From positions 992,001 through 1,056,000 of the forward strand of contig CM000207.1 of the NCBI GenBank assembly GCA_000002445.1: a DNA stretch of 64,000 bases, in the 5' to 3' direction. The translations under genes were made by a program, and so were the position numbers. The stretch is from Trypanosoma brucei. Taxonomy: Eukaryota. Numbering within the stretch: the stretch's first letter is position 1; every line of letters starts with the position of its first letter. The notes under the pieces were generated by a model. The model was given only the letters and a program-made list of their open reading frames with translations, made no database searches and had not been told where the DNA came from. Shown piece by piece: positions 1-64,000 of the stretch.

Positions 1-204
1 TATCTAATTCACAAACAATGCGTCACCTTGAGGTGGCTGTTCACTACGAACTTTGTTACGCTTGGTTCCTCAATTTTTGGGTTGGACTCACCACTCATTG
101 TGATCGGCTACGTTGTGGTACCCGGTTTATTGACTCTCTGCCTCTAGTGGCACATTATTAACTGTACATGCCACCGTGCTTTTCGCCCTTATTTGCTCCC
201 TTTA

Positions 205-245
205 CGGTGGCCAATTTATATTTAACTTCTTCTTCATTTTGAGTG
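205..245 (+). promoter_or_regulatory. Polypyrimidine tract followed by an AG; candidate spliced-leader acceptor region upstream of transporter copy 1. Equivalent elements lie at about 2223-2263 and 4218-4258.
   Basis: The run ttaacttcttcttcattttgAG lies immediately 5' of the long pyrimidine-rich leader that precedes the ATG at 357. This is typical kinetoplastid trans-splicing signal architecture. Confidence 0.4.
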
Positions 246-356
246 CCTTATTTGCTGTCATCACTCTTTAATTTTATATTTGGGCTGATTCTTATAACCT
301 TGTCACTACTATTTATACATACCCTTGTATCTTACGTTAGATCACACTTCTTACCT

Positions 357-1796
357 ATGAGCAGCACAGACAATGATATCGTTGAGGAGCCCCGCAGTTT
401 CCGGAAGGAATTAGAGAACAGTAACGTTAGGGGTGTGTTGTTGTTTGTATTCATTGATGGTGCTGCGTCCTCCATATGGTCTTCCCAACCGTACCAGGTG
501 ATGGTCAGTCGCCTTGCAGGTGATACTGCAGTTGGTTGGGTATCCGCTGCCGCTGGAGTCGCACAAATCGTTGGCGCATTGATAGCTGGTGGTGTTCGCA
601 ATGTGCCCCGTCAAGTCATCTGCCGCCTCAGCGCCTTTTGTGGTTTGGTTGCTGTGATCATGTCAGTTTATGGTATTACAACCCAAGATATAATGATATA
701 TTACTTTGCTTCTGCGCTGTGGGGCATGTATGGAGGGATGGCGTTCACGGGGACTGAAGCGCTGTTTGCTGACAGTGTTGAATCAGGAAAGCGCGGCTTC
801 GTGTACAACCTGAAGTGGATCAATGAAACAACAAGCTCATGCGTTGGCTCCCTTATCCTGCTTATCATGACACTCTACCTTGGAAACGACTGGGATACAA
901 ATGTCTTGAAGATTCTCATGTATACCGGTCTTGCCGTTCACCCCACCGCTTTCTTTGCTTTACTCGGCATGAAAGACAAAAACATTCTCCACGTTGATGA
1001 TGGGTGTGAAGATTGCGAGCAATCCGCATCGGAAGCAAGCCAACGTCGACTGACTGATGGTGACTCATCAACCAAACCTTTACTGGGAGGAACTAAGGAT
1101 ATAATCGAAGAGGACGGCTGGGATGAAGAATCTGAGGAAGAGGAAAGAAATTGCTGTGACTACCTCTGTACTGGGGTCACATCCTCCTGGCAATGGCTCT
1201 TCACTGTGTCAGCTTTACCGTTTTTGCTTAGTCTATCTGACCTTCTGATAGCTACGGGTTCAGGTATCACGTTACAATATATATCTTTGTACTTCATTGA
1301 AAAACGTCACGTAACTCCTATTATGTTTTTCATTACAAACATTGCCTCCAATATCTGTATCGCGCTTTCTTCTACGATGGTGCGTTATCTCAGCGAGCAT
1401 CACCTTGATCGTGTGAGTGCCACCATACTCGTACGCACACTTAGTGCATCACTGTTGCTAACAATGGGTGTGATTGAACTTCCTCTTGTTGCGCTTCTAC
1501 CGATATATGTTTGCCGTAATGCTTTAATGAATTCCACCGCGGGAGTTACACGCAGTATCATTATGGACTGCGCTCGCAGGGAGAACCGTGCGATGTGGGC
1601 TGCATTCGAGTGTTTTGTTTCTTTCATGTGGTCGGCAAGTTCTGTAATGGGCGGATACATTGCTAGTGCGAAGGGATATAAGTATACATTTGTCATCACT
1701 GCCCTAATTCACTTTATTGCTATGTTTGTATTGGTGCCGGCCATATCTGGTGTGCGGCAGTTGGACAGACACGCAAAAGCGAAATCACGAACTTGA
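357..1796 (+). CDS. Major-facilitator-superfamily-like 12-TM transporter, array copy 1 (type I). CDS trimmed to first ATG (MSSTDND...).
   Basis: 479-aa product with about 12 hydrophobic helices and an acidic Cys-rich central loop (DDGCEDCEQSASE...EEDGWDEESEEEERNCC) between helices 6 and 7, which is MFS architecture. The ORF-track start at 243 is a GTG inside the pyrimidine-rich 5' leader. Confidence 0.8.
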   Translation: MSSTDNDIVEEPRSFRKELENSNVRGVLLFVFIDGAASSIWSSQPYQVMVSRLAGDTAVGWVSAAAGVAQIVGALIAGGVRNVPRQVICRLSAFCGLVAVIMSVYGITTQDIMIYYFASALWGMYGGMAFTGTEALFADSVESGKRGFVYNLKWINETTSSCVGSLILLIMTLYLGNDWDTNVLKILMYTGLAVHPTAFFALLGMKDKNILHVDDGCEDCEQSASEASQRRLTDGDSSTKPLLGGTKDIIEEDGWDEESEEEERNCCDYLCTGVTSSWQWLFTVSALPFLLSLSDLLIATGSGITLQYISLYFIEKRHVTPIMFFITNIASNICIALSSTMVRYLSEHHLDRVSATILVRTLSASLLLTMGVIELPLVALLPIYVCRNALMNSTAGVTRSIIMDCARRENRAMWAAFECFVSFMWSASSVMGGYIASAKGYKYTFVITALIHFIAMFVLVPAISGVRQLDRHAKAKSRT

Positions 1797-2374
1797 GTGG
1801 CATTGGTGAGGGAATGTTGTTTGTTGCTTTGTTGGTGTCGTGTCTGCAACTCATATTTGGGAATGCGTGGGATCAGGAGCGATTGCCATGGGTCTTTGCT
1901 TTGGAAAAGATCTCTTTTTTTTTTGTTGATTGCTTACTTGTACTACGTGTTGGTAGAACGGGCGCTTACGGGACTACATGCACTACTCCATATTTACCGC
2001 TGTTGGGTTTGCACAGGGAAATTAGTTTCGTGTCCCTCTCTTTCATTTTTAATTTTTTTTTACATCAACTTTGTTACGCTTGGTTCCTCAATTTTTGGGT
2101 TGGACTCACCACTCATTGTGATCGGCTACGTTGTGGTACCCGGTTTATTGACTCTCTGCCTCTAGTGGCACATTATTAACTGTACATGCCACCGTGCTTT
2201 TCGCCCTTATTTGCTCCCTTTACGGTGGCCAATTTATATTTAACTTCTTCTTCATTTTGAGTGCCTTATTTGCTGTCATCACTCTTTAATTTTATATTTG
2301 GGCTGATTCTTATAACCTTGTCACTACTATTTATACATACCCTTGTATCTTACGTTAGATCACACTTCTTACCT

Positions 2375-3787
2375 ATGAGCAGCACAGACAATGATATCGT
2401 TGAGGAGCCCCGCAGTTTCCGGAAGGAATTAGAGAACAGTAACGTTCGAAATGTGTTGTTGTTTGCATTCCTTAATGGTGCTGCGTCCTCCATATGGTCT
2501 TCCCAACCGTACCAGGTGATGGTCAGTCGCCTTGCAGGTGATACTGCAGTTGGTTGGGTATCCGCTGCCTCGGGGACCACCCAAAGTATTAGCGCATTGA
2601 TAGCTGGTGGTGTTCGCAATGTGCCCCGTCAAGTCATCTGCCGCCTCAGCGCCTTTTGTGGTTTGGTTGCTGTGATCATGTCAGTTTATGGTATTACAAC
2701 CCAAGATATCACTGTCATTCTTCTTGCTTCTGCGCTGTGGGGCATGTATGGAGGGATGGCGTTCACGGGGACTGAAGCGCTGTTTGCTGACAGTGTTGAA
2801 TCAGGAAAGCGCGGCTTCGTGTACAACCTGAAGTGGATCAATGAAACAACAAGCTCATGCGTTGGCTCCCTTATCCTGCTTATCATGACACTCTACCTTG
2901 GAAACGACTGGGATACAAATGTCTTGAAGATTCTCATGTATACCGGTCTTGCCGTTCACCCCACCGCTTTCTTTGCTTTACTCGGCATGAAAGACAAAAA
3001 CATTCTCCACGTTGATGATGGGTGTGAAGATTGCGAGCAATCCGCATCGGAAGCAAGCCAACGTCGACTGACTGATGGTGACTCATCAACCAAACCTTTA
3101 CTGGGAGGAACTAAGGATACAATCGAAGAGGAGAATGAGTCAAAAAAGTATCGTAAGTGCCTCTGTGGTCGGATAGCCTCCTTCTGGCAATGGCTCTTCA
3201 CTGTGTCAGCTTTACCGTATTTGGTTGCTGCAACCAATTTGATTGCTTTTATTGGTTCAGGAATGACAATGCAATACATTTCCCTTTATTTTATAAAAGA
3301 ACGTCATGTAACTCCTATTATGTTTTTCATTACAAACATTGCCTCCAATATCTGTATCGCGCTTTCTTCTACGATGGTGCGTTATCTCAGCGAGCATCAC
3401 CTTGATCGTGTGAGTGCCACCATACTCGTACGCACACTTAGTGCATCACTGTTGCTAACAATGGGTGTGATTGAACTTCCTCTTGTTGCGCTTCTACCGA
3501 TATATGTTTGCCGTAATGCTTTAATGAATTCCACCGCGGGAGTTACACGCAGTATCATTATGGACTGCGCTCGCAGGGAGAACCGTGCGATGTGGGCTGC
3601 ATTCGAGTGTTTTGTTTCTTTCATGTGGTCGGCAAGTTCTGTAATGGGCGGATACATTGCTAGTGCGAAGGGATATAAGTATACATTTGTCATCACTGCC
3701 CTAATTCACTTTATTGCTATGTTTGTATTGGTGCCGGCCATATCTGGTGTGCGGCAGTTGGATAGGCGCGGCAAGGTTTTGCGGTAA
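2375..3787 (+). CDS. MFS-like transporter, array copy 2 (type II, 470 aa; divergent patches and a different C-terminus ...QLDRRGKVLR).
   Basis: Same architecture as copy 1. It differs in discrete patches (NVLLFAFLNG, SGTTQSIS, ITVILLAS, loop TIEEENESKKYRKCLCGRIASF, LVAATNLIAFIGSGMTM) and in the last 8 codons. Confidence 0.8.
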   Translation: MSSTDNDIVEEPRSFRKELENSNVRNVLLFAFLNGAASSIWSSQPYQVMVSRLAGDTAVGWVSAASGTTQSISALIAGGVRNVPRQVICRLSAFCGLVAVIMSVYGITTQDITVILLASALWGMYGGMAFTGTEALFADSVESGKRGFVYNLKWINETTSSCVGSLILLIMTLYLGNDWDTNVLKILMYTGLAVHPTAFFALLGMKDKNILHVDDGCEDCEQSASEASQRRLTDGDSSTKPLLGGTKDTIEEENESKKYRKCLCGRIASFWQWLFTVSALPYLVAATNLIAFIGSGMTMQYISLYFIKERHVTPIMFFITNIASNICIALSSTMVRYLSEHHLDRVSATILVRTLSASLLLTMGVIELPLVALLPIYVCRNALMNSTAGVTRSIIMDCARRENRAMWAAFECFVSFMWSASSVMGGYIASAKGYKYTFVITALIHFIAMFVLVPAISGVRQLDRRGKVLR

Positions 3788-3980
3788 TTGAGTTTGTGTT
3801 GTTGGGATGGTTCAGTATTCTGCTGACCATTTGCTGTACGTTTGTGTTTTTGTCGACATAGTTTTTCGTTATGTGTAGTTTGCTGCAGGTTAGGAAGTTG
3901 AGTCATCTAGGAGAGCACGCATTTTGCCCGTATGTGGAATTGGTATCTTAATTGAGAATATAACGTCTCCAGTTGTGGGA

Positions 3981-4003
3981 TATATATATATATGTATATA
4001 TAT
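3981..4003. repeat. (TA)n microsatellite in the type-B spacer.
   Basis: tatatatatatatgtatatatat. Confidence 0.9.
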
Positions 4004-4369
4004 TCTACATGCATATCTAATTCACAAACAATGCGTCACCTTGAGGTGGCTGTTCACTACGAACTTTGTTACGCTTGGTTCCTCAATTTTTGGGTTGGAC
4101 TCACCACTCATTGTGATCGGCTACGTTGTGGTACCCGGTTTATTGACTCTCTGCCTCTAGTGGCACATTATTAACTGTACATGCCACCGTGCTTTTCGCC
4201 CTTATTTGCTCCCTTTACGGTGGCCAATTTATATTTAACTTCTTCTTCATTTTGAGTGCCTTATTTGCTGTCATCACTCTTTAATTTTATATTTGGGCTG
4301 ATTCTTATAACCTTGTCACTACTATTTATACATACCCTTGTATCTTACGTTAGATCACACTTCTTACCT

Positions 4370-5809
4370 ATGAGCAGCACAGACAATGATATCGTTGAGG
4401 AGCCCCGCAGTTTCCGGAAGGAATTAGAGAACAGTAACGTTAGGGGTGTGTTGTTGTTTGTATTCATTGATGGTGCTGCGTCCTCCATATGGTCTTCCCA
4501 ACCGTACCAGGTGATGGTCAGTCGCCTTGCAGGTGATACTGCAGTTGGTTGGGTATCCGCTGCCGCTGGAGTCGCACAAATCGTTGGCGCATTGATAGCT
4601 GGTGGTGTTCGCAATGTGCCCCGTCAAGTCATCTGCCGCCTCAGCGCCTTTTGTGGTTTGGTTGCTGTGATCATGTCAGTTTATGGTATTACAACCCAAG
4701 ATATAATGATATATTACTTTGCTTCTGCGCTGTGGGGCATGTATGGAGGGATGGCGTTCACGGGGACTGAAGCGCTGTTTGCTGACAGTGTTGAATCAGG
4801 AAAGCGCGGCTTCGTGTACAACCTGAAGTGGATCAATGAAACAACAAGCTCATGCGTTGGCTCCCTTATCCTGCTTATCATGACACTCTACCTTGGAAAC
4901 GACTGGGATACAAATGTCTTGAAGATTCTCATGTATACCGGTCTTGCCGTTCACCCCACCGCTTTCTTTGCTTTACTCGGCATGAAAGACAAAAACATTC
5001 TCCACGTTGATGATGGGTGTGAAGATTGCGAGCAATCCGCATCGGAAGCAAGCCAACGTCGACTGACTGATGGTGACTCATCAACCAAACCTTTACTGGG
5101 AGGAACTAAGGATATAATCGAAGAGGACGGCTGGGATGAAGAATCTGAGGAAGAGGAAAGAAATTGCTGTGACTACCTCTGTACTGGGGTCACATCCTCC
5201 TGGCAATGGCTCTTCACTGTGTCAGCTTTACCGTTTTTGCTCGCTTTGGGTAATTTGCTTATTTCCGTTGGCTCTGGAGTCACAATGCAATACATTTCCC
5301 TTTATTTTATAAAAGAACGTCACGTAACTCCTATTATGTTTTTCATTACAAACATTGCTGTCAATATCTGTATCGCGCTTTCTTCCACGATGGTGCGTTA
5401 TCTCAGCGAGCATCACCTTGATCGTGTGAGTGCCACCATACTCGTACGCACACTTAGTGCGTTTTTCATGCTAACAATGGGTGTGATTGAACTTCCTCTT
5501 GTTGCGCTTCTACCGATATATGTTTGCCGTAATGCTTTAATGAATTCCACCGCGGGAGTTACACGCAGTATCATTATGGACTGCGCTCGCAGGGAGAACC
5601 GTGCGATGTGGGCTGCATTCGAGTGTTTTGTTTCTTTCATGTGGTCGGCAAGTTCTGTAATGGGCGGATACATTGCTAGTGCGAAGGGATATAAGTATAC
5701 ATTTGTCATCACTGCCCTAATTCACTTTATTGCTATGTTTGTATTGGTGCCGGCCATATCTGGTGTGCGGCAGTTGGACAGACACGCAAAAGCGAAATCA
5801 CGAACTTGA
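4370..5809 (+). CDS. MFS-like transporter, array copy 3 (mosaic: 5' two-thirds identical to copy 1, internal patch shared with copy 2, 3' end like copy 1).
   Basis: Identical to copy 1 through about aa 290. It then reads LLALGNLLISVGSGVTMQYISLYFIKERHV (the TMQYISLYFIKERHV stretch matches copy 2), AVNICIAL and SAFFMLTM, and ends HAKAKSRT like copy 1. Confidence 0.8.
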   Translation: MSSTDNDIVEEPRSFRKELENSNVRGVLLFVFIDGAASSIWSSQPYQVMVSRLAGDTAVGWVSAAAGVAQIVGALIAGGVRNVPRQVICRLSAFCGLVAVIMSVYGITTQDIMIYYFASALWGMYGGMAFTGTEALFADSVESGKRGFVYNLKWINETTSSCVGSLILLIMTLYLGNDWDTNVLKILMYTGLAVHPTAFFALLGMKDKNILHVDDGCEDCEQSASEASQRRLTDGDSSTKPLLGGTKDIIEEDGWDEESEEEERNCCDYLCTGVTSSWQWLFTVSALPFLLALGNLLISVGSGVTMQYISLYFIKERHVTPIMFFITNIAVNICIALSSTMVRYLSEHHLDRVSATILVRTLSAFFMLTMGVIELPLVALLPIYVCRNALMNSTAGVTRSIIMDCARRENRAMWAAFECFVSFMWSASSVMGGYIASAKGYKYTFVITALIHFIAMFVLVPAISGVRQLDRHAKAKSRT

Positions 5810-6447
5810 GTGGCATTGGTGAGGGAATGTTGTTTGTTGCTTTGTTGGTGTCGTATCTGCAACTCATATTTGGGAATGCGTGGGATCAGGAGCGATTGCC
5901 ATGGGTCTTTGCTTTGGAAAAGATCTCTTTTTTTTTTTGTTGATTGCTTACTTGTACTACGTGTTGGTAGAACGGGCGCTTACGGGACTACATGCACTAC
6001 TCAATATTCACCATTGGTAAGTTCCTTGGTCAGTGCCTGTTATTTTCAAATCTTTTTTTCTTTTTTTCGTTTTTCAATGGGCGTAATAAGTAGACGGTAA
6101 CATTCATCCTTGTATTATCTGTGAGTGCCTGTCTGGCGTGTGTGGCCTCCATTTGGTTGAATAATTGTAGGTTCCCTTCTATGTGTCGCTGGCGTTTGCC
6201 ACTGATTTTATTACCCTTTTCCGCTCTTATCTGCTGTTGCGGCCGTTATACCTCTGCTCCCAGTACCCTATTTTTCTTGGTGGGGGAAGCCGTTGTATTG
6301 GCGTGATGCATTATATATGCAGATGCACTGTCTAATCTCCGCGTTTTGTCCTTTCTGTGTTGTCCCTGTCCATGCTTAGTTGGTTTTCCTCCTGGCTCTC
6401 CTTTGTTATCCGTCGTTCAATTTTAATAGGCGTTTCTGCATTCTTTG

Positions 6448-7071
6448 ATGTCATGTGGGAAGCCCACGGACAATAACTCCAGGCTTGGTGGCGGTTGCGA
6501 TGAAGGTGCCCCCGATTTTTCCTCACAGCAAGTAACGGATAGGCATTTGCATGGCTACATCGCTATGGCGCTGCCTCTTGTTCATGTTCTGCGGGAGCAA
6601 CACACGTTGCGTGCCGAGGCAATTGCTCGCCAAATTACGGAGAAGTGGGGTGGTGAAGCAACTGCCGTGGAAAACTTGTTAAAACTTTTGGAGGAATACA
6701 ATGCGGAAACGGGTAACAATGTTGATGATACTTCCAGTCGTAGCACTAACTCGAGCCGGCAAGGTAGCACAGATGATGATGATTCCTTAAGCGAAGACTG
6801 TGAAGATGCGTACTCGGGTGACGAGTGTAATGGAAGTACCCTGCAAACCCTACATGATGTTGTTGAGCGTGTGCGATCATTGGAGCCTTATACACATTCT
6901 ATTCCTGAGGCTGTTCGCGAACCATCAACTGTTGCCGAGGCCGCAGAACCGCCGGTATTGCACGGAGATGACGGAGAGGAGTGTGAAGAGGAGAGACGAC
7001 TATTAGAAGACATAGACCGCGCTGTGAAGCGAGAAATGGATAGATTGTCGATAATCAGGAAACATCGGTGA
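6448..7071 (+). CDS. Hypothetical acidic protein of about 207 aa (D/E/S-rich: DDDDSLSEDCEDAYSGDE).
   Basis: ORF on the sense strand of the transcription unit, in a 2-kb gap between genes. Reading from the first ATG after a TTG start. No recognisable domain. Confidence 0.35.
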   Translation: MSCGKPTDNNSRLGGGCDEGAPDFSSQQVTDRHLHGYIAMALPLVHVLREQHTLRAEAIARQITEKWGGEATAVENLLKLLEEYNAETGNNVDDTSSRSTNSSRQGSTDDDDSLSEDCEDAYSGDECNGSTLQTLHDVVERVRSLEPYTHSIPEAVREPSTVAEAAEPPVLHGDDGEECEEERRLLEDIDRAVKREMDRLSIIRKHR

Positions 7072-7803
7072 GGAACATGTACAGGCGTCAAAGGGTTATG
7101 CATATAATAGTTATGTTAGGGGGCTGTGTACGATCAACAAACTTATGCTCATCAGGAGAGGATAGTGAAATCGTTTGTGGAAACCGACTGCAACCTACGG
7201 AACCCACTGGCGGACGCAGAAGGGAGTTGTATGTGCGATGCTGAGCCGCGCGTTTCTCATCTTTCCACATATTTTTAAAGAGAATATATACGATATGATG
7301 ACGTTGCTTTTCTCGTCGGTCCCATAGCTTTGTGATATCAAACCATGTTTCATTTCCCAGAGATGCTGATGGTGAAGTGGCCGCGAACAGCAAAGAAGCG
7401 TGAGTGGCGTGTGCTGATCGGCGGGTAATGGCCCAGACATGGTCTGCCTCCAGCCATGCACTGTTTATTGGATCATGCAACCCACTATCCTGCCGATTTT
7501 ATTAAATTTCGTGCATCTGTCTGCCGTTGCTGTCACAAGCACCCATATTTACCCTACCTCTGTTCTACCTTACCAGTGGCGAAATACTAGCTAAACCTGC
7601 GCTAAGGGGGGGGAATTGGGCACCACAGTTCTCACCTCCGCGACCTCACCGTGCGTGGGGTGGGTGAACGGCGGTTGTACCCGGCTTCTCTACCCGTAGC
7701 GAAAAGGCAAGGAAAAGGGAGGGTAAAGACGGGGGGACTGCGCAGTGAGGTAGCAACCAAACGACTGAGGTGAAAACGAGTTCAACAGAATTACACCAAA
7801 GAG

Positions 7804-9816
7804 ATGATTCTCCGGGGACGGTTAAGCGCTGCCCTAATACTTTCTAGTTACAGGACGGTAGTGACACCAATCGCTCCACCACACTACGTTCGTCGTCGAA
7901 TACGGGAAAGTATGGTTCGCCATGTTCTAACCGCAGCACAACCTTTGACAGTGAGTGATCTCATAGATCTTGTGCGAGGAACTTGTGATGTTGAAGGTTA
8001 CGCGTCAGCCCACCGTGAAGAACTAGGTGACGCCAGTTTTCCGAATTCATCATCTGATGAGCAACCCCCAACGCACGCGGTCGGGACAGAGAAAGAGAGG
8101 CAAGTTAGACATCTCACCAACTTTCTGGTAGCCAACACTCCCGAACAGGGTGACACTTCGTCATCATCATATAAGAAGCAATCAAACTACTTGATAGAAT
8201 CAACGGTTCGACTTCTGCTCGCCGTTGACCCCCAGTTTCGCGTTTCGGTGGGAGGGTATGTGTGCTACCCCAATTTGCCATCGATGATCATTGCATCAAC
8301 GAATGTTGAACGTAACGAATCATGGGTGCGGTCGATGCGCTCTCTTGTGCGGGCGGAGGAGGCCGCACATAGGACTACCGTGGACTGTAATGACAACAGA
8401 ACCACACGACGTATCGTCTCTGCACGAGCAGAAGAGGGTGCGCCCTCCCGGGGGTGGAGCTATATTGTAAGTCTTTGGTGCATGTTGGATCCCCTTTCGG
8501 AAACTCCGGAGGAAAATGATGTGGGGCGAAGGGATCTCAAGCAAGATACACAATGCTCTAAAAGAAACGCGAGTCGCGGGGGGGGCTCCTTCTCCGAACA
8601 CCTTGCCGAGCTCTGGATTAAAACATATGACTCGAAGGAACTGCCCCCTCTTTTATGTGGAGGCTCACCGACGGGTGGTTGGCCTGGGGCTCGTCCTTGC
8701 GAGTTCCGTGAGTGTACTGAGGGAAACGATGCGCTTCGACGCTGGTGCGCCGAGACGCGTGAGGGATATGTGAACGACTTACTCTTGGCGAAGGCAGTTC
8801 TCGCGCCAGCGGCGAGGACGCTTTTGCAACAGGTTAATTTTCACATGGCGTATTTGTTCAACCTCATTGTAGGTGTGCCTATTACATTGGGGCGGTTGTC
8901 AGCCCTTGTGCAGTGGGAAAGCCATCCGTTTGCAATGCACTACCGCTCGTTTCTTCATTTCGTCGTTCTGTTTACTGGTTGCTCTGCAGTCCTGCAAATG
9001 GAGCGCTATGAAATGCGACGGCGAGAGGTGCAAAAACGGTGGAGAAGTTTGCTATGGGTTCAGGTGCACGAGGAGTGGGAGCGCCAGCGGCAACAGCAGC
9101 TGGTGGGCCGTTTTGCCTCGCGCACTCTCGTAGATGAGGCACACGCTAATACACGTACCGGGCAGGTTGAAGCGGCTGTGGCGAATGTAAGTGGCACTAG
9201 TGACGATTATGGTGATATAGGTGGTACTCCGAGAGTTTCTCTGGGCGCAGAGCATTACCGATTCTGGGTAACCGGCACTAGTGGCCCATCTGTGAGTCCG
9301 AAGTTTGCGGACGTGTGTCGATGTGTTTTCCTTATGCCGTCGGCGGGTATGGCACCGGTGGACGTGACAACGCGAAGTCCCTCTGAGGTGATGGACGACC
9401 TTGCGGCTATGGAGCAACGAAACGGTGAAGAAAAGGGAGGCACGGTGAATGATATCGTCGTGTTTGCTGCTACTCCCTTTGTGCTCGAGCAGCGAATATG
9501 TCGTCTTGTAAGACTGTGGTGGTTACTTGAGGGACAGCGCACATCTCAAGACCGCACGAATGATGTTGTTATTACTATACGGCGGCTCTCCCAGCTTTGT
9601 TTGTGGGAACACGAGTACGGCAATCCAGCTGCGTCACGCATGATGCTCCACTACCTTCAATCTTTCGAATATACAGAGGGCGTCATAAAGCTGGTGCCAC
9701 CACCTGAACAGTCAGTGACAAAGCCTGATAGTGTTGACACTGCCGGGCAGTGGTTGGTAGTTGTTTCTCGGGCAAAGAAGACGGGAAAGAAGAGCGCGGA
9801 AATTGATGGTTCTTGA
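7804..9816 (+). CDS. Hypothetical protein, 670 aa.
   Basis: Long ATG-initiated ORF on the + strand with no competing frame. No motif recognised. Confidence 0.6.
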   Translation: MILRGRLSAALILSSYRTVVTPIAPPHYVRRRIRESMVRHVLTAAQPLTVSDLIDLVRGTCDVEGYASAHREELGDASFPNSSSDEQPPTHAVGTEKERQVRHLTNFLVANTPEQGDTSSSSYKKQSNYLIESTVRLLLAVDPQFRVSVGGYVCYPNLPSMIIASTNVERNESWVRSMRSLVRAEEAAHRTTVDCNDNRTTRRIVSARAEEGAPSRGWSYIVSLWCMLDPLSETPEENDVGRRDLKQDTQCSKRNASRGGGSFSEHLAELWIKTYDSKELPPLLCGGSPTGGWPGARPCEFRECTEGNDALRRWCAETREGYVNDLLLAKAVLAPAARTLLQQVNFHMAYLFNLIVGVPITLGRLSALVQWESHPFAMHYRSFLHFVVLFTGCSAVLQMERYEMRRREVQKRWRSLLWVQVHEEWERQRQQQLVGRFASRTLVDEAHANTRTGQVEAAVANVSGTSDDYGDIGGTPRVSLGAEHYRFWVTGTSGPSVSPKFADVCRCVFLMPSAGMAPVDVTTRSPSEVMDDLAAMEQRNGEEKGGTVNDIVVFAATPFVLEQRICRLVRLWWLLEGQRTSQDRTNDVVITIRRLSQLCLWEHEYGNPAASRMMLHYLQSFEYTEGVIKLVPPPEQSVTKPDSVDTAGQWLVVVSRAKKTGKKSAEIDGS

Positions 9817-10742
9817 CCACAGGAGTGAGTGCGTGTCCTTTGAGAACGCAGAACGGATATCAGTCATCTGCCTATGGCGCGTCTCCCACGATTGATCGCT
9901 GTCGCACGTGTAGTTCGATGTATCACCCAGACACTCGTTTCCTCTATTTAGATTCCATGTTTCGGTGATTGCAATATGGCGGTCTTTCTTTAACCCGCCT
10001 TCCATTGTATCGCGTGACTCACGGTTCTGCAATGGCCTCCGGTTTGGATTCAATCAAGATGGTTTCTGCTTCCCGAATTGAGAGTGTGTAACGTATTTTC
10101 TAACTTTGTATGAATATATAACAGAGGAAGATATGCTACACCACCCCCACCGTTGGTTGATGTTTTGTAGCAGCGCACTTTATGCGGGGAGACCTTCTGG
10201 TATGCAGTTGTTACGTCCAGCACACTCGGGTAATGCGAAATTTTTCGTGCGTTGGAGCCAGCTTATCGTGTGTGTGCAGTGCCGCTGTACCTAACTACGG
10301 ATTGCGGTTCGGTTAAATGTGGTTGCATGCACGTGGTTACGTCCAGTGATGGGAAGCCCCATTGATTATTGCGGGTAGCAAGCGGTGAAATAGTCACCCT
10401 AGCGATTATCACTGCGCGCGTGAGCCACGTGCGCATTTGTGTTGTGCGGCATGCTTTGTCATCTTTTACTCCTCGGCAATAGTGTGAGTGACGGGCGCTA
10501 CCGCACTTGCTGTTCGTTTAAAGAGTGACAGGTACGGACGTGCGTTTTTGTGGTGTGCTGCAACACCTCTGTTATTTTCCTAAAAATAGAAGTTGTCAAC
10601 AGATGATGCAAGTGAAGTGTTCGAGGTTTCGTGTCGCCACGTAACGCTCTTCACTTCCTTCGGTTGCCAATTCCACATTCGTGCATTTGGTGTTCCTCCT
10701 TTTTAACTAGACACATCACACCCCAGGCAACAGCCTAAAAAG

Positions 10743-11657
10743 ATGGTAGGCTCCAGCTTTTCCTCACGGCACGAAAGGCGAGATATGTCCCCTTATAGTA
10801 CACGGGAAAATTTGGAGGCCGCACCGGTCCCACAACGGTGGTCGCTGCTGTTTGTACACAGACATATGTGGCGCACAAAGCGTAGGAAAGTGGAAGAAAA
10901 TAATGTGGGAGGCCTGCACTTGACACCATCCCTTGAGTTGGAGGAGATAACGGATGACGGTGATGTATGTTTACGGTGTTCGCAAGAGGAAGGGACCGAA
11001 AGGGACAATAGTAGCGAGAATGAACGGAGCTCTTCACCTGTGCCGGTACCACTCAATTCTGTTAACCCTCAGTTTCGACAAGCGGACGGAGCTGCACTGC
11101 CCGACGGTGACGTCGATACTTTGGGAATTTTACCGTCGCTGGCGCACCCAGTGGTGTTAGGGAAAGCCTTGGATGCTATTGAACTTGTGGCAAAGCATGT
11201 ACAACATCTACACTGCACGAAATGCCCGCTTTGCGGGCCGCCGAAGCCGCCAACTTGGTGGTCCACCCCGCGCGCAAGAAGGCGTCTGAGAAGGGAGGAT
11301 AACCAAGTTGGGATACGCAGCAGAGCTGACTGGGAAGCCGGGGAAACCTCACACAACAAAGAAAATATCTCTTCACCGTCATCTTTGATCGGAGCAGTAC
11401 CACAGCGCAGAACGGTAGCGGCGTCTAACACTTGCTGTAGTCACAAAGATGATGTGCGGCGCGCACACGTCCTTTCCAAAGCTGAAGAATTTCTTCAACA
11501 CATATATGACAGACGGAACCGGTTAATCGCGTCGCGGCCACTGATGTACGCTGTACCTGCCGAATCCCATGTGCTTTGGCGGGAGTGCTCCCAACTTGGT
11601 GGGGTTGCACTACTGGAGGCACTTCTTCTGGGGTTCACATCACAGGAAGTAACGTAA
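10743..11657 (+). CDS. Hypothetical protein, 304 aa.
   Basis: ATG-initiated + strand ORF within the gene cluster. Contains a CxxC...CxxC-like stretch (HCTKCPLCGPP). Otherwise unrecognised. Confidence 0.45.
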   Translation: MVGSSFSSRHERRDMSPYSTRENLEAAPVPQRWSLLFVHRHMWRTKRRKVEENNVGGLHLTPSLELEEITDDGDVCLRCSQEEGTERDNSSENERSSSPVPVPLNSVNPQFRQADGAALPDGDVDTLGILPSLAHPVVLGKALDAIELVAKHVQHLHCTKCPLCGPPKPPTWWSTPRARRRLRREDNQVGIRSRADWEAGETSHNKENISSPSSLIGAVPQRRTVAASNTCCSHKDDVRRAHVLSKAEEFLQHIYDRRNRLIASRPLMYAVPAESHVLWRECSQLGGVALLEALLLGFTSQEVT

Positions 11658-12068
11658 TACATATATACGTCGAGGGCAGCATGCCTTGTGAAACTCATGA
11701 CTGGTGCCATATTCCTGCATCTCTCTTTCTGCCACTTTCATAACTGATGGCACTATGAGCATCGTCTTTTTTCATCACATTCAGCTTCTGTGCTGCCTTT
11801 TAGTGTGTCCACTCAATTTTTTTGAATTCATTTTGCGCTGTTCTGGGCCTTTACGGATAGTAAGTTAAATTCAGTGACTAAGGTAAACCCTACAGGGAGC
11901 TTGTTTATCATTTATTTATCTTACTACACCAGTTTATACAGGCTCATACACACTTTCTCTCCACCTTCCTTATTTCTTTGTTAATTTCCCCACCGAGCTA
12001 TATACTCCGCAGCATAAAGTGTCAGGTTCAAATAGCTGCCAGTTTTTGGCGTCTGTGGAAAGCGAACG

Positions 12069-14990
12069 ATGAAGTCATCTGATCATGACGAAGAGGGCTT
12101 AGTCGATTTATTTGCCGCGGGTGACGAAGTAGAACCCGAATACACAATTGAACAAATGATTATCGATCGCCAGGAGTTGAGTCGTGAAGGGGAGACAGCT
12201 TGTGGCTTCACTCCGCTTTTCGACCGCTTTGACAATCCGACAAAGCGTGAGGAAGGTGTGGAGACGTCCCCCAAGTTGCCTTTGCGGCCGATGCAAGTGT
12301 ACTTCCGCAATAAGCGACACAGCCTTTGGGGTCATAAACTATGGAACGCGGCACGTTATTTTGTAAAGCGGATAGACAGCGGTATGATCGATGTGCGCGG
12401 GAAAACTGTGTTGGAACTGGGGGCGGGACTTGGTGTACCATCTCTCGCAGCATTCCGCAACGGCGCACGGTGCGTTGTAGTGACGGACTATCCGGACGAG
12501 TCGCTGATGGAGATATTGAGAATGAATACAGAAACGAATTGTACGCTGGACCAATTGGACCCAACTGCCGCAGAGTTTCTTAGGCAGGAAGCGGTTCGGT
12601 TGAAATCTGCGTATATGTCTGTTCACAAAGGGCAGGAAACAGGGAAGGGTGATGATCGGGAAGGAAAAGGTGTTCCATTGAATTCGCGGTGTGTCGTTCA
12701 GCCTCTACTGTGGGGTAACACTGATCATATTCGTGAAGCCCTCAAGCACACCAGTGGCACGGGCTTTGACGTGCTATTACTCTCCGACATTCTCTTTAAC
12801 CATGTTTGTAACGATGACCTCGCGGGTACTGTTGTTCAGTTACTTCAACGTAGTCCAAAAGCGGCGGCGTACTGTGCCTTCTCCCACCACCGCGCGCACA
12901 AACAGGTGGAAGACTTGATGTTCTTTGATATATGTGCATCACGCGGCCTTTTGTGCGAGCAGATTGATGAGGAGGATTACCCTCTCATGTTCCCCGACGA
13001 CCGTGGCCCGGAGGAGATACGGCGGCCGGTGAAGGTGTATAAGTTGTCACATCGGTTTGATGCGGCAGGTGTGCCGCTGGAGCCGGGGCAGGAAACGTAT
13101 GATGTGGTAGTGCAGGGCACGGGCATGGTGGAGTGCTTTCTTGCCGCTGCACTTGCACGCAGTGGGGTGCGTGTGTTACAATGCGATGCCCAAGGTGAAT
13201 ATGGCGGACCGTTCAAAACACTGACGGTTCAACAGTTGCGAAAATATATTCTACAATCGCCCAACGACTCAGGTGATGAATCAAGCCCATCTGATGTCTA
13301 CGCAGGTGGGAGCCAGCAGGTTAGTAGCAGGGGAAGTGATAAAGATCCGAGTGGTGTTGGGAACAATAACGGCAATGGGGACGAAAACACCTCGATCATA
13401 TCGGTGGATTTGATGGATACACTCGATGTCCGAACGCAGCATCGCTTTCTGCTTGACCTCCTCCCTGTACACTACTTCTCTAAGGGTGATACCGTTCGAA
13501 AGTTTGTGGAGTCGGACATGGCGCGGCATGCTGAATTTCAATGTTGCAGTAGTTTTGCCTTTTTGTTTCGGTGTGGTGAGACTGACGAAAGCTGTGCATT
13601 CCGACTGCAAAGCGTTCCGCTGACGCGGGCACAAGTATTCTCTGCTGATCATATTGGGCTGATGCAAAAGCGTCGTTTAATGAAATTTGTGAAGGATGTG
13701 GCTGCCCCACTCGCCGAACACCTGCATGCCCGGACAGCTGCTCTGGGTGAGGAAGAGCCCGGGCACACCGACGTGCAAGAGGTAGGAGAGCTTTTCCAGC
13801 AAGAGGTTTCCCAACATCCCAACGAAACACTTAGCGAGTTGCTGCGCCGGAAGTACGCTGTTGATGAGACGACATTAAATATTGTGACGCTTCTGGGGCA
13901 GTTGGAGACCTCATCTGAACCCTGTATGCTGCGCGCTGTAGACCTGGTGCGCCAAGTATTAACATCTATTGGGGCTTACGGGGGTTCAACACCTTTTCTT
14001 GTGCCTTTGTATGGCGCCTCAGAGGTACCACAAAACATGTGTCGTATCGCGGCCGTGTGGAATGCTGTGTTCGTGTTACGTCGGAGTGTAAGCCGTGTCT
14101 TGAAGGGTCTTGATACACCGACGGTGGAAATGAGCAACCGACAACATGTGAAGGCTAAAGTTGTGGTCGTACCCCGTGCGTTGGCCTCCAAGTTCGCTTC
14201 GGTGTCTGGCGCAAATGATGCTAATGATGAGAATATAACACGTTTCTCTCGGGTTGTCATCGTAGCTAAGAAACCGCTGGTGACGTGGAAAGCGCTATCT
14301 TCCTCCGGGTGCTGTGAAGAAGAGGTAACCACAGCAACTGAAAGTTTGGAGGGAACGGCCAAGACATCTAGCGTAGAGGGGATCCCGCCGTTGGTGTTCG
14401 CGCTGTGCCAGGCTCAACCCGGTGTGGTCGTCCATGTTCAACAGCAAAGCGCATCGTCCGAACAGGCGCCCAAAGAAGGCAATGCCGTTGTCGTGCATTT
14501 CACTGTAAACAACTGCCAAATGAGCGCCAAGCAACTGCACAGATTCGTCGAGGAGTCCTTCATAGCATCTGCTGCTTCAGCTGGTGAAGACTGTGTTGTG
14601 CTGGATAAAGATGCAATACTCTTTTTCGCTTCCTTCGTACTGGATGAACGAGAGGAAGCACTCCGTGGGGTTGCCCATGGCGCCTGGGATTTCCTGGCTA
14701 GTGAAACGGAGAAAGCCCATCCCTTTGCTGTGGAGGAGTATCGCAAACGCCAGAAAAAAAGCAAATGCGATTTAGTCGAATTCGATGATGACGGCGTGCT
14801 AATTGTTCCAGTGCCCACGCTCCTACAGAATCTTATGGACGATGGAGCCTACCTGAAGGAAGCGCAGCAGGCGTATGAGACCGTGGTGGCACGACTTCAG
14901 ATGCAGATGAAGGAGGAGGAGGGGGGTGACAAAACCAAACAATACGTGTTTCTCGAGCCCCTACCACCCGTTTCCTCAGTAAGTTCCTGA
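12069..14990 (+). CDS. Fusion protein: N-terminal class-I SAM-dependent protein-lysine methyltransferase (Nnt1/Efm7/Methyltransf_16-like) joined to C-terminal Rab escort protein (REP, Rab GGTase component A; GDI/REP family).
   Basis: MTase motif I/post-I: VLELGAGLGVPSLAAFRNGARCVVVTDYPDESLM. REP/GDI dinucleotide-binding SCR1: YDVVVQGTGMVECFLAAALARSGVRVLQCDAQGEYGG. SCR2-like: RFLLDLLPVHYFSKGDTVRKFVESDMARHAEFQ ... VPLTRAQVFSADHIGLMQKRRLMKFVKDVA. SCR3-like: TPFLVPLYGASEVPQNMCRIAAVWNAVFVL. There is an insert between SCR1 and SCR2, and the C-terminal part is about 630 aa, as in REP rather than GDI. It is one uninterrupted 973-codon frame. Confidence 0.8.
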   Translation: MKSSDHDEEGLVDLFAAGDEVEPEYTIEQMIIDRQELSREGETACGFTPLFDRFDNPTKREEGVETSPKLPLRPMQVYFRNKRHSLWGHKLWNAARYFVKRIDSGMIDVRGKTVLELGAGLGVPSLAAFRNGARCVVVTDYPDESLMEILRMNTETNCTLDQLDPTAAEFLRQEAVRLKSAYMSVHKGQETGKGDDREGKGVPLNSRCVVQPLLWGNTDHIREALKHTSGTGFDVLLLSDILFNHVCNDDLAGTVVQLLQRSPKAAAYCAFSHHRAHKQVEDLMFFDICASRGLLCEQIDEEDYPLMFPDDRGPEEIRRPVKVYKLSHRFDAAGVPLEPGQETYDVVVQGTGMVECFLAAALARSGVRVLQCDAQGEYGGPFKTLTVQQLRKYILQSPNDSGDESSPSDVYAGGSQQVSSRGSDKDPSGVGNNNGNGDENTSIISVDLMDTLDVRTQHRFLLDLLPVHYFSKGDTVRKFVESDMARHAEFQCCSSFAFLFRCGETDESCAFRLQSVPLTRAQVFSADHIGLMQKRRLMKFVKDVAAPLAEHLHARTAALGEEEPGHTDVQEVGELFQQEVSQHPNETLSELLRRKYAVDETTLNIVTLLGQLETSSEPCMLRAVDLVRQVLTSIGAYGGSTPFLVPLYGASEVPQNMCRIAAVWNAVFVLRRSVSRVLKGLDTPTVEMSNRQHVKAKVVVVPRALASKFASVSGANDANDENITRFSRVVIVAKKPLVTWKALSSSGCCEEEVTTATESLEGTAKTSSVEGIPPLVFALCQAQPGVVVHVQQQSASSEQAPKEGNAVVVHFTVNNCQMSAKQLHRFVEESFIASAASAGEDCVVLDKDAILFFASFVLDEREEALRGVAHGAWDFLASETEKAHPFAVEEYRKRQKKSKCDLVEFDDDGVLIVPVPTLLQNLMDDGAYLKEAQQAYETVVARLQMQMKEEEGGDKTKQYVFLEPLPPVSSVSS

Positions 14991-15277
14991 TAAGTGGTAT
15001 GACAGAAACCGGAGCAAAATCACTATTCAAGAAAAGGAAAAAAGGGGCGCCGTCTCTCCATCGGGAGTGTAATCAAGGGGAATGTCACGGCGCGCAATGG
15101 TCACAGTGGTGAAGTGACCATACAACACTTGAGCAAGTGGTTGCCTTTGGAGGGCAACAAAGGCAAATAACAACGTCTTACCAAATAATACATACATGTC
15201 TAACGTTAACTGTGCTCTGCTCCGCTGGAAACGGCGGATCTGCCCTTTGCTATCGGTGTTATTTTCCTTCCTGCGAT

Positions 15278-15724
15278 ATGTGTCTGCGCGCGTGCACACA
15301 AGAACGTAATCTCTGCCGTATTCCCTGTGCTTCATGGATGCTTTACCTCCTGTTTCTTCTCACATTTATGTGTCCATTACCCATCTGCAATCAAGCAACC
15401 AATTTGACTGAGGAATTAAATTTGCTACACTGTAGCGATTGGTTTGTGTACGCGTATGCGCTTAGGGATATGTTATACGACCGCAGCATAGCGAGGGTTT
15501 TCCTCGTTTTGACAACGCTTTTGTATGTTTACTACGTTGTGTGGATCGGTGTTACACCCTTTATTGTGTCGTCCCACTTCACGCAAAATTTTTTTCCTCC
15601 CCGTGAGTATGGCATATTCGTTGCTGCTGCTGTGATGACGCTTATGCTGGGCGTCACTGTCACGTTGGCGTCTGTACGAACCATATTGTGGGCCGGGGCG
15701 GTGGGTCCGGAGGAAAGCGGGTGA
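15278..15724 (+). CDS. Small multi-pass membrane protein, possibly PIG-P-like (GPI-GlcNAc transferase subunit P). The start could instead be the ATG at 15338.
   Basis: Two long hydrophobic segments (VFLVLTTLLYVYYVVWIGVTPFIV and EYGIFVAAAVMTLMLGVTVTLASV) flank a ...FPPREYG... element. This resembles the PIG-P pattern (...YWPQKYWAVALPVYLL...). The similarity was judged by eye only. Confidence 0.3.
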   Translation: MCLRACTQERNLCRIPCASWMLYLLFLLTFMCPLPICNQATNLTEELNLLHCSDWFVYAYALRDMLYDRSIARVFLVLTTLLYVYYVVWIGVTPFIVSSHFTQNFFPPREYGIFVAAAVMTLMLGVTVTLASVRTILWAGAVGPEESG

Positions 15725-16340
15725 AATGAGGTTTGATTGAAAGGGTTGTTTGCTTTGTGTGGTGGTACGCATGCACCTATTTGAACTAATAGCGGGGTAA
15801 ATAGGTGGGTGTACTTCTGTTGCCTGAACTCCCAGTGCCGTTTTACTACACGGTCTTTATTGTTGCTATTATTGCTATTGTTCACTTCCGCGCACTGCAT
15901 GTTGTTGCTTCATGAGGGGGGGGGTGGCATTTGGTAGTGCAGCGTGGTTTGCTGGAGTTGTGGTGACACGATTATATTTGCACGGTTTCTGGTACTGCTT
16001 TATCTGTTAGGTCTTTCCTTTCTTTGCATTATCTTATTTTCGTGTACCCTGCTGCTGTTTGTTGGGTTTTACTTCCTAACCAAATGGGCTGTTTCTTGAA
16101 ACTTTGTCTGTGCACTTCTCCCGCACGCACTGCTCTGATCTGACTGTAAAATTCTGCTCCGACGTGTGGTTCCCAGGACCGTGAAATAAACCAGATTACA
16201 TACGCATATACCTAACGGTGATTGTACGCCATTTGGCACAGCAGACAAGTAACGCTTTTAAAAGGTGCAGCGGGGTGGTAGGTATTTTAACAAAGAAGAA
16301 ACGAGAACACGGCATCAAACATACTTGTGTCACCTGCTTA

Positions 16341-17702
16341 ATGGTGTCCCGGGTATTCAGTGCGTATGCGGAGTGGGTCCGTAGGAACGCCGACAATGTG
16401 GCCTCCATGGAGCGGTTTACGCACATGCTCACGATTATCCTTATGAGCCCTAACAACATGTTAAAACACGAGATAGGGAACACCATCGTTAACATACAGA
16501 ACTTCTCTAACCACGCTATCATTTCTTCTGCTGGAAGAAAACTAAGTGTTGCGGAGCAGATATCTATTGTAGGACAAATTATTCGGAAAGCGGAATGCCT
16601 ACTTGAGTTACTACTACGCCGTTACCGAGGACATAGGACAGCATGGAACTTCTTGTTGATTCTGCAGCTCCTGAAGTGCTTCCTAAACCTGGTTGCGCAC
16701 CAACAAATGTGTCTTCTGCCTTCCATATGGCAAGCTTTGCGACGCCAGCTCCGGCGCCTTATCACGTTTCCAAAAAAACTACTCGGGCCATCAGGTGTAT
16801 CGAGTGGTAACTCTGGTGCCGCCTTATCCAATTTACCCCAGAGCAGTCAAGCAGCGGAACGGACTACACCACTCGTTATTCCACGTGTGGTTGCCACCCG
16901 TATGTTCAGGGACCGGAGTTCCGAAGCTGTGGGTGACGATGCCGATTTCTCTCAAGCTGGAAAGGGCAGTAACAGCGGCGGGGGTAATCCCGATGTGTTG
17001 CCATGCACGGCGTATGATGTGCTGGGTGCTGTTGTGGATTTTTTGTTGTTGTTGCGCCCACTCTTTTTGTTGTACTGCGCCCGGTCTGCGTTCCCGACTA
17101 CAGCTATGGATGCTTGCTCCCAAATAGCCTCAGAGGTAGAAGACACAACCCTCGATGATGGCCCACGGGATAGCAATGTTACCGACAAAAAGTCCGATTA
17201 CGGCAGCTTCTTTTCTGTGAAGTCGTTGATAGCAGATGGTCTCAAGGAATCGCTTCTAGGAAATTGGAGTATCTGGACCCTTTTCTTAGGTCTAGATGTG
17301 ATTTTTGCAGCCTTGGCTCGTTACATTTTCCATTACCGTAAGCCCATTGTGTGCATCAACAGGGATGCTAGAAACTACAGCGGCGTCGGCAGTAATGGTG
17401 GTAGGCAAATTGCACATGACGGCGAAGTGCCATCTCCGGAGTTGAGTGGCGTCAATTCAGCGGCAGAGCCCGACACCGTCGTCTCCCGTGACAGCCTCCG
17501 CGTGCAACAAACGATGCATAATTTAGTTTGCTGTTTCCTTCGTGATCCTTTCTTCGGTTCTGTGCTGCGGAGGTTCATTTACGACAACTTCATTGTCGGA
17601 CGAATTAACGGTATACCACTGGTGGGATCACTCCTCGCGCTGCATGTTGCCTCTTTCCTCTGCAGGCAACACTACTCGTTCATGTACTCTATCGGAGAGT
17701 GA
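16341..17702 (+). CDS. Hypothetical protein of about 453 aa.
   Basis: + strand ORF trimmed to its first ATG (the track starts at a GTG at 16218). No recognised domain. Confidence 0.45.
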   Translation: MVSRVFSAYAEWVRRNADNVASMERFTHMLTIILMSPNNMLKHEIGNTIVNIQNFSNHAIISSAGRKLSVAEQISIVGQIIRKAECLLELLLRRYRGHRTAWNFLLILQLLKCFLNLVAHQQMCLLPSIWQALRRQLRRLITFPKKLLGPSGVSSGNSGAALSNLPQSSQAAERTTPLVIPRVVATRMFRDRSSEAVGDDADFSQAGKGSNSGGGNPDVLPCTAYDVLGAVVDFLLLLRPLFLLYCARSAFPTTAMDACSQIASEVEDTTLDDGPRDSNVTDKKSDYGSFFSVKSLIADGLKESLLGNWSIWTLFLGLDVIFAALARYIFHYRKPIVCINRDARNYSGVGSNGGRQIAHDGEVPSPELSGVNSAAEPDTVVSRDSLRVQQTMHNLVCCFLRDPFFGSVLRRFIYDNFIVGRINGIPLVGSLLALHVASFLCRQHYSFMYSIGE

Positions 17703-18358
17703 ATGCAAGGACGATCATGTGGAGGTTGGAAGGAGTCGCTACCTTGTATGCATACACAAATTTTAAACGAACAAAAGTAAATGAATGCATCTCTTTTTGG
17801 TGCTGAGTTGGGTGAAGAAGCAATATGAAAAGATGATGTGACGGGGAAAGCTACCGGCAGCTCCGATAAGTGAGTGGGGTGCTGTTCTAAGCAATGAGAA
17901 AGAAATGTAAGGAACAACTCGTGGCTATTCCCCCCCCCAGGACGTGGAGAATTCGAAATCCCTCTGTTTCATTCTATTTAAAATGCTAAACAGAAAGAGG
18001 GTAGTAACTGCTTACACGCGTGGAGTTCTGCCTAACTACTGGGCATAGGCGCTGCAGTAACTATCCGTTCGCGGTTCACATTCACGCTCACGTATGTCTA
18101 AAATTGGTGGCGGTATTTACAATCCTGCAACTTCTTTCTTTTCGTCCCCCTTTTGCATTTTTTGTGCAACTTTACGAATTTCACAACGGAAAGCAAAGAA
18201 TATATACATATATACGAGAGCGCGAGAAGGCCGCGCAAACTTTGGGGGGAGAGAAGTAAACGGGTGCTATTAAGAGGGCATTGTTGGGGTCTCCGTGTTC
18301 TACACGTCCTTACTCCAGGTGAAGTGAGTGACGGGAAAGAAGAAAGGGGAAGGAAAAC

Positions 18359-21300
18359 ATGATCGCTGCGGGCAATGAAAGCGCAATGCCAGAAACTGCG
18401 GAGGAACGCGTGGTGGAAGCAGTGCGTGCATTTCACAGTGATTTGTGCAGCGGGTTAACGGCTCGGGCAATTCACGAGTCTTCGAGCAACGCCACGGTTG
18501 CACTGCAACAGCTCACCGAGCTGCATAGCCGCACAGTGGAAGACTTGAACGACCAGATTGACAGACTCCAGAAGCAACTATTTGAAGCAGTTGAAGTTAT
18601 TGAAAAACTTGGAGCCCAATTCGCTAGAAACGAGGACGAAAAGTCGACAGATGACCAACGTTCTTTTACTGTTGATGTTTTAAGCATCTCCCATGGACTG
18701 GAAACCGAAGTGGAGGTAGGTCAGCAAAATACTGAACACGCGTGCGAACGGGGTAGGGAATACCGACCGTCCAGAGAAGAGTTGTCGTCGGACGCATTCG
18801 CCACTGCTAAAAGTGGTAGCAGCCTCAGGGACACTGGTGTAATGGATGACGAAACAGCGGATCCCTCTCTTCTTAGAGACTTGTGGCGTGGACGCAGGAC
18901 ACTGCAGCAACAACAACAGCAGACTTGGCTTGTGGACCAGATCAAGGACCTGACATCACTTCTGGAGAAGGTGGTGAAGGAAAACGCTGTGTACAGACGG
19001 GAGTTAAAGCTACTCCATGCCACGTCGGTCCCTCTCGAGGAACACAAGAAGTTGCTTGAAGAGCGAGACAGGCTTCTCCACGACTGCAGTAGTATGAGGA
19101 TTGAACTTCAGCGTCTACATGAAGAGGTAGAGGCAACGTTTGACTCCGCGCATGGAGCACACCGGCGGCAACGAGATTTTGTAAGCAGTTGTGCAACTGC
19201 GAGTAGTCTTTCTGAATACAAGGGGGAGGGTTCATTCCCGCTACAAATGCGAGAGCCAGAAGGGCTGGTGCATTCACTGACTACACCGCTCGAAGGAGGG
19301 GAGAGTAATGACCCAGATGCCCAATTCGCTGGCGGTTGCCACTCCGGGTTCGATGATGGTGCTCTTCTTCACACTGGACTCTGGAAAACGGCCATGCGGG
19401 AGCTTGAGCAGCAGGCGGCACTCGCAGCTTCTCAGCTCTCAGCCGCTGGCCGGCTGCGCGAGTTAGACGATCGTGTCGCAGAGCTGACGAGGGAACTGGA
19501 TGAACTACGCGCCTCGTACAAGGAACTCGCGGCAGAGGATAAGTGTGTTCGTGAAGATTGTGAGCAACTAACGTTCCGTAATGCTGTTCTGTCGCAGCAA
19601 GTAGCGTCACTACTTGTGCGGGTGGAGCGGCAATGCCGCAGCATACATCGGCTGTCGCGGCAACACGATGAACAGAAAGAGGAAATAGAAACGCTGTCCG
19701 AATCGGAAGAACTTACCGATCGCGGAAGGGATGTGGGAAAAGTTCGGCACCGTGCGGACCGGGGTCGCACTGCCGCAGCTGCGCGAGCACTGCTCGAGCG
19801 GCGGAGCGCCGTGATGGGCCAGTCGCCGCTCCCCTCAACCCCCACAGCGGGGAGAGGAACGGGTTGTGGTGTTAGTCATGTTCTTGATGTAATGTTGCCT
19901 CAACTAGAGCCTCTGCAAGTTGAGGGTGGGCTTCGCTCAGCTGTTGGTGTGTTTGCCCGGGGACCTCGCCGGTCGGTGCACCTTCGGAACCTCGGTTCAC
20001 CTCCGGTCACCCTTGAGAACACGCAACCCCCAAGGCTCCCACCATGCGAGGAACTAAGCGGTGTAGCCCTTGGACGGCCCTCCGGATACGCAACTGTTTA
20101 TCCTTCCCAACTGAAGGGCCAGACAGGTCCCAGCAGTGTGAACAGCAAGGGCTCTTTTTATTCAGAGACTTCAGCAGCATCCGGACTAGTCGTTAGCGAG
20201 GACGAGGAAGAGAACAAGCGATTTGTTGAACTTTTGCGTGAGGACGAGAATCTGGAACGGTTCTCCATCAATTCTGTGAAGGACTTACTAAAGCGCAACC
20301 AGGAACTGTTGAAGCAACTGTATATAATGACACAGCGCGCAGATAGCGTCCCCAAGCAGAATTCAAGTGAGGTTGCGGCCGAGGAAGGAGAAAAGAGCCG
20401 CAGCACCTCAGATACAGAAGCAGCAGTGCCACTGCAAAGAAGTAACCGCAAGCGGCGGAGAGAAAGCACATCATTTTCTGGCGAGGAAGTTAGGGAGCAG
20501 AGTGGGAAGCTGCAGAGGTCATGTGAAGAAGTGGGATCTCCGGACCAAGCGGTAAGCGACTCGTATGTGCAGTTGGAGCGACACGTCCACGAGCATATTG
20601 ATGCAGTGCTAAGAAGCCATGAGGCGCAGTTAACCCTCACGGACAAGGGGCTGGCGTCATCGCTCATTCACGTAATCGAGCTAGGTCGGGAGTTCAATAC
20701 AAGTGCTGGAAACAAGCACTTTGAAAACTGGGTGGATGTCACTGCTAAGGATAACATCATTACCTCTCTCGTTAGGCTATGTTTGCAACAGGGAATCCGT
20801 GCTGCAGATCAGGCTATTGCACTTGCTGCGGCGCAGCAATCGATCGATATACCCTCAATGAAGGATTGTTGGTGCGAGGCCCAGCGTGTACTGAAACAAT
20901 CCGCCAGGGAACTTCAATCCGCCGCCTCCCAACTTCAGCGGGACAACCCTGCAATAACGGTGGTGGAGGGAATAAGCAGTGCGTCTGTAAGTGCATCTGA
21001 AAAAGAAGCGGATGAGGCGCAGCTGTTGCAGAGCATCACACAACTTCTGCGAACAGCTTCTCTGAGAGAACATACTGTTCAGCGTGTACTAAGATTGGCA
21101 GCGCGGCGTATGCGTGCAACACGGCGAGCCTGCGACGTTTCTAAATCCGCGCCGTTGCAGCCGTGCGAAGACACACAGGAACAATGTGACCAGCCGGCCA
21201 GGGACAAAACCAATGAGACGCATGATGTCCCGTTCGGTGATACTGACGATGACTGGGACAGCGACAGTGACGGTGACGATGGGCCTCGCCAGCTTCGATT

Positions 21301-22921
21301 ACAAGTTGATGCAGCACATGCTCAGTATCAGAAATTGCTGGCGGCACACCATGAGGAACGAAAGCAACACACTGTACTACTAGACAGAATGTGGCGTCTT
21401 GAGGAAGAGATGGTTGCCGCCAGGCGTCAGCGGGAGGAGGCACTAGAAAGTATGGCAACGATGATGAAACGTGAAGACTACGAGGCAACAGTTGCCGCAC
21501 TAGACAATGCAAACGCGACGGTGGAGATGTTGGAAGAACGTGTGAAGCAGCAGAGTGCAGTCCAAGGGCTCCAGCAACAAGAGCTGGAGCGCTGCAAGCA
21601 GGAACGCGAGGAGGATGTGCGTCGTCACGCCGAAGAAGCCGCACAGAGGGCTGCTCAGTTTGCCCACAAGGATGAAATCATAGCGCATTACGCGTCGCAG
21701 CAACAGCAGTTGGAGCAGCGCATCAGTGACTTGCAGACGGCAAACCACCAACTGGAGGCGCAGGTACAACAAGGACAATGCGTGATCAATGCGAAGGAAG
21801 AGGAGGTGACAGAGTTACAGAAAAAACTGTGCCGGGCAGAACTTGCGCTGCTAGAGCAGGAATGCACACAAGGGCTGCTTCTCACCATGTTTCCTGGTGA
21901 TGAATTCCTCGAAAAGAACAGTAACCTCATTCACGAGCAAAGACGTGAGAAGGAAGACTTGACGCAACAGGTGGCTTTGCTGAAGGTAGAGCTTGACACT
22001 GCCCGTCAAGACATGACGGAGCAGCGACTACAGCTACAGCAGGCAGTGCAGATGCGACAGGAGGCGGAACTGCTTCTTCAAGAGTTGGTTCTGGGACATA
22101 AAAGAACAGTTGAGGATCCTTTAGACGCGTCGAGCACACAAACCTCTTGTGCGGCCATGGCCTCTGAAACATACCGAGCGGAACTCGAGTCATTGCGGCG
22201 TGCTAATGCATTACTTTTAGTAGAAAAACAGGGGTGGGAAGAGCGGGAGGAACTCCTTCGAAGGCAACTCGACGCGTTGGGTCGTAACCCGGTCAGCGAA
22301 ACTGCCCGGCGCTACGGGTTGCAGGGAACACAGTCATTTGAGGAGCAACTTGAGCAAATGCAAGTGCGTTGTGCCGAGTTGCAACAAAAGCTTGAAGAAG
22401 CGGAGGCTCTTCGGATCACGCTGAAGGAACTGACGGAGGAAAAGGTCCATTTGGCCTCCCAACTGGATGAGTTACAAACCGTTCTCTCCGAGCAGCGAGA
22501 AACTAACAAAGCCCTCGAGAGGGAGATAAAGAAGGTCCATGAACGACTTGTGGAGAAGGAGGAGTCACACGATGCGGTGAAGATAACACTGGCAGAAAAG
22601 GAAGAAATGATCAACAACATCAGCGATGCGATTCGCTCACTGGAGGCTCAAATTAAGAATTTGGACAGGTCTGTGAGCGAAACGGAAAAGGAACGAGACA
22701 AGCTGCTGCAAGATAATGTGAAACTTATTGAAAGTGTGAAAGCGCTAACGGAGGCTGTGAAAAAGAAGGAGGCGGAGCGGAAGGCGGCTCAAGCGGCGTT
22801 GGCACAAGGACTGGCAAGTGCTTCTGCCTCGTCTCAACGACGAAGAGGTCGCACTTCCGGTGGGGCAGGTGGTCCCACTCCCGTTTCCATTACTGGCTCG
22901 CTTGGATTGAAGCCATCGTAG
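18359..22921 (+). CDS. Large coiled-coil protein, 1520 aa (cytoskeletal, flagellar or tether-like architecture).
   Basis: Long stretches of heptad-like E/K/L/Q/R-rich sequence (for example LEEHKKLLEERDRLLHDCSSMRIELQRLHEEVEA and the 21300-22800 region full of EELER.../QLEAQ.../LKELTEEKVHLASQLDELQ), interrupted by S/P-rich linkers. ATG-initiated. Confidence 0.75.
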   Translation: MIAAGNESAMPETAEERVVEAVRAFHSDLCSGLTARAIHESSSNATVALQQLTELHSRTVEDLNDQIDRLQKQLFEAVEVIEKLGAQFARNEDEKSTDDQRSFTVDVLSISHGLETEVEVGQQNTEHACERGREYRPSREELSSDAFATAKSGSSLRDTGVMDDETADPSLLRDLWRGRRTLQQQQQQTWLVDQIKDLTSLLEKVVKENAVYRRELKLLHATSVPLEEHKKLLEERDRLLHDCSSMRIELQRLHEEVEATFDSAHGAHRRQRDFVSSCATASSLSEYKGEGSFPLQMREPEGLVHSLTTPLEGGESNDPDAQFAGGCHSGFDDGALLHTGLWKTAMRELEQQAALAASQLSAAGRLRELDDRVAELTRELDELRASYKELAAEDKCVREDCEQLTFRNAVLSQQVASLLVRVERQCRSIHRLSRQHDEQKEEIETLSESEELTDRGRDVGKVRHRADRGRTAAAARALLERRSAVMGQSPLPSTPTAGRGTGCGVSHVLDVMLPQLEPLQVEGGLRSAVGVFARGPRRSVHLRNLGSPPVTLENTQPPRLPPCEELSGVALGRPSGYATVYPSQLKGQTGPSSVNSKGSFYSETSAASGLVVSEDEEENKRFVELLREDENLERFSINSVKDLLKRNQELLKQLYIMTQRADSVPKQNSSEVAAEEGEKSRSTSDTEAAVPLQRSNRKRRRESTSFSGEEVREQSGKLQRSCEEVGSPDQAVSDSYVQLERHVHEHIDAVLRSHEAQLTLTDKGLASSLIHVIELGREFNTSAGNKHFENWVDVTAKDNIITSLVRLCLQQGIRAADQAIALAAAQQSIDIPSMKDCWCEAQRVLKQSARELQSAASQLQRDNPAITVVEGISSASVSASEKEADEAQLLQSITQLLRTASLREHTVQRVLRLAARRMRATRRACDVSKSAPLQPCEDTQEQCDQPARDKTNETHDVPFGDTDDDWDSDSDGDDGPRQLRLQVDAAHAQYQKLLAAHHEERKQHTVLLDRMWRLEEEMVAARRQREEALESMATMMKREDYEATVAALDNANATVEMLEERVKQQSAVQGLQQQELERCKQEREEDVRRHAEEAAQRAAQFAHKDEIIAHYASQQQQLEQRISDLQTANHQLEAQVQQGQCVINAKEEEVTELQKKLCRAELALLEQECTQGLLLTMFPGDEFLEKNSNLIHEQRREKEDLTQQVALLKVELDTARQDMTEQRLQLQQAVQMRQEAELLLQELVLGHKRTVEDPLDASSTQTSCAAMASETYRAELESLRRANALLLVEKQGWEEREELLRRQLDALGRNPVSETARRYGLQGTQSFEEQLEQMQVRCAELQQKLEEAEALRITLKELTEEKVHLASQLDELQTVLSEQRETNKALEREIKKVHERLVEKEESHDAVKITLAEKEEMINNISDAIRSLEAQIKNLDRSVSETEKERDKLLQDNVKLIESVKALTEAVKKKEAERKAAQAALAQGLASASASSQRRRGRTSGGAGGPTPVSITGSLGLKPS

Positions 22922-22947
22922 TCGTGACGACGAGCACACACCCAAAC

Positions 22948-22963
22948 ATATATATATATATAT
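22948..22963. repeat. (TA)n microsatellite just 3' of the coiled-coil gene.
   Basis: atatatatatatatat. Confidence 0.85.
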
Positions 22964-23333
22964 TATCTATTATATGGAAGCGTTACTGAATAGTTGAGTA
23001 AATCCACCGCTAGAAGAAACATTGTATTCCATTTAGGCACGAAGTCACTGCCTCATACCCCCCCCTTCGTGCTTCGTAAGCACGCTAAGCGCAGATGGTA
23101 TTTGTAATCTTCAACTACCCTTATTTTCGACGATAGAAGTCCTCCTATGATCGCTAATTTCACCCTTTTTTTTTCATTGTCAGATAACATACACAAATAT
23201 TTCTTTTTTTTTTATTCAATTTAAGGGGCATCGGTGGGTCGACATCAATAGGGATCAAAGTTATTTTTTTCTAGTTTCAGTGAGTGTAAAAGTTGAAGGC
23301 AGGGAAAAAGAAGGAAGACTGCAAGAAGAAACC

Positions 23334-24038
23334 ATGACACTGGAGGGCGGCATCAGCGACTGGGAGGTCATCGATGAGTCGGAAGAATCATTCGATGAAA
23401 CTGCGGGTAAACAAACAAATGACCGTTGCGCAAATGTTGTTGTTGTTGGATATGGCAACAATGATTGTGACGACGATGAAAACACTGGCAAGCTTTTGTC
23501 GTCGACGGATTCCTTTAGTTTAGCAGGCACTCCTCGTGAGCGCAGTAATCTAAAAGATGAGGAGGAAACCCGGCGGCAGAGAAATGCTGTAAGGATGGCG
23601 GACCTGAACACGAACGCCACCACTGAAGTGGATAACGAAACACATGATGAATTAGCTGAAATAAAAGAGCTTTGTGCGGTGCAGCAGGAACAACTGAAGC
23701 GGCAGGCTGAGGAAATACGTGAACTGAAGGAACGCCTCAATGAGAGGGCAATGCATTCAGAAGAGCGCACTAGAATTATTGAGGCGCAGAGTAAGAGGAT
23801 CGGTTGTCTTCTTAGGGTGGTAGAGCGACTAAAAAGCCGAGAGTCCAGTAAAGTTTTCTACCAAGATGAGGAAAATGCTGAATTGCAAATGGGGCTCGAG
23901 CATTTGAAGGTTGGCACGAATAATTCTCACCACCATGCACCAATGTTTAATACAGCCCCGCCACAGCGAAGGGCTTTGATATTCGAATGTCGCAAGCAGC
24001 CGAGCGATTGGGAAACGCCGATTGGCGAAGGGGCCTAA
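23334..24038 (+). CDS. Hypothetical small acidic coiled-coil protein, about 234 aa.
   Basis: First ATG in a frame that the track opens at a GTG (23280). Central predicted coiled coil: ELAEIKELCAVQQEQLKRQAEEIRELKERLNERAM. Confidence 0.4.
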   Translation: MTLEGGISDWEVIDESEESFDETAGKQTNDRCANVVVVGYGNNDCDDDENTGKLLSSTDSFSLAGTPRERSNLKDEEETRRQRNAVRMADLNTNATTEVDNETHDELAEIKELCAVQQEQLKRQAEEIRELKERLNERAMHSEERTRIIEAQSKRIGCLLRVVERLKSRESSKVFYQDEENAELQMGLEHLKVGTNNSHHHAPMFNTAPPQRRALIFECRKQPSDWETPIGEGA

Positions 24039-24952
24039 GGAGCCAAACAAATTGATAAAGTGCGAGTGTTTCGTTCCAGCACGAAAAATGGGTTCCGGAA
24101 GGGGAGCTTCAGAGGAGCGTAAAGTGTTTTCCCATTTCCCATGTGTATGTACGAAATCAATTATAAGTTGTGTGGGAAAACTGTAGTAGAAGAGGAAAAC
24201 GAGAAGATTTGGAGGAAAGTTTCGTTAAGCCAAAACAAGAAAGAGGTGGAAAAAGAAAACAGTAATTTTTAAATCTCTTTATTTCATTATTGAAAGGATT
24301 TCTGCCTTTTAATTTCCCTCTGTCCTTTCTTTTTTCCTTTGGTTCTTGCTTTACCGTATGAACAAACTCCACAAACAGGAAGTAGAGGTGAAAAAGAGGA
24401 AAGTATTGTAGTAATAATAGCACAACGAAACAAAATAAGAAGCAGAAAACTTTCTTCGAAGGCGAATGTAAGGGGAAGAAGCAAAAATACCGTAAAAGAA
24501 AAATAGCGACCGATGATAGAAAGGGGGGAGGAACAGGGCACAAAGCACATGGTTTTGACTTGGTGAAGCGAAGTGAAACTTGACGGTTTGGTGAACGTTC
24601 TCGTTTTCATTTTCCGCGTGCATGCGTTTGGGTGTGCTTGCATTTTGATTCGTTTTTTTCTTTTTTTTTGTACAAATAAACTATACATATGCGAAGGTAC
24701 GCATGTCCTCCGTGAGTTCGGCTGCGGTCAAGAGTGCGTTGAAGGGTCGATGGTGTGTCAAACGTTCCCCCTGGATCGTTTATTAACGTTTTGTTGTCAC
24801 TAAATTTACCATACTTTTTTCTTCCTCCTTTCCTAATGTTAAGAGGTTTGATCACCACCTATTTTTTTTTCTACTTCACATATATATGTATATCGGTGTG
24901 TGTTAGCTAATATATGGGTATTTGCTTGCTTTATTATTATTATCATCATCAT

Positions 24953-24985
24953 TATATATAGATATATAGATATATAGATATATAT
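24953..24985. repeat. (TATAGA)n / (TA)n compound microsatellite.
   Basis: tatatatagatatatagatatatagatatatat. Confidence 0.85.
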
Positions 24986-25959
24986 TCTAGTTAACTGTGG
25001 AGTGGTGCGGTCCACGCGCACACAGAAATGCCACTCACTTTGCTCCTTCATCCTTTTTTTTGTTTAATTAACTGCCACGACACTCACCAGAATTTTATGT
25101 TTCCACATCTTGTTTACTTGTTGTTTTTTATGATTTTGGAGTTCGTTGATTCCTCCACTGTAACTTATCACCGCGGCACCACTGCCCGACATATAACCGT
25201 TGAGCGAAGGGAGGAGGAAAATAGGAACGAAAAAGTACATCTCATGGCTTACTTATGCGCCTTATTACATATTGGTGTTTATGACTCATTGGGCTTCGTT
25301 CCTCATTCCTTTCTCTTCTCTTTTTTCTCTCTTCTAGTTTTAAGTGTAGTTTTTTTTTTGTCATTTATGTCTCGTTCTGTTTCTTCTTTTCCTTCACGCA
25401 ACTTCTCACGACTCCTGAGTGAGGTGTGATGCTTGTCATTTATTTAAATAAACTTCTTGTGGCAGAAAATGGGATGATGTGAGTGGCCTTTTTACTCCGG
25501 CTGCTTTGAAGAGGGTCACTTAAGTTGGCTCGGATGCAACGAAAGAAGAAAATTCTGAGGAGAAGTGACGCCGTGATGGCGACATGTGTTAGGAATATGG
25601 TGTTGTTGTTTGCGCCTTTTCATTTGACGAACATTAAGTTTAATTTTATTCTTGGGAGATGGGGGTGGGGGGTGGATTTCGATTGCGTGCAGCTGTAGGG
25701 ACCTCAGGTCCTGAGTGTATTTTGCCAGTCCTGACTAATATAATATTCGCACAATTAAGCATACGTATTATGTATATCTCAGCTGCTGTAGTCGTCCTGC
25801 TATTACTTTTGCTTTGCGTTTTGTTTCCATCTCACATATAAAATACAATTACCATCGTTGTCAAAATTGGAACGCACTACACGACTCATTGAGAACCTTT
25901 GTCGTAGCTGCCGCGGTCAATCGTGCTGCAGTAACTGTTTTTTTTTTTCTACCCCTGAC

Positions 25960-27960
25960 ATGTCAGTGAGCGGTGTGTTCAGCAAAGGCCGTGGCATTGG
26001 TCACGAGGCGGCCACCTCCATCCTTCGTTATATTCCACGTGCACGTGTACCATGGCAGCCAAGTCGCTTTGGGCGTGAGAATCTCACAGCCGCGGATATG
26101 GCGCGACTCTGGAGTCGGGGCCGATACCGTGACGGGCCTGGCAATTACAACAGCGGATACTGCACAGAGCGCACGCATGTGCTCGAAGAAAACACTGTCT
26201 CAATCATACCGAGGCGGGAATTGGAAAAATATATGCCGGACATTACAATCGGCCCGAAGGCATTAGTTACACCAGTTTCATTGATGAATGCACGGAACGG
26301 TCATCGCGTGACGCACGACCTGTTGCATTCATACGACCCACACATTGGTCGACTTGGTAAACCGGCTGTTGTTGATCATGACAACATTACCGTGGAGGAC
26401 CCCAACCGTGTTGGCCTTAATGCAGCGACACTTGACTGTAGGGGGCGTATTTATCGGTGGCTGCGCCGCGGCCCCTTCTTTCAGGTGGACAATTACTTCC
26501 GTCGGTCGGTGAAACTTAATCGAGACGGGACGCTTCCAACCGATTTTGTGCATGAGGCGCCGTTGATGCGCAAGATTATTCGGCTTGCACACCGTGGGCA
26601 TTTAAAGGCAGCGTGTGAAGAGTACCGTCGTGTAACGACAGTTCCACCCGTGGAGGTTTACCGTGCGCTAACGGCCTGCTGTGTACCGGGTGCCAAACTT
26701 GCAGATGCGGTGTCCATATTTGAGGATGGTAACTCGAAACTATTCTATGTGTCGCGAGATGGGGAGGTACTCCACAACCTCATGCGATGCGCCATTGCGG
26801 CACGGCATCGCGCGCGTATAATGTGGGTGTACAATGTAATGCGTGGTCGATTCTACGAAAACGTTGTTGTGCGCGCAGAAGTGGATCTCATATGGCGTTA
26901 CCGCATTGCAATGATCGCGCTTGAATACCTGCTCGACCACGAATGCGCTGAGGAGGCGGCCGCTATTTACAGCTATCTTGTTGAAGAAGAACTGTTGCGC
27001 TGCGATGTGCACGTCCGAGTCGGTCTCCACATGCGCGAGGCAATTGCAGCGGGGAAGCCAATAACGTTGAATGACGACGTAATGAATGCTACATCGCTTG
27101 TCAGGGATGCGACGGCCGTCGCACCTGAGGTGGCCCGTGAGCTGCAACGCCGCCACGCACAGACGCTTCAAAATAGCGCTGTTGAAGCCGTGGGCGCGGA
27201 AAATGTGAGAGAGGGATCCGCCCCTTGGTCTATTCTTGGTCCCCTCACGGCTATTGGACCAACAGCGGAGGATACCATGGTTTGGTTACAGCAACACTAC
27301 GGTGATGTCGATGTTATGAGTATTATGCGGTGGGCCCGTTTTAGGAAAGGGAAGGATTTGATGGCGAAGGACCGTCCACAGTATCTTGCGCGCGCCGCCG
27401 CATGGATTGAGCTCCTCAGCAAACGTAACCGTGAGATGGAAGAGGTGCCTTTGACCTACATGCGCAAATCTAAACCACTGGTGCTGGGCACGAACTCTAA
27501 CGTGCGGGTGGCCTGGCAAACACCGTTGATGAGAAGCGGTGGGCCACCAAGGCTGCTCGCCAGGGAGGAAGGCTACGTGTTTCACCACAGCAATAGTTCT
27601 CGCTTTGTAGAGGAAACCTACCGCCACCCGGGCGAATCGTTGCAGTCACGTTACCTGGCTCTTCAACCTCTGCACACGGAGGTATCTGTAAAAGAGGACT
27701 TTCAACGGCTCTATTACCAAGCGCAGAAGCATCACAAACAACAGGAACGTTTACTTCCTGTATCAACAGCAGCGATCCCGTCTCGTATCGTACACCATTC
27801 GGTGATGAGCGCTCTGCACGGTGTAAGTGGGAAAGGTGAGCCAGCAAACCGCAGCTTGTTCACTGGTAATAGGAGTAATGACAGTCATTCCAACACTGGC
27901 GTCGCTAGTGGTACCAGCGCCTGCACCGACGGTGCGGGAAGCGCGACTCCGGAGTTTTAG
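25960..27960 (+). CDS. Hypothetical protein of about 666 aa (possibly helical-repeat; function unknown).
   Basis: First ATG of a long + ORF (the track starts at TTG 25858). A T13 polypyrimidine run sits immediately upstream of the ATG, so the true start could lie further downstream. Confidence 0.55.
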   Translation: MSVSGVFSKGRGIGHEAATSILRYIPRARVPWQPSRFGRENLTAADMARLWSRGRYRDGPGNYNSGYCTERTHVLEENTVSIIPRRELEKYMPDITIGPKALVTPVSLMNARNGHRVTHDLLHSYDPHIGRLGKPAVVDHDNITVEDPNRVGLNAATLDCRGRIYRWLRRGPFFQVDNYFRRSVKLNRDGTLPTDFVHEAPLMRKIIRLAHRGHLKAACEEYRRVTTVPPVEVYRALTACCVPGAKLADAVSIFEDGNSKLFYVSRDGEVLHNLMRCAIAARHRARIMWVYNVMRGRFYENVVVRAEVDLIWRYRIAMIALEYLLDHECAEEAAAIYSYLVEEELLRCDVHVRVGLHMREAIAAGKPITLNDDVMNATSLVRDATAVAPEVARELQRRHAQTLQNSAVEAVGAENVREGSAPWSILGPLTAIGPTAEDTMVWLQQHYGDVDVMSIMRWARFRKGKDLMAKDRPQYLARAAAWIELLSKRNREMEEVPLTYMRKSKPLVLGTNSNVRVAWQTPLMRSGGPPRLLAREEGYVFHHSNSSRFVEETYRHPGESLQSRYLALQPLHTEVSVKEDFQRLYYQAQKHHKQQERLLPVSTAAIPSRIVHHSVMSALHGVSGKGEPANRSLFTGNRSNDSHSNTGVASGTSACTDGAGSATPEF

Positions 27961-29909
27961 GTCAGGTGTATTTGGAGTGACGCATATTCGTGCAAGTGTA
28001 ATTCACATATATGTAAACGTTGGAGGTTTTAATATATAGGGAAGGGAAACTATTTTCCTACACTCTGAGAGTGTAAGATTACGAAGGAGAAGGAAGTTAC
28101 CTGGATATCTTGCGCTGGTTTTGTTCCTCCGTGTGCCACGTGATGTGGGACGGACTCTCGGGAATTGGAGCGATCGCATGTGATAAGGACAACTATCGGA
28201 GTGAGAGACTAAACCATTTCGTCCTGTTCCAGCCCCAAATTTGTTGGCGTGTGCGGGGCACTTTACTTACCGAATTTAATAACTGTGCCACATGCCCGGA
28301 GAATCGTGTGCGCGAAGGTATGCCAGCTATATTCTTCATTTTTCCTTTCCTGTTTTCACTGCATTTCTCCCCGCTACTCACATGGTGTATGTACTAGGTG
28401 TGAACTGTTGAATAACTCAGCTGCTTTTTGTTTTTGGAAAGATGCTGAATCGGCACGGTACCCGACTGGATATTGGAACCCCAGAGGATGTGGCTGAGTT
28501 GGATGCTGCAGAGGCGCTCCGGCGGCAGTACGATGGTGCCCCATACCCCAATTGCCCTGGTGGTAGTTCCGTTCCCCTACAGGAAAGAGATGCGAGTTGC
28601 TTTGAGCGACATTGTTATCCTCAGTATTATTCTCATCACCCTCAACAACAGCAACAGCCGCCATCGCAGCAATGAGGGCGGAGGCGAACGCATTTATTGC
28701 AAAACTAATCTCTGCACTGGGAGGAGTGTGTAATTAGAGCGCCGGGAAGTCAATTCCTCACCTCTATAATGAGTGCGGTGGGACCATACAAACTCAAAGG
28801 GGCGAGGCGCCGATTTCCCGATACTTATGGAGAAAGTGGCTGGAGGATGGAGTTGTCAAGTATTTATTGATCTTACGGTTTGTAACCTGAGGTTAATGTG
28901 TGTGGCGGGCAGTGCCGCACGTTCCCCTACTCGTTCTGCATGACGGGTTGTCACCATCAATGGTCTCAATTTGCCCCTCCAGTTGCTTGTATACCCGTAG
29001 GATATAGGGAAGAAAAAATATATCCATCAACCGCTAGATGTGGAAATATCGCAATAGACTTGCCGCATCCGACCAGGCTGATTTCCACAGTCTGATCCCG
29101 TATGGGTGTCGTCCCTGCATGGTATCCCCGTGAGGTTTACTCTCTTCGATACAACACTTCCTCCCCTACCCCCCCCCCTTGTCCTTCCTCTCACTCATTG
29201 GCAGTCAATGATTTACTTCCTTCCTCGATCTGATTTCCTTCGTGGGGTTCACAACGCAGCGAAAGAAACAGCCAGTATATACGTATTTGCCATGAGCTCC
29301 ATTCTTACCGCGTGTATCTGAAAATGTGACTGCAATCAGTTCTTGACTCGTTTGCTCCGTTTCCCCCTCCCTCCCCCCCCCCACAGTTGTTGGGGAAATC
29401 CTCCTGTACGTTGCGTTCGTGAAACGAAGTCGGAAAGGTTCTCATCCCTTCACTAGAGCCTTCGACGCTCGGAACTTGTTCCACACCGTGAGTTCTGAAG
29501 GTGTGACACAGGGGAAAGATATCTCTGGAGATAATTAATCCTGACTTGCTGTAGTAACCTTGGTTTCATTGTCTAATGTGGGTTGGTGTTTGCCAGATCA
29601 GCCGTGAAGTGTATGTCCTTTTCTTCCTTATCGGTTGTGAGATCAGCTATTGAGGGTGCTCAAGTCAGCTTACTCGGGAGAAGGCGTGCGCTTCGCTGCA
29701 TATTACTGTGGGGTGGATGATGGTTCCTGTCGGCCGGCTACTTCTCTCTTCCCTTCTGTTTCATCGCTCCAAGAGAATTTCGACAGTAAGGGACTTTAGT
29801 GTCACGGGGAACGGGAGACTGGGAATAAAAGAGAAAAAAGAGAAGGGTCTGGGTCTCAAAAGCAGTGACACACTCGAACTTGTGGTGAGGCCACACGACC
29901 ACCCAGTCA

Positions 29910-32900
29910 ATGGGGAACGCACAGGACATTCCTAATTCATTCCGCCGTACCGTGGTTTCCCTGCATTACAGGGAAAGTCCTTTTTCTGGGGATGACGATG
30001 AAGTATCGCAACTTTGCCGAACGATATTCTGCACGCGTTTAACCGCTGACGAGTTTGCTTGTTATTGGACTGCGGAAGATGTCAGGCAGCTACGGCTCTA
30101 CCACCCGAATCGACTCGCCACCATTTTATTATTGGCTATGAGGCAGTTGGAGGACTTTGTTGCAATCAGCAGAGACCCAAATGAAAAGTGGGGTAACGAC
30201 AATCCTCTTCAGCACCCGGTGCGTAAGAGTACCTTTAGTGGCAGCGGTGCAACATCTGGAATAACGGAGGAATCCCCGCGACGGAGCGCGAAACGCAGGC
30301 CGCCAGTAGACTTCACCGCTGCAATCAACGCCCTTCGGCTCATTGCGGGGTCGCTGCCGTATTGTTTTGAAGATATCGACCTCTTGAGGGCAGTGGTGCA
30401 AAGTGACGAGGAAGAGGCATCCAAGGACGAGCTCAACGTCATCATTACCTCGCAGCGCACGCGTGAACTTATGGGAATGGACGACCGAACGGAGAGTCCA
30501 CTTGCCGCGGGTTTTGCCCACCACTTCTTTGTCCAAGGTGGTAAGTGCTTCATGAACAACGAGCCAGGAGCACACCGATGTTTCTACGCTGATTTATTAG
30601 ATGAAGAGAAACCTAACCCACCCACCACGCCGCTCGGTTTCCGTCTTGTCGAGCTACTGGTGAAACTTTTCTTCGTGCCCAAATTCTCACAAATGGAACC
30701 GATGAAAATGGCGCCGTCAATGATGGAGGAACTGCGGGGGAGCTTAGCTTATGACCTGAAATTGCTATCTCTGACGAGAGCGTTGGTGCCTCAAAACTTC
30801 GGTAGTACCGAGGATATTAACGAAGACGATGAGTGCTGGATGTTTTCCTTTGAGGGTACTTATGTCAAGGAAGCACGTAGCTTAGTGCTTCGCGCAATTC
30901 TACTGACCATCTCCGTACCCATATTTTACACGCCGTCATGCCTGAGCGACGCGCAAAGCAGGGAGCCCCAAGGGAATGAAGGCAGCTGCTCCCATGAGTC
31001 GTCAGGGGTGATGTATGAGGAAGTGAGTGATGTGATGCTTAGTGGGCTCTTCGACGTAAACGAGCGACCCTTGTTGGTGAAGTTTTTCGTACTCCTCCTG
31101 CATGTTGTGCGGTGCTGCCCGAAATGGCCTGTCACGGTTCCTTCTCTCCGTGGAATGTGGGCGGCGAGACCAACTCTCACAGCAGACAACGTTGACGTGC
31201 TCAGTCATTCACTTGCAATACTCGCCGCTGGTTTTTACACCGGTCCATACGTTGCTTCCCAGCGGTACGTCCATCGGGGAGAAAAGCCCGTGCGCGTGCC
31301 GAGCGTTCTGTATGGAATCATGCATCAAGTGATTGGTTCGAATTTCGTTCCGTGGAAGATCTTACAGGGCACGGGACTGGAGGGAATTCCTGCTTCACCT
31401 GTTGTTGCTGATCCATATGAGGTGGGATCGTCTGGAATGGGATGTAGCAGTGCCACGAAAGAGCCGCATGATTGTGACGGTCTACCAGATTATGCAAGGA
31501 GCTTTGCCGATGGCGTGCTGGCTCTACTGGAGGCACCTTTGATAGCAGGCAGTTCAAGCATTCCGAAACCAGAGGCACCGTGCTCATCGTTGGGTCTGCA
31601 TCTAATGTTGTGGCTGTTGCAGCACAGCGAAGCAGCCATTAACGCTGTTGGACGCAAACCACGATTATTGTTGGTTCTCGTACAGACTATTCATGTCGTC
31701 GGCACCCAATACCCGAGTTATCTTGGCGAAGGTCAAATCGCATTACTTTGCTTTCTTCGACTACTCCGGCACCAACCGTTTCTACGACTTCTATTGGAGC
31801 ACCTCCCCACGGATGGAGACGCAGACCTCACACGTGAGGGAAAGGTGAACGCCACACAATTTTTGCGTGAGCTCCGAGTCGCAATGCCAACTTTACCGAA
31901 TAAACTTGTTATCACGTCCAATATGAGCCCAGACAAGAGACGACAAATCGAGTGGCAGTCAGACGAGGTGCTTTGCATCCGTACATACTGTGATGTTCTT
32001 GTACTCACGCTGTGTTACGTAGTGGCACCCGGTTCCCCTTCTTGGTTCAGTAATTTGCACAGAACGGCTGTCGAGGTGCTGCACACGCTGCAAGTATACC
32101 TTCCTAAGGCAACAGGGCGGTTCCCGCTTGACGTTCTTAGTGAACACATCGTGTTCGAGGTTGCCGGAAGTTTCAACCACATCTGTTCCCCTCGTGTACT
32201 GATGACGGGGGCTGACGCGCAGCTAGCCTGTTTTAATATGATCAAGGCGGTTTCTTTTATGCTTGAGGCAGCGATTGCACACATTAACGGTGGCAGCGGT
32301 GCAGCACTACTTAAAAATCAGGAACATGAGGATGTGGAATGCAAAGGTGGGGAAAGTAATATCGTGGCGCTTCTTTGGTTGCTGGTTACCCAAGGGGGGT
32401 TGTCAGAACTTACAAAACACATACAAACACAGTTGGACAGCAAAACCAAAGCGGCTGCTGGTGGTTCCTCTTATGCCGAGCCCTGCAGTGGCAAACTAGG
32501 TGATGGTACGGGGGTGGGAGTTTTAAAAGAACTGTTGCACAGTGATGAGTTTAACTTTCTTCGTCGTGTGACTAATGAAGTAGCTCAAAAGTTAAAGGAT
32601 GCACTAGAAGATTCATCGGGAAGGGGCAATGGGACAGAGAAAACAACAGAGGTCGATATAGAACCATGCCACGAGGGGGAGAGATGGATGAAGTCAAGTG
32701 GTAAACGTCTCTGGTTTGAGCGTGATGATAAGCTTTTTCAAAAAGTGTTGGAAGTCGGTTCGAGCGTAGTAAATGAGAAAGAACAGGAACGCCGTGAGAA
32801 GGGGAGGTTGGGAGGAGAATTCGTCACTTCCCCTGTTGCGTTGCGTGAGGCGTCAGTGCCTTTTGAAGGTGCCGCTAAGCGATGGCTGCTCCGCCAGTTG

Positions 32901-32975
32901 TGGGTGCAGGTACATCGTCTGAACACCGGGCCACCAGTGTTTGATTTCCGCACCGCCACCATTATCCGGGAGTAA
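29910..32975 (+). CDS. Hypothetical protein, 1021 aa.
   Basis: ATG-initiated long + ORF preceded by pyrimidine-rich tracts (29742-29770). No motif recognised. Confidence 0.65.
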   Translation: MGNAQDIPNSFRRTVVSLHYRESPFSGDDDEVSQLCRTIFCTRLTADEFACYWTAEDVRQLRLYHPNRLATILLLAMRQLEDFVAISRDPNEKWGNDNPLQHPVRKSTFSGSGATSGITEESPRRSAKRRPPVDFTAAINALRLIAGSLPYCFEDIDLLRAVVQSDEEEASKDELNVIITSQRTRELMGMDDRTESPLAAGFAHHFFVQGGKCFMNNEPGAHRCFYADLLDEEKPNPPTTPLGFRLVELLVKLFFVPKFSQMEPMKMAPSMMEELRGSLAYDLKLLSLTRALVPQNFGSTEDINEDDECWMFSFEGTYVKEARSLVLRAILLTISVPIFYTPSCLSDAQSREPQGNEGSCSHESSGVMYEEVSDVMLSGLFDVNERPLLVKFFVLLLHVVRCCPKWPVTVPSLRGMWAARPTLTADNVDVLSHSLAILAAGFYTGPYVASQRYVHRGEKPVRVPSVLYGIMHQVIGSNFVPWKILQGTGLEGIPASPVVADPYEVGSSGMGCSSATKEPHDCDGLPDYARSFADGVLALLEAPLIAGSSSIPKPEAPCSSLGLHLMLWLLQHSEAAINAVGRKPRLLLVLVQTIHVVGTQYPSYLGEGQIALLCFLRLLRHQPFLRLLLEHLPTDGDADLTREGKVNATQFLRELRVAMPTLPNKLVITSNMSPDKRRQIEWQSDEVLCIRTYCDVLVLTLCYVVAPGSPSWFSNLHRTAVEVLHTLQVYLPKATGRFPLDVLSEHIVFEVAGSFNHICSPRVLMTGADAQLACFNMIKAVSFMLEAAIAHINGGSGAALLKNQEHEDVECKGGESNIVALLWLLVTQGGLSELTKHIQTQLDSKTKAAAGGSSYAEPCSGKLGDGTGVGVLKELLHSDEFNFLRRVTNEVAQKLKDALEDSSGRGNGTEKTTEVDIEPCHEGERWMKSSGKRLWFERDDKLFQKVLEVGSSVVNEKEQERREKGRLGGEFVTSPVALREASVPFEGAAKRWLLRQLWVQVHRLNTGPPVFDFRTATIIRE

Positions 32976-33072
32976 TGTTTCTGGTTCACTGACCCCATAT
33001 AAATCAAATTAAGTTTTTTTTTGCTCTCTTGGGTGCTGACAGCATTATTCCCTTGTGTTGTATTAAGTTAAC

Positions 33073-33110
33073 TGTCTGTTTTCTGCTTTTTTTTTTTTTG
33101 CTTCTTCTCC
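33073..33110 (+). promoter_or_regulatory. Long polypyrimidine tract (T13-containing) in the 1.5-kb spacer downstream of the 1021-aa gene; candidate polyadenylation or trans-splicing guide element.
   Basis: ctgtctgttttctgctttttttttttttgcttcttctcc. Confidence 0.3.
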
Positions 33111-34508
33111 CGAGCGGCTAAGTTGGAGATGTGCCTTTTAGACAAGGCTTATGTGCCGATACAAAAAGTCTTCATATACCGGGTGTGCACCGGGATTGGT
33201 ATTTGTTGTTACTTCCTCCCCCCGCTATGCATGAAAAAACAAAAAACAAAAGTAGGCATTAATCAATGAATAAATAAATAAAGGGGATATCACGGGCGAA
33301 TATTGTTGCTTTCTTTTGTTTTTTTTTGGTTATCTTATGATCGCCTACAGGTTTAAGGACCAGAGACGCAGTGTCGCCACGGTTGGCACCTCAACCTCCC
33401 GTTTCCATTATCTAGCCTCCTCAAACACACAGGCACATGCTGCGAAAAGGGGAGGGCGAAACAGGCGGAAAAAAAAACAATAATGCCAGGTGGAAACGGA
33501 ACTTTTTAGATTTGCTTTGTTTATTATTTTGTTTTTGTTCGTTTGTGTATTTACCTCTATGCTTATTCGATGTCTTATGTTAGCCACAATTGTTGTAAAT
33601 ATTTTTTTGTCTTTTTTCTTCGGGTTGGGGGTTTGGGGGGGAGGAAAGGACGGTGCGGGGGTATGTGAAGAGGAAGATATGTATGTGCCGGTGTCCGTAC
33701 CGTATTACCTGCTAGTGTTTTATGTCGGTCTTGTGGCGGGGTAGCGTATTTTTCTTTTTATTTTTAAGGGGGGGGGAACTGAATGCTTCTTTTCTCCTTA
33801 ATGTCTTGTTGTGAGTTGTTACTTCTCGTAAACATAAGTGTCTTTAATGTCGATTTTCTTCTTATTTACTTTATTTATGTTTCATTTTTGCTTTCTGATC
33901 TCATTGTATTCGATGATGTACTCTCCAATTTTTCATTATTTTTTTAAAAAAAACTTTCCTTAGGAATCAAAGAAATTAAGATAAAGAAAAAGGGAGAAGC
34001 AAGTGGTTTAAACCAACGAAAAGTAAAGGTGCAACTCTTTTGGTAATAAAGGGGATATTCAGCAGGAAATAGAACTTATTTCCTCTTGATTTGGAAAATA
34101 AAAAAAGAAGTGAAAAGGAGGGACAGGAATCGTGTGATCTGAAGGGGAAAAGGTCCAACGGAGGCGATTGGGTAATCAGGGCAAACGCATACACAGACAT
34201 ACGCAAAGGAAAATAAAAAACACAAAACAACAGGTACCAAAGGACGGGGGCGACAACATTCCAAATATCAAAGAGGGAGAGAAAGGAGAGGAAAAAATTT
34301 TAAAGAAGGAAAGGTGTTCACAAAAGTGTATATATTATTTTAATATATACTTTGTTCGCCTTTGCAAACCAGCGATTACACCACGCGACCCATACACGTG
34401 GCAAACGAATTATTTAACTACTTAGGTCAGTACCATAGTTTGGCGAGGTCACTGAAGTATTCCTCACACGAAGAAAGGAAGAAACAGAGAAGAAAAGTGA
34501 AGGAATAA

Positions 34509-36689
34509 ATGGGCAGTGATAGTAAATCTAGTAAGTCCAAGGACAAGAACTTCTCATCAAAGGGTAAAATTGAGAAGTATAACAAGGATGGTACCGAAAC
34601 AATTTTGATCATGGGGCGTCCCTTTCGTATTGTGCAGAGGTTAAGTGAGAAGGTGCTTAACCCGGAGGCGAAAAGCTCGAAGAAAAGCAGCAAGAAAGCT
34701 AAGGATGTGTACTCCTACATTGTGGTTGTTGAAAACATTGAAGCTTTACCAATGTTTGCCAGGTATGTCGTTGTGAAGCGTACCTTTTTCAAGATAGACG
34801 AGGTGTTGTTGGCTCATCGGGAGCCTGAGATTTTGAATCGCGTTCGCGATAAGGGAATCCTGCACGTGTTCCACAGTGAAGTAACACGGAATGATGGGCG
34901 TTTGGGAACAACCGTGGCGATGGAGTACTGCCCCGGAAGTTTGGAACAGCGCCTGCAGCAGGAGACTCGGATGTTAGAAAGTGAAGTGGTACAAGTGTTG
35001 CTAGCGCTGGCTAGTGTGTTGGGTTACTTGCACTCTAGGCAGCCCCCGGTTGCACACCGTAACATTAATCCAAGCAATGTGTTAATTCACTCGGAGTCGG
35101 CAGGAGCGAGCGCATACCGCCTCTACAACTTTAGAAGTGCCATGACGGAGGCGTACCACTGCGAGAACCACGAGGAGGTAGTGGCGGCCATGGAAGACTT
35201 TGCCCGCTACACCACGGCAGGGTACCGGGCGCCTGAAATGTTAGACCCAAGTAGTCACAAGCGTATTGATGAACAGGTAGATATGTGGGCTCTTGGTGTG
35301 CTGCTGTACTACACAATGTACCAGCGCCTGCCCTTCACGGATGCATGCTGGGGGCTGGCAAGAAAACCCAAGTTACGCTACCCCGTGGAAGCTGAAGTGT
35401 GGTACACGGGCTCACTACGCATCGTGCTTGAGCATCTTCTTGAACCAGATCCGGAGAAGAGGTGGGATGCGTTTGCTCTCATCAACTTCATGCGTTTCGA
35501 CAATGACCTATGCAGACACATTGGACCCTTCTGCTTCTCGCAGACTGAGCGGCCCGAGGGATGGGAACCGCAGGACGTGAAGGTAATTGGCCGCCCAGTT
35601 CCAGCCAAAGTTCTCCCGGAGAGGTTGCGAAATACTGGCCAGTCCGACGATCCGGCTGCTGCAGCGCGTGACAACAGGGACGAAGCGGCTGCCACCTCCG
35701 TCAAGAGCCGCACAGCGGCACAGGAGTCTGGAGATAATGATCAAATGGTTCTCAAGGCAGTAACTGCGCTGAGTTCAGATACCGCTTCCACAGATCCCGA
35801 GGTGCTAGCCTACCGTGAAAAGCTCATTCGTGAACAGGAGGAGGCATGGCAAGTGGCAGAAAGCGCACACAAAAAGCGGGATAAGGAAGACAAGGATGGG
35901 GCGACCTCTGGACCGGCAGATGTTGATTCATTGTTTGGTCCAACTGAAAAGAAGGAAGCTGTCAAGGAAAACAAGGCATCTGCTATTGACGACTTATTTG
36001 GTGGCATGGAGACACAACCATCACAGTCTCAAAAACCAACAACGGATGACCTCTTTGGAGGCGCCTCTACAGCTACTGCGAGCAACCAAATCCCACCCCA
36101 GGGGTCCCAAGTTGGAGCTAACGACAGTTGGAAGGATGATCTCTTCGCTGCGCCACCTCAGCAACCACAAATGCAACCTCAACCGGCCTTTCCAATGGCA
36201 GCTGACAGTAGTTGGAGCACCGGAGCACCAACATCGGTGCCAATGAATCCAACCGGCGGCATGATGGGTCAACAACAGGCCCCCATGGGATGGGGAAATG
36301 GAGTAACAGCTCCGGGTTTCCAACCAATGCAAACTCCACAAATGCAACAACAAGTTCCTGGTGGATGGGGAAATGGAGCAACAGCTTCGGGTTTCCAACC
36401 AATGCAAACTCCACAAATGCAACAACAAGTTCCTGGTGGATGGGGAAATGGAGCAACAGCTCCGAGTTTCCAACCAATGCAAACTCCACAAATGCAACAA
36501 CAAGTTCCTGGTGGATGGGGAAATGGAGCAACAGCTCCGGGTTTCCAACCAATGCAAACTCCACAAATGCAACAACAAGTTCCTGGTGGTGCCCCCGGTT
36601 TCATGGGCGGAAACGACCTATTCCAAAGGCCACAGCAGCAACAGCCACAGCAACCAGAGAAGGACCCCTTCGCCAGTCTCTTCAAGTAA
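34509..36689 (+). CDS. NAK/AAK1 (Ark/Prk)-family protein kinase-like protein, predicted pseudokinase. Long low-complexity tail with DLF/DPF adaptor or clathrin-binding motifs and 4 x 25-aa Q/P/M-rich repeats.
   Basis: Kinase subdomains: HRNINPSNVLI aligns to AAK1 HRDLKVENILL, so the catalytic Asp is replaced by Asn. YRLYNFRSA aligns to VLCDFGSAT, so DFG is replaced by NFR. The NAK-specific activation segment ...GYRAPEM... is conserved, followed by DMWALGVLLYYTMYQRLPF. Tail motifs: VDSLFGP, IDDLFGG, TDDLFGG, KDDLFAA, NDLFQ, DPFASLF. Confidence 0.8.
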   Translation: MGSDSKSSKSKDKNFSSKGKIEKYNKDGTETILIMGRPFRIVQRLSEKVLNPEAKSSKKSSKKAKDVYSYIVVVENIEALPMFARYVVVKRTFFKIDEVLLAHREPEILNRVRDKGILHVFHSEVTRNDGRLGTTVAMEYCPGSLEQRLQQETRMLESEVVQVLLALASVLGYLHSRQPPVAHRNINPSNVLIHSESAGASAYRLYNFRSAMTEAYHCENHEEVVAAMEDFARYTTAGYRAPEMLDPSSHKRIDEQVDMWALGVLLYYTMYQRLPFTDACWGLARKPKLRYPVEAEVWYTGSLRIVLEHLLEPDPEKRWDAFALINFMRFDNDLCRHIGPFCFSQTERPEGWEPQDVKVIGRPVPAKVLPERLRNTGQSDDPAAAARDNRDEAAATSVKSRTAAQESGDNDQMVLKAVTALSSDTASTDPEVLAYREKLIREQEEAWQVAESAHKKRDKEDKDGATSGPADVDSLFGPTEKKEAVKENKASAIDDLFGGMETQPSQSQKPTTDDLFGGASTATASNQIPPQGSQVGANDSWKDDLFAAPPQQPQMQPQPAFPMAADSSWSTGAPTSVPMNPTGGMMGQQQAPMGWGNGVTAPGFQPMQTPQMQQQVPGGWGNGATASGFQPMQTPQMQQQVPGGWGNGATAPSFQPMQTPQMQQQVPGGWGNGATAPGFQPMQTPQMQQQVPGGAPGFMGGNDLFQRPQQQQPQQPEKDPFASLFK
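36288..36590 (+). repeat. Four tandem 75-bp in-frame coding repeats (25-aa unit GWGNGATAPGFQPMQTPQMQQQVPG) inside the kinase-like gene.
   Basis: The unit starts at 36288, 36363, 36438 and 36513, a period of exactly 75 bp. Copies differ by 1-2 nt (V/A, G/S). Confidence 0.9.
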
Positions 36690-37854
36690 TGTTTTACATG
36701 ACTGCAATACTGGCACAGAACAGCATCATACGTCACCCCCCCCCCAAAAAAAAAGGGGGGGTTAGTTGGGGTACATTTTTTCTTAACAAAAAAAAAGAGA
36801 AAGGTAAAAGAAATAAAGAAATACCAACTAACAATTAAGAGAAGGAAAGGAACCCGCAGGTCATACCCTCTTTATTCCACCTCTCTTTCCTTCTGTTTTG
36901 TTCTGTTCGGTGTTTAAACCTGATTCAACATGTTCAATTTTCTGCTGTGTCTCCCCATTCTCAATCACATCCACCTCTTTTTTTATTTTTATTTTTAGTA
37001 TCAGTGTTTCATTTTTTTTTCTTTTTTCGTTTATCATCACTTTATTATTATTATTATTACGTCCCTCCGTTGTTTGTGCTTTTTGATATACTTGCTAATG
37101 CTTTGAAGTGTGTGAGGGGAAGGGGAGGAGGGAGAGAAAAAAGAAAAAATGAAGAGGGGAGGGGAGGGGGATTTATCAAGAGAGAACAAACAAAAGGAAA
37201 GAAACGGTTTTGTTTTCTTTTTGAGAAAATAAATAAATAATGAATAACATATGTTTTATCATAACCTCCATTTGCGGATTCCAATGAAGGGCGTGGCAAA
37301 ATCCATAAGGAAGAGGGTTGTGCGCATGTGTTTCTTTTTATTATTATTATTTGCTTACGTTCATAAAAAGTAGAGGAATGGAATGGAAAGAGATGGGAAG
37401 TGGAGGGAATGAATGAATGAATGAATTGGAAACCGAAATGATTAGAATAAAAAAAAATGAAGGAAAAAGCAGGTGGTTTACCGCCGCTCATAGACCAAGC
37501 ATTTACATACGTGCATAGATACAAAAAAAAAAGAAATATATAAATATATATTTATATACATGTACTGGTGTGTATTAATGTTTATTTGTATGTATTTTTT
37601 ATATATTTTGGTGTGCGTACGTTTGCGTGTGTGAGCGAAAGGGGGAGGGGGGAGGGGGGAGAGCAGACGGGGACGAAAAGGGGTGGAAATATAATGTTTA
37701 CTTTTTTTTTTCTTCTTCTCTCTCTCTCTTTAAAACTTTAATTTCCGTTAGGAAAAGAGGGGGAAAAAAGATAACGTGTGGGTATGAGAGTTTATTAGGA
37801 ATCCTGATTGGTGTTGGTCGGTTCCGTGTGTGTGTGTATGTATGAATGTATGTG

Positions 37855-37876
37855 TCTCTCTCTCTCTCTCTCTCTT
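37855..37876. repeat. (CT)n microsatellite, preceded by (GT)n at 37826-37838.
   Basis: ctctctctctctctctctctct. Confidence 0.9.
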
Positions 37877-39544
37877 GTGGCCAGCCTCATGGTGGGACCG
37901 CGCGTGGAAGAAAGAAAAAAAGAAAAGGAAAAGAGGAAAGAAACAAAACAAATAGGAAAGAAAATGAAATGAAAGAGTTTTTAGTACCCATCACTGCCTT
38001 ATGGGTGGATTCGTCACTAGCCATCGTCCTGCGCACTCTTTTTTTTTTTTGAAAAAAAAGATTTTCTTCTCTTCCTTTTCATCTCTTTTCATATGGGTTT
38101 ATTATTGCTCCTCATTCCACACATACGCAAACAAATATATATATATATAATCCCTTCCTTTCACTTCACAAAGCAATTCAGGGATTCCATTTGCCATCAA
38201 TGCGAACTTGCTAGGACAACATTTTCTTTTTAAAAAAAAACAAATTGCAGGGGCACGGTGTGTCTGTTCGTACCGGGTTACCCCTTTTTGTTTGTCAATT
38301 ATGCACAAATTTGTGCACTGCTTACGCCATACAAACATTATTATTATCATTATTATCATGCAGTGATTTTCTCTCTTGTCTACAAAGAAGAAGAGGCACA
38401 TGTTCGTGGTTTTTTTTCAATTTTTTTTGTTGTTGTGTGTTTGTATTTAACTTCGCTGTCGTGGATGCATGCGAGTTATCGTCTTGGAGGTCATAAAACG
38501 CAAGGACGGAAATAACAAAAATAAACAATACCAACGCCACAAATGCTGAAATACCGTCTTTATTCCCTTCATTTATCTTTCCCTTGTTTTTTCTTTAAAA
38601 AATTATTTTAAGTTGTTGTTGTTTTTTTCCTATAAATATATTTATTTATATTTCCTGTCGTTACGGCGGTCACGGCATTATTTGTGTGGATCGATTGTCA
38701 CTCATATGTCGAGGAAAGAAAGTTGAAGGTATGAAGATGAACTGAGAGCAGAGATTGGGAAATAATAATAGTAATAATAATGAAAAGAAAAGAAAAGAAA
38801 ACTCAGAAGGCGTCATTTTGTGTAAGGTCCGGGAACTTGTATCCTTTATTATCATTATCACTATTATTATTATTACTGTGCTTGAAAAAAAAAATTATAT
38901 GTATTTATTTGGTTTTTTTCCTCTTTTGAAAGAAGAAAAAATACCAGAGAAAACAAAAAAAAGGAGGACGAAGAGAAAAATCGTATTGTCAACTCACTTG
39001 CTATTTGATCTGAACGTGTGTAAGAGATGAGGAAAATGGACTTTAATGAGTCAACATATTTCAAAACTGAACAAAAAAAGAGAAAAAAAAAAAAAGAAAG
39101 ATGCTCGACACGATAAAGGGAGTGAAGAAGAACCAAAAGGAGGAAAAATATTTAAAAAAAGAGAAGAAAAGAAACGAGAAGAGAAGAGAAGATAAAAGAA
39201 TATGCGTCGGAAACAACAAAAACAACAATTTTTTTTAAAAAAGGTAAAACAGCACAAAAACAAAAAAAGTGAGAAGGCTGCGTGACGGTTACTTGGGAGT
39301 CGAAAACTGCTATTGGCATGTTGCATCATTCCATTCAGTGTTACATGGACCCTGAGGTGCCACGCGCATTATTCCTATTGAAACAAATCTTTTTTTTTTG
39401 TAGTTAATCTTATTAAATATGTGTTTTCTTTTTTTTTTTCTTTTTTCTTTTTTGATGTTTTTAAACTCCCCTCTACACCGCGATTATTCGCGTCTTCTGA
39501 TGCCTTCCAACAAGGCCTACAAAGCTGCGCGTGTCTTTTCTGTT

Positions 39545-39575
39545 TGTTTTGTTTTTGTTTTTGTTTTTGTTTCTC
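39545..39575. repeat. (GTTTTT)n microsatellite.
   Basis: tgttttgtttttgtttttgtttttgtttc. Confidence 0.85.
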
Positions 39576-41613
39576 TCTCTCTTTTTGCTCGTAGTGAAAC
39601 AACAAATGAAACGGAATATTTGCTGGACCTCACGTGTTTCTTTGCTATTCTTCTTTCTTTGTTTATTTGGTGTTTGTTTATGTTGTGTGGAGTTGAGACC
39701 AAAAAGAGATGAGAAGTGTGTAATCATTCTCAGCTTTTATTGCTCAGTCTCTTTCTGTTTTGTTAACGCTTTTCTTTTTTTTTTTTTATTGACCTTCCTT
39801 AACTTTCGTTTTTATTTTATAAAAAAAAACAAAAAAGAAGAAATTATATCTATCTTTCTTTCCTTTTCTCTTTTTTTTTTATATCCTCTTTTCGTACAAT
39901 TCCACTGCCCTTTCAATCTCTTTTACCCTTTCTTTTTCTTGTTGTTGTTCCTCTTTCCCACTTGTGTGATGATATCATATACGCTGCCTATTTACAACTA
40001 TTTTTTTTTCCTTCTTATTTCTCTCTTTTTTACTTTTCTTTTATTTTTTTTTTAAAACAAACAAATATGCGCTGATGTCAAGTGGAGACGGAAACTGAGG
40101 TGCTAAAAGGCAAGTTTTTAAACGTACCTGAAGCAACTAGTATCACTTTCTTCTCTATTTTCATAAAGAAAAAAAACATTGTAGTAGTTGACATATATAC
40201 ATATATCAGTCTAGCTGTTCTTTTGGGTTCTGAATAGGCAGTTAGAAGTACAAACGAATAAATTTTGTAAAAATAAAAAAAAACAGTACAAAAGCATCGG
40301 GGGGAACGGAGCGAGTTTGCATCTTCATCCGCATAAAAATCCATTTATACGTACATATATATATATATGCCAGAATCCTTGCGGTTTTATAGGATAACAT
40401 TTATCTCCTTTGGTTCGGCATTATTTTGTGTTATAATATTAAATTGCAGAGTGGCGTCGTGTATCCAAGAGAAAATGGGTGGTGAAAGTAGTGCCCCCCA
40501 ACCGACTAATGATTCGTCCGGCAATGACTTCAGCAACAATGGCAATAATAGCGATAATAATAATTCCAATAGCAGTATTAAAAACGACAATTACAATAAA
40601 CCAGTGCCTGGAGCTGAAGGGCAAAATGACGGGTTGCATTTCCCCCAGCGTCTCGTCTGTCGCCTGCCGGAACGAAATTTTCCACTTCCGGTTTTAACCC
40701 TCAAGGAAGGTCACGGGGTTGCATCAAATACAACTAAGAAGTAACACACATGACAACACGCGTTTGTGCATTTGTTTTGTCTGTAATGTAATGTTAATGA
40801 AATGAAATGAAATAGGGAGGAAAGAGAAAATAGCGTGTTATTAGCGTAGATATGACTCAGGAAAAGGGGAAATGAAGTATTTACAAGAGTGCCATTTCCT
40901 CCCCCCCCCTTCCCTCGTCGTTATTATTTTTACTATTGTGTCGTTATCGCTTTTTTTTTTCTTTTTCACCGTTTTTGGTATTGTTGTTGTTTGTTTTTAA
41001 TTCTTTTGGGGGGGTTCGGTTGAACCCTATGCGTCTCGATATCAAATCCAAGAGAATAAAACAAAAAGGGAAGTTAAGGAGCCGGAGGGCTCTTTTCAAG
41101 GCCCAGCTATGTTTTCTCTTGCAAGGGTACGTATGCGCTTCCTTTGATTTCTTTTTCTGTATGCCGTTTTATGCACGTTCTCCCACTTCGGTCATAATTA
41201 AAAAACAAAGATTCGCATCATTGGTTATTGATAATTTTCCTTCCCTTTTTGTTTTCCCTTTTTTATATTGGTTGCGGTCGCCCAACTTTCGGTACCCCAA
41301 AGTGAGTCTCAAACATCAGCTACACTCTTCCCGTTCGTGTGAAACATTTTGATGTTCCTGCCTTTATTTTTTGGTGATTTTCCCTCCCAAGTTGAATTCG
41401 TTACTTGTTATTACCACTGTTATTCTTATCATCACACTATTATTAATTGCCTTTTGTTGTTTTTGTTGTTGCTTTCGGGTTGCCTCCCATTCTAACACGG
41501 GTGGGCATGTCATGCGAGAGAGAGAGAGAGACGCCAAGACGCGTGCGGGAGAGGGAGTTGAGTAACACCCGCTAAAAACGAAAAAAAAAAAAGGGAAAAG
41601 TTAGCAGCGCCTT

Positions 41614-43782
41614 ATGGTTCGTGTGAAGGAAAAGGCTCGGAAGGGTGACGATGCGTTCAAGACACGGAAACAAAAAGTCGGGCGGAAAAAACTCGCCCCG
41701 GCAACAGCCACACGGGCGGAGGTACACGCCCGCACACTTCGCGTAACGACACCAACAGCAATCACTCGAGGGATTCTCGAGAGCGAGGCCGTAAGAACGG
41801 GGGAGAACTGCCAAACTCATAAAGGTGAGAAAGAAAAACGTGTGGTGTCGGCGGACCAATTACACCGAGACTTTAAGGAACATCTTGCGGGCACGAGGCA
41901 TTACAAAAAGGTGGTTCGGTCCACATCCTTCGCATCACTCACGAGGGCCGTCGCTGGGCACTTCTCAGCGGTCGGAAGGGCGGATGACTCATCAGCAATG
42001 GGGAATGAAACGCAACTGAGCCCATTGGAGATTTTGTACGCCTACACGGGAGCACTCGATGCCATGACGGACACTGATGATGACGTCCGACGCGCAGCTT
42101 TGGGCACGTTGAAGGTCATTTTGTATCGACGCAAGCCGGCAGCACAAATCGATGAGCAGGGGAGTGGTGCCATGGAGGCCGGTGGCGGTTCCGCTACGGC
42201 GTTTAACGTGGACCAGGCACGCGCCGCTTTGCGTGTTGTGGATGTAACATTAACCCATGCAATGGTGTCGGTGCGGCGGTCTGGAGTGGAACTGTTACAA
42301 CTCATCTTACAGGTGCAACCACTCAGCGTTAGGGCAGTGTTGAGTGAATCAACCACATGGGTGAAAATGGCAGGTCGTATCTCCAGCATCGTTCTGCCCA
42401 GCACGAGTAACGGAAGCGGCAACAGTCCATCGACAAAAATGTTTCATGTGGTTGCTGACCTACTCGAAACAATGATACCTCTGCATCGAAGTGAGAGTGA
42501 TGCGTGGAATCAGGGGTGCCCGCGAGCGCGACATGCTGTGGATGAAGTGGTTGACAAACAAGGCGAAAGTAACGTATCACTCTCTGCTTTGGTTGCTCAA
42601 TTTTTTGATGAGTGCAGTCCTCGGTGGTGTGTGGCATGGAAGGAACTCATGGAGTTGCGCGCTGCATTATTCCGTGATGTGGAATGGGTGAGACACGCTA
42701 CAGCGCTGGCACGTGCGTTTGCCTGCTGTGCGATGTACCTGTGGGACCATCGCCTGCTTGGCCGAAAGAACTCGCGGCTCATGCACCACCTCTTCACTGT
42801 CAAAGTACCCTTCACTATGCATGAACTGATTGCTCCCAGAGACCCCACTGCAGAAAGCGGTTGTGGGGTTGGTAATGGCAGTAAATGGCGCGTTGAATTA
42901 GCCAACGCCATAGCCAACGCTTGTCTTCCACTCGCCGCCGCAAATGATGACACCTGGGAAGTGTTGCATAACTTCCTCTCGATTAGTTTTCACTGTGCAA
43001 AGGATTCGGACTCCTCAGATGGGACGTCTTCCGCTGGTGAAAGCGGTAAATCCAGGCGTGCTACCCAACTTGTTGGGCCCGTGCGTACTCTGCGAACAGC
43101 GGTGGTACGCCTTCATCAGGCTTTACTTCCACGTTTGCTTCCGATTGCATCACCCCTTCTTCAAATAGTTATGCAAGCGACTAATCTGAGTGACAGTAGC
43201 GAAACAGATCGGTTGGCGTTAGTAGACGTGCTGCTGATGTCGGCGGATGTGTTTTCTTCATTTGTAACCTCGCAAGTCGCCGTGCAAAATCCTCAGAACA
43301 TCCGATACCTTCGTGACGTCGTTTTGGTGGTTCCTCGTTTTTTTTTCGCCCTGCGCGGTCTCCAGATGGAAGCCGCCTGCCTCGACCGCATCGTCTTCTC
43401 TTTCCTGTATCCGTTGTGGAGGGTGGTAAGCAGCGGTCATCCGCTACTGTCTTCACCAATGCCAAACAAATTACCAGGCGGCGCGCCGTCTTCCCCACAG
43501 GTTAATAAAGAAAACAAGCAAAAGATAACAGCTTTGCAACTGCTCGCTCGTTCCTTAACGTCCCTGTTTGAGATTCGCGTACCTGACAGTGGCGGTGAAG
43601 GCACATGCAGATCTGTTGCAGGTGTTCTGCAGCGTTGTAGCGACAGGACGGTGGAGTTAGCAGTGCACACATTGTTTTATGTGGGCGCGACGGTGCCGCC
43701 CACGAGCTGGACACGTGAAAACAATGTACTTTCCCTTCCAACACTCGTGGACACTTTGCCGCGACCCGGTGTTTGTGCGTGA
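41614..43782 (+). CDS. Hypothetical protein, 722 aa, with a basic N-terminus.
   Basis: ATG-initiated + ORF. N-terminal K/R-rich segment (MVRVKEKARKGDDAFKTRKQKVGRKKL). Leucine-rich helical body. No motif recognised. Confidence 0.6.
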   Translation: MVRVKEKARKGDDAFKTRKQKVGRKKLAPATATRAEVHARTLRVTTPTAITRGILESEAVRTGENCQTHKGEKEKRVVSADQLHRDFKEHLAGTRHYKKVVRSTSFASLTRAVAGHFSAVGRADDSSAMGNETQLSPLEILYAYTGALDAMTDTDDDVRRAALGTLKVILYRRKPAAQIDEQGSGAMEAGGGSATAFNVDQARAALRVVDVTLTHAMVSVRRSGVELLQLILQVQPLSVRAVLSESTTWVKMAGRISSIVLPSTSNGSGNSPSTKMFHVVADLLETMIPLHRSESDAWNQGCPRARHAVDEVVDKQGESNVSLSALVAQFFDECSPRWCVAWKELMELRAALFRDVEWVRHATALARAFACCAMYLWDHRLLGRKNSRLMHHLFTVKVPFTMHELIAPRDPTAESGCGVGNGSKWRVELANAIANACLPLAAANDDTWEVLHNFLSISFHCAKDSDSSDGTSSAGESGKSRRATQLVGPVRTLRTAVVRLHQALLPRLLPIASPLLQIVMQATNLSDSSETDRLALVDVLLMSADVFSSFVTSQVAVQNPQNIRYLRDVVLVVPRFFFALRGLQMEAACLDRIVFSFLYPLWRVVSSGHPLLSSPMPNKLPGGAPSSPQVNKENKQKITALQLLARSLTSLFEIRVPDSGGEGTCRSVAGVLQRCSDRTVELAVHTLFYVGATVPPTSWTRENNVLSLPTLVDTLPRPGVCA

Positions 43783-44129
43783 AGGTGATGTGCAGGCCAT
43801 GCAATTTCCAGTTGTGACAGTAATCGAGTAAATTAGTAAGGAAATGGGGGAAACAAAACTTAAAACCATCAGCAAATGCGAGCTCAACAGTAGCGGAGGG
43901 TCTCTACCCCTAACCTCTTTTTGGGGGTGGGGTGGATTATGGTATTCTGTGCACAATACCCCCGCCTCTCAGTTATCTCCCTTTAGACGGTTTTTTTTTT
44001 TTTCCGTCTGTCCGTCCGTTTCTTTGTGGTTTATTTAGCGCAAATAAACGTGCACGTAGTTAAGGGGGAGAAAGCGCGGATAGAGTGATTCAAAAGGTTG
44101 GTGGCCAAAGTTATAGTTGTTAGTGGCGA

Positions 44130-44759
44130 ATGGACGCCGGAAGCGATGAGGCAGTTCAAAAGAAAATGCAGGAATTCCTGTCGAAGGATGCCATGGAGGA
44201 GCTCCGCAACATCGGTGATCGAACGGAAAGTCGCGTGCGTCATGGATTGCTCCCCCGCGACTACCAGCAGCAGCAACATCAAAAGGACTATCAGACGGCT
44301 AACGTCACTCACGAGGAAGAAGTAAATTCCTACATACAGCAACGGCGCACATGGCGGGAAAATGTGTTTTTGCTCCGTGATTTTGAGTACTGGAGACTCC
44401 GAGCAGAATATTATCCATACGTGCGGCGCGGCGATGAACAAAATGACAACTTTTTCATCCGCGGTATTGCCTGCCATCCTCGGCTGAGTGACTACCCAAT
44501 GTGCCGCAAACCGATACAAGATTACTTTGTGTGCCGCGACAAAAATAAGATATTGCAACTGTTCAACCTGTGTGCCCCAATGAAAGAGCAGTTCTGCGCA
44601 TGCATTAACGAAGTGTTCGTGAAGAATCACGAGCGTGGTGACAAGAAGTTTAATGCACAGCGTAATGAGTACTTTGAGGAACAGCGAAATAGGCGACTCT
44701 CAAAGATGATGGCGCATGTGGAGGACTCAATGGAGAAGCGAAAGAAGCTACAGGATTAA
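44130..44759 (+). CDS. Small CHCH-type (twin Cx9C-like) protein, 209 aa. Likely mitochondrial intermembrane-space protein, possibly an NDUFB7-like complex I subunit.
   Basis: CHPRLSDYPMC is an exact Cx9C. It is followed by CRDKNKILQLFNLC and CAPMKEQFCAC, with surrounding helices and a basic C-terminus. This pattern resembles NDUFB7 (...[24 protein letters not shown]...). Confidence 0.5.
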   Translation: MDAGSDEAVQKKMQEFLSKDAMEELRNIGDRTESRVRHGLLPRDYQQQQHQKDYQTANVTHEEEVNSYIQQRRTWRENVFLLRDFEYWRLRAEYYPYVRRGDEQNDNFFIRGIACHPRLSDYPMCRKPIQDYFVCRDKNKILQLFNLCAPMKEQFCACINEVFVKNHERGDKKFNAQRNEYFEEQRNRRLSKMMAHVEDSMEKRKKLQD

Positions 44760-45569
44760 ATAAGACATCAAATTTGAAAGGGATAACGTGCGGAATGGTG
44801 ACAAGAGTGTCACTTGCAACGCTCCTTCCCTCTACCCAAATCTTCCATTATCGTTATGTTCACTATTCTCCCTTGTCTCCCTTCTCTTACCTTATTTTCC
44901 GTTCATCACAACTAATGTGACTGTTATTTGTTTTTACTTACCGCCTGCGGATGTTGAACTTTCGCGGCAGAAAACTTCTTCTAGTTGCGGGGTGGGGAGG
45001 CTGCTATATTAGTATTCTTTTATCGGTTATATGTTGTTCCGGAGGCGCGCGCACGTGTTGAAAAAATGGTTACTATTCGTTTATTTACTGGGGGCTTAAT
45101 GGGAAAAAAAAAGGATAATACTAGATGTCTAACCGATGGCCAAACGCGGTACCCCCTTGTTCAGTGGGGTGCGCTTTGATATCGGCGTCGGATGAGTGAC
45201 GTGAGGTACCCTCAAAGAAATTGTTCGGGTATGTTGGGCTGCTTTCCAATTCCTTGGGTGAACTTCAAGGAATGAAACTAGAACCAGTGTTTAGGAAATG
45301 GAAACCATTACAAATACATACACAACACACATACTAGGGCTCAGTGTCGTCACGCCCCGGGAACTTTCCATCCACTTCATTAAACGATGAGTGTGTTACC
45401 CCAATCGCATACTCCCATGCCACTTCCCCGTTTTCCCTCCCCTTCCCCCCCCCTTGCATTAACAAATGCTCCGTTTTCCTCTTGTACTTTTGCCTCCTCG
45501 GAGCAAAAATACGCCCATTACTGACTGGGAAAAGTCCACGTAGAGGGACTACGTTACAGCTAGTAATAT

Positions 45570-46976
45570 ATGAAGACTGTAATTTCCACTGCTTTTGCAC
45601 GCGTTGGTGAGCTTGCTTGTCAGCAGGATTCATTCCTGCGTGAGATAACCGCTCGTGTCGTATCCTGCGAGGCTGCCGCTGTGAACAGAAACAATAGTGG
45701 TGCCTCCGGTAAAAAGAGCAAAAGTAGCGGTACACAAGTGGAGCTGCCGCAAAGCTACGACGTGATACTCACCGACTCTGTTCTGTTTCCCGACGGTGGT
45801 GGGCAACCGTGCGACCATGGTGTTCTTATCCGGCGAGAAACAAACGAGGAACTGCCGGTCCGTGTGGTTCAGCGGCGAGGTGATTCGTGTGTGATGAATT
45901 TGCCGTGCATGCTCAAAGTCGGTGAGGACGTCCAACTCCGGGTTGACTGGGACCGCCGTCTCGACCACATGCAGCACCACTCCGCGCAGCATTTGTTGAC
46001 TGCTGTCGTTGAAGACCCCAGTTTCTGTGGTTTGCCAACAGTGTCGTGGGCGCTAACGCAGCCATACTGTCATATCGTTCTTCCAACAGGAAAAAGGATT
46101 GAGCCTGAGATGTTGCAGCGAATCGAAGAGCACTGCAATCGTGTCATTGCGCGGGCGGTTCCTGTACGGTGCAGAGTATACAGCAGCAAAGAGGAGTATG
46201 AAAACGACTTGCAGAGGGAGCCGGAGAAAAATGACGACGGAGGAAGGCTGCGCGGCTCGCGACCCATTCCTCCAGATGTTGCGGGGCCCATTCGTATAAT
46301 TGATATGGAGGGTATTGACTGTTGCACTTGTTGTGGCACTCACGTCACCAACTTGGCGCAGTTGCAAGTATTGAAGCTCCTACACCAAGAAACCAAAGGA
46401 GATACACTGAAACTGTTCTTCATTGCAGGTGAACGCGTGAGGCGTTTCTTCGGCGACATGTATGGTCGCGAGAGGGAGCTAATGAAAGAAATGGGTGGCA
46501 TACGGCCTGAAGATTTCGTTTCGGCAGCCATTCGAAAGGGAAAAGACTTCGTGGAGCTGGAGAAACGATTGAAGCACATGACTCAAGAGCTTATGAAACT
46601 GCGGAGCGAGAAACTTATCGCAGAGGCAAAACAGTTGTCAGAAAACGGGAAGGGTGACAGTGCCAGTCACAGGCCTCCTGTTGTCGTTTACCGTCGCGAT
46701 GATGTTGACGCAGATTTCTTCAGCGGACTTCGGGATGAACTGCGACAAGCGTGTCCCAACTGTGTCGGTGTCTTTGCTTGGGCAATGGCTCCTCTAACCG
46801 CAGCCAAAACGGGGCAATTTATGATTGTTGGCCCAACTGAAAGTGTAGAGGTTTTGGCGCCGGTTGTGTGTGCAGCTCTCGAGGGTAAGGGAGGCATGTC
46901 GAAGTTTGGCTACCGTGGAAAGGGAAGCCTTTGCGCTTGGGAAGATCTCGTGAAGGAGTTGACTTCCAAGGGGTAA
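45570..46976 (+). CDS. AARSD1: Alanyl-tRNA editing protein (AlaX/AARSD1 homologue; alanyl- or threonyl-tRNA synthetase second additional domain).
   Basis: Match to human AARSD1 along the whole length: CQQDSFLREITARVVSC vs CQRDSYAREFTTTVVSC; VLFPDGGGQPCDHG; VDWDRRLDHMQHHSAQHLLTA (the HxxxH zinc motif); GPIRIIDMEGIDCCTCCGTHV (the CxxxH motif); C-terminal ALEGKGGMSKFGYRGKG. Confidence 0.9.
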   Translation: MKTVISTAFARVGELACQQDSFLREITARVVSCEAAAVNRNNSGASGKKSKSSGTQVELPQSYDVILTDSVLFPDGGGQPCDHGVLIRRETNEELPVRVVQRRGDSCVMNLPCMLKVGEDVQLRVDWDRRLDHMQHHSAQHLLTAVVEDPSFCGLPTVSWALTQPYCHIVLPTGKRIEPEMLQRIEEHCNRVIARAVPVRCRVYSSKEEYENDLQREPEKNDDGGRLRGSRPIPPDVAGPIRIIDMEGIDCCTCCGTHVTNLAQLQVLKLLHQETKGDTLKLFFIAGERVRRFFGDMYGRERELMKEMGGIRPEDFVSAAIRKGKDFVELEKRLKHMTQELMKLRSEKLIAEAKQLSENGKGDSASHRPPVVVYRRDDVDADFFSGLRDELRQACPNCVGVFAWAMAPLTAAKTGQFMIVGPTESVEVLAPVVCAALEGKGGMSKFGYRGKGSLCAWEDLVKELTSKG

Positions 46977-47606
46977 ATATTTTCATTTTACTGGCGGGTC
47001 CCCGTCTCTGCACACCTGAGGAGGAGGAGGAGGAGCCTCAGCTCTTAGCAGGGCCAAGATTCCCTTATCCGTTTCAGCTTATCGCGATTACAGAATTATT
47101 GTCAATTTCATCCAATGACACTGACTTTGGTGGGATAATCTCTGCAGTGTGCAGTTGTTGGTCATTGTTTTTTTTTATTTTTCTCCTTACATGCACGGCG
47201 TAGCTGTCCCCGCGCGGTAGCAAAGTCTTCTGGGTGCGGTGGTCATTGATGGTCACTGCGTCGTGCTTTTTTTCCTCCTATTGGTACCTCTTTTCCCCCC
47301 TTTCCCAAAATTCGTTGTGTTCCCTTTTTTTTTTCTCTTCTTGCTTTTATCCCACCAGCCCCTCAAGTAAGGAGTGTGCCATAACTCACCGAATACTCTG
47401 CTCTGGATACGACACCGTACGAGACCTCCGTATAGCGTACTACAAGCACACGCTCACACCATATATAAACGTACGGAAACGCAAAGCATTTGATTTACCA
47501 AAAGAGAAGGGGGCGAAAAAAAAAATAGTTAAAGGTTGTGGTTGTTTGCACGTGGTGTGCACTGCGGCACTGAGCCATCGTGAGTCTTTTACCTTTTTTT
47601 TTCTAC

Positions 47607-49265
47607 ATGGCAGTTGATCGTATCGGAAACGAGGAGGGCACTACTAAACGGAAAGGGCATGGGTTGCTGTGCCTTCCTGCTGGTGTGATTAAGGAAGTGC
47701 TTTCCTTCCTCCCAGCGACGATAACAGTGCGGGTTATGACCTTTGTTGCGCCTCGGTTTGCATACATTACAAGGAGTGATATACATTGGATGAGCGTGTG
47801 GAACGCATACATAAATGAGTGCACTAGTCGATACTCGCAGAGTGGCCCATTATCTCATCGAAAGGACCGTTTAGAAATGTTGTGCGCGAGCGGGAAAAGT
47901 TATAGCGGGCCGATAATACTTCTCGCGTCGGTGCCGAAGCGGGCGCTACCGAACACGCGTGTCACTAGCAGAGGAAGTGGAAAAATAGCACTAGTGGAAT
48001 GGCGAGACGACCCCAACAGTGAGAAAGAAGGGGGAAAGTGCGACTGCGTGGTGCACCTTATCTTACCAATCAGGTCACTGCCATCACTGTCTGGTAGTCC
48101 GGTCATCGCATCTACTGAGCGCATGGCTGCCCTCCGAATTTCAAGGGTGGAGGATCGCGAAGGGAATGAGGTCGACCATCCTAACGACGGCGAGCACAAT
48201 AGTTTAGGTGTTGGTGTATGCAATACGATGCTGTTACGTAAGGCACTGTGTTTCCTCCACGGTAACAACAGTAACATGCTATTTATTAGGCCAATGATCG
48301 ACGGGCTGCATGCTGTACGACTTCTCTTTTTCTCTTCCAAACAATCTAGCCTCGACCGGCGCGAGGGCACAGCTGAGGAACAGGAAGCGACAATTGTTGA
48401 GTTCATCAACGCTGTTGCATACGCATTGGAGTGCTGCACTTCTCGAAAAGCGTTAGCGCCGGCGGGGACAGCTCGCTTGGCGACGCTGTATTTGGAGACG
48501 GGTTCGGAATCTGTCTTCACGATCGGAAATGACGCTGCAACCGTTGCTGAAAATGCGATCGCCGTAGAAGCTGCCGAAACGGCATCTGGCGGCAGCAACG
48601 ATGGTATATTTTTCTCTCTATTTGACTCACAACCTTCGGAAAAACCGGAAGCCGGTGCGAACGGGCTACGGTACAGCAGTGTGAGCACCCAAGTGTATCT
48701 TTTCCTTCTTCAGCACGTCAGCTTCTCGGACGTGCACGTGCATGTCTTGGAGAACGAGCGAAAGTGTGCAGTGTGTAGCAGGGTACTGAGTCCAACAGGA
48801 CGTGCGGTAGAGTTCCGCTTTTTCTATTCATTGTTTCTTGGTGGCTATCCTCGTTTCTTCGCTAAGATGGTTTTTGCTGAGGCCGATCTCCCACGCACGC
48901 GGATCCAACAGGTCTTCGAGCGTAACTGTAGTCGATATGTGCCAACTTCAGCGACTGATTATTCGTCTAACGAAGAGGATGAAAATGAGGAAGAAACGTT
49001 ACCAATGCTGTGTAATTCGTTCTGTGGGGGATACGGGCGGGTGGAAGTGGACATAAAACCAACCATATCACGAGATGGTTTTGAACGGCTGCGTGAGGCG
49101 CTTGGCTTATCCGCTGCAGTTCTTCCCATGCCAATGCTTTGGAATGTTGTGATGTTGGCAACCGGTGTGGGTGGTGTGGTACTGCGTGAGCAGCAGTCGT
49201 GTTTCGCATCCTACTACAGGACGTCATTCGCCGCCGCCTTTGAGCAGGAGTTTGAGTCCAGTTGA
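47607..49265 (+). CDS. Hypothetical protein of about 552 aa with an N-terminal F-box-like motif.
   Basis: LLCLPAGVIKEVLSFLPATITVRVMTFVAPRF fits the F-box L-P-x-E/V-I/L-x-x-I/V-L-x-x-L core loosely. First ATG after a GTG track start. A T11 run lies immediately 5' of the ATG. Confidence 0.45.
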   Translation: MAVDRIGNEEGTTKRKGHGLLCLPAGVIKEVLSFLPATITVRVMTFVAPRFAYITRSDIHWMSVWNAYINECTSRYSQSGPLSHRKDRLEMLCASGKSYSGPIILLASVPKRALPNTRVTSRGSGKIALVEWRDDPNSEKEGGKCDCVVHLILPIRSLPSLSGSPVIASTERMAALRISRVEDREGNEVDHPNDGEHNSLGVGVCNTMLLRKALCFLHGNNSNMLFIRPMIDGLHAVRLLFFSSKQSSLDRREGTAEEQEATIVEFINAVAYALECCTSRKALAPAGTARLATLYLETGSESVFTIGNDAATVAENAIAVEAAETASGGSNDGIFFSLFDSQPSEKPEAGANGLRYSSVSTQVYLFLLQHVSFSDVHVHVLENERKCAVCSRVLSPTGRAVEFRFFYSLFLGGYPRFFAKMVFAEADLPRTRIQQVFERNCSRYVPTSATDYSSNEEDENEEETLPMLCNSFCGGYGRVEVDIKPTISRDGFERLREALGLSAAVLPMPMLWNVVMLATGVGGVVLREQQSCFASYYRTSFAAAFEQEFESS

Positions 49266-49613
49266 GTTTACGAGTGAGTGAAGGTAAAAAAAATTGCGGA
49301 TGGGTGTGGGTGTGGGTGTTTATTGTACGTTAAGCGTTAGTGCAGAGCATATTGCTTGTGTCGCGCCGCTGGTACCCAGTGTCCACGGGAAAAGGAGACG
49401 CCACGACCAACTGTACGCATAGACACATCTGGAACTACTGCGTTTGCATTTGTAAATAGGTGAGATGTCGAATATATGTGTATCTTCTTTTCTGTTGCAC
49501 ATCTTGGCTTGGTACGGCTGTGAGTAAGTGGGGAACTACGACCCACAAACACTGCACAAGGGGAGAATACTTAGTCAAGCGCATATAGTGTCTTCTCTAT
49601 TTTTGATGTAGGC

Positions 49614-52600
49614 ATGAAGAGGTGCCGCGCTTACTTTGTCGGGGAGGTTGCGCTCACCGGGGTCGGTGCTTTTCAGGGACGGTGGTGCCAGCCGGCATGC
49701 AAGTCGCAGTTGCAAAGCACGCAGAAACAAGGACGACCCGATGGCCTTACGGTGTCGTTGATGCGCTTATCGGCGTCACAGCGGCGCACGGCCTCCGTAG
49801 CATATGCCCACGGAAATGAAGAGCGACAACTGCTCCCAACGAGTTACAAGAATGTTGCAGCACCGCGCCTCCTGCACGTACTCTTGCTGAAGTGCCGGCA
49901 GAAGACCGCCAAGCCGTCCATTTTGGATGTTGAAGCTGTACCGGAAGTCTCCATGCTAGCAGGTGCGCAGCGAGACGCGGACGAGTCCGGTGGAAAATGG
50001 CATGCGGCTTTCCGGTTGTTCAGTGAAGCGATACAGCGCCGCGGAGTGCTACCCAACATTGCTCACATTAATGTGCTGCTTGGAATTACTGTACGTGAGC
50101 GCCGTTGGCCGCAAAAGGCGGAAGTGGAAAAATTTGTCGAACGGTTCCTTGAAGCCGCGGAGTGCATGGGTGACGAAAGGAAAGAGTATCTGGCGGAGCA
50201 GTTGCAAACGGGTGCTAAAGGCAATGAATGCACTGTGGATGATGTATCCATCCAGCAACTGATTACGGCTATGCGACCGACAGCAGAGACGTACGAATGG
50301 CTCATGGAGGCCGCCGTAAGACAGCGAGACTGGGAAGCGGCACTCACATACTTCGGCGACGCACGTGCTGCGTGCCTACCAATTAGTGACCTCTCACTTC
50401 GTTTGTCCCTTCGCGCCTATCGAATTGCTGGCGTGCACTCAATCTTCAAGACGACCAAAAGAGATCGGCGCGCAGTGCAAATGATGTCACTCCGCACGGA
50501 TCAAAGAGGGCCTGCACTCCGATCCTCGGCGGCGCCGGCGTCACTGCGCGGTGTGGCTAACGCAGTGCGAGTGGAATCGGAGGATGTGCGGTATGTGTGG
50601 CAAGCTGCCCTCTCACTGTTTGAGTCCTACAAGCATCGTGTGCATGAGGGACAGACGATAGGGCTCTTTATGACGATGATGACGGAGGCCGGGCAGTACC
50701 AACAGGTTATTCGTACGCACTCTGAATGTCATCGTACCCTTATTGTCGATGAAGATGTACTCCTTACTGTGAGCAGGGCAGCACGAGAACTTGGTGACTG
50801 GGTTTTGAGCCTGCGTTTGCTCGAGGAAAGCAGTGCAAAAGCTTCAGGGCTGCCGCAATCGATACTGGAAAACACCGTGCATACCTTGCGACGGACCGGA
50901 CACTACAGGGAGATACTGCTACTTCATGCGCAGCTTCCGCCCATATTCTGGTCTGCTGGGGCCTATGTAGTTCTCGCTCAAGCCGCGGTAGTGCAACGGG
51001 AGCTGCCCTTGCTCCTATCGCTTCTTACGGACGAAGAAGACAGATATGAAGACGCACAAATGCCACACGATGTGGATACTGCAGCTCATACATCGTTACA
51101 ACGAAATCTTTCTTTCAACGTTACAACCGCTGCGTCGATGTGTACAGGAAGGCAAAAGCAAACACCGCTGGAAATGTTTGACGTGGCCCTACGGGCCATT
51201 CAGGTTGAGCTCATTCATCGTCGGTGCAAACGTGCTGGCGATTCTAGTACCAGTACAGGTAGCGGAAGCATTGGCACGGGCAGCGGCAACTGCCAAGCAG
51301 GGTCGGTGACGCCACGATACGATTCCGTGGCAAGTCTCGCCTCGCTCTCTGTTGCTATCTACGAAAAGTTCCTGCATGTGTCAACACGTCAACTGAAGAA
51401 GTGGGAGCGCGACAATTGGCCCTCCGGCTCCACATTGACTATCTATGCGCCACTTTTAAAGCTTCTTGCTGTACCGCTCTGTGAAAATCATACCGTTGTT
51501 TCCACTAACAAGAACGTGCGCGGCTCCCCCTGCGCCCCTTGGGAAGTGGCCCTCGCGCATGTGGCATTGATCAGGAGGCCTGACGCTCCGCTAATATGCC
51601 TTGCCGCCCACCTACTGCAGCGGTATCAGCAATGGGAGGCAGCCTTCAAGTTGCTGTCCCACGTGGAGCACAACGACGAGTTGGCTCAGTCTGCCGCTTT
51701 TAAATTACGTTGTGCTCTGCAACTGGGGCCGTCTCGGGCGTCGGCATCAGTGGAGCCATCAAGTTATCGTTGCACGATCATTTCCGCCACCTCCGTCCGT
51801 TATGCCGTGTTAAGCGCCGCCGCCCACCGACCAGCTGCGGCGCTCCATCTCGTACAGTATGCACTGGCACACAGCTGGATCGACAGTGGTATGGCGTTGC
51901 AGCTGCTGCAGCACATACAACGCAATATGAAAGAACCGGTGCAGCGCCGCACTGGCGGCAGACAAGCGACAGCGTCGAATTCCCACATTGGCATGATCGG
52001 CGGTGAAACCGATAGCTACACTCTATCATGTGATGCTATCGTTTTTTTCAAAGAATTTGTTTCTCTTTGGAGCCAGCAGAGTTGTGTGGTGGCCCCACTT
52101 GCACCTCTCTTCAATGAGATATTAATATTCCTGCAGCGTGGACCTCATACGGACCCATCAATATCGTCGTTCACTGCTTTATGTGGTTCAATAGCAAACG
52201 TCCTCCGTCGACTCTCCACCGAATGGAAAGTGGAGCAACACGCTGATGTGGAGCTGGCGCTGGTTGCAGCGGTCCACGCAACTGTGCACCACGTGGGGGC
52301 TTCTACGTTGAGCCGACGAGCTCTCTGGTCGGAGTGTCTGTGTCTCGTTCAGCTCTTCCACAGTCCACTCATTCGTCGAACCTATACCGTAGGAGTACTG
52401 GAGGTAAATGAGGCAACATTTCGTGTGCTCCGTACGTTTATATCAAATTGTAATCGGTCTGAGGAGGCGTTTGTGGAGGGTATCGCGTTTCAGTGGTTGC
52501 TGCCAGGGAAAGTACTGGAACTTCCTCAACTGGAAGAAATTTTTAGGGCACCAGGTGGCCTCACAAGCGCTGCAAATGCTTCGGTGTGGTGGTCGTTGGG

Positions 52601-55600
52601 GTTGTTGCTGTATTCACTCGTATGGGCAAGTCGGCTCCGCTCGAAAGAACTCGTGCGGCACTTTGTTGGAGTGCTGCTACCGCTGCTTCAGCGGCTTTTG
52701 CAGAATGAAGGGAATTGTACTATCATAAGTACTAGTGTTTCCCCAAGCGAAATTAGGTCAGATGGGCTGGCGGCTGCCGTTGTTGCTGTGCAGTGCCTGA
52801 CAAGCGGCGCACACGAAGAGGTGCTACATGACTGGCCCCACGTATATGAGCTGCTTTCAACGCTTCTCCAAGTGCCTGAACTGACTGCAACGGAGAAGGG
52901 AGAAGGGAATGATGTAAGTACCTTAGCAGATGTGTTGGGCGCAGTTCTCGACAAGTTGCGTCGCTCATTTCATTTCCTGATAAGGGGTGTTTCACTCAAT
53001 AAAGGTTACCGCACACACTGTCCGAAAGGTCCTACCACGCCGGCTAGTGACCGTGTAAAGGAACATGGAACCGCGGAAGGAAATAGTTCCGGGGAAGTGG
53101 TAGAAAGGAGTGCGTTTGTTTTTCTGGACATCTGTGAGGAGTTAACAAAGCGCCTCTCAGTTGGAACTAATGGCGAACGGCTTGTGCGAAACGGAATCAC
53201 ATCCTGCTTGGATAAAGTGATGAACTGTATTTGGGATGTCGGCTATGCTTTATTTGTGTGGCGCACACTTTTCAGTGGGTATCCAAATCAAGTAAACGCC
53301 AAGGTGCTGCAGCAGTTGCAAAGTCGGTACCACAGGGCCTTGTACATGCAAATGTTGCACCTTCCTGTACAGCATACAACTCCGTCCATACTGGAACGCT
53401 GGTTGGTTGTGATGAGTGGCTGTGGCCGAAATGGTGGAACGACAAGGACACATGAAGAGTCGCACGAAAATAGGTTGTGTGCTGCAATAATAAATGACAT
53501 TACAACCCTGGACGCATGGGCAAGTTGCCGTTCGTTGCCACACGAACCGGGTGCGCATGGACGCGAGTCTCGGGGAAGGGAACCATTGCTAATTGTTCCG
53601 ATGGTTCTGAGAGTAATAAATTCAATTACGCAAGCTGCGATGAAGCGGTTCTCACAGTGCAAGTTGTCCCACACGAAAACGTGCTCCAAATCATGGAGTG
53701 GTCTTCTGCAACTCGGTGGTGGCCGAGACGTGCATTCTCTTTTTGAAGATCACCTTCTGGTTACCACCATACAGCAACTACAAACCTTGCAGGAGGCGGG
53801 GTCTGCATTGGTATATATGATGCTCTGTGAAGGGAATACAGAAGTGTTGCAAATGGCGCCACAGATTATGTCGTGGTACTTTTGCCCCCGAAACGTTATG
53901 CATGCAGTTGTGCACAGCATGCATTCCGCTTCCCCAGATGTGCTGAAGCCTCTGTGGAAACCAGAGGTTCTCGTGGCTGCTTTTGAAGCACTGGGTGTGC
54001 AGAGTCGAATGCATGCAGCGGAGGGAATCTCTCCACCACGACTTTGCGTGGGGAGTCAGGCATCCCTCCTTTTGTCCTTGTTAACAAGTTCGTCAGTTGT
54101 CCGTGCAGTGGCGCGCATGGATGAAGAGGTCATAATCGCAGCCTTATTGTCACTTGAGGCTGCGGATCTTGAGCGTAGCGATAATGCGCAGCAGACTGCA
54201 CACCAGCTGCTAGTTGCATTTCCAAAGATACTGGAGAGGCAACTGGTACCAATGCTGCTGAGGGGTCATCTTGGGGAGACACAACTGCACGCACTCGATG
54301 TCATCGTGGAACGCACGGCGTCGGAGGTACGTAAGGGATCCGGCACTTGCAGTCCAGCACTCACTCGGGGTGCAGCCATGTGGATGCTGCTGCGCAGACC
54401 TAGCGAAAACCGTGGGGCACGAGCCGACGGATATGACGGTTTGGTGGAGTCCATAACTATGGAGGAAAGAATATTTTGCAATATAATGATTTTTTGTGGA
54501 TCACAGTTTGAGGTTAACAGCTGTCGAGCGGGTGCTGTGCAGACGCAGCAGCGAAAACGAAAGCAACCGGCACCAAGAGAAATGCGTGCTCGTAATCAGT
54601 TTATCCCTTACGCACTTGAGTGGGAGCAAGCGCTCAAGTTACTCACTGATGCCAACAAGGTTGAGCTATCAGATGTTGTGGACGTAAATGGCGCCTTCCT
54701 TGACGTCATAGAAATGTATGGTGCCTGCGTACCGATGGCATGGAAAGTGGGTTTCGCGAAAGAGCTACTGTCACACGAAGCCGGTTGTGACGATCGTCAC
54801 AAAGGCGAAGTCTTACCTAAAGTCCTTGTCCGCGACGTGGCAAGGGAACTCTTACATTGTCGGTCGTTTGCACCGGGTCAACCCGTTGATGACAGGGAGC
54901 TGTATCGAGTTGGTTTGAAGATATGGTCCTCTCTTTCGACGCGGAGAGGGGCTCTTGTACAATCTCCACCAAGTGGTGTATGGAACTTAGTTTGGAGGAT
55001 TCTGAACGAGATGTTGAGAAACCGTTCGCCTGTGCATGGAAGACCTGCCGGACTTGCTGAGGTGAGTGTGCTCCCGTTCAGTCTTTGCGTGGTCGAGCGT
55101 GCGGTTACGCACATATTGCGCTGCGGTGTCCGCTGGTCATTATTGCCGGGAGAGAGGGAAGACATACCGACGGTGGCTGCCTCGCTATTGCTAATGCTGG
55201 AGCTGATAATCCCATGTCGATCCCTCCGTTTGGCGCTATTTGAGTCGGACAACATCACCCATGAAGAGGGCTCTGATGCCCCCGGTTGTGTCGCTGCCAT
55301 CACTTGTGAGGAAAATTCTACAGGGGAACATGCAGTGTGGTCCACCCTTCTCAGTTTTGAAGTGCTACTGTTAACGTTACCTGGGCTCTTAGATGGCAGC
55401 AGCGGAGCTGTCCCGAGCTGCGCCGCCGCCAAGGGCCAAAATGCTCTCGATGTCGTAACAACTCTGCCCAGGATGTTGCTCTACTTCGCGTGCCGCCATG
55501 TTTCGCACTTAACATCCCTCGGAGAGGATTCTGCTCGGGACCGGAGTGGTGCCGCGCAGGAGGAACTTGGCCGTTTGATAGAGCTCTGTGGCTGGCACAT

Positions 55601-57266
55601 CGCTTCTTTTTCCAGTGCTTTGCTAACTGACAGCATTAAAGGGGAGGCCCCATCCACGGGGAAGCGCTTGGTCCTTGAAACCGCCGTCAAGAACTTCGTT
55701 CGCGCGGCGCTACTTATGGGTACATGGCGGGACATCTATTGGTTAGCATTCCGCATACTTGCCTGCGTGAAAACACTATTTGCGCACGGAGGGCGAGCAT
55801 CAAAGCATCCTCAAATGTGGGGCTGGGTTGTTGGGCTGCTGCCGGCGATGGTCGTTGCCTCTGCGCGAACGAGCAGCAGCATTCAAGTCCAGGTTTCCAC
55901 TCTCATAAAGGAAGTCCCATTGGACCTTTTACGTTTGGTTCCCTACGGCGAGGTCCCTACGGTAAATGGGTTGGATAATGAAGAGGAGGTACGAATACGA
56001 CAGGGTGTTCTTTCTGTCCTCCTTAGGCAGGTGGAACAAAGCATTTGGTTGAAAACGGAGGAAGTGCTGCGGGAGCGCGGACGGTCCCTCGCCTTCGCGG
56101 ACCGCCTCTCAGCCGTCAAACCATTGGTTCAACTGGGTATGCATCTCGAGGTGTGGAAGGGCAATGGCGCACGAGCCAGTAGCTTCCTGGAGACGTTGCT
56201 GTTTTTCCTTTCGGAACGCCAATTTAAACTTTTGTGCGAAGCGTCGCGTGTGGAGAACAGAAGCAAAGCCTTGTCGGTGAGGGCGGTTTCTCCGTCTGAG
56301 CGGTTGCCGCAGAAACCAGAGATGACGTGGGAGGAAGCCCTCACACTCTTACTTCGGTCAAACAGAGCAGAATTCTGCAGTTTCTTGCAGAAATCTTCAT
56401 CTAGCAGTAAATCCACAACACCGAAGCTTCACGACGCGCTGTCTATTTTCAAATCTTCTCATATTTCGTGCTGCACACCATGGTGGGCGGCCATCACATT
56501 GTTTTGCAGGTCCGATGGACCACCCCATGTGATTCATGTGTTTCCTGCATTTTTTTCTGAACGAGTGATCGAGCGGTGTCCGTCTTGGAAGACGGCACTA
56601 CGAGCACTGCAGCATTCGTCATCAACAGTACCACACACCACGCGAGTGCAACAATACCTTGTGTACTTGATACTGCGACGATTGCGCACAGATCCCACAT
56701 GGGCGATAGAGGAAAGTTACACATCCGCTCCAACTAAACTATTGGGTGAGCACCTCTCCTGGCAAACCGCCTGCTGGTGCTACGATCAACTGGCACGGAA
56801 GGGTAAAGGAGCTCCGCCAATACAACAGCGGACGATGACTGAGTTGCTTCGCCACTGCGTGCTAAACCCAGAAGCGACACTGTCCATGTACGAGGTGTAC
56901 TGGGCCCAAGGGTACAATCGAGCAGAAGGTGTGAATTCTTTCCTCTCGCTTCTGCGAGCAGGACGCCGCGGCAACAGCGAAAAGTTGGTGCTACGCGCAA
57001 TGCGAGACTACATCAAACAGTGTGACGAGTGGAACGGCGCACAGTGCAACACACAGCGTCGCAAAATAAAGAGCCCTCCATTTACTGCCGAGGGAAACGC
57101 AACGCTGTGCCGTGCCTTCCTTAGTGTATGCTCTGGTGGAATTGTTTCACAGCAAGCCAGGACAGAGGTGGCGGCAGCATTGAAACAGCGAGGATGTATT
57201 GGCGAAGTGGAGGAGCTTCTCATCGTGTCCGGGTGCAGTGAAGGCGCGCGTCCGAGGGACACGTAA
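49614..57266 (+). CDS. Giant hypothetical protein, 2550 aa, leucine/alanine-rich and largely alpha-helical (possibly HEAT/ARM/TPR-like solenoid).
   Basis: Single uninterrupted 7.65-kb ATG-initiated frame on the + strand. All overlapping ORFs are short antisense artefacts. No catalytic motif recognised. Confidence 0.75.
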   Translation: MKRCRAYFVGEVALTGVGAFQGRWCQPACKSQLQSTQKQGRPDGLTVSLMRLSASQRRTASVAYAHGNEERQLLPTSYKNVAAPRLLHVLLLKCRQKTAKPSILDVEAVPEVSMLAGAQRDADESGGKWHAAFRLFSEAIQRRGVLPNIAHINVLLGITVRERRWPQKAEVEKFVERFLEAAECMGDERKEYLAEQLQTGAKGNECTVDDVSIQQLITAMRPTAETYEWLMEAAVRQRDWEAALTYFGDARAACLPISDLSLRLSLRAYRIAGVHSIFKTTKRDRRAVQMMSLRTDQRGPALRSSAAPASLRGVANAVRVESEDVRYVWQAALSLFESYKHRVHEGQTIGLFMTMMTEAGQYQQVIRTHSECHRTLIVDEDVLLTVSRAARELGDWVLSLRLLEESSAKASGLPQSILENTVHTLRRTGHYREILLLHAQLPPIFWSAGAYVVLAQAAVVQRELPLLLSLLTDEEDRYEDAQMPHDVDTAAHTSLQRNLSFNVTTAASMCTGRQKQTPLEMFDVALRAIQVELIHRRCKRAGDSSTSTGSGSIGTGSGNCQAGSVTPRYDSVASLASLSVAIYEKFLHVSTRQLKKWERDNWPSGSTLTIYAPLLKLLAVPLCENHTVVSTNKNVRGSPCAPWEVALAHVALIRRPDAPLICLAAHLLQRYQQWEAAFKLLSHVEHNDELAQSAAFKLRCALQLGPSRASASVEPSSYRCTIISATSVRYAVLSAAAHRPAAALHLVQYALAHSWIDSGMALQLLQHIQRNMKEPVQRRTGGRQATASNSHIGMIGGETDSYTLSCDAIVFFKEFVSLWSQQSCVVAPLAPLFNEILIFLQRGPHTDPSISSFTALCGSIANVLRRLSTEWKVEQHADVELALVAAVHATVHHVGASTLSRRALWSECLCLVQLFHSPLIRRTYTVGVLEVNEATFRVLRTFISNCNRSEEAFVEGIAFQWLLPGKVLELPQLEEIFRAPGGLTSAANASVWWSLGLLLYSLVWASRLRSKELVRHFVGVLLPLLQRLLQNEGNCTIISTSVSPSEIRSDGLAAAVVAVQCLTSGAHEEVLHDWPHVYELLSTLLQVPELTATEKGEGNDVSTLADVLGAVLDKLRRSFHFLIRGVSLNKGYRTHCPKGPTTPASDRVKEHGTAEGNSSGEVVERSAFVFLDICEELTKRLSVGTNGERLVRNGITSCLDKVMNCIWDVGYALFVWRTLFSGYPNQVNAKVLQQLQSRYHRALYMQMLHLPVQHTTPSILERWLVVMSGCGRNGGTTRTHEESHENRLCAAIINDITTLDAWASCRSLPHEPGAHGRESRGREPLLIVPMVLRVINSITQAAMKRFSQCKLSHTKTCSKSWSGLLQLGGGRDVHSLFEDHLLVTTIQQLQTLQEAGSALVYMMLCEGNTEVLQMAPQIMSWYFCPRNVMHAVVHSMHSASPDVLKPLWKPEVLVAAFEALGVQSRMHAAEGISPPRLCVGSQASLLLSLLTSSSVVRAVARMDEEVIIAALLSLEAADLERSDNAQQTAHQLLVAFPKILERQLVPMLLRGHLGETQLHALDVIVERTASEVRKGSGTCSPALTRGAAMWMLLRRPSENRGARADGYDGLVESITMEERIFCNIMIFCGSQFEVNSCRAGAVQTQQRKRKQPAPREMRARNQFIPYALEWEQALKLLTDANKVELSDVVDVNGAFLDVIEMYGACVPMAWKVGFAKELLSHEAGCDDRHKGEVLPKVLVRDVARELLHCRSFAPGQPVDDRELYRVGLKIWSSLSTRRGALVQSPPSGVWNLVWRILNEMLRNRSPVHGRPAGLAEVSVLPFSLCVVERAVTHILRCGVRWSLLPGEREDIPTVAASLLLMLELIIPCRSLRLALFESDNITHEEGSDAPGCVAAITCEENSTGEHAVWSTLLSFEVLLLTLPGLLDGSSGAVPSCAAAKGQNALDVVTTLPRMLLYFACRHVSHLTSLGEDSARDRSGAAQEELGRLIELCGWHIASFSSALLTDSIKGEAPSTGKRLVLETAVKNFVRAALLMGTWRDIYWLAFRILACVKTLFAHGGRASKHPQMWGWVVGLLPAMVVASARTSSSIQVQVSTLIKEVPLDLLRLVPYGEVPTVNGLDNEEEVRIRQGVLSVLLRQVEQSIWLKTEEVLRERGRSLAFADRLSAVKPLVQLGMHLEVWKGNGARASSFLETLLFFLSERQFKLLCEASRVENRSKALSVRAVSPSERLPQKPEMTWEEALTLLLRSNRAEFCSFLQKSSSSSKSTTPKLHDALSIFKSSHISCCTPWWAAITLFCRSDGPPHVIHVFPAFFSERVIERCPSWKTALRALQHSSSTVPHTTRVQQYLVYLILRRLRTDPTWAIEESYTSAPTKLLGEHLSWQTACWCYDQLARKGKGAPPIQQRTMTELLRHCVLNPEATLSMYEVYWAQGYNRAEGVNSFLSLLRAGRRGNSEKLVLRAMRDYIKQCDEWNGAQCNTQRRKIKSPPFTAEGNATLCRAFLSVCSGGIVSQQARTEVAAALKQRGCIGEVEELLIVSGCSEGARPRDT

Positions 57267-60254
57267 GGAGGGAAGTCAGCCTTTCCCCCTTCAGTGGGCG
57301 ATTTGTTCATTACTCGAATGGCATGAAGGTGTTGTCGCTCAAGGAAGGTGTGGGGAAGCAGGCATTATGCCCCACTCCTTGCATGTGCCCTATTTTTTTT
57401 TGTGTGTGTGTTTACACTCTCTTGATACCCATTATGTTTTATCCTCTGTTGTTTCGTCATTGTGTCGAAACCTTGCCGCTTCATCACATTCGTCTCTTGT
57501 ACCCAAATATCCGATTTCCCCTTTTCTTTGCACCCCTTTCGCCCGTAGTTTATCGGTGTTCACTTTCTGCCGTGTCGTCAATTCTCTACTTCTCATCATC
57601 GGTCCCTTTACGCGGCCGGAGTTTGTTTGCATGGCAGACAGTTCCGACACCCGATTGTCACTAGCGAGGACTACGGAGTACCTCATTTTTAGCCACCAAA
57701 GAAAATCTTGCGGAAAACAGTCGCAGGGTTCCGTCTTTCCCTAGTAGAATCTTAGGAACACCGGAGGTCATCCACCATCATAACTAGTGCCATCGCCGAC
57801 AACGCACTGAAAGAAAAATGAAAGAAGTGCGCATTAACGGTAAGTGGTTACATGGTGGAAGGTCCCTCCTCGTCGATATAAACTCATAAATACACCCCTT
57901 TTCCCGTTTACGCCTCAGCGATCGAGCACATAAGCCTGTGTTTCCTGCTGTTTGCGCGAAGAACATATGTGATAGTGCTGTTATGTTTTGCTAGTCCCTC
58001 TCCTTCCTTCAACACTCAAAAAAGAAAAAAAAAACTTCACCGATGTGGCATACGTAACGGTAGGGGGTGACCAATCCTGTTGGTTTTGCAGGCCGTGTGA
58101 GTCATATCACTATGCACTGTCGAGAAGCATGTGCACGACAAGTTGGGGCATTGCATCCATGAAGTATGCATCACCCTCAACTTGCTGCAACTGGAAGGGA
58201 AAATCATGGTGTCCCCGTTTTTCCGTCGTCTCACATGCTTACATCCCTTCAGCAGGAACTCAAGGAGGGGAAAACGGCAATCAGCCACTGGAAGCGTGTA
58301 CGTCAGGGGCCCCTGTTTCTTCCGGGTACCACATCTGTACGTGTTGTGCCACTAATTAAGCGTCACTTAGCAATGAGGGGGAGGGGAAAGCCATCATCTG
58401 TAGTTGTTCCTTTTGGTTTCTGGTTTTATTGCTGGGGGAGGGAATATAAGGCAATGGGTAAGAAGCTATGTGCGTTCACCTTGTTTTTTTTCTTGGGTGT
58501 GTGTGGGGGAGGGAGGGAGTTTATCGCCGCACCGTGGGCGACGCACAGGATAGGTGAGGGAGCACACGCTTTTCCTACTGAATCGCATGTATTGTATTGG
58601 CTGCATGGTATACAAGAACGCATTAAGGGATTCTCGCAACTCGTTGTGACGAAGGTAAGAAATACCGTAAGGATTGTTTCCTAATGCTTTGATAGCTGGG
58701 TCAGCGGGGTCCTCTGGCTTAGCTTCAGCTAAGGGTTGTTTGTTGTTTACTGCTTGGTGGAATTGGGAGTGCCCCGCGCTCGGAATTGTGCCCAGAGTGG
58801 GATGAGCGTGCGCGAAGCAGAAATGGGGTTTGTGATTTAATCTCAGCTGATTATAATGTGCTGAACCATCCGACGAGTTGGGTGGGAAGGTGAGTAGAAG
58901 CACATTCCCGTCTGAATGATTCTTACCGTGTTGGGGGTTTTGTGTGGCTTAAATTGCTGCTTGAGAGGTGGCAAGAAAAGAACTCTCTGACAGGTGCCAC
59001 CCTCATCTCACACTTCTTCCGTATGGGGAAGGAAGTGGGTTGGAGGTGTATGCCTTTCAATCGCACCACAGGTGGGAAATTTGTAATCCGAGACGGGTTC
59101 CTTCCCCCATGTCGCTGAGGTGACACATGACGTGGTGTAGACATAGACACTTCTCTGAGTGTTCCCCCTCCCCCTTGGAACTAAAAGATGGAGATGGGAG
59201 GGTTAGGTCGACGTAAGCATCCAGTGATCAAACACCCGCCATTCGTGGTCTTAAGCGCTTTCCAGAGCGGCCCAAACTGGTGGGAAGTAAAAAGTTTCGT
59301 GAAATGCGCAGTTGCGACTAATCAACACATTGAATGAGGGGGAATGGTGGGCGCACTGGTTTGCATGCCTTCACCCCGTTGTGTGTGTGGGTTTGTGGGT
59401 TACAGTTGCCGTTGGGTGTTTTTCCTGACTGCGGGGGGTAACCGTATGTGTCTGGAGTTTGAAACTGACTCGTTCCGTGGCGATTATCACTGCCCTGCAT
59501 TCCGTGGATCATCCGATTCGACGGTGCCAAAAAATCCAATGCGGTGGGGTTTGTTGCGCTGCGAACGATGTCGAACGGGGGAAGATGGAGCGCGGGGAAG
59601 GCTAGAAGGCCAGCAATTGGTTTTCCCTACTATGATGCGAGCGGTCGCTATTAGTTCCTATTTTTCGCCATGGTGGTAGCGTGGCCTGCTGTGATGAAGT
59701 GTGAATGCGGCGGTATGCTGGGTTAGGGGGAGAGTTACTGCCTGAAACAGGTCCTTGTCCGATAGTGGTTACGGCAGTCGCATGGGGATCGACTGTACAG
59801 TAGCCGGATCAGTGACGGAATTTCAACTGCAATGTGAAATCTCCAATTAATCTTAATTCGGTTTAAAGCCCCCATTTTCCACCGCCTATGTCGTTGGAAG
59901 GATTCTTCTAACACTGGACAGGGCCGATAGCTGGGTTTGGCCATGTTGCCTGTAGAAATCAGTAGGAAGTTTTCCTTAAGAATGATGGGCGCTCACCGTT
60001 ACAACTTTCTGGCACCGTATCATTTCACTCTACCGCACAGTATGCAGATAAAATTCGTGTTGTAGTGTCTCGAAAGACACTCTTTGTTTGCGCCGAGCAC
60101 TCCCCACATCCGGGAACGCGATTTTACTTTTTCATCTTCGCTTGTCTTTTGTTGTCTTCTTATAAAATGAACTCTTGAACGCTGTGGGTGCAGCATGTTT
60201 GTCCGTACCGCCGTTCACGACGAGCATTAGCCTAATTACAGTTACCCCTATCCC

Positions 60255-62042
60255 ATGTGGCGGCGCTCTCGGTTTCTCCGTGGTTCTACAAACCGTTACA
60301 CCGATGGGTCGGGGCGGCGTCTCGACTCGTCCAACATTCCCAGTGATTTGGACCTACAACCGATAAGCAACCGCGCGTATCCCGTACGAGGGGAACACTG
60401 GCAGCCCGTGTTGGTAGGAGAGCCGTCTCCCCACAAGGGGAACGTCATTGTGTCCGGTGCTGGTACCGTTGGCATGGCAACTGCGGCTATTTTCGCACTG
60501 CGTGGATGGCACGCTACAGTTGTGGAACGGCAACCTTCCGTCTTACGGATGCAAAGTGCTACAAGCGAGGGGGGTGAGATCCTTTCATCATACTATGGCA
60601 GCCTATCGGCTGGGCTGCAGCACGCACTCATTACACGACGTGCAGCCGATGCGCTGCAGGCTGCCGGATTACGGGTTAGCGCCTTCAGACACTGTGGTGT
60701 GCCTGTTACGGGCGTGCTAGATCACCCTGGGGCATACAACAGCTGGTTCACCAGGGGCCTTGTTGAGCATCACCCGTTCGCGGTTAAGATGCTTTCTGTA
60801 AACTTACTAGCGCTACGGCAGGTACTGGAGAAGCACTTGCACAACCTTCCTACTGGAAATTGCCGTGTGTTTCACCAACACGTGGTGGAGGCGGTGAACC
60901 CACTGAAACAGCAGCTTGTTGTGAAACCTATAAGTGATAGCAACAAGCCCCTAGAGGGAGCGCGGAGCGCGGTCCACAACGGAGACGACAACCCTTTTAG
61001 CAGTAATGAAGTCGATAAGCATGGCATGCAACAAGGCACCCACATGGAAACCAGTCTTACACTTCATCGTGTAAAGTGGGAGAAGAAATATGCAAACGAT
61101 GCTGTGGATTACGATCTACTTGTGTGTGCTGAGGGTGTCAATTCCCGTCTGCGAGATCTTGTTGACGTGGAGGGGTTCGCAGCCGACGTGGACTTCGGCG
61201 TACGATGGTTGGTTCTCAGAAGCAGGCACCTGAGTTCTGAGCATATTCACCGTTGGTTACACCGGCGGAAAGGCCCAGCACCGCTGCACGAAGTTTGCTC
61301 GCCCCATCAAGTACCTCTTGCCATAGCTTTCCCACGGATTCCACAGAACAAAGAGGCACCACCGACTGCCCGTGCTGGTGATTCAGAAGCTGATGTTGAG
61401 GCAACAAAAAGTTTTGCGCTCATGTTGTACGCCCCCATGGATGACCTGCAGCGGCTTTCGGACCATGAGGCTCTACGAACGTTCTGCCCTGATATTGTGC
61501 AGGCAGACGGGTCTTGTAACGCTACTTCTTATGCCAAGAACGTGGTGCCATTTCCCACCATACATTGTGAAAACTTGTATAATGCTGTTGGGCTCCCCTC
61601 CGCAGTGGTGGTCGGGGACGCAGCACATACATGCAACCCGTTCTGGCTTCAGGGTCTCGCAATGGGCCTCGAGGACGGTGTAAATTTGCTTAACCAAGTG
61701 GACGCCTATTCCAAACACTTTTACGATGCCATCAAGCAGTACAGCCAAGAGCGCGGTTGCAGCGGCGATGCTCTACGGTTGATTACAGACCGTTGCTTGT
61801 ACTACGAACGCACAAAGCATATCAATCCGTTGGTGCGTTTCCAGGACAGCTACAGGCGCGCCATGAATATAATACTTCCAAAAATAATGAATGAGTATTA
61901 CACCGGCGCCTCTGTCAATCAACTTTACTCCAAGAGCCTGGAATCAATGCTAAACGGCAGGGGCTATGCTTCGTACGAGTTTGCTGAGAAGCAACAATCC
62001 AAACACAGCGCGTTCCATCACATTGGCAGGGTATATACGTAG
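60255..62042 (+). CDS. FAD-dependent aromatic-ring monooxygenase (kynurenine 3-monooxygenase / UbiH-COQ6 family), 595 aa, with an Arg-rich N-terminal extension.
   Basis: FAD GxGxxG fold: VIVSGAGTVGMATAAIFALRGWHATVVER. DG motif: LLVCAEGVNSRLRDL. GD fingerprint: VVVGDAAHTCNPFWLQGLAMGLEDG, which aligns to KMO [25 protein letters not shown]. Confidence 0.8.
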   Translation: MWRRSRFLRGSTNRYTDGSGRRLDSSNIPSDLDLQPISNRAYPVRGEHWQPVLVGEPSPHKGNVIVSGAGTVGMATAAIFALRGWHATVVERQPSVLRMQSATSEGGEILSSYYGSLSAGLQHALITRRAADALQAAGLRVSAFRHCGVPVTGVLDHPGAYNSWFTRGLVEHHPFAVKMLSVNLLALRQVLEKHLHNLPTGNCRVFHQHVVEAVNPLKQQLVVKPISDSNKPLEGARSAVHNGDDNPFSSNEVDKHGMQQGTHMETSLTLHRVKWEKKYANDAVDYDLLVCAEGVNSRLRDLVDVEGFAADVDFGVRWLVLRSRHLSSEHIHRWLHRRKGPAPLHEVCSPHQVPLAIAFPRIPQNKEAPPTARAGDSEADVEATKSFALMLYAPMDDLQRLSDHEALRTFCPDIVQADGSCNATSYAKNVVPFPTIHCENLYNAVGLPSAVVVGDAAHTCNPFWLQGLAMGLEDGVNLLNQVDAYSKHFYDAIKQYSQERGCSGDALRLITDRCLYYERTKHINPLVRFQDSYRRAMNIILPKIMNEYYTGASVNQLYSKSLESMLNGRGYASYEFAEKQQSKHSAFHHIGRVYT

Positions 62043-62278
62043 GTTCAATAGGCAAACACGCAAGTGCACCCGCAGCAATCGATAAAAGAGTTTTCGGTTC
62101 CCCACCGAAACAGCGGTGTTTTGCACCGTGGTTTCAGAGGCAAAGAATATTTGTGATCTCGCAACCGATTCTCCCTTTTTTTATTAATTCCGTTAGTCCC
62201 TACGCGTGCATTCATTCAGACCTAAAGGCACAAGTCTACAACAGTCGGCAAAAAGGAAGAATCGGCGACGGCAGCATT

Positions 62279-63295
62279 ATGCTGGCTGATGGATTTCGCT
62301 TCGCGTTTTCCGGTGACGTGGAGGAATCAATTCAGACCACGTCGGCAACACACACCCTTCCTTCTCAAGGGGTGTCAAAATCCGAGAAACGGATACCTCT
62401 GTTAGAGGCGCCAGTGCACAACCTTACCCGACGGTTGCTCGACGAGTGGTGTGAACCCTGCCGTCAGGACGCGCAGGAGCTGGTGGAGTTGCACTGCAGT
62501 GAGTCAACCACTGCCCCACAACTTACACACCAGCGCCCACCACGTGCAACGGAGTTGACGTCATTCGACGGGAAAGAACATCGGGATATCATCCCCGGCA
62601 AATACTACGGAGGGCTGAAAATTTGGTCCTGTGCACCCTATCTTGTGGAGTATATGTTCAACAACAGAAGCACATTCAAAGATTTCCTTCTTGGTGCCGC
62701 AGAACCGCTGGATTCCGAACGTGTGCCGAACGCTGGCGGCGGCTGTCGCCATACAATAGTTGTAGAGCTTGGTTGTGGTCAAGGTCTGCCGGGCATCGCA
62801 GCCCTTTTACTTGGTGCACACCACGTGATTTTTCAGGATTACAATGAGGAGGTGCTGCAGCTCTGCGTGAAGCCTAATGTGGGAATGAATTTGCTGCGCC
62901 ATATCGACACAGCAGGCGTATGTCGCGCTTGCGAATCTTGCTCTCCTGTCGTCCAGTTGGTGGCAGGTGACTGGGACGATATGTGTTGGCGGGACCATAC
63001 TACCGGTGAAGGCGTGGTTGTTACCGACGATCGCCGGATACTTGTCCTTGGAAGTGATGTGACCTTTGATGAGGAGGCGTGCTACAAACTCGCGCGGCTT
63101 CTGCGACGCATGTTGTCCACATCGGGTGGGGCTGCGTACATTGCGAGCAAACAGTATTACTTCGGAACTAACGGCGGCGTTGTCGAATTCAAGCGGTGTT
63201 GCGCCGAGGTTGAGCTGCAAGTGTTGGAAGTGGACTCAGCGGGAACAGGAGGGGGATTGCAGCGTGTCATTTTACGAGTCGAATGCAAAAGGTAA
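62279..63295 (+). CDS. Protein-histidine N-methyltransferase, METTL18/Hpm1 homologue (class I SAM MTase, Methyltransf_16).
   Basis: [14 protein letters not shown] vs human METTL18 [43 protein letters not shown] vs [37 protein letters not shown] vs YFGVGGGV. N-terminal FxFxF-like [12 protein letters not shown]. CDS trimmed from the GTG at 62153 to the first ATG. Confidence 0.8.
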   Translation: [338 protein letters not shown]

Positions 63296-64000
63296 GCCAG
63301 AAAGAAGCGGCAATGGAGGAATAAGAGAATCTGGCACTGCACGCCTCAAGAGACTTAATAAATCTCTGCGCCAGCGGAAAACCTCGTGTAAAGCTTCGTT
63401 CCAGTTGAAAGTGGTTGTGTATACGCGTTAAGGGACAACTACTCGTCCTTTATGGCACGAGCCACTGGACGAGGAGTGATGGAGTTGTGTGGCCGTTTCG
63501 GCTTGTGGGAAAGGGGTGGTGAGCCGCGGCCATACCGAACGCCAGCAACCTTACATGGAGGAAAGGATTAGCCGTCGTACGGATAAAGTACGAAAAAGCA
63601 AAAGAACCCTCGGATACCGTGCATGGCGAAACGGAGCTGTAGAAAGTTTGTTCCGACCATCGGCACTTTTTCCTGTTTCCTAGCCAAAACCTTACACACC
63701 TTTGTGGTAATGTCACGAATGTGTCGTGACAGTATCTTTCACCTTTGCGTTACCTTTTACCATCACATCCTGAAATCGGCAAGATCAATCCCATCCTTTT
63801 AAGGGTTGTATTCATCGTCCTTCGGCAGAGCGTTCTCTACGGGTGTCCAGAAGGCCTCGAGTGCCTTAGACAAAGGGCTTGACCTGTCATTTTTTGCCGC
63901 CGGTTAAGCACGGACGACGTATAAAAAAAGTGGGTGCAATACAAATTCACATCTATAATGTGGGGTACACACTTCACGAAGGCGGCGCATCACCGGTGCC

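What the first reader, a model, noticed from the sequence alone, without database searches (positions are those of the whole stretch)
1..6100. Mosaic three-copy (possibly four or more) MFS-transporter array with alternating spacer types
Three 12-TM transporter genes sit head-to-tail. Copies 1 and 3 are identical for about the first 290 residues. Copy 2 differs in short discrete patches rather than uniformly. Copy 3 carries a copy-2-like patch (…TMQYISLYFIKERHV) inside an otherwise copy-1-like gene. This patchwork looks like repeated gene conversion rather than simple divergence. The spacers come in two types: A (1797-2260) and B (3788-4255, with a unique 230-bp segment and a (TA)n). The first 242 bp of the window are B-type. 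That implies another unit, probably a copy-2-type gene, lies just upstream of the window, and that the true repeat is a roughly 4-kb dimer. A tandem triplet of MFS transporters is reminiscent of the T. brucei MFST cluster that has been linked to suramin sensitivity. If this is that locus, copy-number and mosaic variation would be directly relevant to drug uptake.
Basis: partly seen in the sequence, partly recalled or inferred. Interest (0 to 1): 0.6.

Follow-up and report, generated by a model that had tools for sequence, protein, structure and literature searches.

The report
Known trypanosome drug-transporter gene triplet
This is the already described three-gene MFST transporter locus of Trypanosoma brucei (Tb927.9.6360-80), which affects suramin and aminoglycoside sensitivity. 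Its patchwork copies are real and come from gene conversion, but there is no full fourth gene upstream, only a short leftover of one.

Summary
Three head-to-tail 12-helix MFS genes (true ATG-to-stop: 357-1796, 2375-3787, 4370-5809) are exact matches to T. brucei TREU927 proteins XP_827005/6/7. These lie between IMPase Tb927.9.6350 and a 207-aa protein, so they are the published MFST locus Tb927.9.6360-80.

The differences are strongly patchy. Synonymous divergence is 0.000-0.004 outside seven islands and 0.26-0.36 inside them. The site-pattern topology switches along the gene (25 runs against 66±4 when permuted).

Comparison with T. b. equiperdum and T. b. gambiense shows genome-specific homogenisation of nt 979-1122 and replacement of copy 1's TM7 island. 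That is recent gene conversion.

The 4-kb dimer period is real (97.6% identity against 94.5% at the 2-kb offset). In three related genomes, the DNA upstream of gene 1 is a B-type spacer, then a 312-nt 3' remnant of a copy-2-type gene, then unique DNA. The array is therefore three genes plus a relic, not four or more.

The locus, its three non-identical copies and, probably, its recombination signal are already published. The side observations that may be new are a synonymous-saturated TM7 island and Asp/Asn swaps at two conserved membrane aspartates.

The parts
1..356 (+). Upstream region of copy 1. Positions 1-48 are B-type specific sequence. Positions 49-356 are the tail and 5' leader shared by all three genes.
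   Evidence: 100% identical to 4014-4369. Differs from the A spacer only in nt 1-48. In related genomes it is preceded by the B-head and a 312-nt coding remnant.
357..1796 (+). MFST copy 1 = Tb927.9.6360 (479 aa). Conserved aspartates: D34 and D295.
   Evidence: Exact match to EAN76675.1/XP_827005.1. AF2 model shows a 12-helix MFS fold, pLDDT 81.5. Pfam MFS_1 score 30 bits.
1227..1301 (+). TM7 divergence island of copy 1 (codons 291-315).
   Evidence: 34 of 75 nt differ from copy 3 and from copy 2, as many as from the T. vivax orthologue. 16 of 17 codons that keep the same amino acid use a different codon.
1797..2374 (+). A-type spacer: A-head (3' UTR type of copies 1 and 3, about 1797-2010), a private junction of about 55 nt, then the common tail from 2067.
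2375..3787 (+). MFST copy 2 = Tb927.9.6370 (470 aa). Has N34 and N295, a shorter central loop, and the C-terminus RRGKVLR.
   Evidence: Exact match to EAN76676.1. Pfam MFS_1 score 35.1 bits, above the cut-off. Private islands in TM1, TM2, TM4, the loop, TM7 and the C-terminus.
3788..4369 (+). B-type spacer: private B-head 3788-4013 with a (TA)n tract at about 3980-4005, B-specific 48 nt at 4014-4061, then the common tail from 4062.
   Evidence: The (TA)n length differs between strains.
4370..5809 (+). MFST copy 3 = Tb927.9.6380 (479 aa). Has D34 and N295. It is copy-1-like except for a hybrid TM7 island and two small private patches (S331V; SLL to FFM at residues 365-367).
   Evidence: Exact match to EAN76677.1. 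Site patterns.
5810..6023 (+). A-head copy downstream of copy 3. This is the right end of the repeated region; unique DNA follows.
   Evidence: 1915-2009 against 5929-6023 is 93% identical. The self-BLAST match 1-1998 against 4014-6012 ends here.
6448..7071 (+). Downstream flanking gene, a 207-aa hypothetical protein (EAN76678.1). It marks the end of the array.
   Evidence: Synteny in L001, L003 and L005.

Best explanation
Window 1-6023 is the right-hand 92% of the T. brucei TREU927 MFST array on chromosome 9 (Tb927.9.6360, .6370, .6380). These are three tandem genes for 12-helix major-facilitator transporters. Published work places at least one of them in the lysosome and shows the locus is needed for full sensitivity to suramin, paromomycin, neomycin and G418.

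The array has the form: [312-nt 3' relic of a type-2 gene] - B spacer - gene 1 - A spacer - gene 2 - B spacer - gene 3 - A-head. That is 1.64 copies of a 4013-bp dimer made of a type-1 gene with an A-type 3' UTR and a type-2 gene with a B-type 3' UTR.

The most economical history is inferred, not shown. An old duplication gave a type-2/type-1 pair with different 3' UTRs. The pair was then duplicated to give four genes. A deletion with a clean junction then removed the 5' 1.1 kb of the first type-2 gene.

Since then, repeated short-tract gene conversion and unequal exchange between the copies has wiped out all divergence, synonymous sites included, over about three quarters of the coding sequence and the shared 5' leader. 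Divergence survives only in discrete islands: TM1, TM2, TM4, the central loop, TM7, TM8-9, the C-terminus and the 3' UTR heads. The islands have been shuffled into a different mosaic in each strain.

Shown here: locus identity, structure, patchiness, topology switching, and strain-specific homogenisation.
Inferred: the order of the duplication and deletion events, and the idea that selection for functional difference keeps the islands from being converted.
For: Identity:
- Exact protein matches to EAN76675-7.
- Neighbours are EAN76674 = IMPase Tb927.9.6350 and EAN76678.
- Published descriptions of the locus and its phenotypes: PMC6658743, PMC8911344, PMC13569496.

Fold:
- AF2 pLDDT 81.5, pTM 0.78, 12 transmembrane helices with a disordered central loop.
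- 450 PDB MFS hits at E<=0.001, led by NorA, GlpT and LmrP.

Structure of the array:
- Repeats and spacers.
- Relic plus unique DNA upstream in three genomes, with no decayed homology further upstream.
- Three genes also in the T. b. equiperdum assembly and in T. evansi (PMC8911344 Table 1).

Gene conversion:
- 25 site-pattern runs against 66.5±4.2 permuted, 0 of 20000 permutations as low.
- pS 0.000-0.004 outside the islands against 0.26-0.36 inside.
- In nt 979-1122 the three T. b. equiperdum copies are identical to one another and differ by 15 nt from TREU927 copies 1 and 2. Segments 1-865 and 1410-1440, by contrast, group by gene type across genomes.
- T. b. equiperdum copy 1 carries the type-3 TM7 island.

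General precedent:
- 21 of 47 T. brucei arrays contain chimaeric copies (PMC1855330).
- A chromosome 9 array of 3 (Tbb) against 2 (Tbg) hypothetical genes has PHI p<0.001 and 6 GARD breakpoints (PMC2854126 Table 2).

Outgroup:
- A single syntenic copy in T. vivax and in Leishmania.
Against: - The TREU927 sequence upstream of window position 1 was not available. The relic is inferred from three relatives that are 98.4-100% identical to the window over the shared DNA.
- Copy numbers in short-read or shotgun assemblies can be arbitrary, as the authors of the DAL972 genome say themselves.
- The duplication-then-deletion order is one of several histories that fit.
- Nothing here measures transport, localisation or expression of the individual copies.
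Confidence: 0.9

Rival explanations
1. The mosaic is an assembly artefact. Reads from near-identical repeats or from the two alleles were merged into chimaeric consensus copies, and the real array has uniform copies or a different copy number.
For: Repeat copy number in trypanosome shotgun assemblies is admitted to be unreliable (PMC2854126). DAL972 shows only two genes, one of them a type-1/type-2 chimera. The OVI short-read contigs break at the array.
Against: Each of the three TREU927 isoforms has a counterpart in T. evansi STIB805 (99.6/98.3/99.0% amino-acid identity, PMC8911344 Table 1). The same type-1/type-2/type-1 order, spacers and relic are found in the separately deposited T. b. equiperdum assembly, on a 2.44-Mb chromosome-scale sequence without N. 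Whole-locus deletion was confirmed by Southern blot in Lister 427.
Confidence: 0.04
2. There has been no gene conversion. The copies are young duplicates, and the islands are bursts of adaptive substitution in an otherwise unchanged gene.
For: In the TM1, TM2 and TM4 islands almost all changes alter amino acids, and codons that keep the same amino acid are unchanged.
Against: The TM7 island is saturated at synonymous sites: 16 of 17 codons, and 34 of 75 nt, equal to the distance to T. vivax. The best-supported topology switches between 12|3, 13|2 and 23|1 along the gene. Segment 979-1122 groups by genome, not by position. The 3' UTR heads A and B cannot be aligned with each other. All of this needs old divergence plus later exchange.
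Confidence: 0.04
3. The array in TREU927 really has four or more complete units, with a full copy-2-type gene just upstream of the window.
For: The window starts inside B-type spacer sequence, which follows a type-2 gene elsewhere in the array.
Against: The protein accessions EAN76674 (IMPase), EAN76675-7 (MFST) and EAN76678 are consecutive. Published descriptions give three copies. Three related genomes show only a 312-nt relic and then unique DNA. One of them is 100% identical to the window over 601 nt and overlaps window 1-64.
Confidence: 0.03

Closest known systems
T. brucei MFST locus Tb927.9.6360-80 (Alsford et al. 2012 as cited in PMC6658743; Collett et al. 2019, PMC6658743; Ungogo et al. 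2022, PMC8911344)
   Same: It is this locus. The protein sequences are identical, the flanking genes are the same, and there are three non-identical tandem copies.
   Different: Nothing differs. The papers read here give only overall identities ('at least 92%', 88-99%). They do not describe the islands, the dimer period or the upstream relic.
Mosaic tandem gene arrays of T. brucei shaped by partial gene conversion (Jackson 2007, PMC1855330; Jackson et al. 2010, PMC2854126)
   Same: Chimaeric copies, different histories for coding sequence and UTRs, subspecies-specific mosaics, and terminal UTRs curtailed relative to the internal spacers. Array 84 in Table 2 of the 2010 paper fits this locus: hypothetical protein, Tb09.160.4630, chromosome 9, 3 copies in Tbb, 2 in Tbg, 1 isoform unique to Tbb, PHI p<0.001.
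   Different: I could not prove that the old identifier Tb09.160.4630 corresponds to Tb927.9.6360. The match rests on chromosome, copy numbers and length.
AQP2/AQP3 tandem pair of T. brucei, where chimaeras formed by recombination between neighbours change drug uptake (my own knowledge of the melarsoprol-pentamidine cross-resistance literature; AQP2 and AQP3 are discussed in PMC6658743)
   Same: Tandem paralogous membrane channel or transporter genes that determine drug sensitivity. Exchange between neighbours creates chimaeric genes and can delete a unit. The DAL972 two-gene arrangement, with a 5' type-1/3' type-2 chimera, has this form.
   Different: No resistance phenotype has been tied to any MFST chimera. 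The DAL972 arrangement may be an assembly collapse.
Divergence islands kept by selection in paralogues that undergo gene conversion, such as human RHD/RHCE (my own knowledge of the population-genetic models)
   Same: Near-zero divergence across most of the duplicated unit, with sharp peaks of old divergence.
   Different: Selection on the islands is not demonstrated here. No population data were analysed.

Membership tests
T. brucei MFST locus Tb927.9.6360-80 | Protein sequences identical to the TREU927 reference genes | tested here: met
   All three translated genes are exact matches to EAN76675.1, EAN76676.1 and EAN76677.1.
T. brucei MFST locus Tb927.9.6360-80 | Chromosomal position directly downstream of IMPase Tb927.9.6350 on chromosome 9 | tested here: met
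   EAN76674.1 is the IMPase, and IMPase 1 is Tb927.9.6350. The order ABCG4 - 291 aa - IMPase - MFST - 207 aa - 670 aa is seen in L001, L003 and L004. The window itself does not reach the IMPase gene.
T. brucei MFST locus Tb927.9.6360-80 | Three non-identical tandem copies | tested here: met
   The literature agrees.
T. brucei MFST locus Tb927.9.6360-80 | Lysosomal location and effect on suramin and aminoglycoside sensitivity | not testable with these tools
   Taken from PMC6658743, PMC8911344 and PMC13569496.
Major facilitator superfamily | Twelve transmembrane helices in two six-helix halves joined by a cytoplasmic loop | tested here: met
   The AF2 model has helices 22-54, 56-79, 85-109, 112-139, 146-175, 181-203, then a disordered 213-265, then 284-316, 321-348, 352-372, 377-405, 408-439, 441-459.
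Major facilitator superfamily | Structural similarity to solved MFS transporters | tested here: met
   Foldseek probability 1.00, TM-score 0.54-0.62 to NorA, GlpT, LmrP, sialin, GLUT3 and VMAT2. No specific subfamily stands out.
Major facilitator superfamily | Pfam MFS_1 match above the gathering score | tested here: inconclusive
   Copy 2 scores 35.1 bits, above the 33.4 cut-off. Copies 1 and 3 score 30.0 and 32.8 bits, just below it. The precomputed Pfam annotation gives PF07690 for the homologues.
Tandem array evolving by partial gene conversion | Different segments of the alignment support different relationships among the copies | tested here: met
   Site patterns run 2...2 / 1...1 / 3...3 / 2...2. 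There are 25 runs against 66.5±4.2 permuted, and 0 of 20000 permutations are as low.
Tandem array evolving by partial gene conversion | Paralogues within a genome are more alike than positional orthologues in at least one segment | tested here: met
   In nt 979-1122, T. b. equiperdum copies 1, 2 and 3 are identical to one another and differ by 15 nt from TREU927 copies 1 and 2. TREU927 copies 1 and 2 are identical to each other.
   Three related genomes show a 312-nt 3' relic and then unique DNA. TREU927 has three consecutive accessions. The TREU927 upstream DNA itself was not seen.

The most novel reading that the evidence does not exclude
The divergence islands are not leftovers. They may be functional modules that selection protects from conversion. 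Most lie in helices that, in MFS transporters generally, line or flank the central cavity (TM1, TM2, TM4, TM7).

The islands include Asp/Asn swaps at two membrane-embedded aspartates. Each is Asp in 12 of the 14 homologues outside T. brucei that were aligned. The three copies have D34/D295 (6360), N34/N295 (6370) and D34/N295 (6380).

On this reading the three copies would have different substrate-charge or proton-coupling properties. That could explain how one locus affects both a polyanion (suramin) and polycations (aminoglycosides).

The TM7 island of 6360 is as far from its neighbours as from the T. vivax orthologue. It is absent from the T. b. gambiense and T. b. equiperdum assemblies. 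It would then be an old allele-like module that strains gain and lose by conversion, giving natural variation in drug handling.
Probability: 0.2. Interest if true: 0.55.

Novelty: already known. Interest (0 to 1): 0.25.

Why it matters
The locus is a validated determinant of suramin, paromomycin, neomycin and G418 action in African trypanosomes. Published genetics (RNAi, whole-locus deletion) has treated the three genes as one unit, because they share long identical stretches.

The island map shows exactly where the three proteins differ, and which strains carry which module. This gives a direct design for single-isoform add-back experiments in the existing null mutant.

It also warns that short-read copy-number or SNP calls at this locus will be confounded by conversion mosaics. 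The finding does not change what the locus is understood to be.

Tried and rejected
- Exact-protein look-ups for the TREU927 genes in the contig index found nothing. TREU927 upstream DNA therefore could not be read directly. Relatives were used instead.
- The look-up with the 670-aa downstream protein reached only a T. equiperdum OVI contig that stops before the array.
- A sequence search of the PDB gave only chance antibody hits. The fold search was needed.
- A second, profile-based protein search added no new species. No T. congolense or T. cruzi homologue appeared, so the age of the duplication could not be bracketed more closely than 'after or around the T. vivax split'.
- Alsford et al. 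2012 (PMC3303116) is not held in the library. It is cited only through PMC6658743.
- Jackson 2007 does not name this array in its main text. The link from old identifier Tb09.160.4630 to Tb927.9.6360 could not be proven.
- A search for decayed MFST homology upstream of the relic found none. A slowly decaying fourth pseudogene was therefore rejected in favour of a clean deletion junction.
- Rfam, tRNA and tandem-repeat scans found nothing relevant in the array.


Full report
**What is in the sequence**

Window 1-6100 holds three same-strand ORFs. The ORF tool starts them at GTG codons (243, 2261, 4256) because it uses the bacterial code. The first ATGs are at 357, 2375 and 4370, giving proteins of 479, 470 and 479 aa that end at 1796, 3787 and 5809.

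A nucleotide alignment of the three ORFs as the tool lists them (from the GTG starts) has 1410 invariant columns. There are 99 columns where only copy 2 differs, 25 where only copy 1 differs and 18 where only copy 3 differs. All of these sit in a few tight clusters.

Copies 1 and 3 are identical for 872 nt from the ATG, that is residues 1-291. Copy 3 carries the copy-2 sequence at codons 305-316, identical at nucleotide level.

- Window 1-242 equals 4014-4255 exactly. It differs from the A spacer only in its first 48 nt.
- The B spacer has a private 226-nt head ending in a (TA)n tract.
- The first ~214 nt after copy 3 repeat the head of the A spacer.
- Self-comparison gives 97.6% identity at a 4013-bp offset and 94.5-94.7% at the 2-kb offset.

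**Is the pattern more than chance?**

Yes.
- Of 103 differences between copies 1 and 2, 91 lie within 5 nt of the previous difference (permuted mean 32, maximum 47).
- The longest identical run is 455 nt (permuted maximum 153).
- The string of site patterns for the three copies has 25 runs, against 66.5±4.2 after shuffling. None of 20000 shuffles reached 25.

**What it is**

The three proteins are exact matches to T. brucei brucei TREU927 proteins EAN76675.1, EAN76676.1 and EAN76677.1, in that order.

The neighbouring accession EAN76674.1 is inositol monophosphatase, which is Tb927.9.6350. EAN76678.1 is the 207-aa protein at window 6448-7071. ABCG4, Tb927.9.6310, 646 aa, sits further upstream in the related loci. 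The genes are therefore Tb927.9.6360.6370 and .6380.

This is the published MFST locus:
- RNAi against it gives about ten-fold suramin resistance, and at least one product is lysosomal.
- Deleting the whole locus lowers sensitivity to suramin, paromomycin and neomycin (PMC6658743).
- It also came up in a G418-based screen (PMC13569496).

The fold is MFS:
- The AlphaFold2 model has pLDDT 81.5 and pTM 0.78, with twelve long helices and a disordered central loop at 213-265.
- It matches hundreds of solved MFS transporters, and no subfamily stands out.
- Pfam MFS_1 is just above threshold for copy 2 and just below for copies 1 and 3.

**What lies upstream**

The window stops inside B-type spacer, so I fetched the locus from relatives.

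In T. b. equiperdum IVM-t1 (L003) the window aligns collinearly from L003:9644 at 98.4% over 11.8 kb. There are three genes of 479/470/479 aa.

Upstream of gene 1 in that genome, in T. b. gambiense DAL972 (L001) and in T. equiperdum OVI (L004), the order is the same. Unique DNA follows the IMPase gene. Then comes a 312-nt fragment equal to the last 312 nt of a copy-2-type coding sequence (ending RRGKVLR*). Then comes the complete B spacer.

The OVI contig is 100% identical to window 3477-4077 over this stretch. Its last 64 nt are window 1-64. No decayed MFST similarity exists further upstream, only about 20 nt of weak resemblance at the junction.

That unit is a truncated relic, though. The array is three genes plus 0.2 of a fourth, or 1.64 copies of the 4-kb dimer. 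The three consecutive accessions and the literature agree with three genes.

**Evidence for gene conversion**

Nonsynonymous and synonymous divergence were computed inside and outside seven islands: TM1 25-34, TM2 66-73, TM4 112-118, loop 249-277, TM7 289-317, TM8-9 327-373, and the C-terminus.
- Outside the islands, pS is 0.000-0.004 over 236 synonymous sites.
- Inside them, pS is 0.26-0.36 overall, and 0.6-0.97 in TM2, TM4 and TM7.

Old divergence therefore survives in islands while everything else has been homogenised.

Comparison of eight gene copies from three genomes shows the process at work:
- In nt 1-865 and at the C-terminus, copies group by type across genomes.
- In nt 979-1122, all three T. 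b. equiperdum copies are identical to each other and 15 nt away from TREU927 copies 1 and 2, which are identical to each other.
- T. b. equiperdum copy 1 has the type-3 TM7 island in place of the TREU927 type-1 island.
- T. b. equiperdum copy 2 has a type-1 tract of about 20 nt in TM1.

DAL972 has two genes. The first is type 1/3 in its 5' kilobase and type 2 at its 3' end, followed by a B spacer. That is the product expected from unequal exchange between copies 1 and 2. However, the authors of that genome warn that assembled copy numbers can be arbitrary (PMC2854126).

**Comparison with what is known**

Mosaic arrays are the rule in this organism. Jackson found chimaeric copies in 21 of 47 arrays (PMC1855330). 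[quoted passage not shown]

Its Table 2 lists array 84: hypothetical protein, Tb09.160.4630, chromosome 9, three copies in T. b. brucei and two in T. b. gambiense, one isoform unique to T. b. brucei, PHI p<0.001, six GARD breakpoints. This fits the present locus in every respect I can check. I could not prove the identifier mapping.

The locus, its copy number, its drug phenotype and, probably, its recombination signal are thus already in the literature. I rate the finding 'already known'.

**How it most likely arose and works**

Shown here: the structure, the islands, the strain-specific exchange, and a single syntenic copy in T. vivax (52% identical, with the same neighbours). A single syntenic copy in Leishmania is reported in the literature.

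Inferred history:
- An old duplication produced a type-2/type-1 pair with unrelated 3' UTR heads.
- The pair was duplicated, making the A spacer the junction.
- A deletion removed the 5' 1.1 kb of the first type-2 gene.
- Conversion has since homogenised the shared parts.

In trypanosomes 3' UTRs set mRNA levels (established knowledge). The two UTR types therefore probably allow different regulation of type-1/3 and type-2 genes. I did not test this.

**Details that may be new**

(a) The TM7 island of copy 1 (window 1227-1301) differs from copies 2 and 3 at 34 of 75 nt. That is as much as from the T. vivax orthologue, which differs at 29-35 of 75. Sixteen of 17 codons that keep the amino acid use a different codon. 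Even full saturation would give 11.9 (P about 0.016, a post hoc test). By contrast, the TM1, TM2 and TM4 islands consist almost only of amino-acid changes.

(b) Two aspartates inside TM1 and TM7 are each Asp in 12 of the 14 aligned homologues from outside T. brucei. In copies 1, 2 and 3 they are D/D, N/N and D/N respectively.

(c) The D295-bearing TM7 module is missing from the T. b. equiperdum and T. b. gambiense assemblies. It appears to be present in T. evansi, judging from the 99.58% identity in PMC8911344 Table 1.

These points suggest, but do not show, that the islands are functional modules protected from conversion.

**Verdict**

The suggestion of four or more copies fails, although a relic of a fourth copy exists. 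The locus is well known, so interest is low to moderate, with a modest upside from the island map.

Noticed in passing
window 1227-1301 (copy 1 codons 291-315): The TM7 island differs at 34 of 75 nt from copies 2 and 3, as much as from the T. vivax orthologue. 16 of 17 codons that keep the same amino acid use a different codon, more than expected even at saturation (P about 0.016, post hoc). The flanks are 100% identical. No donor sequence was identified.
   Followed up: partly
window 456-458 / 2474-2476 / 4469-4471 (residue 34) and 1239-1241 / 3236-3238 / 5252-5254 (residue 295 in copy-1 numbering): Two membrane-embedded aspartates are each Asp in 12 of the 14 aligned homologues from outside T. 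brucei. In copies 1, 2 and 3 they are D/D, N/N and D/N. This may be relevant to proton coupling or substrate charge. Not tested.
   Followed up: partly
L001 10001-13500 (T. b. gambiense DAL972): Only two MFST genes are assembled. The first is a chimera with a type-1/3 5' part and a type-2 3' end, followed by a B spacer. This is what unequal exchange between copies 1 and 2 would produce, but it could also be an assembly collapse.
   Followed up: partly
L005 8001-9482 (T. vivax): There is a single syntenic MFS gene, 52% identical, with the same neighbours (ABC, IMPase, and a GDI-domain gene downstream). PMC8911344 reported no orthologue in T. vivax, using a >75% identity cut-off.
   Followed up: partly
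window about 3980-4005; L003 and L001 equivalents: The (TA)n tract in the B spacer differs in length between TREU927, T. b. equiperdum and T. b. gambiense.
   Followed up: no
window 36288-36589: A 75-nt unit is repeated 4.0 times at 97% identity inside the 726-aa ORF 34509-36689. This encodes a 25-residue protein repeat.
   Followed up: no
window about 36700-41600: A 4.9-kb AT-rich stretch (GC 0.30-0.40) has no ORF of 200 aa or more. It sits between two + strand genes and may be a very long UTR.
   Followed up: no
window 1-64000: All ORFs of 200 aa or more lie on the + strand except one, which is nested antisense at 47900-48688. This fits a single polycistronic transcription unit. No tRNA or Rfam family reaches threshold anywhere in the window.
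   Followed up: no

What the first reader, a model, noticed from the sequence alone, without database searches (positions are those of the whole stretch)
12069..14990. Single-ORF fusion of an Efm7/Nnt1-type lysine methyltransferase with Rab escort protein
Residues about 80-330 carry a complete class-I SAM MTase core (VLELGAGLGVPSLAAFRNGARCVVVTDYPD, Methyltransf_16 / Nnt1-Efm7-like). Immediately after, in the same frame, comes a full-length REP/GDI-family protein (SCR1 YDVVVQGTGMVECFLAAALARSGVRVLQCDAQGEYGG, SCR2, SCR3, and the REP-type insert). No stop codon, no polypyrimidine tract and no intergenic spacer separates the two modules. In a kinetoplastid, where every gene needs its own trans-splice site, that means one polypeptide. 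REP normally acts only as a chaperone presenting Rab GTPases to Rab geranylgeranyltransferase. A covalently attached protein methyltransferase is not a known architecture and would imply methylation coupled to Rab prenylation or delivery, or a moonlighting MTase.
Basis: partly seen in the sequence, partly recalled or inferred. Interest (0 to 1): 0.8.

Follow-up and report, generated by a model that had tools for sequence, protein, structure and literature searches.

The report
Efm7 methyltransferase fused to Rab escort protein
In trypanosomes and all their kinetoplastid relatives, the chaperone needed to lipid-anchor Rab trafficking GTPases is made as one protein with a complete, apparently active methyltransferase of the kind that methylates translation factor eEF1A. 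The fusion is real and ancient, visible in database annotation, and I found no published study of it.

Summary
Window 12069-14990 (+) is one 973-aa ORF in a Trypanosoma brucei-group genome, 99% identical to a T. b. equiperdum protein.

- **Modules.** Residues ~76-330 are a full-length Efm7/Nnt1-type family-16 methyltransferase. It shares 34% identity (E 1e-40) end to end with S. japonicus Efm7, and all seven signature motifs are intact. After a ~13-residue ordered linker, residues 344-973 are a Rab escort protein. REP-1 is the best match by sequence and by fold, and the F279 and R290 equivalents are invariant.
- **Not an artefact.** The same architecture occurs in every kinetoplastid lineage sampled, including the basal Prokinetoplastina. 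Both halves give the same rough tree. No stand-alone kinetoplastid REP or Efm7 was found. No polypyrimidine tract lies near the junction.
- **Packing.** AlphaFold gives whole-chain pTM 0.78 and 0.81, which suggests the two modules pack together.
- **Prior knowledge.** GenBank names already say "lysine methyltransferase/GDP dissociation inhibitor", but ten full-text searches found no paper describing it.
- **Open question.** Functional coupling between methylation and Rab prenylation is untested.
- **New observation.** Three environmental kinetoplastid lineages keep the N-module but have lost all seven catalytic motifs, which hints at a structural role.

The parts
11953..11979 (+). 27-nt polypyrimidine tract upstream of the start codon. 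It is the likely trans-splicing signal for this gene's mRNA.
   Evidence: It is the only tract of at least 12 nt within 400 nt upstream of the ATG. 17 of 19 long ORFs in the window have such a tract. Its function as a splice signal is inferred from established kinetoplastid mRNA processing.
12069..14990 (+). Single 973-aa ORF (stop codon included) encoding the Efm7-REP fusion protein.
   Evidence: ORF. (99% identical to T. b. equiperdum 'Rab geranylgeranyl transferase component A', 975 aa).
12069..12293 (+). N-terminal leader, aa 1-75. It is partly disordered and carries the acidic 'GDLF' motif that stand-alone Efm7 proteins also have.
   Evidence: F15, G41 and P49 nearly invariant; fungal Efm7 starts similarly. 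(pLDDT below 50 at aa 1-21 and 53-68; a strand at aa 27-32 is modelled confidently).
12294..13058 (+). Complete Efm7/Nnt1-type class I (family 16) SAM-dependent methyltransferase module, aa 76-330.
   Evidence: PF10294 above cutoff. (34% identity, E 1e-40, to S. japonicus Efm7 over its residues 51-252 of 253). (PDB 3bzb, E 1e-24). (all the best stand-alone hits that carry a functional name are Efm7/Nnt1). (seven signature motifs present).
12414..12434 (+). SAM-binding motif I, ELGAGLG (aa 116-122).
   Evidence: Codons read directly. E116, L117, G118, G120, L121 and G122 are invariant in 14 fusion proteins.
12537..12683 (+). Lineage-specific insertion inside the methyltransferase, aa 157-205 (helix 165-187 followed by a disordered loop).
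   Evidence: It is absent or much shorter in stand-alone Efm7 and in several bodonid-like and prokinetoplastid fusions. One search gives the secondary structure.
12783..12803 (+). Family-16 substrate-pocket motif SDILFNH (aa 239-245), containing the D-x-x-F signature.
   Evidence: S239, D240, F243, N244 and H245 invariant. The motif definition (D/E)xx(F/Y) is quoted in PMC7743719.
13059..13097 (+). Inter-module linker, aa 331-343 (FDAAGVPLEPGQET). It is short, partly conserved ('FD-AG-P') and modelled as ordered.
   Evidence: stand-alone Efm7 proteins end at the position of aa ~327-330. (linker conservation; expanded by 20-45 residues in P0031, P0033 and P0036). (pLDDT 81-92 across aa 321-350).
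13098..14987 (+). Full-length Rab escort protein module, aa 344-973, starting at its natural N-terminal beta1 / dinucleotide-fold motif.
   Evidence: PF00996, 79-81 bits. (rat REP-1 E 5e-24 against yeast GDI 3e-18; query aa 343 aligns to REP-1 residue 8). (Foldseek: REP-1 E 1.5e-26 with TM 0.67-0.73; GDI E 2.5e-22).
13260..13388 (+). Disordered, low-complexity insert between the first and second conserved regions of REP (aa 398-440).
   Evidence: pLDDT below 50 at aa 401-436. (aligns within the REP-1 insert). (absent in bodonid-like homologs).
13614..13688 (+). REP helix segment VPLTRAQVFSADHIGLMQKRRLMKF (aa 516-540). It carries F524 and R535, the equivalents of rat REP-1 F279 and R290, which contact the RabGGTase alpha subunit.
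   Evidence: Residue-by-residue mapping from the HMMER alignment. P517, R520, F524, R535, R536 and M538 are invariant in 14 fusions. The role of F279 and R290 is as stated in PMC2943070.

Best explanation
This is a genuine bifunctional gene. It arose once, in or before the last common ancestor of Kinetoplastea, by end-to-end fusion of a complete Efm7/Nnt1-type protein methyltransferase gene with the REP gene. It has been inherited vertically ever since as the lineage's only detectable REP and only detectable Efm7.

**C-terminal module (aa 344-973).** It most likely works as a canonical REP. It binds newly made GDP-Rab, presents it to the RabGGTase alpha/beta heterodimer through the helix bearing F524 and R535, and escorts the geranylgeranylated Rab to membranes.

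**N-terminal module (aa 76-330).** It is most likely a catalytically active SAM-dependent methyltransferase with the substrate of its orthologs, the N-terminus (Gly2/Lys3) of eEF1A.

**How the two relate.** They are joined by a short ordered linker and are predicted to pack against each other. The N-module has therefore probably also become a structural part of kinetoplastid REP.

**Shown versus inferred.** Shown: one ORF, the identity and integrity of both modules, clade-wide conservation, and co-inheritance. Inferred: a single mRNA and polypeptide in T. brucei, catalytic activity, eEF1A as substrate, canonical REP function, and inter-module packing.
For: **ORF and domains.**

**Efm7 identity.**
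- The best stand-alone relatives that carry a functional name are all Efm7/Nnt1.
- The alignment to S. japonicus Efm7 is end to end, E 1e-40.
- Seven Efm7 motifs are intact in the 14 motif-intact fusion lineages tabulated; the exceptions are two motifs altered or missing in the Perkinsela-type pair (P0307, P0183) and HHR missing in P0174.
- The methyltransferase half is more conserved than the REP half, at 43-72% against 27-64% identity. That indicates purifying selection on the enzyme.

**REP identity.**
- REP-1 outranks GDI by sequence and by fold.
- The F279 and R290 equivalents are invariant.

**Clade-wide distribution.**
- Trypanosoma, Leishmania, Leptomonas, Lotmaria and Novymonas.
- Perkinsela, Papus and Apiculatamorpha, which are Prokinetoplastina.
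- Bodonid-like environmental contigs with compact co-directional genes and shared fusion-DPM2-Pex16 synteny.

**Sole copy.** The exhaustive HMMER search shows a score gap (378 to 266 bits) below the fusion-related hits. No stand-alone REP or Efm7 appears at kinetoplastid-level similarity. The searches with each half agree.

**Single origin.** NJ trees of the two halves agree.

**No internal processing signal.**

**Transcript evidence.** Single transcripts encode both modules in two prokinetoplastids.

**Packing.** pTM is 0.78 for the window protein and 0.81 for a 40%-identical ortholog, with a confident linker in both.

**Structural role of the N-module.** The module is retained, with all motifs eroded, in P0177, P0180 and P0182.
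Against:
- eEF1A as the substrate is extrapolated from yeast Efm7 (PMC6109062). I found no report of N-terminal methylation of trypanosome eEF1A. That kinetoplastid eEF1A starts GKEK rests on my own recollection.
- Inter-module packing rests on pTM and linker pLDDT only. I could not inspect coordinates or predicted aligned error. The two models share most of their alignment rows.
- The linker is expanded by 20-45 residues in some lineages. This argues against a strictly rigid junction.
- Perkinsela-type proteins lack the C-terminal Efm7 motif.
- The state of the genes in diplonemids and euglenids was not resolved.
- The NJ trees have no bootstrap support.
Confidence: 0.6

Rival explanations
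1. The fusion reflects functional coupling. The methyltransferase acts on what REP holds, or REP recruits the methyltransferase's substrate. The N-module might methylate Rab GTPases, RabGGTase or REP itself during the prenylation cycle. Alternatively, the Rab-binding platform might help dock the G-domain of eEF1A.
For: - The fusion has persisted across all Kinetoplastea.
- The linker is short, conserved and ordered, and whole-chain pTM is high, which suggests a fixed geometry.
- Gene fusions often link functionally related proteins (general knowledge).
- eEF1A and Rabs are both GTPases (general knowledge).
Against: - Every Efm7-specific motif, including those outside the SAM site, is unchanged relative to stand-alone Efm7. 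There is therefore no sign of a substrate switch.
- Three lineages lost catalysis but kept REP and the N-module. REP function therefore does not need the methylation.
- I know of no link between Efm7 and Rab prenylation, and none was found in ten literature searches.
- The geometry of the active site relative to the Rab-binding platform could not be examined.
Confidence: 0.15
2. The ORF is continuous, but the cell makes two separate proteins. This could happen through a cryptic internal trans-splice site, internal initiation, or post-translational cleavage in the linker.
For: - Kinetoplastids use alternative trans-splice sites widely (general knowledge).
- M307 lies upstream of the junction.
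- No T. brucei transcript or protein data were available here.
Against: - There is no polypyrimidine tract within more than 450 nt of the junction, whereas 17 of 19 genes in the window have one upstream.
- The first Met after the junction is M352, inside the essential beta1-helix motif, so a REP starting there would be truncated.
- M307 belongs to an Efm7 motif that stand-alone Efm7 proteins also carry.
- The linker is modelled as ordered.
- Frame continuity has been preserved in about 22 divergent lineages. It would not be preserved if the two halves were expressed separately.
Confidence: 0.06
3. In T. brucei the N-module is a catalytically dead scaffold (a pseudoenzyme), and only REP function matters.
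For: - Pseudo-methyltransferase versions exist in related lineages.
- Trypanosomes are known to keep dead paralogs as 'prozymes', for example PRMT1 (PMC10908127).
Against: - In the window protein and in the 14 motif-intact fusion lineages tabulated, the SAM motif I, the TDYP acidic loop and the DxxF pocket motif are intact, and most of their residues are invariant in the 14-sequence alignment.
- The methyltransferase half evolves more slowly than the REP half. In the true pseudo-forms it evolves faster than REP.
Confidence: 0.06
4. The read-through is an assembly or sequencing artefact, or a gene-model merge of two adjacent genes.
For: None found. One T. vivax record is a truncated 402-aa model. 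Some fungal Efm7 records of 589-708 aa may be merged models. Such artefacts therefore do occur in this family.
Against: The same continuous frame appears in independent assemblies of more than 20 species and in transcriptomes. The junction residues are conserved.
Confidence: 0.01

Closest known systems
Yeast Efm7 (Nnt1, YLR285W), the family-16 seven-beta-strand methyltransferase that methylates the N-terminus (Gly2/Lys3) of eEF1A
   Same: The N-module aligns to a fungal Efm7 (S. japonicus) over that protein's whole length (34% identity, E 1e-40). It shares all seven family signature blocks, including the C-terminal MFxxDxG...R...V block. The stand-alone relatives that carry a functional name are all Efm7/Nnt1.
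   Different: Efm7 is a stand-alone protein of ~250-270 aa. Here it is the N-terminal third of a 973-aa protein and carries a ~50-residue internal insertion (aa 157-205). Activity and substrate are untested in any kinetoplastid.
Rab escort protein: mammalian REP-1/CHM (PDB 1vg0, 1ltx) and yeast Mrs6
   Same: REP-1 is the best sequence and fold match. The conserved regions, the disordered insert position and the RabGGTase-contact residues F279 and R290 are all present.
   Different: No described REP carries an N-terminal enzyme domain. The 2007 survey of domain gains and losses in the Rab prenylation complex included the T. brucei and T. cruzi REPs and does not mention one (PMC1994686). The insert is short and lineage-variable. 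Overall identity to REP-1 is low (about 17% in the structural alignment).
Human METTL13 (eEF1A-KNMT), a two-domain methyltransferase that methylates the eEF1A N-terminus and Lys55
   Same: It is a multi-module protein that houses an eEF1A N-terminal methyltransferase activity (PMC6109062).
   Different: It is unrelated in sequence to Efm7. Its partner module is another methyltransferase, not a trafficking chaperone.
Trypanosome enzyme-prozyme pairs, for example the PRMT1 enzyme with its dead paralog
   Same: This is a precedent in the same organisms for a catalytically dead methyltransferase fold being retained for a structural role (PMC10908127). It compares with the eroded N-modules of P0177, P0180 and P0182.
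   Different: Those are separate polypeptides that form hetero-oligomers. Here the dead module is covalently fused to an unrelated protein. In T. brucei itself the module looks active.
Clade-wide bifunctional fusions in protozoa, such as DHFR-TS (from my own knowledge)
   Same: Two complete enzymes are joined end to end and inherited across a whole clade.
   Different: DHFR and TS act in the same pathway, and channelling has been proposed. No pathway link is known between eEF1A methylation and Rab prenylation.

Membership tests
Efm7/Nnt1 (methyltransferase family 16, Pfam Methyltransf_16) | Significant match to the family-16 profile, above the curated cutoff | tested here: met
   PF10294 scores 39.8 bits (whole protein) and 43.7 bits (N-half) against a cutoff of 21.
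Efm7/Nnt1 (methyltransferase family 16, Pfam Methyltransf_16) | Class I SAM-binding motif I (ExGxGxG) followed by the acidic Post-I loop | tested here: met
   ELGAGLG at aa 116-122 and TDYPD at aa 139-143. Most of these residues are invariant in 14 fusions.
Efm7/Nnt1 (methyltransferase family 16, Pfam Methyltransf_16) | Family-16 hallmark (D/E)xx(Y/F) motif | tested here: met
   D240-I-L-F243 within SDILFNH, invariant. The motif is as defined in PMC7743719.
Efm7/Nnt1 (methyltransferase family 16, Pfam Methyltransf_16) | Efm7-specific blocks outside the SAM site (HSLWG-LWNA, FSHHR, DLxFF, MFxxDxG...R...V) and closest similarity to Efm7 rather than the METTL21 type | tested here: met
   Blocks are shared with Efm7 of S. 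japonicus, Hebeloma and Planoprotostelium. The best stand-alone hits that carry a functional name are all Efm7/Nnt1, E 1e-34 to 1e-27. METTL21A/B reach only E 1e-5. A strict reciprocal-best-hit test against a full kinetoplastid proteome was not possible.
Efm7/Nnt1 (methyltransferase family 16, Pfam Methyltransf_16) | Methylates the alpha-amino group of Gly2 and Lys3 of eEF1A | not testable with these tools
   This needs mass spectrometry of eEF1A or an in vitro assay. No report for trypanosomes was found.
Rab escort protein (REP branch of the REP/GDI superfamily) | Significant match to the GDI/REP profile, above the curated cutoff | tested here: met
   PF00996 scores 79-81 bits against a cutoff of 23.
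Rab escort protein (REP branch of the REP/GDI superfamily) | Closer to REP than to GDI | tested here: met
   By sequence, REP-1 scores E 5e-24 and yeast GDI 3e-18. By fold, REP-1 scores E 1.5e-26 with TM 0.67-0.73, and GDI scores 2.5e-22. The next non-kinetoplastid hit to the C-half is Pelomyxa REP. No formal REP/GDI phylogeny was built.
Rab escort protein (REP branch of the REP/GDI superfamily) | REP residues that bind the RabGGTase alpha subunit (rat F279 and R290) | tested here: met
   F524 and R535 align to F279 and R290. Both are invariant in 14 fusions. Their role is as described in PMC2943070.
Rab escort protein (REP branch of the REP/GDI superfamily) | Insert between the first and second conserved regions that is absent from GDI | tested here: inconclusive
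   A disordered ~40-residue insert is present in the window protein. It is nearly absent in bodonid-like orthologs. The 2007 survey also finds this insert variable among REPs.
Rab escort protein (REP branch of the REP/GDI superfamily) | RAE1/2 domain I C-terminal region (PF22603) | tested here: inconclusive
   The window protein scores E 0.019-0.044, 14.5-15.6 bits, below the cutoff of 27. It is stronger in ortholog P0174, at E 5e-5.
Rab escort protein (REP branch of the REP/GDI superfamily) | Supports Rab geranylgeranylation by RabGGTase and escorts prenylated Rab | not testable with these tools
   This needs a prenylation assay or genetics.

The most novel reading that the evidence does not exclude
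The Efm7 module is not a passenger. It is an integral working part of kinetoplastid REP in one of two ways. Either it methylates a component of the Rab prenylation cycle (a Rab, RabGGTase or REP itself), or it physically ties eEF1A and translation to Rab maturation. In addition, its fold has become indispensable for REP stability or RabGGTase engagement, which would explain why lineages that lost catalysis still keep it. This would be a clade-specific mechanism in an essential pathway of major human pathogens.
Probability: 0.15. Interest if true: 0.8.

Novelty: new variant of a known kind. Interest (0 to 1): 0.55.

Why it matters
REP is the obligatory chaperone for prenylation of all Rab GTPases, and so for membrane trafficking. 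In trypanosomes and Leishmania its only detectable version is fused to an apparently active protein methyltransferase that host REPs lack.

If the N-module is structurally or functionally required, it offers a parasite-specific handle on an essential pathway. It would also be an unusual natural link between a translation-factor modifier and vesicle-trafficking machinery.

The fusion is a clean synapomorphy-type marker for Kinetoplastea. The catalytically eroded variants are a natural experiment on whether a fused enzyme domain becomes a structural dependency.

Even on the most conservative reading, in which the two activities are independent, it identifies the likely eEF1A N-terminal methyltransferase of kinetoplastids. 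It also corrects annotations that call the protein only 'Rab geranylgeranyl transferase component A', 'Rab escort protein' or 'hypothetical'.

Tried and rejected
1. **Literature.** I also read the REP sections of PMC1994686, PMC4654808 and PMC2943070. None describes a methyltransferase on kinetoplastid REP. The library omits most subscription papers, for example Hala et al. 2005 (J Mol Biol) on REP/GDI evolution, so absence is not proof.
2. **Outgroup state.** I looked up the top stand-alone REP and Efm7 hits, hoping for diplonemid or euglenid sequences. They were from nematodes, fungi or unnamed sources. Whether the genes are separate in other Euglenozoa is unresolved.
3. **AlphaFold DB comparison.** A Foldseek search of AFDB was meant to test whether independent models place the modules alike. 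The library was not available. I substituted a second prediction of a 40%-identical ortholog, which is only a partial control.
4. **Origin of the eroded variants.** I tried to decide whether they are paralogs of intact copies in the same organism. The contigs come from different samples than their intact sisters, so this is undecided.
5. **eEF1A methylation.** I looked for reports of N-terminal methylation of T. brucei eEF1A. The papers found cover only the EPG modification.
6. **Sequencing-error explanation.** Rejected on comparative grounds.
7. **METTL21-type identity for the N-module.** Rejected, at E 1e-5 against 1e-24 to 1e-40 for Efm7-type relatives.

Full report

Yes. The ORF listing returns one ORF at 12069..14990 on the + strand, with an ATG start and 973 aa. 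All 19 ORFs of at least 250 aa in the window but one lie on the + strand, the pattern of a kinetoplastid directional gene cluster. The protein is 99% identical to 'Rab geranylgeranyl transferase component A' of Trypanosoma brucei equiperdum (P0001), so the window is from the T. brucei group.

Pfam supports both modules above the curated cutoffs. Methyltransf_16 scores 39.8 bits on the whole protein and 43.7 bits on the N-half (cutoff 21). GDI scores 79-81 bits (cutoff 23). Against solved structures, the best hits are rat REP-1 (1vg0/1ltx, E 5e-24) and an uncharacterised Cyanidioschyzon methyltransferase (3bzb, E 4e-23).

**2. Anatomy**

*The methyltransferase module.* Alignment with stand-alone Efm7 proteins shows that those proteins end exactly where the window protein reads '...RPVKVYKLSHR', at aa ~327-330. 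The proteins compared were S. japonicus Nnt1/Efm7 (P0195), Hebeloma (P0055) and Planoprotostelium (P0137). BLASTP of the N-half against P0195 gives 34% identity and E 1e-40 over residues 83-327 of the query and 51-252 of the 253-residue subject.

*The junction.* About 13 residues later, the REP starts at its natural N-terminus. Query aa 343 aligns with residue 8 of rat REP-1, at the DVVVQGTG beta1 motif. This is therefore an end-to-end fusion of two complete proteins, not a domain insertion.

*The signature motifs.* Seven Efm7 signature blocks were tabulated: HSLWG, ExGxGxG, TDYP, LWG, SDxxFNH, HHR and MFxxDxG. They are present in the window-type protein, in stand-alone Efm7 and in 14 divergent fusion lineages. 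Most of their residues are invariant in a 14-sequence alignment at 31-65% identity.

*Relative conservation.* The methyltransferase half is more conserved than the REP half, at 43-72% against 27-64% identity to the window protein. That is what an active enzyme under purifying selection would show.

*The REP module.* It is a REP rather than a GDI.
- REP-1 outranks GDI by sequence, E 5e-24 against 3e-18.
- REP-1 also outranks GDI by fold, Foldseek E 1.5e-26 with TM 0.67-0.73 against 2.5e-22.
- F524 and R535 align with rat F279 and R290. These residues give REP its affinity for RabGGTase (PMC2943070). Both are invariant.

*Inserts.* A disordered insert at aa 401-436 occupies the position of the REP-1 insert. 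It is lineage-variable, in line with Rasteiro and Pereira-Leal 2007.

**3. One polypeptide or two?**

Kinetoplastid genes are matured from polycistronic precursors by trans-splicing downstream of a polypyrimidine tract (established knowledge). I scanned the window as a control.
- 17 of 19 long ORFs have a tract of at least 12 nt within 400 nt upstream.
- Tract density is 5.1 per kb outside ORFs and 1.0 per kb inside.
- The fusion ORF has a 27-nt tract at 11953-11979 and none from 12069 to 13557, so nothing lies near the junction at 13059-13097.
- The first methionine after the junction is M352, inside the beta1-helix motif. An internally initiated REP would therefore be truncated.

The comparative evidence is stronger still. 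The continuous frame is found in T. congolense, T. cruzi, T. rangeli, T. conorhini, many Leishmania, Leptomonas, Lotmaria, Novymonas and Porcisia.

An exhaustive HMMER profile search of 1.84 billion cluster representatives found about 22 that span the junction. Scores then drop from 378 to 266 bits, to ordinary stand-alone REPs and Efm7s at ~200 bits.

The named junction-spanning members include three taxa that the NCBI taxonomy places in Prokinetoplastina, the other subclass of Kinetoplastea:
- Perkinsela sp. (KNH04932.1, annotated only as 'Rab escort protein')
- Apiculatamorpha spiralis (a EukProt transcript)
- Papus ankaliazontas (a EukProt transcript)

The two transcriptome records are single assembled transcripts encoding both modules.

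The unnamed environmental members lie on compact, co-directional gene arrays. Two of them share the window's gene order of fusion, then DPM2, then Pex16.

Rough NJ trees of the two halves, each rooted with stand-alone outgroups, give the same order. Prokinetoplastina are basal, followed by an environmental (bodonid-like) grade, then trypanosomatids. This fits a single fusion event followed by vertical inheritance. These trees have no support values.

Searches with each half separately returned only fusion proteins or their fragments from kinetoplastids. Together, this makes the fusion the only detectable REP and the only detectable Efm7 of the clade. The word-index prefilter limits the weight.

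**4. Do the modules interact?**

AlphaFold2 on the window protein with the 14-sequence alignment gives mean pLDDT 76.7 and pTM 0.78. The linker is modelled confidently, with pLDDT 81-92 across aa 321-350. A second prediction, for the 40%-identical bodonid-like P0025, gives pLDDT 80.7 and pTM 0.81, again with a confident junction.

My inference is that two independently tumbling modules of ~330 and ~630 residues, plus ~16% disordered residues, should cap pTM well below these values. A defined inter-module arrangement is therefore predicted. I could not inspect coordinates or predicted aligned error. The comparison with AlphaFold DB models was not possible. Against a rigid junction, the linker is lengthened by 20-45 residues in P0031, P0033 and P0036.

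**5. An unexpected variant**

Three environmental proteins keep an N-terminal module of similar length that aligns to the methyltransferase. They are P0177 (898 aa), P0180 (1314 aa) and P0182 (1180 aa).
- Pfam no longer detects Methyltransf_16 in them.
- All seven motifs are gone. In P0177, for example, 'QLQAASAAPG' replaces ELGAGLGVPS.
- P0177 groups with the intact P0034, and P0180 groups with the intact P0173.
- In these pairs the N-module is less conserved than REP: 36.5% against 46.1%, and 38.6% against 59.3%. This reverses the pattern seen in intact proteins.

Catalysis was therefore lost two or three times, or in paralogs, while the module itself was retained. This argues that REP function does not depend on the methylation, and that the N-module fold has acquired a structural role. 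Whether intact copies coexist in those organisms is unknown, because the contigs come from different samples.

**6. Most likely mechanism**

*Shown.* One ORF, two complete and well-conserved modules, clade-wide co-inheritance, and sole detectable copies.

*Inferred.*
- The REP module acts canonically, binding GDP-Rab, presenting it to RabGGTase via the F524/R535 helix and escorting the prenylated Rab.
- The N-module is an active Efm7 that methylates the N-terminus of eEF1A, as in yeast (PMC6109062). N-terminal trimethylation of a GKEK-type eEF1A with an Efm7-like candidate enzyme has also been reported in Giardia (PMC7743719). That kinetoplastid eEF1A begins MGKEK is from my own recollection and was not checked here.
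- The fusion most plausibly arose by loss of the intergenic processing region between two neighbouring genes of a polycistron. It then became entrenched as the modules came to pack together.

The more exciting reading is that methylation is mechanistically coupled to Rab prenylation. This is not excluded, but it has no positive support beyond the persistence and apparent rigidity of the fusion.

**7. Comparison with what is known, and novelty**

Each module is a clear member of a known family (see the membership table). The combination is not described in any paper I could search. That includes a dedicated survey of domain gains and losses in the Rab prenylation complex that used the T. brucei and T. 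cruzi REPs (PMC1994686) and a Leishmania prenylation-pathway study (PMC4654808).

It is not invisible, though. Automatic annotation in several GenBank records names both domains, and precomputed Pfam hits list both. I therefore rate it a new variant of a known kind: a real, ancient, clade-defining architecture that is annotated but apparently unstudied.

Interest is moderate to fairly high for kinetoplastid cell biology and Rab prenylation specialists. It is limited by the lack of evidence for functional coupling.

Noticed in passing
L006:234-2930 (P0177); L007:983-4927 (P0180); P0182 (no locus fetched): Three environmental kinetoplastid-like REP fusions keep an alignable N-terminal module but have lost all seven Efm7 catalytic and signature motifs. 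Their closest relatives (P0034, P0173) are intact. In these pairs the N-module evolves faster than REP, the reverse of the intact proteins.
   Followed up: partly
window 15470-15724 and 16218-17702; L004:9784-10044; L005:8516-9211: The gene order fusion, then DPM2 (dolichol-phosphate-mannose regulatory subunit), then Pex16 is conserved between the window and distant bodonid-like environmental contigs.
   Followed up: partly
window 243-1796, 2261-3787, 4256-5809: Three tandem, near-identical ORFs of 508-517 aa have weak Major Facilitator Superfamily matches (below the Pfam cutoff). Their upstream polypyrimidine tracts are identically spaced, so this is a tandem transporter gene array.
   Followed up: no
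P0307 (Perkinsela KNH04932.1) and P0183: Perkinsela-type fusions are much shorter (692-698 aa). They lack the C-terminal Efm7 block MFxxDxG and have HHV instead of HHR. Both halves are on long branches, so this is a reduced version in the endosymbiont lineage.
   Followed up: no
window 12537-12683 (aa 157-205): A ~50-residue insertion lies inside the methyltransferase fold (predicted helix 165-187 plus a disordered loop). It is present in Trypanosoma and Leishmania-type proteins, but absent or short in bodonid-like and prokinetoplastid fusions and in stand-alone Efm7. Its role is unknown.
   Followed up: no
P0031, P0033, P0035, P0036 (L004:6001-9285; L002:925-3888): In some lineages the inter-module linker is expanded by 20-45 mostly proline- and serine-rich residues, so the junction is not uniformly tight.
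   Followed up: no
P0053 (T. vivax, 402 aa) and P0054 (454 aa on a 1590-bp contig): These are truncated records of the fusion gene that stop shortly after the junction. They are probably assembly or gene-model breaks rather than real stand-alone methyltransferases.
   Followed up: no
P0038-P0042 (fungal 'Efm7' records of 589-746 aa): Several fungal Efm7 records carry extra Pfam domains, for example glycoside hydrolase 16. They may be other Efm7 fusions or merged gene models.
   Followed up: no
window 10743-11657, 7804-9816, 18359-22921, 25858-27960, 29910-32975: These are long + strand ORFs flanking the fusion gene with no Pfam match at the thresholds used. They are probably kinetoplastid-specific proteins.
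   Followed up: no

What the first reader, a model, noticed from the sequence alone, without database searches (positions are those of the whole stretch)
34509..36689. AAK1/Ark-Prk-like kinase with both catalytic Asp motifs mutated and a tail loaded with DLF/DPF endocytic motifs
The kinase fold is clearly NAK-family (the GYRAPEM activation segment is diagnostic). However, HRD is HRN and DFG is NFR, so this is a predicted catalytically dead pseudokinase. The roughly 390-residue tail contains at least five D-[LP]-F motifs (VDSLFG, IDDLFGG, TDDLFGG, KDDLFAA, DPFASLF). These are the short linear motifs that bind AP-2 alpha/beta appendages and clathrin in opisthokont endocytic accessory proteins. 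A pseudo-AAK1 that still carries adaptor-binding motifs suggests a scaffolding role in clathrin-mediated endocytosis, which in T. brucei is AP-2-independent. That would make the retention of these motifs notable.
Basis: partly seen in the sequence, partly recalled or inferred. Interest (0 to 1): 0.65.

Follow-up and report, generated by a model that had tools for sequence, protein, structure and literature searches.

The report
Known trypanosome AAK1-like pseudokinase, TbAAK1L1

Summary
ORF 34509-36689 (+, 726 aa) encodes a NAK-family kinase fold. Its best sequence and fold matches are AAK1, BIKE, GAK and STK16. HRD reads HRN, DFG reads NFR, the catalytic-loop Lys is Asn, and the glycine-rich loop is replaced by a K/S-rich insert. 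The beta3 Lys and alphaC Glu are kept. The 391-residue Q/P/A/G-rich tail has five strict D[LP]F motifs against 0.13 expected by chance.

The gene is Tb927.9.6560. Published tagging primers for TbAAK1L1 hit the window at its 3' end. The literature already reports:
- the pseudokinase class (Jones 2014);
- clathrin co-purification, flagellar-pocket localisation, the D-x4-N mutation and clathrin motifs in the tail (Manna 2017);
- HRN, loss of the DFG Asp, the conserved C-terminal DPF and a knockout with pocket swelling and cargo-uptake defects (Black 2023).

- DLF is an AP180-type clathrin terminal-domain motif, so keeping it without AP-2 is unsurprising.
- The DFG Asp is lost in all kinetoplastid orthologues, including those of AP-2-bearing lineages.
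- YRAPEM alone does not diagnose the family.

Small additions, all suggestive only: both FxDxF matches are broken in the two salivarian sequences, a Trp-Gly element is amplified there as a tandem repeat, and the HRD Asp was lost repeatedly.

Verdict: already known, low interest.

The parts
34509..36689 (+). Complete CDS of TbAAK1L1/TbAAKL (Tb927.9.6560), 726 aa plus TAA stop
   Evidence: ORF list. An in-frame stop lies immediately upstream of the ATG. It is 100% identical to the T. brucei TREU927 'protein kinase, putative' P0001. The published TbAAK1L1 tagging primers hit 36073-36090 (+, exact) and 36669-36686 (-, 1 mismatch, ending on the last sense codon).
34509..34610 (+). N-terminal 34 residues, absent from the NCBI TREU927 model (P0001 starts at Met35) but conserved in orthologues
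   Evidence: F15, S16, K20, G28, E30 and I32 are invariant or at least 90% conserved across orthologues.
34581..35513 (+). Kinase-like (NAK-type) domain, about residues 25-335
   Evidence: Pfam PF00069, E = 4.4e-23. The AlphaFold2 model is confident over about 25-335 except 49-66. The top 29 Foldseek PDB hits are all AAK1, BIKE, GAK or STK16, E = 4e-21 to 4e-18, TM to target 0.74-0.83.
34641..34712 (+). K/S-rich insert (LSEKVLNPEAKSSKKSSKKAKDVY, residues 45-68) where the glycine-rich ATP-phosphate loop should be
   Evidence: No GxGxxG anywhere in the protein. Pfam starts only at profile position 45. This stretch is variable in orthologues and has pLDDT below 50 for residues 49-66.
34776..34778 (+). 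beta3 lysine K90 (VAIK equivalent, 'VVVKR'), retained
   Evidence: Invariant in 20 and in 23 sequences.
34821..34823 (+). alphaC glutamate E105, retained
   Evidence: Invariant. It aligns with the Glu of AAK1 'ckREiqim'.
35055..35078 (+). Degenerate catalytic loop HRNINPSN: catalytic Asp to Asn (N185) and loop Lys to Asn (N187), with the terminal Asn190 kept
   Evidence: Alignment to AAK1 HRDLKVEN and to P0027 HRDVKVEN. Translated coordinates checked.
35127..35135 (+). NFR in place of DFG (metal-binding Asp to Asn, Gly to Arg)
   Evidence: The Asp is missing in all 25 kinetoplastid orthologues (N in 23, S in one, G in one) and kept only in the distant relative P0027.
35169..35210 (+). Predicted helix 221-234 (HEEVVAAMEDFARY) between NFR and APE, matching the NAK-specific activation-segment C-terminal helix
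   Evidence: DSSP helix 221-234 in the confident model. The helix is described as a NAK hallmark in PMC4780864. D230 and R184 are invariant.
35229..35237 (+). APE motif within GYRAPEM
   Evidence: P242, E243 and M244 are invariant.
35484..35609 (+). Strongly conserved post-kinase segment, residues 326-367 (NFMRFD...FCF.QTE.PEGWE.Q...R..P.K), with no counterpart in the AAK1 alignment
   Evidence: 17 invariant columns between N326 and P365, and K367 at least 90% conserved. The AAK1 alignment ends at residue 327. pLDDT is below 50 from residue 340.
35769..35888 (+). Conserved island in the tail (DPE..YRE.IIREQEEAW), predicted helix 430-460
   Evidence: L421 is invariant; D429, P430, I440, Q443 and A450 are at least 90% conserved. 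Helix 430-460 appears in the low-confidence full-length model.
35925..35936 (+). DSLF (473-476), a degenerate T. brucei-specific DLF-like motif
35988..35999 (+). DDLF motif 1 (494-497, AIDDLFGG), the family-wide conserved DLF site
   Evidence: D495, L496 and F497 are at least 90% conserved. Most non-salivarian orthologues read F[DE]DLF here.
36045..36056 (+). DDLF motif 2 (513-516, TTDDLFGG)
   Evidence: It is shared with T. congolense and a few other orthologues.
36135..36146 (+). DDLF motif 3 (543-546, WKDDLFAA), the second family-wide conserved site
   Evidence: L545 and F546 are at least 90% conserved.
36213..36230 (+). Conserved Trp-Gly-type element (WSTGAP; W-G-[ST]-G-A-P in most orthologues)
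   Evidence: W569 is at least 90% conserved. Per-orthologue list.
36288..36589 (+). Tandem repeat, 75 bp x 4.0 copies at 97% identity, encoding 4 x 25 aa GWGNGATAPGFQPMQTPQMQQQVPG (residues 594-694)
   Evidence: TRF. Translation. T. congolense has 5 x 21 aa of a related unit, and non-salivarian orthologues have a single WG site here.
36612..36623 (+).
36660..36686 (+). Extreme C-terminus KDPFASLFK: a DPF plus a terminal LF
   Evidence: K718, D719, P720, F721, L724 and F725 are at least 90% conserved. Most non-salivarian orthologues read DPF[AE]DLF. The conserved DPF is already noted in PMC10952953.

Best explanation
This is TbAAK1L1 (also TbAAKL, Tb927.9.6560), the only Numb-associated-kinase (NAK) family member reported in T. 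brucei, and it is a pseudokinase.

Shown here:
- The N-terminal 335 residues adopt an AAK1/BIKE/GAK-like kinase fold, including the NAK-type helix inside the activation segment.
- The parts needed for phosphotransfer are gone. The glycine-rich loop is replaced by a variable K/S-rich insert. The catalytic Asp and the loop Lys are both Asn (HRNINPSN). The metal-binding Asp is Asn (NFR).
- The beta3 Lys, the alphaC Glu, the HRx Arg and the acidic residues of the activation-segment helix are invariant.
- The 391-residue Q/P/A/G-rich tail carries four DLF motifs, one DSLF and a terminal DPFxxLF. Two DLF sites and the terminus are conserved across kinetoplastids.

From the literature: the protein co-isolates with clathrin, sits on clathrin structures at the flagellar pocket, and its deletion swells the pocket and disturbs lectin uptake.

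Inferred mechanism: the tail works like the AP180 disordered region. [quoted passage not shown] The dead kinase domain, held in an active-like shape, then serves as a binding module for a still unknown partner rather than as an enzyme. Candidates are a mu-subunit-like or other coat component.
For: Identity. The protein is 100% identical to the TREU927 protein P0001. The published TbAAK1L1 primers match at 36073-36090 and 36669-36686.

Fold and family. Pfam Pkinase. AAK1, BIKE and GAK are the best PDB sequence hits, about ten orders of magnitude ahead of the first non-NAK kinase. In the AlphaFold2 domain model (mean pLDDT 77.1, most blocks of the kinase core above 80), the top 29 Foldseek hits are all NAK kinases. 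Helix 221-234 lies between NFR and APE, matching the NAK hallmark helix (PMC4780864).

Dead site. HRN and NFR are confirmed in two independent alignments. There is no GxGxxG. The DFG Asp is absent in all 25 kinetoplastid orthologues, and the HRD Asp was lost in at least four separate groups.

Retained scaffold residues. K90, E105, R184 and D230 are invariant.

Tail. D[LP]F occurs 5 times against 0.13 expected, with 0 of 5000 shuffles reaching 5. DLF occurs 4 times against 0.03 expected. The sites are conserved. Residues 453-718 have no predicted structure.

Motif meaning. DLL/DLF motifs bind the clathrin terminal domain multivalently in AP180 (PMC11246429).

Experiments by others. Clathrin co-isolation and pocket localisation (PMC5399782). 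Knockout phenotype (PMC10952953). Classification as 'Pseudo Other/NAK' with a growth-arrest RNAi phenotype (PMC3894213).
Against: - No binding experiment ties the DLF motifs of this protein to clathrin. The published co-isolation could be indirect.
- In AP180, mutating one or two D(L/I)(L/F) motifs did not measurably change clathrin binding (PMC5004861). Such motifs also bind AP-2 appendages promiscuously, so a motif match does not identify the partner.
- RNAi of TbAAKL gave no growth or uptake phenotype in one study. The knockout is viable and its defect is partial and clone-dependent. Any scaffold role is therefore dispensable or redundant.
- Catalytic inactivity is predicted, not measured. 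Some kinases lacking canonical residues keep activity.
- The partner of the kinase-like domain is unknown.
- The full-length structure model is poor (pLDDT 40), so disorder of the tail is only weakly supported by it.
Confidence: 0.7

Rival explanations
1. The tail motifs mainly engage appendage ('ear') domains of the adaptors that T. brucei retains, such as the AP-1 gamma/beta1 ears, or another ear-like domain, rather than the clathrin terminal domain directly. Clathrin co-purification would then be indirect, through AP-1. This partly overlaps the best explanation, because the motifs are promiscuous.
For: All AP-1 subunits were recovered in the same clathrin isolation as TbAAKL. [quoted passage not shown] The DPF-containing C-terminus is nearly invariant, including in AP-2-less species. 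Mammalian NAK kinases act on AP-1 and AP-2 medium chains (cited).
Against: There is no match to the gamma-ear consensus patterns I scanned in the T. brucei tail. TbAAKL co-localises preferentially with flagellar-pocket clathrin rather than with Golgi/endosomal clathrin, where AP-1 would be expected. No direct binding data exist either way.
Confidence: 0.2
2. The protein keeps a non-canonical catalytic activity, using atypical phosphotransfer or nucleotide binding with compensating residues. It would then still regulate coat components enzymatically.
For: The beta3 Lys, alphaC Glu and catalytic-loop Asn190 are retained and the cleft-lining residues are under strong conservation. Published analysis finds predominantly negative selection on the gene. 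From my own knowledge, several proteins first called pseudokinases were later found active.
Against: Four separate catalytic elements are lost at once: the G-loop, the HRD Asp, the catalytic-loop Lys and the DFG Asp. The HRD position varies freely among orthologues (D, N, A, H), which argues that it is no longer needed.
Confidence: 0.07
3. The gene is a decaying relic of the lost AP-2 system with no specific function, and the motif enrichment is residual.
For: AP-2 is absent from salivarian trypanosomes. One RNAi study saw no phenotype. The RELAX parameter suggested relaxed selection but was not significant (k = 0.85, p = 0.073).
Against: The ORF is intact and highly conserved, with many invariant columns across kinetoplastids both inside and outside the kinase fold. 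Motif enrichment is far above chance. The knockout and two RNAi studies show growth or pocket phenotypes. The degenerate DFG predates AP-2 loss.
Confidence: 0.03

Closest known systems
TbAAK1L1 / TbAAKL (Tb927.9.6560) as described by Manna et al. 2017 (PMC5399782) and Black et al. 2023 (PMC10952953)
   Same: It is the same gene. The protein is identical to the TREU927 protein, and the published primers map to the 3' end of this ORF. HRN, loss of the DFG Asp, P-loop degeneration, the disordered tail, the C-terminal DPF, clathrin motifs in the tail, clathrin association and a role at the flagellar pocket are all already reported.
   Different: Nothing is different in substance. The main texts do not spell out the DLF motifs (0 occurrences of 'DLF' in both papers), the Trp-Gly tandem repeat or the FxDxF pattern. 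Black et al. consider the Leishmania orthologues possibly functional, whereas the DFG Asp and G-loop are missing there too.
Human AAK1 and BIKE (NAK family kinases)
   Same: These are the best sequence and fold matches. They share the activation-segment helix, the YRAPEM segment, and the same architecture of N-terminal kinase domain plus long disordered tail with endocytic motifs. From my own knowledge, the human AAK1 tail is Q/P/A-rich.
   Different: Identity is only about 24%. The human enzymes are active kinases with intact G-loop, HRD-L-K and DFG. Human AAK1 has two DPF motifs and a WNPF for AP-2 alpha, whereas this protein has one DPF, no WxxF and no NPF. The conserved post-kinase segment 326-367 has no counterpart in the AAK1 alignment.
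AP180/CALM disordered clathrin-assembly region (multivalent DLL/DLF motifs)
   Same: Both have several D-L-[LF] motifs, often followed by Gly (AP180 DLFGDAF, DIFGDLFD; here DDLFGG), spread through a long disordered low-complexity region. In AP180 they bind the clathrin terminal domain weakly and additively.
   Different: There is no ANTH lipid-binding domain; the folded module is a dead kinase. There are only 4-5 motifs, and direct clathrin binding by this tail is untested.
Other endocytic pseudokinases of T. brucei, e.g. NRP1 (PMC9633767)
   Same: NRP1 is a pseudokinase reported to facilitate endocytosis in the bloodstream form (title and abstract).
   Different: It is a different gene (Tb427tmp.160.4770). 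I did not compare the sequences.

Membership tests
NAK (Numb-associated kinase) family: AAK1/BIKE/GAK/STK16, Ark1/Prk1 | Eukaryotic protein kinase fold | tested here: met
   Pfam PF00069, E = 4.4e-23, above the gathering score. The AlphaFold2 model shows a bilobal kinase.
NAK (Numb-associated kinase) family: AAK1/BIKE/GAK/STK16, Ark1/Prk1 | Closest similarity to NAK members rather than to other kinase families | tested here: met
   Sequence: AAK1 5e-24, BIKE 5e-21 and GAK 6e-15, against 5e-14 for the first non-NAK kinase, MELK. Fold: the top 29 Foldseek hits are all four human NAKs, then Aurora. The non-kinetoplastid database hits are fungal Ark/NAK-BIKE kinases. The published phylogeny places it with the NAKs (bootstrap support 100 for the split between NAK-family and Nek-like kinases).
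NAK (Numb-associated kinase) family: AAK1/BIKE/GAK/STK16, Ark1/Prk1 | Large alpha-helical insert within the activation segment (activation-segment C-terminal helix) | tested here: met
   Predicted helix 221-234 lies between NFR (207-209) and APE (241-243), in blocks with pLDDT 83-89. Defined as a NAK hallmark in PMC4780864. This rests on a predicted, not a solved, structure.
NAK (Numb-associated kinase) family: AAK1/BIKE/GAK/STK16, Ark1/Prk1 | Catalytic competence (G-loop, HRD Asp, catalytic-loop Lys, DFG Asp) | tested here: not met
   HRNINPSN, NFR and no GxGxxG. It is therefore a degenerate, pseudokinase member of the family by descent, not a working NAK enzyme.
Pseudokinase (lacks at least one of beta3 Lys, HRD Asp, DFG Asp) | Substitution of canonical catalytic residues in a correct alignment register | tested here: met
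   Two of the three are missing (HRD Asp and DFG Asp), and the beta3 Lys K90 is kept.
Pseudokinase (lacks at least one of beta3 Lys, HRD Asp, DFG Asp) | Absence of phosphotransfer activity or nucleotide binding | not testable with these tools
   This needs an in vitro kinase or nucleotide-binding assay. None is reported in the papers read.
AP180-type multivalent clathrin-binding disordered region | Multiple D-L-[LF] motifs in a disordered region, above chance | tested here: met
   DLF x4 against 0.03 expected, with 0 of 5000 shuffles reaching 4. Tail residues 453-718 have no secondary structure and pLDDT below 50. Disorder is also reported.
AP180-type multivalent clathrin-binding disordered region | Motifs conserved in orthologues | tested here: met
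   D495-L496-F497, L545-F546 and the KDPF..LF terminus are at least 90% conserved across 20 sequences. The other sites are lineage-specific.
AP180-type multivalent clathrin-binding disordered region | [quoted passage not shown] | not testable with these tools
   Only co-isolation with clathrin heavy chain is published.
AP-2 alpha-appendage ligand (as human AAK1) | DP[FW] motif(s) | tested here: met
   There is a single DPF at 719-721. One occurrence is not above chance on its own (P = 0.16), but it is nearly invariant in orthologues.
AP-2 alpha-appendage ligand (as human AAK1) | FxDxF or WxxF motifs | tested here: not met
   There are none in the T. brucei or T. congolense tails. One or two FxDxF matches are present in most non-salivarian orthologues.
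AP-2 alpha-appendage ligand (as human AAK1) | AP-2 complex present in the organism | not tested
   AP-2 is reported absent from salivarian trypanosomes. A 64-kb window cannot test this.

The most novel reading that the evidence does not exclude
After AP-2 was lost in salivarian trypanosomes, the AAK1L1 tail was remodelled rather than merely retained.

1. Both F-x-D-x-F matches seen in most other orthologues were broken by single substitutions. [LV]FDDLF became IDDLF, and DPF[AE]DLF became DPF[AS]SLF. FxDxF is the AP-2 appendage-type motif. The overlapping clathrin-type DLF/LF cores were kept.
2. T. brucei gained extra DLF-like sites (DSLF at 473, NDLF at 702).
3. A conserved single Trp-Gly element was amplified into a tandem array: 4 x 25 aa in T. 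brucei and 5 x 21 aa in T. congolense.

On this reading the tail shifted from mixed AP-2/clathrin binding to higher-valency AP-2-independent coat binding, and the W-G-x-G element would be an undescribed coat-binding motif.
Probability: 0.2. Interest if true: 0.4.

Novelty: already known. Interest (0 to 1): 0.15.

Why it matters
T. brucei bloodstream forms depend on very fast clathrin-mediated endocytosis that runs without AP-2. How coats are nucleated and regulated there is still open, and TbAAK1L1 is one of the few conserved coat-associated proteins left. The gene, its pseudokinase nature, its clathrin association and its loss-of-function phenotype are already in the literature, so this finding adds no new object.

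What remains useful is modest:
- a motif-level map of the tail (which DLF sites are ancestral and which are lineage-specific);
- the point that DFG and G-loop degeneration is clade-wide and predates AP-2 loss;
- two testable hints, the FxDxF erosion and the Trp-Gly repeat amplification in Salivaria, for anyone dissecting how this scaffold binds the coat.

Tried and rejected
1. Exact look-up of the 726-aa protein found nothing. The database copy (P0001) starts at Met35.
2. I tried twice more to widen orthologue sampling, to reach T. vivax, T. grayi, Bodo and more Leishmania. One search used the kinase domain alone and one used a 12-sequence profile. Together they added only six sequences (P0024-P0029). 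The FxDxF/AP-2 correlation therefore rests on two salivarian sequences and a single AP-2 loss event. Sequences from unknown taxa (P0016, P0029) also lack FxDxF, so I do not claim it as a result.
3. A full-length AlphaFold2 model was too poor (pLDDT 40) to say whether the conserved post-kinase segment 326-367 or helix 430-460 docks on the kinase domain.
4. Scans of the tail found no canonical clathrin box L[IVLMF]x[IVLMF][DE], W-box, NPF, WxxF, FxDxF or gamma-ear patterns. I therefore dropped the idea that DDLFGGM is a gamma-ear motif; the FGG context is also not conserved in orthologues.
5. Rfam and tRNA scans of the whole window found nothing.
6. I considered that HRN/NFR might be an alignment-register artefact. 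Two independent alignments reject this.
Full report
**1. What is in the sequence**

An in-frame stop sits directly upstream of the ATG, and the ORF ends in TAA. All other ORFs of at least 250 aa in the window but one (which lies inside another ORF) are also on the + strand. This fits a trypanosomatid polycistronic unit.

Pfam finds a protein kinase domain at residues 102-324 (E = 4.4e-23). Only profile positions 45-257 are matched, so the N-terminal glycine-loop part of the model is not recognised.

**2. The kinase-motif observation**

phmmer against all PDB sequences ranks AAK1 first (5e-24), then BIKE (5e-21) and GAK (6e-15). The first non-NAK kinase, MELK, scores 5e-14.

The printed AAK1 alignment places HRNINPSN on HRDLKVEN and LYNFRSA on LCDFGSA, with high posterior probabilities. 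A distant relative found later, P0027, has intact motifs. It aligns without gaps across the same stretch: PPVAHRNINPSN/PPVAHRDVKVEN and LYNFRSA/LCDFGSA.

Besides the two Asp-to-Asn changes:
- The catalytic-loop Lys is Asn.
- The DFG Gly is Arg.
- There is no GxGxxG anywhere.
- Where AAK1 has its glycine loop, this protein has a K/S-rich insert (residues 45-68). The insert is variable among orthologues and of low confidence in the model.
- The beta3 Lys (K90), the alphaC Glu (E105), the HRx Arg (R184) and D230 in the activation-segment helix are invariant.

**3. Fold**

I built an AlphaFold2 model of residues 1-379 from a 23-sequence alignment. Mean pLDDT is 77.1, and most 10-residue blocks of the kinase core are above 80. 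The top 29 Foldseek hits in the PDB are all four human NAK kinases (AAK1, BIKE, GAK, STK16), with E-values of 4e-21 to 4e-18 and TM-scores to the target of 0.74-0.83. Aurora kinases follow.

The model has a helix at 221-234, between NFR and APE. [quoted passage not shown] In AAK1 a Glu of that helix salt-bridges to the HRD Arg and stabilises the active-like state (PMC4780864).

The family assignment is therefore sound. It rests on whole-domain similarity and this helix. It does not rest on 'GYRAPEM', which is not unique to the family: from my own knowledge, CMGC kinases such as CDK2 and ERK2 also have YRAPE.

**4. The tail**

After residue 335 come 391 residues rich in Q, P, A and G (13, 11, 11 and 10%).

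Strict D[LP]F occurs five times:
- DDLF at 494, 513 and 543;
- NDLF at 702;
- DPF at 719-721.

Composition-preserving shuffles give 0.13 on average, and 0 of 5000 reach five. DLF alone occurs four times against 0.03 expected.

The count of five still stands.

The tail also holds a 75-bp x 4.0 tandem repeat at 97% identity (36288-36589). It encodes 4 x 25 aa, GWGNGATAPGFQPMQTPQMQQQVPG.

In the full-length model the tail (453-718) has no secondary structure and pLDDT below 50. That model is poor overall. Disorder of this region is also reported in the literature.

**5. Identity of the gene**

The protein is 100% identical to 'protein kinase, putative' of T. brucei brucei TREU927 (P0001), which starts at Met35.

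Black et al. 2023 give the primers they used to tag TbAAK1L1 (Tb927.9.6560) at its C-terminus. The gene-specific part of the forward primer matches the window exactly at 36073-36090. The reverse primer matches at 36669-36686 with one mismatch, ending on the last sense codon. The gene is therefore TbAAK1L1, also called TbAAKL.

**6. What is already published on it**

- Jones et al. 2014 list Tb927.9.6560 as 'Pseudo Other/NAK', with growth arrest on RNAi (PMC3894213).
- Manna et al. 2017 recovered it in a cryomilling clathrin-heavy-chain isolation. [quoted passage not shown] They showed co-localisation with clathrin puncta at the flagellar pocket. They reported the D-x4-N mutation in AP-2-less trypanosomes and T. 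grayi. They saw no RNAi phenotype (PMC5399782).
- Black et al. 2023 showed it is the sole NAK homologue in salivarian trypanosomes. They described the HRN change, replacement of the DFG Asp by Asn in all AAK1L1 orthologues, P-loop changes and a conserved C-terminal DPF. They reported a second paralogue (AAK1L2) that Salivaria have lost, and predominantly negative selection. Their viable knockout grows slowly, has a swollen flagellar pocket and shows altered lectin uptake (PMC10952953).

A search for newer work on AAK1L1 or TbAAKL found nothing further.

**7. Comparison across orthologues**

I collected 25 kinetoplastid orthologues plus P0027.

- The DFG Asp is absent in all 25: N in 23, S in one and G in one. 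It is present only in P0027, which also keeps HRDVKVEN.
- None of the aligned orthologues shows a glycine-rich loop in the consensus.
- The HRD position varies. It is D in T. cruzi, T. theileri, T. melophagium and the Leishmania-like clade. It is N in T. brucei, T. rangeli, P0003 and P0008. It is A in T. congolense. In a third deep clade the motif reads [YF]RN or YRH.
- On a neighbour-joining tree these states fall in at least four separate groups, and T. rangeli (N) is sister to T. cruzi (D).

My reading is an inference. Metal and nucleotide binding was probably already compromised in the ancestor of the AAK1L1 clade, before AP-2 was lost. After that the catalytic Asp drifted. This agrees with Manna et al.'s remark that inactivation predates AP-2 loss. 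It goes somewhat further than Black et al., who regard the Leishmania orthologues as possibly functional.

**8. What the motifs mean**

[quoted passage not shown] All of them bind weakly and additively. DPF and FxDxF are the AP-2 appendage motifs, although NMR shows considerable promiscuity (PMC11246429). Mutating one or two such motifs does not measurably change clathrin binding (PMC5004861).

The tail here is therefore best described as clathrin-type. Its retention in an AP-2-less organism is not paradoxical and fits the published clathrin co-isolation.

Two DLF sites (494-497, 543-546) and the KDPFxxLF terminus are at least 90% conserved across kinetoplastids. The sites at 473, 513 and 702 are lineage-specific.

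Scans found no clathrin box, W-box, NPF, WxxF, FxDxF or gamma-ear pattern.

**9. Small observations beyond the papers (suggestive only)**

(a) FxDxF erosion. In most non-salivarian orthologues the first site reads [LVIF]F[DE]DLF and the terminus reads DPF[AE]DLF. Each then contains an FxDxF overlapping the DLF. In T. brucei and T. congolense both are broken by single substitutions (IDDLF; DPFASLF and DPFSSLF) while the DLF/LF cores remain. This is what one would expect if an AP-2 appendage contact had become dispensable. However, two sequences from unknown taxa also lack FxDxF, one deep clade never has the first one, and AP-2 was lost only once.

(b) Trp-Gly amplification. Non-salivarian orthologues have two single Trp-Gly elements, for example GWGTGAP and SSWGNSAP. 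T. brucei has 1 + 4 and T. congolense has 1 + 5, the extra copies arranged as tandem repeats of related units. No known motif matches this element.

(c) Conserved post-kinase segment. Residues 326-367 have 17 invariant columns, no counterpart in the AAK1 alignment and no confident structure. This may be a lineage-specific interface.

(d) Start codon. The 34 N-terminal residues missing from the NCBI model are conserved in orthologues, so the ATG at 34509 is the likelier start.

**10. Mechanism and rivals**

The best-supported picture has three parts. The dead NAK domain is held in an active-like conformation; the Lys-Glu pair and the helix-to-Arg anchor are retained. It acts as a binding module. 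A multivalent AP180-like DLF tail tethers it to clathrin at the flagellar pocket.

- Shown here: the fold, the degenerate site, and the enrichment and conservation of the motifs.
- Shown by others: clathrin association, localisation and the loss-of-function phenotype.
- Inferred: direct DLF-to-terminal-domain binding, and a non-catalytic binding role for the kinase-like domain.

Three rivals remain:
- The tail binds the AP-1 ears rather than clathrin. This is plausible and not exclusive.
- The protein keeps residual atypical catalysis. This is unlikely, given four lost elements and free variation at the HRD position.
- The gene is a functionless relic. Conservation and the phenotypes argue against it.

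**11. Verdict**

Interest is low. The only headroom is the tail-remodelling idea in section 9.

Noticed in passing
window 34509-34610: The NCBI TREU927 protein model (P0001, 692 aa) starts at the internal Met35. The 34 residues upstream are conserved in orthologues (F15, S16, K20, G28, E30, I32), and an in-frame stop lies just before the ATG at 34509. The longer ORF is therefore the likelier true start.
   Followed up: partly
window 36288-36589: A 75-bp x 4.0 tandem repeat at 97% identity lies inside the CDS and encodes GWGNGATAPGFQPMQTPQMQQQVPG x4. T. congolense has 5 x 21 aa of a related unit, and other orthologues have a single Trp-Gly element here. The function of the conserved W-G-x-G element is unknown.
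   Followed up: partly
window 35484-35609: The post-kinase segment (residues 326-367) is as conserved as the kinase core across kinetoplastids. It has no counterpart in the AAK1 alignment and no confident predicted structure.
   Followed up: partly
P0027 (database protein, 544 aa, Logan assembly, taxon unknown): This more distant relative (35% identity) keeps intact HRDVKVEN and DFG, has a shorter tail with ALDDLF, and ends in LDHLFES. It may represent the active ancestral state of the AAK1L1 lineage, or a sister lineage.
   Followed up: partly
window 243-1796, 2261-3787, 4256-5809 (+): Three similar-sized ORFs (517, 508 and 517 aa) sit head to tail. The first gives a sub-threshold Pfam MFS_1 match (28.3 bits against a cutoff of 33.4), so this looks like a tandem array of transporter-like genes.
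   Followed up: no
window 12069-14990 (+): A 973-aa ORF combines an N-terminal lysine-methyltransferase match (Methyltransf_16, residues 84-158) with a GDP-dissociation-inhibitor/Rab-escort-type match (GDI, best stretch residues 614-703). This is an unusual domain pairing, if the ORF is a single gene.
   Followed up: no
window 36690-41613: About 4.9 kb downstream of the gene has no ORF of 250 aa or more. GC drops as low as 0.33, against about 0.5 in the coding parts of the window. There are no Rfam or tRNA hits. It is presumably a long 3' UTR plus intergenic region.
   Followed up: partly
window 18359-22921, 25858-27960, 29910-32975, 41614-43782, 47580-49265 (+): Several large neighbouring ORFs (561-1520 aa) have no Pfam match at E <= 0.001. 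The 2550-aa ORF at 49614-57266 was not scanned.
   Followed up: no

What the first reader, a model, noticed from the sequence alone, without database searches (positions are those of the whole stretch)
36690..41613. Unusually long (4.9 kb) gene-free low-complexity tract inside an otherwise dense same-strand gene cluster
Intergenic spacers elsewhere in the window are 0.3-2 kb. This one is about 5 kb with no credible ORF. It is built from alternating blocks that are strongly pyrimidine-rich on the + strand (36850-37090, 39400-40070) and strongly purine-rich (37100-37240, 37370-37470, 37880-37980, 38700-39270), plus six microsatellites. Candidate explanations are: a very long regulated 3'UTR for the pseudokinase gene; a non-coding RNA locus (snoRNA cluster or lncRNA); or a replication or transcription-related landmark within the transcription unit. 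None can be decided from sequence alone.
Basis: seen in the sequence. Interest (0 to 1): 0.55.

Follow-up and report, generated by a model that had tools for sequence, protein, structure and literature searches.

The report
Long kinase 3'UTR plus overlooked small gene
The 4.9 kb "empty" stretch in this Trypanosoma brucei chromosome 9 window is most likely the long untranslated tail of a pseudokinase mRNA followed by a small, translated, genus-conserved protein gene that the genome annotation dismissed as "unlikely", so it is mostly ordinary trypanosome gene architecture with one modest annotation correction.

Summary
The window is T. brucei TREU927 chromosome 9 (Tb927_09_v4 coordinate = window + 992000). 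The tract lies between the AAK1L1 pseudokinase (Tb927.9.6560 / Tb09.160.4770) and an Ipi1-like gene (Tb09.160.4830).

It is the longest spacer in the window: 4,924 nt, GC 0.36. It has strong purine/pyrimidine blocks and at least 14 microsatellites. It is not gene-free.

- **Splice site:** a spliced-leader acceptor is annotated at 40083. It sits after the first AG downstream of the 660-nt pyrimidine block.
- **Small ORF:** a 284-nt ATG-free leader follows, then an ORF at 40367/40475-40744 (125/89 aa, Tb09.160.4810, "hypothetical protein, unlikely").
- **Translation:** published ribosome profiling shows it translated in both life stages. The flanking ORFs 4800 and 4820 are transcribed but carry no footprints.
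- **Conservation:** syntenic homologues exist in T. cruzi, T. rangeli, T. theileri and T. melophagium, and a homologous protein (locus not examined) in T. grayi.

The remaining ~3.3 kb (36690 to about 39950) is best read as the AAK1L1 3'UTR. This step is inferred, not shown.

I found no snoRNA, tRNA, repeat element, novel transcript or internal Pol II start site. Interest is low to modest.

The parts
34611..36689 (+). CDS of the AAK1L1 pseudokinase (Tb927.9.6560 / Tb09.160.4770), upstream neighbour. Annotated start is 34611; the tool's longer ORF starts at 34509.
   Evidence: 100% identity to the TREU927 'protein kinase, putative'. Pkinase domain. Gene identity. Coordinates 1025964-1028689 with a 646-nt 5'UTR and a CDS length entry of 2078.
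36690..39950 (+). Putative 3'UTR of the AAK1L1 mRNA, about 3.3 kb, low complexity, alternating purine-rich and pyrimidine-rich blocks with microsatellites. The 3' end is inferred, not mapped.
   Evidence: - No translated ORF. Tb09.160.4800 (39606-40055) has RNA at 52.5/22.3 RPKM but footprints 0/0.1.
- Its RNA level and BF/PF ratio are like the kinase CDS (35.9/18.3).
- No novel transcript in procyclics.
- Poly(A) sites lie a median 142 nt upstream of the next splice site, which places the end near 39900-39960.
- Composition.
36866..37058 (+). First pyrimidine block (three polypyrimidine tracts of 27-52 nt). The AG-free gap 36858-36997 is followed by AGs at 36997, 37003 and 37107. This is a candidate cryptic or alternative trans-splice signal.
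   Evidence: third-longest AG-free gap in the tract. No use of it is documented.
39390..40054 (+). Large pyrimidine-rich block holding six polypyrimidine tracts of 30-57 nt. It is the splicing signal for the acceptor at 40083.
   Evidence: Y fraction 0.59-0.76. Tracts at 39849-39880, 39917-39963 and 39998-40053 all have their first downstream AG at 40081. The longest AG-free gap of the tract, 242 nt (39839-40081), ends here.
40081..40083 (+). AG dinucleotide (40081-40082) and first transcribed base (40083) of the annotated spliced-leader acceptor site.
   Evidence: Vasquez et al. 2014 give Tb09.160.4830 the location 1032083-1035782 with a 1530-nt 5'UTR, taken from genome version 4.2 UTR annotation. 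1032083 minus 992000 is 40083, directly after the AG.
40083..40366 (+). ATG-free leader (5'UTR) of the small-ORF mRNA.
   Evidence: 0 ATG in 284 nt at GC 0.33. Shuffles give a mean of 5.7 and P(0)=0.002. Only 2.9% of intergenic 284-nt windows lack ATG. It lies within the longest ATG-free gap of the tract.
40367..40744 (+). Small protein-coding ORF Tb09.160.4810 (EAN76694, 'hypothetical protein, unlikely'). It is 125 aa from the first AUG at 40367. The conserved 89-aa part starts at the second in-frame AUG at 40475, which has A at -3 and G at +4.
   Evidence: - Footprints 107.1/41.9 RPKM and translational efficiency 1.56/2.39 in BF/PF.
- Homologues in T. cruzi, T. rangeli, T. theileri, T. melophagium, T. 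grayi and T. equiperdum.
- Substitutions by codon position 52/42/72, P=0.015.
- No Pfam family. Predicted disordered.
40745..41370 (+). Inferred 3'UTR of the small-ORF mRNA. It includes the untranslated ORF Tb09.160.4820 (41029-41352) and a possible alternative acceptor at 41051/41053 after the tracts at 40892-40976.
   Evidence: Tb09.160.4820 has RNA at 81.4/62.9 RPKM and footprints 0/0.4. RNA over the '5'UTR' of 4830 is 3.6 times its CDS in bloodstream forms. Second-longest AG-free gap is 40888-41051. The 3' end is inferred from the 142-nt rule.
41397..41531 (+). Polypyrimidine tracts (41397-41433, 41447-41476) and a (GA)8 run giving AGs from 41517. This is the predicted proximal acceptor of the Ipi1-like gene Tb09.160.4830 (CDS 41614-43782).
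   Evidence: AG-free gap 41390-41517. Inferred; only the distal site at 40083 is in the annotation I could read.

Best explanation
The tract is not one empty spacer. It is the untranslated parts of three same-strand mRNAs in one polycistronic unit, plus one small coding sequence.

1. **36690 to about 39950:** the unusually long (about 3.3 kb), AT-rich, low-complexity 3'UTR of the AAK1L1 pseudokinase mRNA. By analogy with other long trypanosome 3'UTRs, it would act as a platform for RNA-binding proteins that set mRNA stability and translation.
2. **39390-40054:** the large pyrimidine block is the polypyrimidine signal. It directs spliced-leader addition at 40083 and, through the usual coupling, polyadenylation of the kinase mRNA about 140 nt upstream.
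3. **40083 to about 41400:** a roughly 1.3 kb mRNA. Its first AUGs (40367, 40475) open a small ORF ending at 40744. The product is a translated, Trypanosoma-conserved, probably disordered protein of 89-125 aa (Tb09.160.4810).
4. **41397-41531:** processing signals for the Ipi1-like gene. Part of that gene's mRNA population may instead start at 40083 and carry the small ORF as an upstream ORF.

**Shown:**
- the splice-site annotation
- translation of the small ORF
- absence of translation on the flanking ORFs
- conservation of the small ORF

**Inferred:**
- the two poly(A) sites
- continuity of the kinase 3'UTR
- any regulatory role
For: **Locus identity and coordinates**
- Window + 992000 = Tb927_09_v4. 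This is fixed by four annotated features: and the kinase stop at 1028689 = 36689.

**Splice site**
- The annotated 5'UTR start is 1032083 = 40083.
- It lies right after the first AG downstream of a 56-nt polypyrimidine tract, at the end of the longest AG-free gap of the tract.
- Leader: the longest ATG-free gap, P about 0.002.

**Translation (RPKM in BF/PF)**

| Feature | RNA | Footprints |
|---|---|---|
| Tb09.160.4810 | 58.9 / 16.0 | 107.1 / 41.9 |
| Kinase CDS | 35.9 / 18.3 | 129.2 / 68.8 |
| Tb09.160.4800 | 52.5 / 22.3 | 0 / 0.1 |
| Tb09.160.4820 | 81.4 / 62.9 | 0 / 0.4 |

**Separate small-ORF transcript**
- RNA over 40083-41613 is 46.1 against 12.8 RPKM for the downstream CDS in bloodstream forms.

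**Conservation**
- The small ORF is the only non-low-complexity block shared by the spacers of T. cruzi, T. rangeli and T. theileri.
- The shared motif is F.P..VC..P....PLPV.
- A profile search of 1.84 billion proteins finds only Trypanosoma members.
- The same arrangement of tract, AG and ATG-free leader stands before the ORF in four other species.

**3'UTR reading**
- Kolev et al. list no novel transcript and no internal Pol II start in the interval.
- Tb09.160.4810 is absent from their list of ORFs without a transcript, while 4800 and 4820 are on it.
- The kinase-to-small-ORF distance is long in every species examined, 1.6-2.1 kb.
Against: - No poly(A) site for the kinase or for the small-ORF mRNA could be read. 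The relevant tables were truncated or not held. Continuity of 36690-39600 as one 3'UTR therefore rests on indirect evidence.
- A good splice-acceptor-like signal sits only 170-420 nt after the kinase stop (tracts at 36866-37058, AG at 36997/37107). It could give a short 3'UTR plus a separate RNA.
- The codon usage of the T. brucei small ORF is not gene-like: log-likelihood about 0 per codon against +0.17 to +0.37 for real genes.
- pN/pS is only 0.57-0.65.
- T. brucei has lost the N-terminal half of the conserved motif.
- T. cruzi Dm28c carries a frameshift in the C-terminal part.
- No peptide evidence was seen.
- Procyclic RNA levels differ fourfold between 40367-40744 and 41029-41352. The simple one-transcript picture needs at least one extra isoform.
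Confidence: 0.7

Rival explanations
1. The kinase mRNA has a short 3'UTR. It is polyadenylated near 36850, coupled to trans-splicing at 36997-37107. The 37.0-39.9 kb stretch is then one or more independent, spliced-leader-capped long non-coding RNAs.
For: - Pyrimidine tracts of 43, 27 and 52 nt at 36866-37058, and the third-longest AG-free gap (36858-36997), are followed by AGs.
- T. cruzi has a similar AG-free gap 340-475 nt after its kinase stop.
- RNA is present at 39606-40055 without translation.
- Over a thousand lncRNAs are reported in T. brucei (PMC9200285).
Against: - Kolev et al. list 1,114 novel SL/poly(A) transcripts, some at abundances as low as 0.04 per cell. None lies in 1028690-1033613.
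- The RNA level and BF/PF ratio at 39606-40055 (52.5/22.3) track the kinase CDS (35.9/18.3).
- No conserved non-coding block is shared with other species.
- No Rfam match.
Confidence: 0.17
2. The small ORF has no mRNA of its own. It is only a translated upstream ORF in a 1.5 kb 5'UTR of the Ipi1-like gene Tb09.160.4830, and it acts in cis on translation of that gene.
For: - The public UTR annotation assigns the 40083 acceptor to Tb09.160.4830.
- Vasquez et al. count the 377-nt ORF as its longest uORF, with 2 of 12 uORFs footprint-covered.
- The downstream CDS has a low translational efficiency, 0.69-0.70.
Against: - In bloodstream forms, RNA over the '5'UTR' is 3.6 times that of the CDS (46.1 against 12.8 RPKM), and footprints are 3 times higher (27.5 against 9.0). 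Most RNA carrying the small ORF therefore lacks the downstream CDS.
- A good proximal acceptor signal lies 90 nt before the 4830 start codon.
- Kolev et al. do not list 4810 among ORFs without their own transcript.
- The peptide sequence, not only the ORF, is conserved.
Confidence: 0.2
3. The tract hosts a snoRNA cluster or another small structured RNA that is processed out of the polycistronic transcript.
For: - Trypanosome snoRNAs can lie in intergenic regions or in 3'UTRs (PMC3273796; Kolev Figure S7 caption).
- One C-box/D-box pair lies at 39966-40075.
Against: - No Rfam family reaches its gathering score in the whole window, and nothing snoRNA-like from trypanosomes appears at E<=10.
- The single C/D pair has no terminal stem, is mostly poly-pyrimidine, and is within chance.
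- No tandemly repeated units.
- No conserved block outside the small ORF.
Confidence: 0.03
4. The tract marks a replication origin, an internal transcription start or stop, or a chromatin landmark inside the transcription unit.
For: Unusual length, low GC and strand-asymmetric purine/pyrimidine blocks.
Against: - Genes on both sides are on the same strand.
- The cumulative GC skew keeps rising across the tract.
- Kolev et al. place Tb09.160.3470 to Tb09.160.4950 in one Pol II unit, with the next internal start beyond 4950.
- RNA and footprint data show ordinary mRNA processing signals that account for the pyrimidine blocks.
Confidence: 0.05

Closest known systems
Very long 3'UTRs of T. brucei regulatory-protein mRNAs (for example the 7.3 kb RBP10 3'UTR; PMC8982893)
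   Same: - Multi-kilobase, AT-rich, low-complexity 3'UTR downstream of a kinase-family gene.
- It ends at the polypyrimidine tract of the next trans-splice site.
- The literature states that the longest 3'UTRs cluster in kinase and RNA-binding protein mRNAs.
   Different: - The end of this 3'UTR has not been mapped here.
- No regulatory element has been defined.
- The kinase mRNA is only about twofold stage-regulated.
- About 3.3 kb is long (the median is 388-400 nt) but well inside the reported range of up to about 6 kb.
Small protein-coding genes of T. brucei recovered by RNA-seq and ribosome profiling (Kolev et al. 2010; Vasquez et al. 2014)
   Same: - A short ORF with its own splice acceptor.
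- Ribosome footprints in both life stages.
- Homologues that are unannotated or poorly annotated in other trypanosomes.
   Different: - This ORF was already in the annotation, but flagged 'hypothetical protein, unlikely'. As a group, that class is not translated (median ribosome release score 0.19).
- Its codon usage is not gene-like and the protein is predicted disordered.
Translated upstream ORFs in long trypanosome 5'UTRs
   Same: The ORF lies inside the annotated 1530-nt 5'UTR of Tb09.160.4830 and is footprint-covered.
   Different: - At 89-125 codons it is far longer than typical uORFs. The mean uORF length is about 118 nt even in this UTR.
- Its peptide is conserved across the genus.
- In bloodstream forms the RNA carrying it outnumbers the downstream CDS 3.6 to 1.
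Intergenic lncRNAs of T. brucei such as grumpy (PMC9200285)
   Same: A same-strand, non-translated, polyadenylated RNA region lying between protein-coding genes.
   Different: - No independent splice-leader or poly(A) transcript is listed for 36690-40082.
- No embedded snoRNA.

Membership tests
Trans-spliced protein-coding gene (small protein) of Trypanosoma | Polypyrimidine tract followed by an AG acceptor, with a mapped spliced-leader site upstream of the ORF | tested here: met
   Tract at 39998-40053, first AG at 40081, annotated 5' end at 40083. The site is from public annotation read in a supplement, not from raw reads.
Trans-spliced protein-coding gene (small protein) of Trypanosoma | The ORF is the first AUG-initiated ORF on the transcript (AUG-free leader) | tested here: met
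   No ATG in 40083-40366. Shuffle P about 0.002. Longest ATG-free gap of the tract. There are 0 ATGs in the predicted leaders of T. cruzi, T. theileri and T. melophagium.
Trans-spliced protein-coding gene (small protein) of Trypanosoma | Ribosome occupancy specific to the ORF | tested here: met
   261 and 368 footprint reads (107/42 RPKM), against 0-3 reads on the flanking ORFs at equal or higher RNA levels. Reading-frame periodicity was not available.
Trans-spliced protein-coding gene (small protein) of Trypanosoma | Amino-acid conservation at the syntenic position in other species | tested here: met
   Syntenic ORFs of 73-89 aa in T. cruzi, T. rangeli, T. theileri and T. melophagium, plus T. 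grayi P0028 (75 aa; its locus was not examined). HMM E-values 1e-16 to 1e-40 in one frame only.
Trans-spliced protein-coding gene (small protein) of Trypanosoma | Purifying selection and gene-like codon usage | tested here: inconclusive
   pN/pS is 0.57-0.65 with saturated synonymous sites. The codon-position pattern 52/42/72 gives P=0.015. The codon-usage score is about 0. T. cruzi Dm28c carries a frameshift.
Trans-spliced protein-coding gene (small protein) of Trypanosoma | Detected protein product | not tested
   No proteomic data could be consulted for this ORF.
Long regulatory 3'UTR of a trypanosome mRNA | Continuous same-strand RNA from the stop codon to a poly(A) site about 100-200 nt upstream of the next splice acceptor | tested here: inconclusive
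   RNA at 39606-40055 is comparable to the kinase CDS. No coverage data were available for 36690-39605, and no poly(A) sites could be read.
Long regulatory 3'UTR of a trypanosome mRNA | No independent transcript and no translation inside it | tested here: met
   No novel transcript in procyclic forms. Footprints are 0/0.1 RPKM on the only annotated ORF inside it. Bloodstream-form SL maps were not available.
snoRNA cluster | Matches to C/D or H/ACA covariance models, box motifs with a terminal stem, and tandem cluster repeats | tested here: not met
Internal Pol II start/stop or strand-switch landmark | Mapped 5'-triphosphate start sites or a unit boundary at this position | tested here: not met
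   Kolev et al. Table S14 shows a single unit from Tb09.160.3470 to Tb09.160.4950. Histone variants, base J and ORC binding are not testable with these tools.
Dispersed repeat / retroelement remnant (RIME, ingi, SIDER-like) | Similarity to other copies | tested here: inconclusive
   No similarity to the other 59 kb of the window or within the tract. No genome-wide T. brucei repeat library was available.

The most novel reading that the evidence does not exclude
The small ORF and the Ipi1-like ribosome-biogenesis gene would form a stage-switched pair that shares the acceptor at 40083.

- **Bloodstream forms:** most transcripts end before the Ipi1-like CDS and produce a Trypanosoma-specific disordered microprotein. 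RNA is 58.9 RPKM for the small ORF against 12.8 for the downstream CDS.
- **Procyclic forms:** the balance reverses, 16.0 against 34.7 RPKM.

The choice of processing site within this tract, rather than mRNA decay alone, would then set the level of a 60S maturation factor. The conserved peptide motif F.P..VC..P....PLPV would have a function of its own.
Probability: 0.15. Interest if true: 0.5.

Novelty: new member of a known kind. Interest (0 to 1): 0.25.

Why it matters
For genome scanning, the lesson is that very long, low-complexity "empty" intervals in trypanosome transcription units resolve into ordinary processing anatomy: polypyrimidine tract, AG, AUG-free leader. They can also hide small genes.

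For trypanosome biology there are two modest points.
- AAK1L1 joins the set of kinase-family mRNAs with multi-kilobase 3'UTRs. The long downstream spacer is conserved across the genus, which hints at post-transcriptional control of this endocytosis-linked pseudokinase.
- An ORF labelled "hypothetical protein, unlikely" (Tb09.160.4810) deserves re-annotation as a probable Trypanosoma-specific small protein. It is translated in both life stages, conserved in five other species, and expressed reciprocally to its downstream neighbour.

Neither point changes current concepts.

Tried and rejected
- **Rfam, whole window at gathering score and tract at E<=10:** nothing credible.
- **tRNA/tmRNA scan:** none.
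- **Naive C/D-box scan:** one stemless pair per strand, chance level.
- **Canonical G-quadruplex scan:** none in the tract, despite G-rich runs at 37110-37170 and 37641-37661.
- **Dispersed repeats or element remnants:** none within the window.
- **DNA-level conservation of the T. brucei tract with stercorarian spacers:** only low-complexity matches.
- **Leishmania martiniquensis locus:** synteny is broken downstream of the kinase and there is no small-ORF homologue.
- **Pfam on the small protein and its homologues:** no family.
- **AlphaFold2 with a 3-sequence alignment:** pLDDT 59, pTM 0.15, no secondary structure. I ran no fold search.
- **Codon-usage scoring:** does not support coding on its own.
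- **Exact look-ups of the kinase protein:** failed because the tool ORF starts upstream of the annotated start.
- **Supplement searches that gave nothing:**
  - Siegel 2010: no files held.
  - Nilsson 2010.
  - Antwi 2016.
  - Guegan 2022: no files held.
  - New-style gene IDs in Vasquez 2014.
  - New-style IDs in full text.
- **T. congolense and T. vivax:** these are the species at the right distance to test conservation of the 3'UTR, but their DNA could not be fetched.

Full report
**Identity of the window**

The long + strand ORFs, the GC contrast between coding (about 0.5) and spacer (about 0.36-0.45) DNA, and protein matches show that this is Trypanosoma brucei.
- The ORF ending at 36689 is 100% identical to the TREU927 'protein kinase, putative'. 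This is Tb09.160.4770 = Tb927.9.6560, the AAK1-like pseudokinase AAK1L1.
- The 722-aa ORF at 41614-43782 is identical to TREU927 EAN76696, an Ipi1 N-terminal domain protein.
- Four annotated features fix the coordinate relation Tb927_09_v4 = window + 992000:
  - Tb09.160.4800 at 1031606-1032055 = the ORF at 39606-40055
  - Tb09.160.4820 at 1033029-1033352 = the ORF at 41029-41352
  - the kinase stop at 1028689 = 36689
  - Tb09.160.4810 at 1032367-1032744 = the ORF at 40367-40744

**Check of the observation**

The interval 36690-41613 is the longest between long same-strand ORFs in the window. It is 4,924 nt against 2,936 nt for the next and 110-1,949 nt for the rest. It also has the lowest GC, 0.36.

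Extreme 100-nt windows are 3-5 times more frequent here than in the other spacers. Tandem Repeats Finder reports at least 14 short microsatellites. So the description holds, except for the claim that there is no credible ORF.

**What is not there**
- No Rfam family reaches its gathering score anywhere in the 64 kb. At E<=10 the tract gives only scattered plant and animal miRNA-type chance matches.
- There is no tRNA.
- A simple C/D-box scan gives one stemless candidate per strand, against about 0.17 expected.
- The tract shares no sequence with the rest of the window and has no internal dispersed repeats.
- Kolev et al. 2010 list no novel spliced-leader/poly(A) transcript in 1028690-1033613. 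The nearest are Tb9.NT.37 and Tb9.NT.38, at window 25338-25736 and 28983-29661.
- Their map of Pol II units puts Tb09.160.3470 to Tb09.160.4950 in one unit.

**The small ORF**

One ORF stood out: 40367-40744, or 89 aa from the second in-frame ATG at 40475. It sits in a local GC rise.

Annotation:
- The only close database match at first was a T. equiperdum protein.
- An exact look-up then showed that the same 125-aa protein is annotated in TREU927 as 'hypothetical protein, unlikely' (EAN76694) and in T. b. equiperdum.

Synteny:
- I fetched the kinase loci of other trypanosomes. The gene order of kinase, small ORF, 700-aa gene, 200-aa gene and AlaX-like gene is conserved in T. cruzi, T. theileri, T. 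rangeli and T. melophagium.
- Each has a 73-88-aa ORF between the kinase and the 700-aa gene. A T. grayi protein also belongs.

Shared sequence:
- The stercorarian proteins share G.L.PDG.V.PLD.P...F....VCKCP....PLPV.
- T. brucei keeps only the second half. FPQRLVCRLPERNFPLPVLTL compares with T. rangeli FAPQRVCCHLPPQQYPLPVVTV (tblastn E 3.6e-4).
- Among the spacers of T. cruzi, T. rangeli and T. theileri, this ORF is the only collinear block that is not low complexity.

Family limits:
- A profile search of 1.84 billion representative proteins finds only these Trypanosoma proteins.
- Pfam has no family for it.
- AlphaFold2 predicts disorder, with moderate confidence only over the conserved motif.

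Tests for coding selection:
- Substitutions between independent species pairs fall 52/42/72 on codon positions 1/2/3 (P=0.015).
- pN/pS is 0.57-0.65.
- Against a strongly constrained gene:
  - T. brucei codon usage is neutral.
  - T. cruzi Dm28c has a frameshifted C-terminus in two assemblies, whereas strain Y C6 does not.

**Published expression data**

The supplementary tables of Vasquez et al. 2014 (ribosome profiling of bloodstream (BF) and procyclic (PF) forms, PMC3973304) contain rows for every annotated ORF in the tract. I checked the column headers directly.

| Feature | Window coordinates | RNA, BF/PF (RPKM) | Footprints, BF/PF (RPKM) |
|---|---|---|---|
| Tb09.160.4810 | 40367-40744 | 58.9 / 16.0 | 107.1 / 41.9 |
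| Kinase CDS | 34611-36689 | 35.9 / 18.3 | 129.2 / 68.8 |
| Tb09.160.4800 | 39606-40055 | 52.5 / 22.3 | 0 / 0.1 |
| Tb09.160.4820 | 41029-41352 | 81.4 / 62.9 | 0 / 0.4 |

- Tb09.160.4810 has translational efficiencies of 1.56 and 2.39, ranks 2464 and 1387.
- The paper defines translation as at least 10 footprint reads. This ORF has 261 and 368.
- 'Hypothetical unlikely' ORFs as a class are not translated in that study, so this one is an exception.
- Kolev et al. list 4800 and 4820, but not 4810, among annotated ORFs without a detectable transcript. That table is stored uncut.

**Processing signals**

The same tables give Tb09.160.4830 a 1530-nt 5'UTR starting at 1032083, which is window 40083. 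In the sequence:
- 40081-40082 is AG. It is the first AG after the 56-nt polypyrimidine tract at 39998-40053, and the first AG for three successive tracts.
- The longest AG-free gap of the whole tract (242 nt) ends at this AG.
- The longest ATG-free gap (292 nt, 40075-40367) begins just upstream of it and covers the whole leader.
- The 284-nt leader at GC 0.33 has no ATG, where shuffles give 5.7 on average (P about 0.002).
- The first and second ATGs after the acceptor are the two in-frame starts of the small ORF.
- The other four species show the same order: tract, first AG, ATG-free leader of 120-181 nt, small ORF.

A second set of signals (tracts at 41397-41476, AGs from 41517 in a (GA)8 run) lies 90 nt before the start codon of the Ipi1-like gene.

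**One transcript or two downstream of 40083**

In bloodstream forms, RNA over 40083-41613 is 46.1 RPKM against 12.8 for the Ipi1-like CDS. Footprints are 27.5 against 9.0. Most RNA that carries the small ORF therefore does not carry the downstream CDS, which argues for a separate mRNA of about 1.3 kb ending near 41370-41450.

In procyclic forms the ratio is 26.6 to 34.7, and 41029-41352 is covered four times more than 40367-40744. This suggests additional isoforms, possibly using the acceptor-like site at 41051 or the distal site at 40083 for the Ipi1-like mRNA. This part is inference.

**The first 3.3 kb**

No table that I could read gives the kinase poly(A) site. The long-3'UTR reading rests on five points:
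1. RNA is present without translation at 39606-40055, upstream of the 40083 acceptor. Its level and stage ratio are close to those of the kinase CDS.
2. No independent transcript is listed for procyclic forms.
3. Polyadenylation is tightly coupled to splicing, at a median 142 nt upstream of the next splice site.
4. The distance from the kinase stop to the small ORF is long in all species examined: 1.6-2.1 kb, and 3.8 kb in T. brucei.
5. Median 3'UTRs are 388-400 nt with a range to about 6 kb, about 6% exceed 2 kb, and the longest tend to belong to protein kinase and RNA-binding protein mRNAs.

The main rival reading starts from the first pyrimidine block (36866-37058), which is followed by AGs at 36997 and 37107. 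If that block is a used acceptor, the kinase 3'UTR would be short and 37.0-39.9 kb would be a separate non-coding RNA. I give this about 0.17.

**Comparison with what is known, and verdict**

The tract works like the long 3'UTRs described for RBP10 and other regulators. The small ORF resembles the small coding sequences recovered by RNA-seq and ribosome profiling.

The tract is not a snoRNA cluster. No Pol II start is mapped there, and no independent lncRNA is listed for procyclic forms. Replication and chromatin marks could not be tested.

What is new is limited to one point: an ORF annotated as 'unlikely' is translated and conserved in the genus Trypanosoma, and it shows expression reciprocal to its neighbour between life stages. 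I rate interest at 0.25 and novelty as a new member of a known kind.

Noticed in passing
window 36288-36589: The C-terminal part of the AAK1L1 CDS holds four near-identical 75-nt (25-aa) tandem repeats (GWGNGATAPGFQPMQTPQMQQQVPG, 97% matches). Annotated protein length differs between T. brucei-group genomes (692, 721, 642 aa), and the T. equiperdum contig breaks about here.
   Followed up: partly
window 37042-37059, 37338-37349, 38862-38873: Three of the four (UAU)n>=4-type repeats in the whole 64 kb lie in the putative AAK1L1 3'UTR. From memory, UAU repeats are the reported binding motif of the RNA-binding protein ZC3H11. I did not check this in the literature.
   Followed up: no
window 40367-40474: If translation starts at the first AUG (40367), the T. 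brucei small protein gains a 36-aa N-terminal extension with a hydrophobic stretch (FYRITFISFGSALFCVIIL, Kyte-Doolittle 19-residue mean 1.94). No other species has this extension. From the second AUG the protein starts MGGESS, which fits an N-myristoylation-like pattern, also not conserved.
   Followed up: partly
L002 13719-13838 and L003 12948-13067 (T. cruzi Dm28c): In both Dm28c assemblies the C-terminal conserved part of the small ORF is in another frame than the N-terminal part. In strain Y C6 (L008 5001-5234) the ORF is intact.
   Followed up: partly
window 40367-40744 versus 41614-43782: The published tables show reciprocal stage regulation. Small-ORF RNA is 58.9 (bloodstream) against 16.0 (procyclic) RPKM. 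The downstream Ipi1-like CDS is 12.8 against 34.7.
   Followed up: partly
window 22922-25857 and 27961-29909: The second- and third-longest spacers hold 'unlikely' ORFs (Tb09.160.4730 at 24287-24688 on the - strand, Tb09.160.4740 at 25028-25429). They also hold the novel transcripts Tb9.NT.37 (25338-25736) and Tb9.NT.38 (28983-29661) of Kolev et al. Tb9.NT.38 lies inside the annotated 1511-nt 5'UTR of Tb09.160.4760.
   Followed up: no
window 243-5809: Three consecutive + strand ORFs of 517, 508 and 517 aa, spaced about 2 kb apart, look like a tandem gene array. Not examined.
   Followed up: no
window 39184-39257: The only sizeable length difference between this tract and T. equiperdum (L001) is a 74-nt segment in the purine-rich block, where T. 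equiperdum has about 24 nt. Otherwise identity is 97.8-98.7%, with indels mostly in microsatellites.
   Followed up: no
window 39966-40075: A C-box-like GTGATGA and a D-box-like CTGA lie 110 nt apart, just upstream of the 40083 splice site. There is no terminal stem and the interior is mostly poly-pyrimidine. Judged to be chance.
   Followed up: yes
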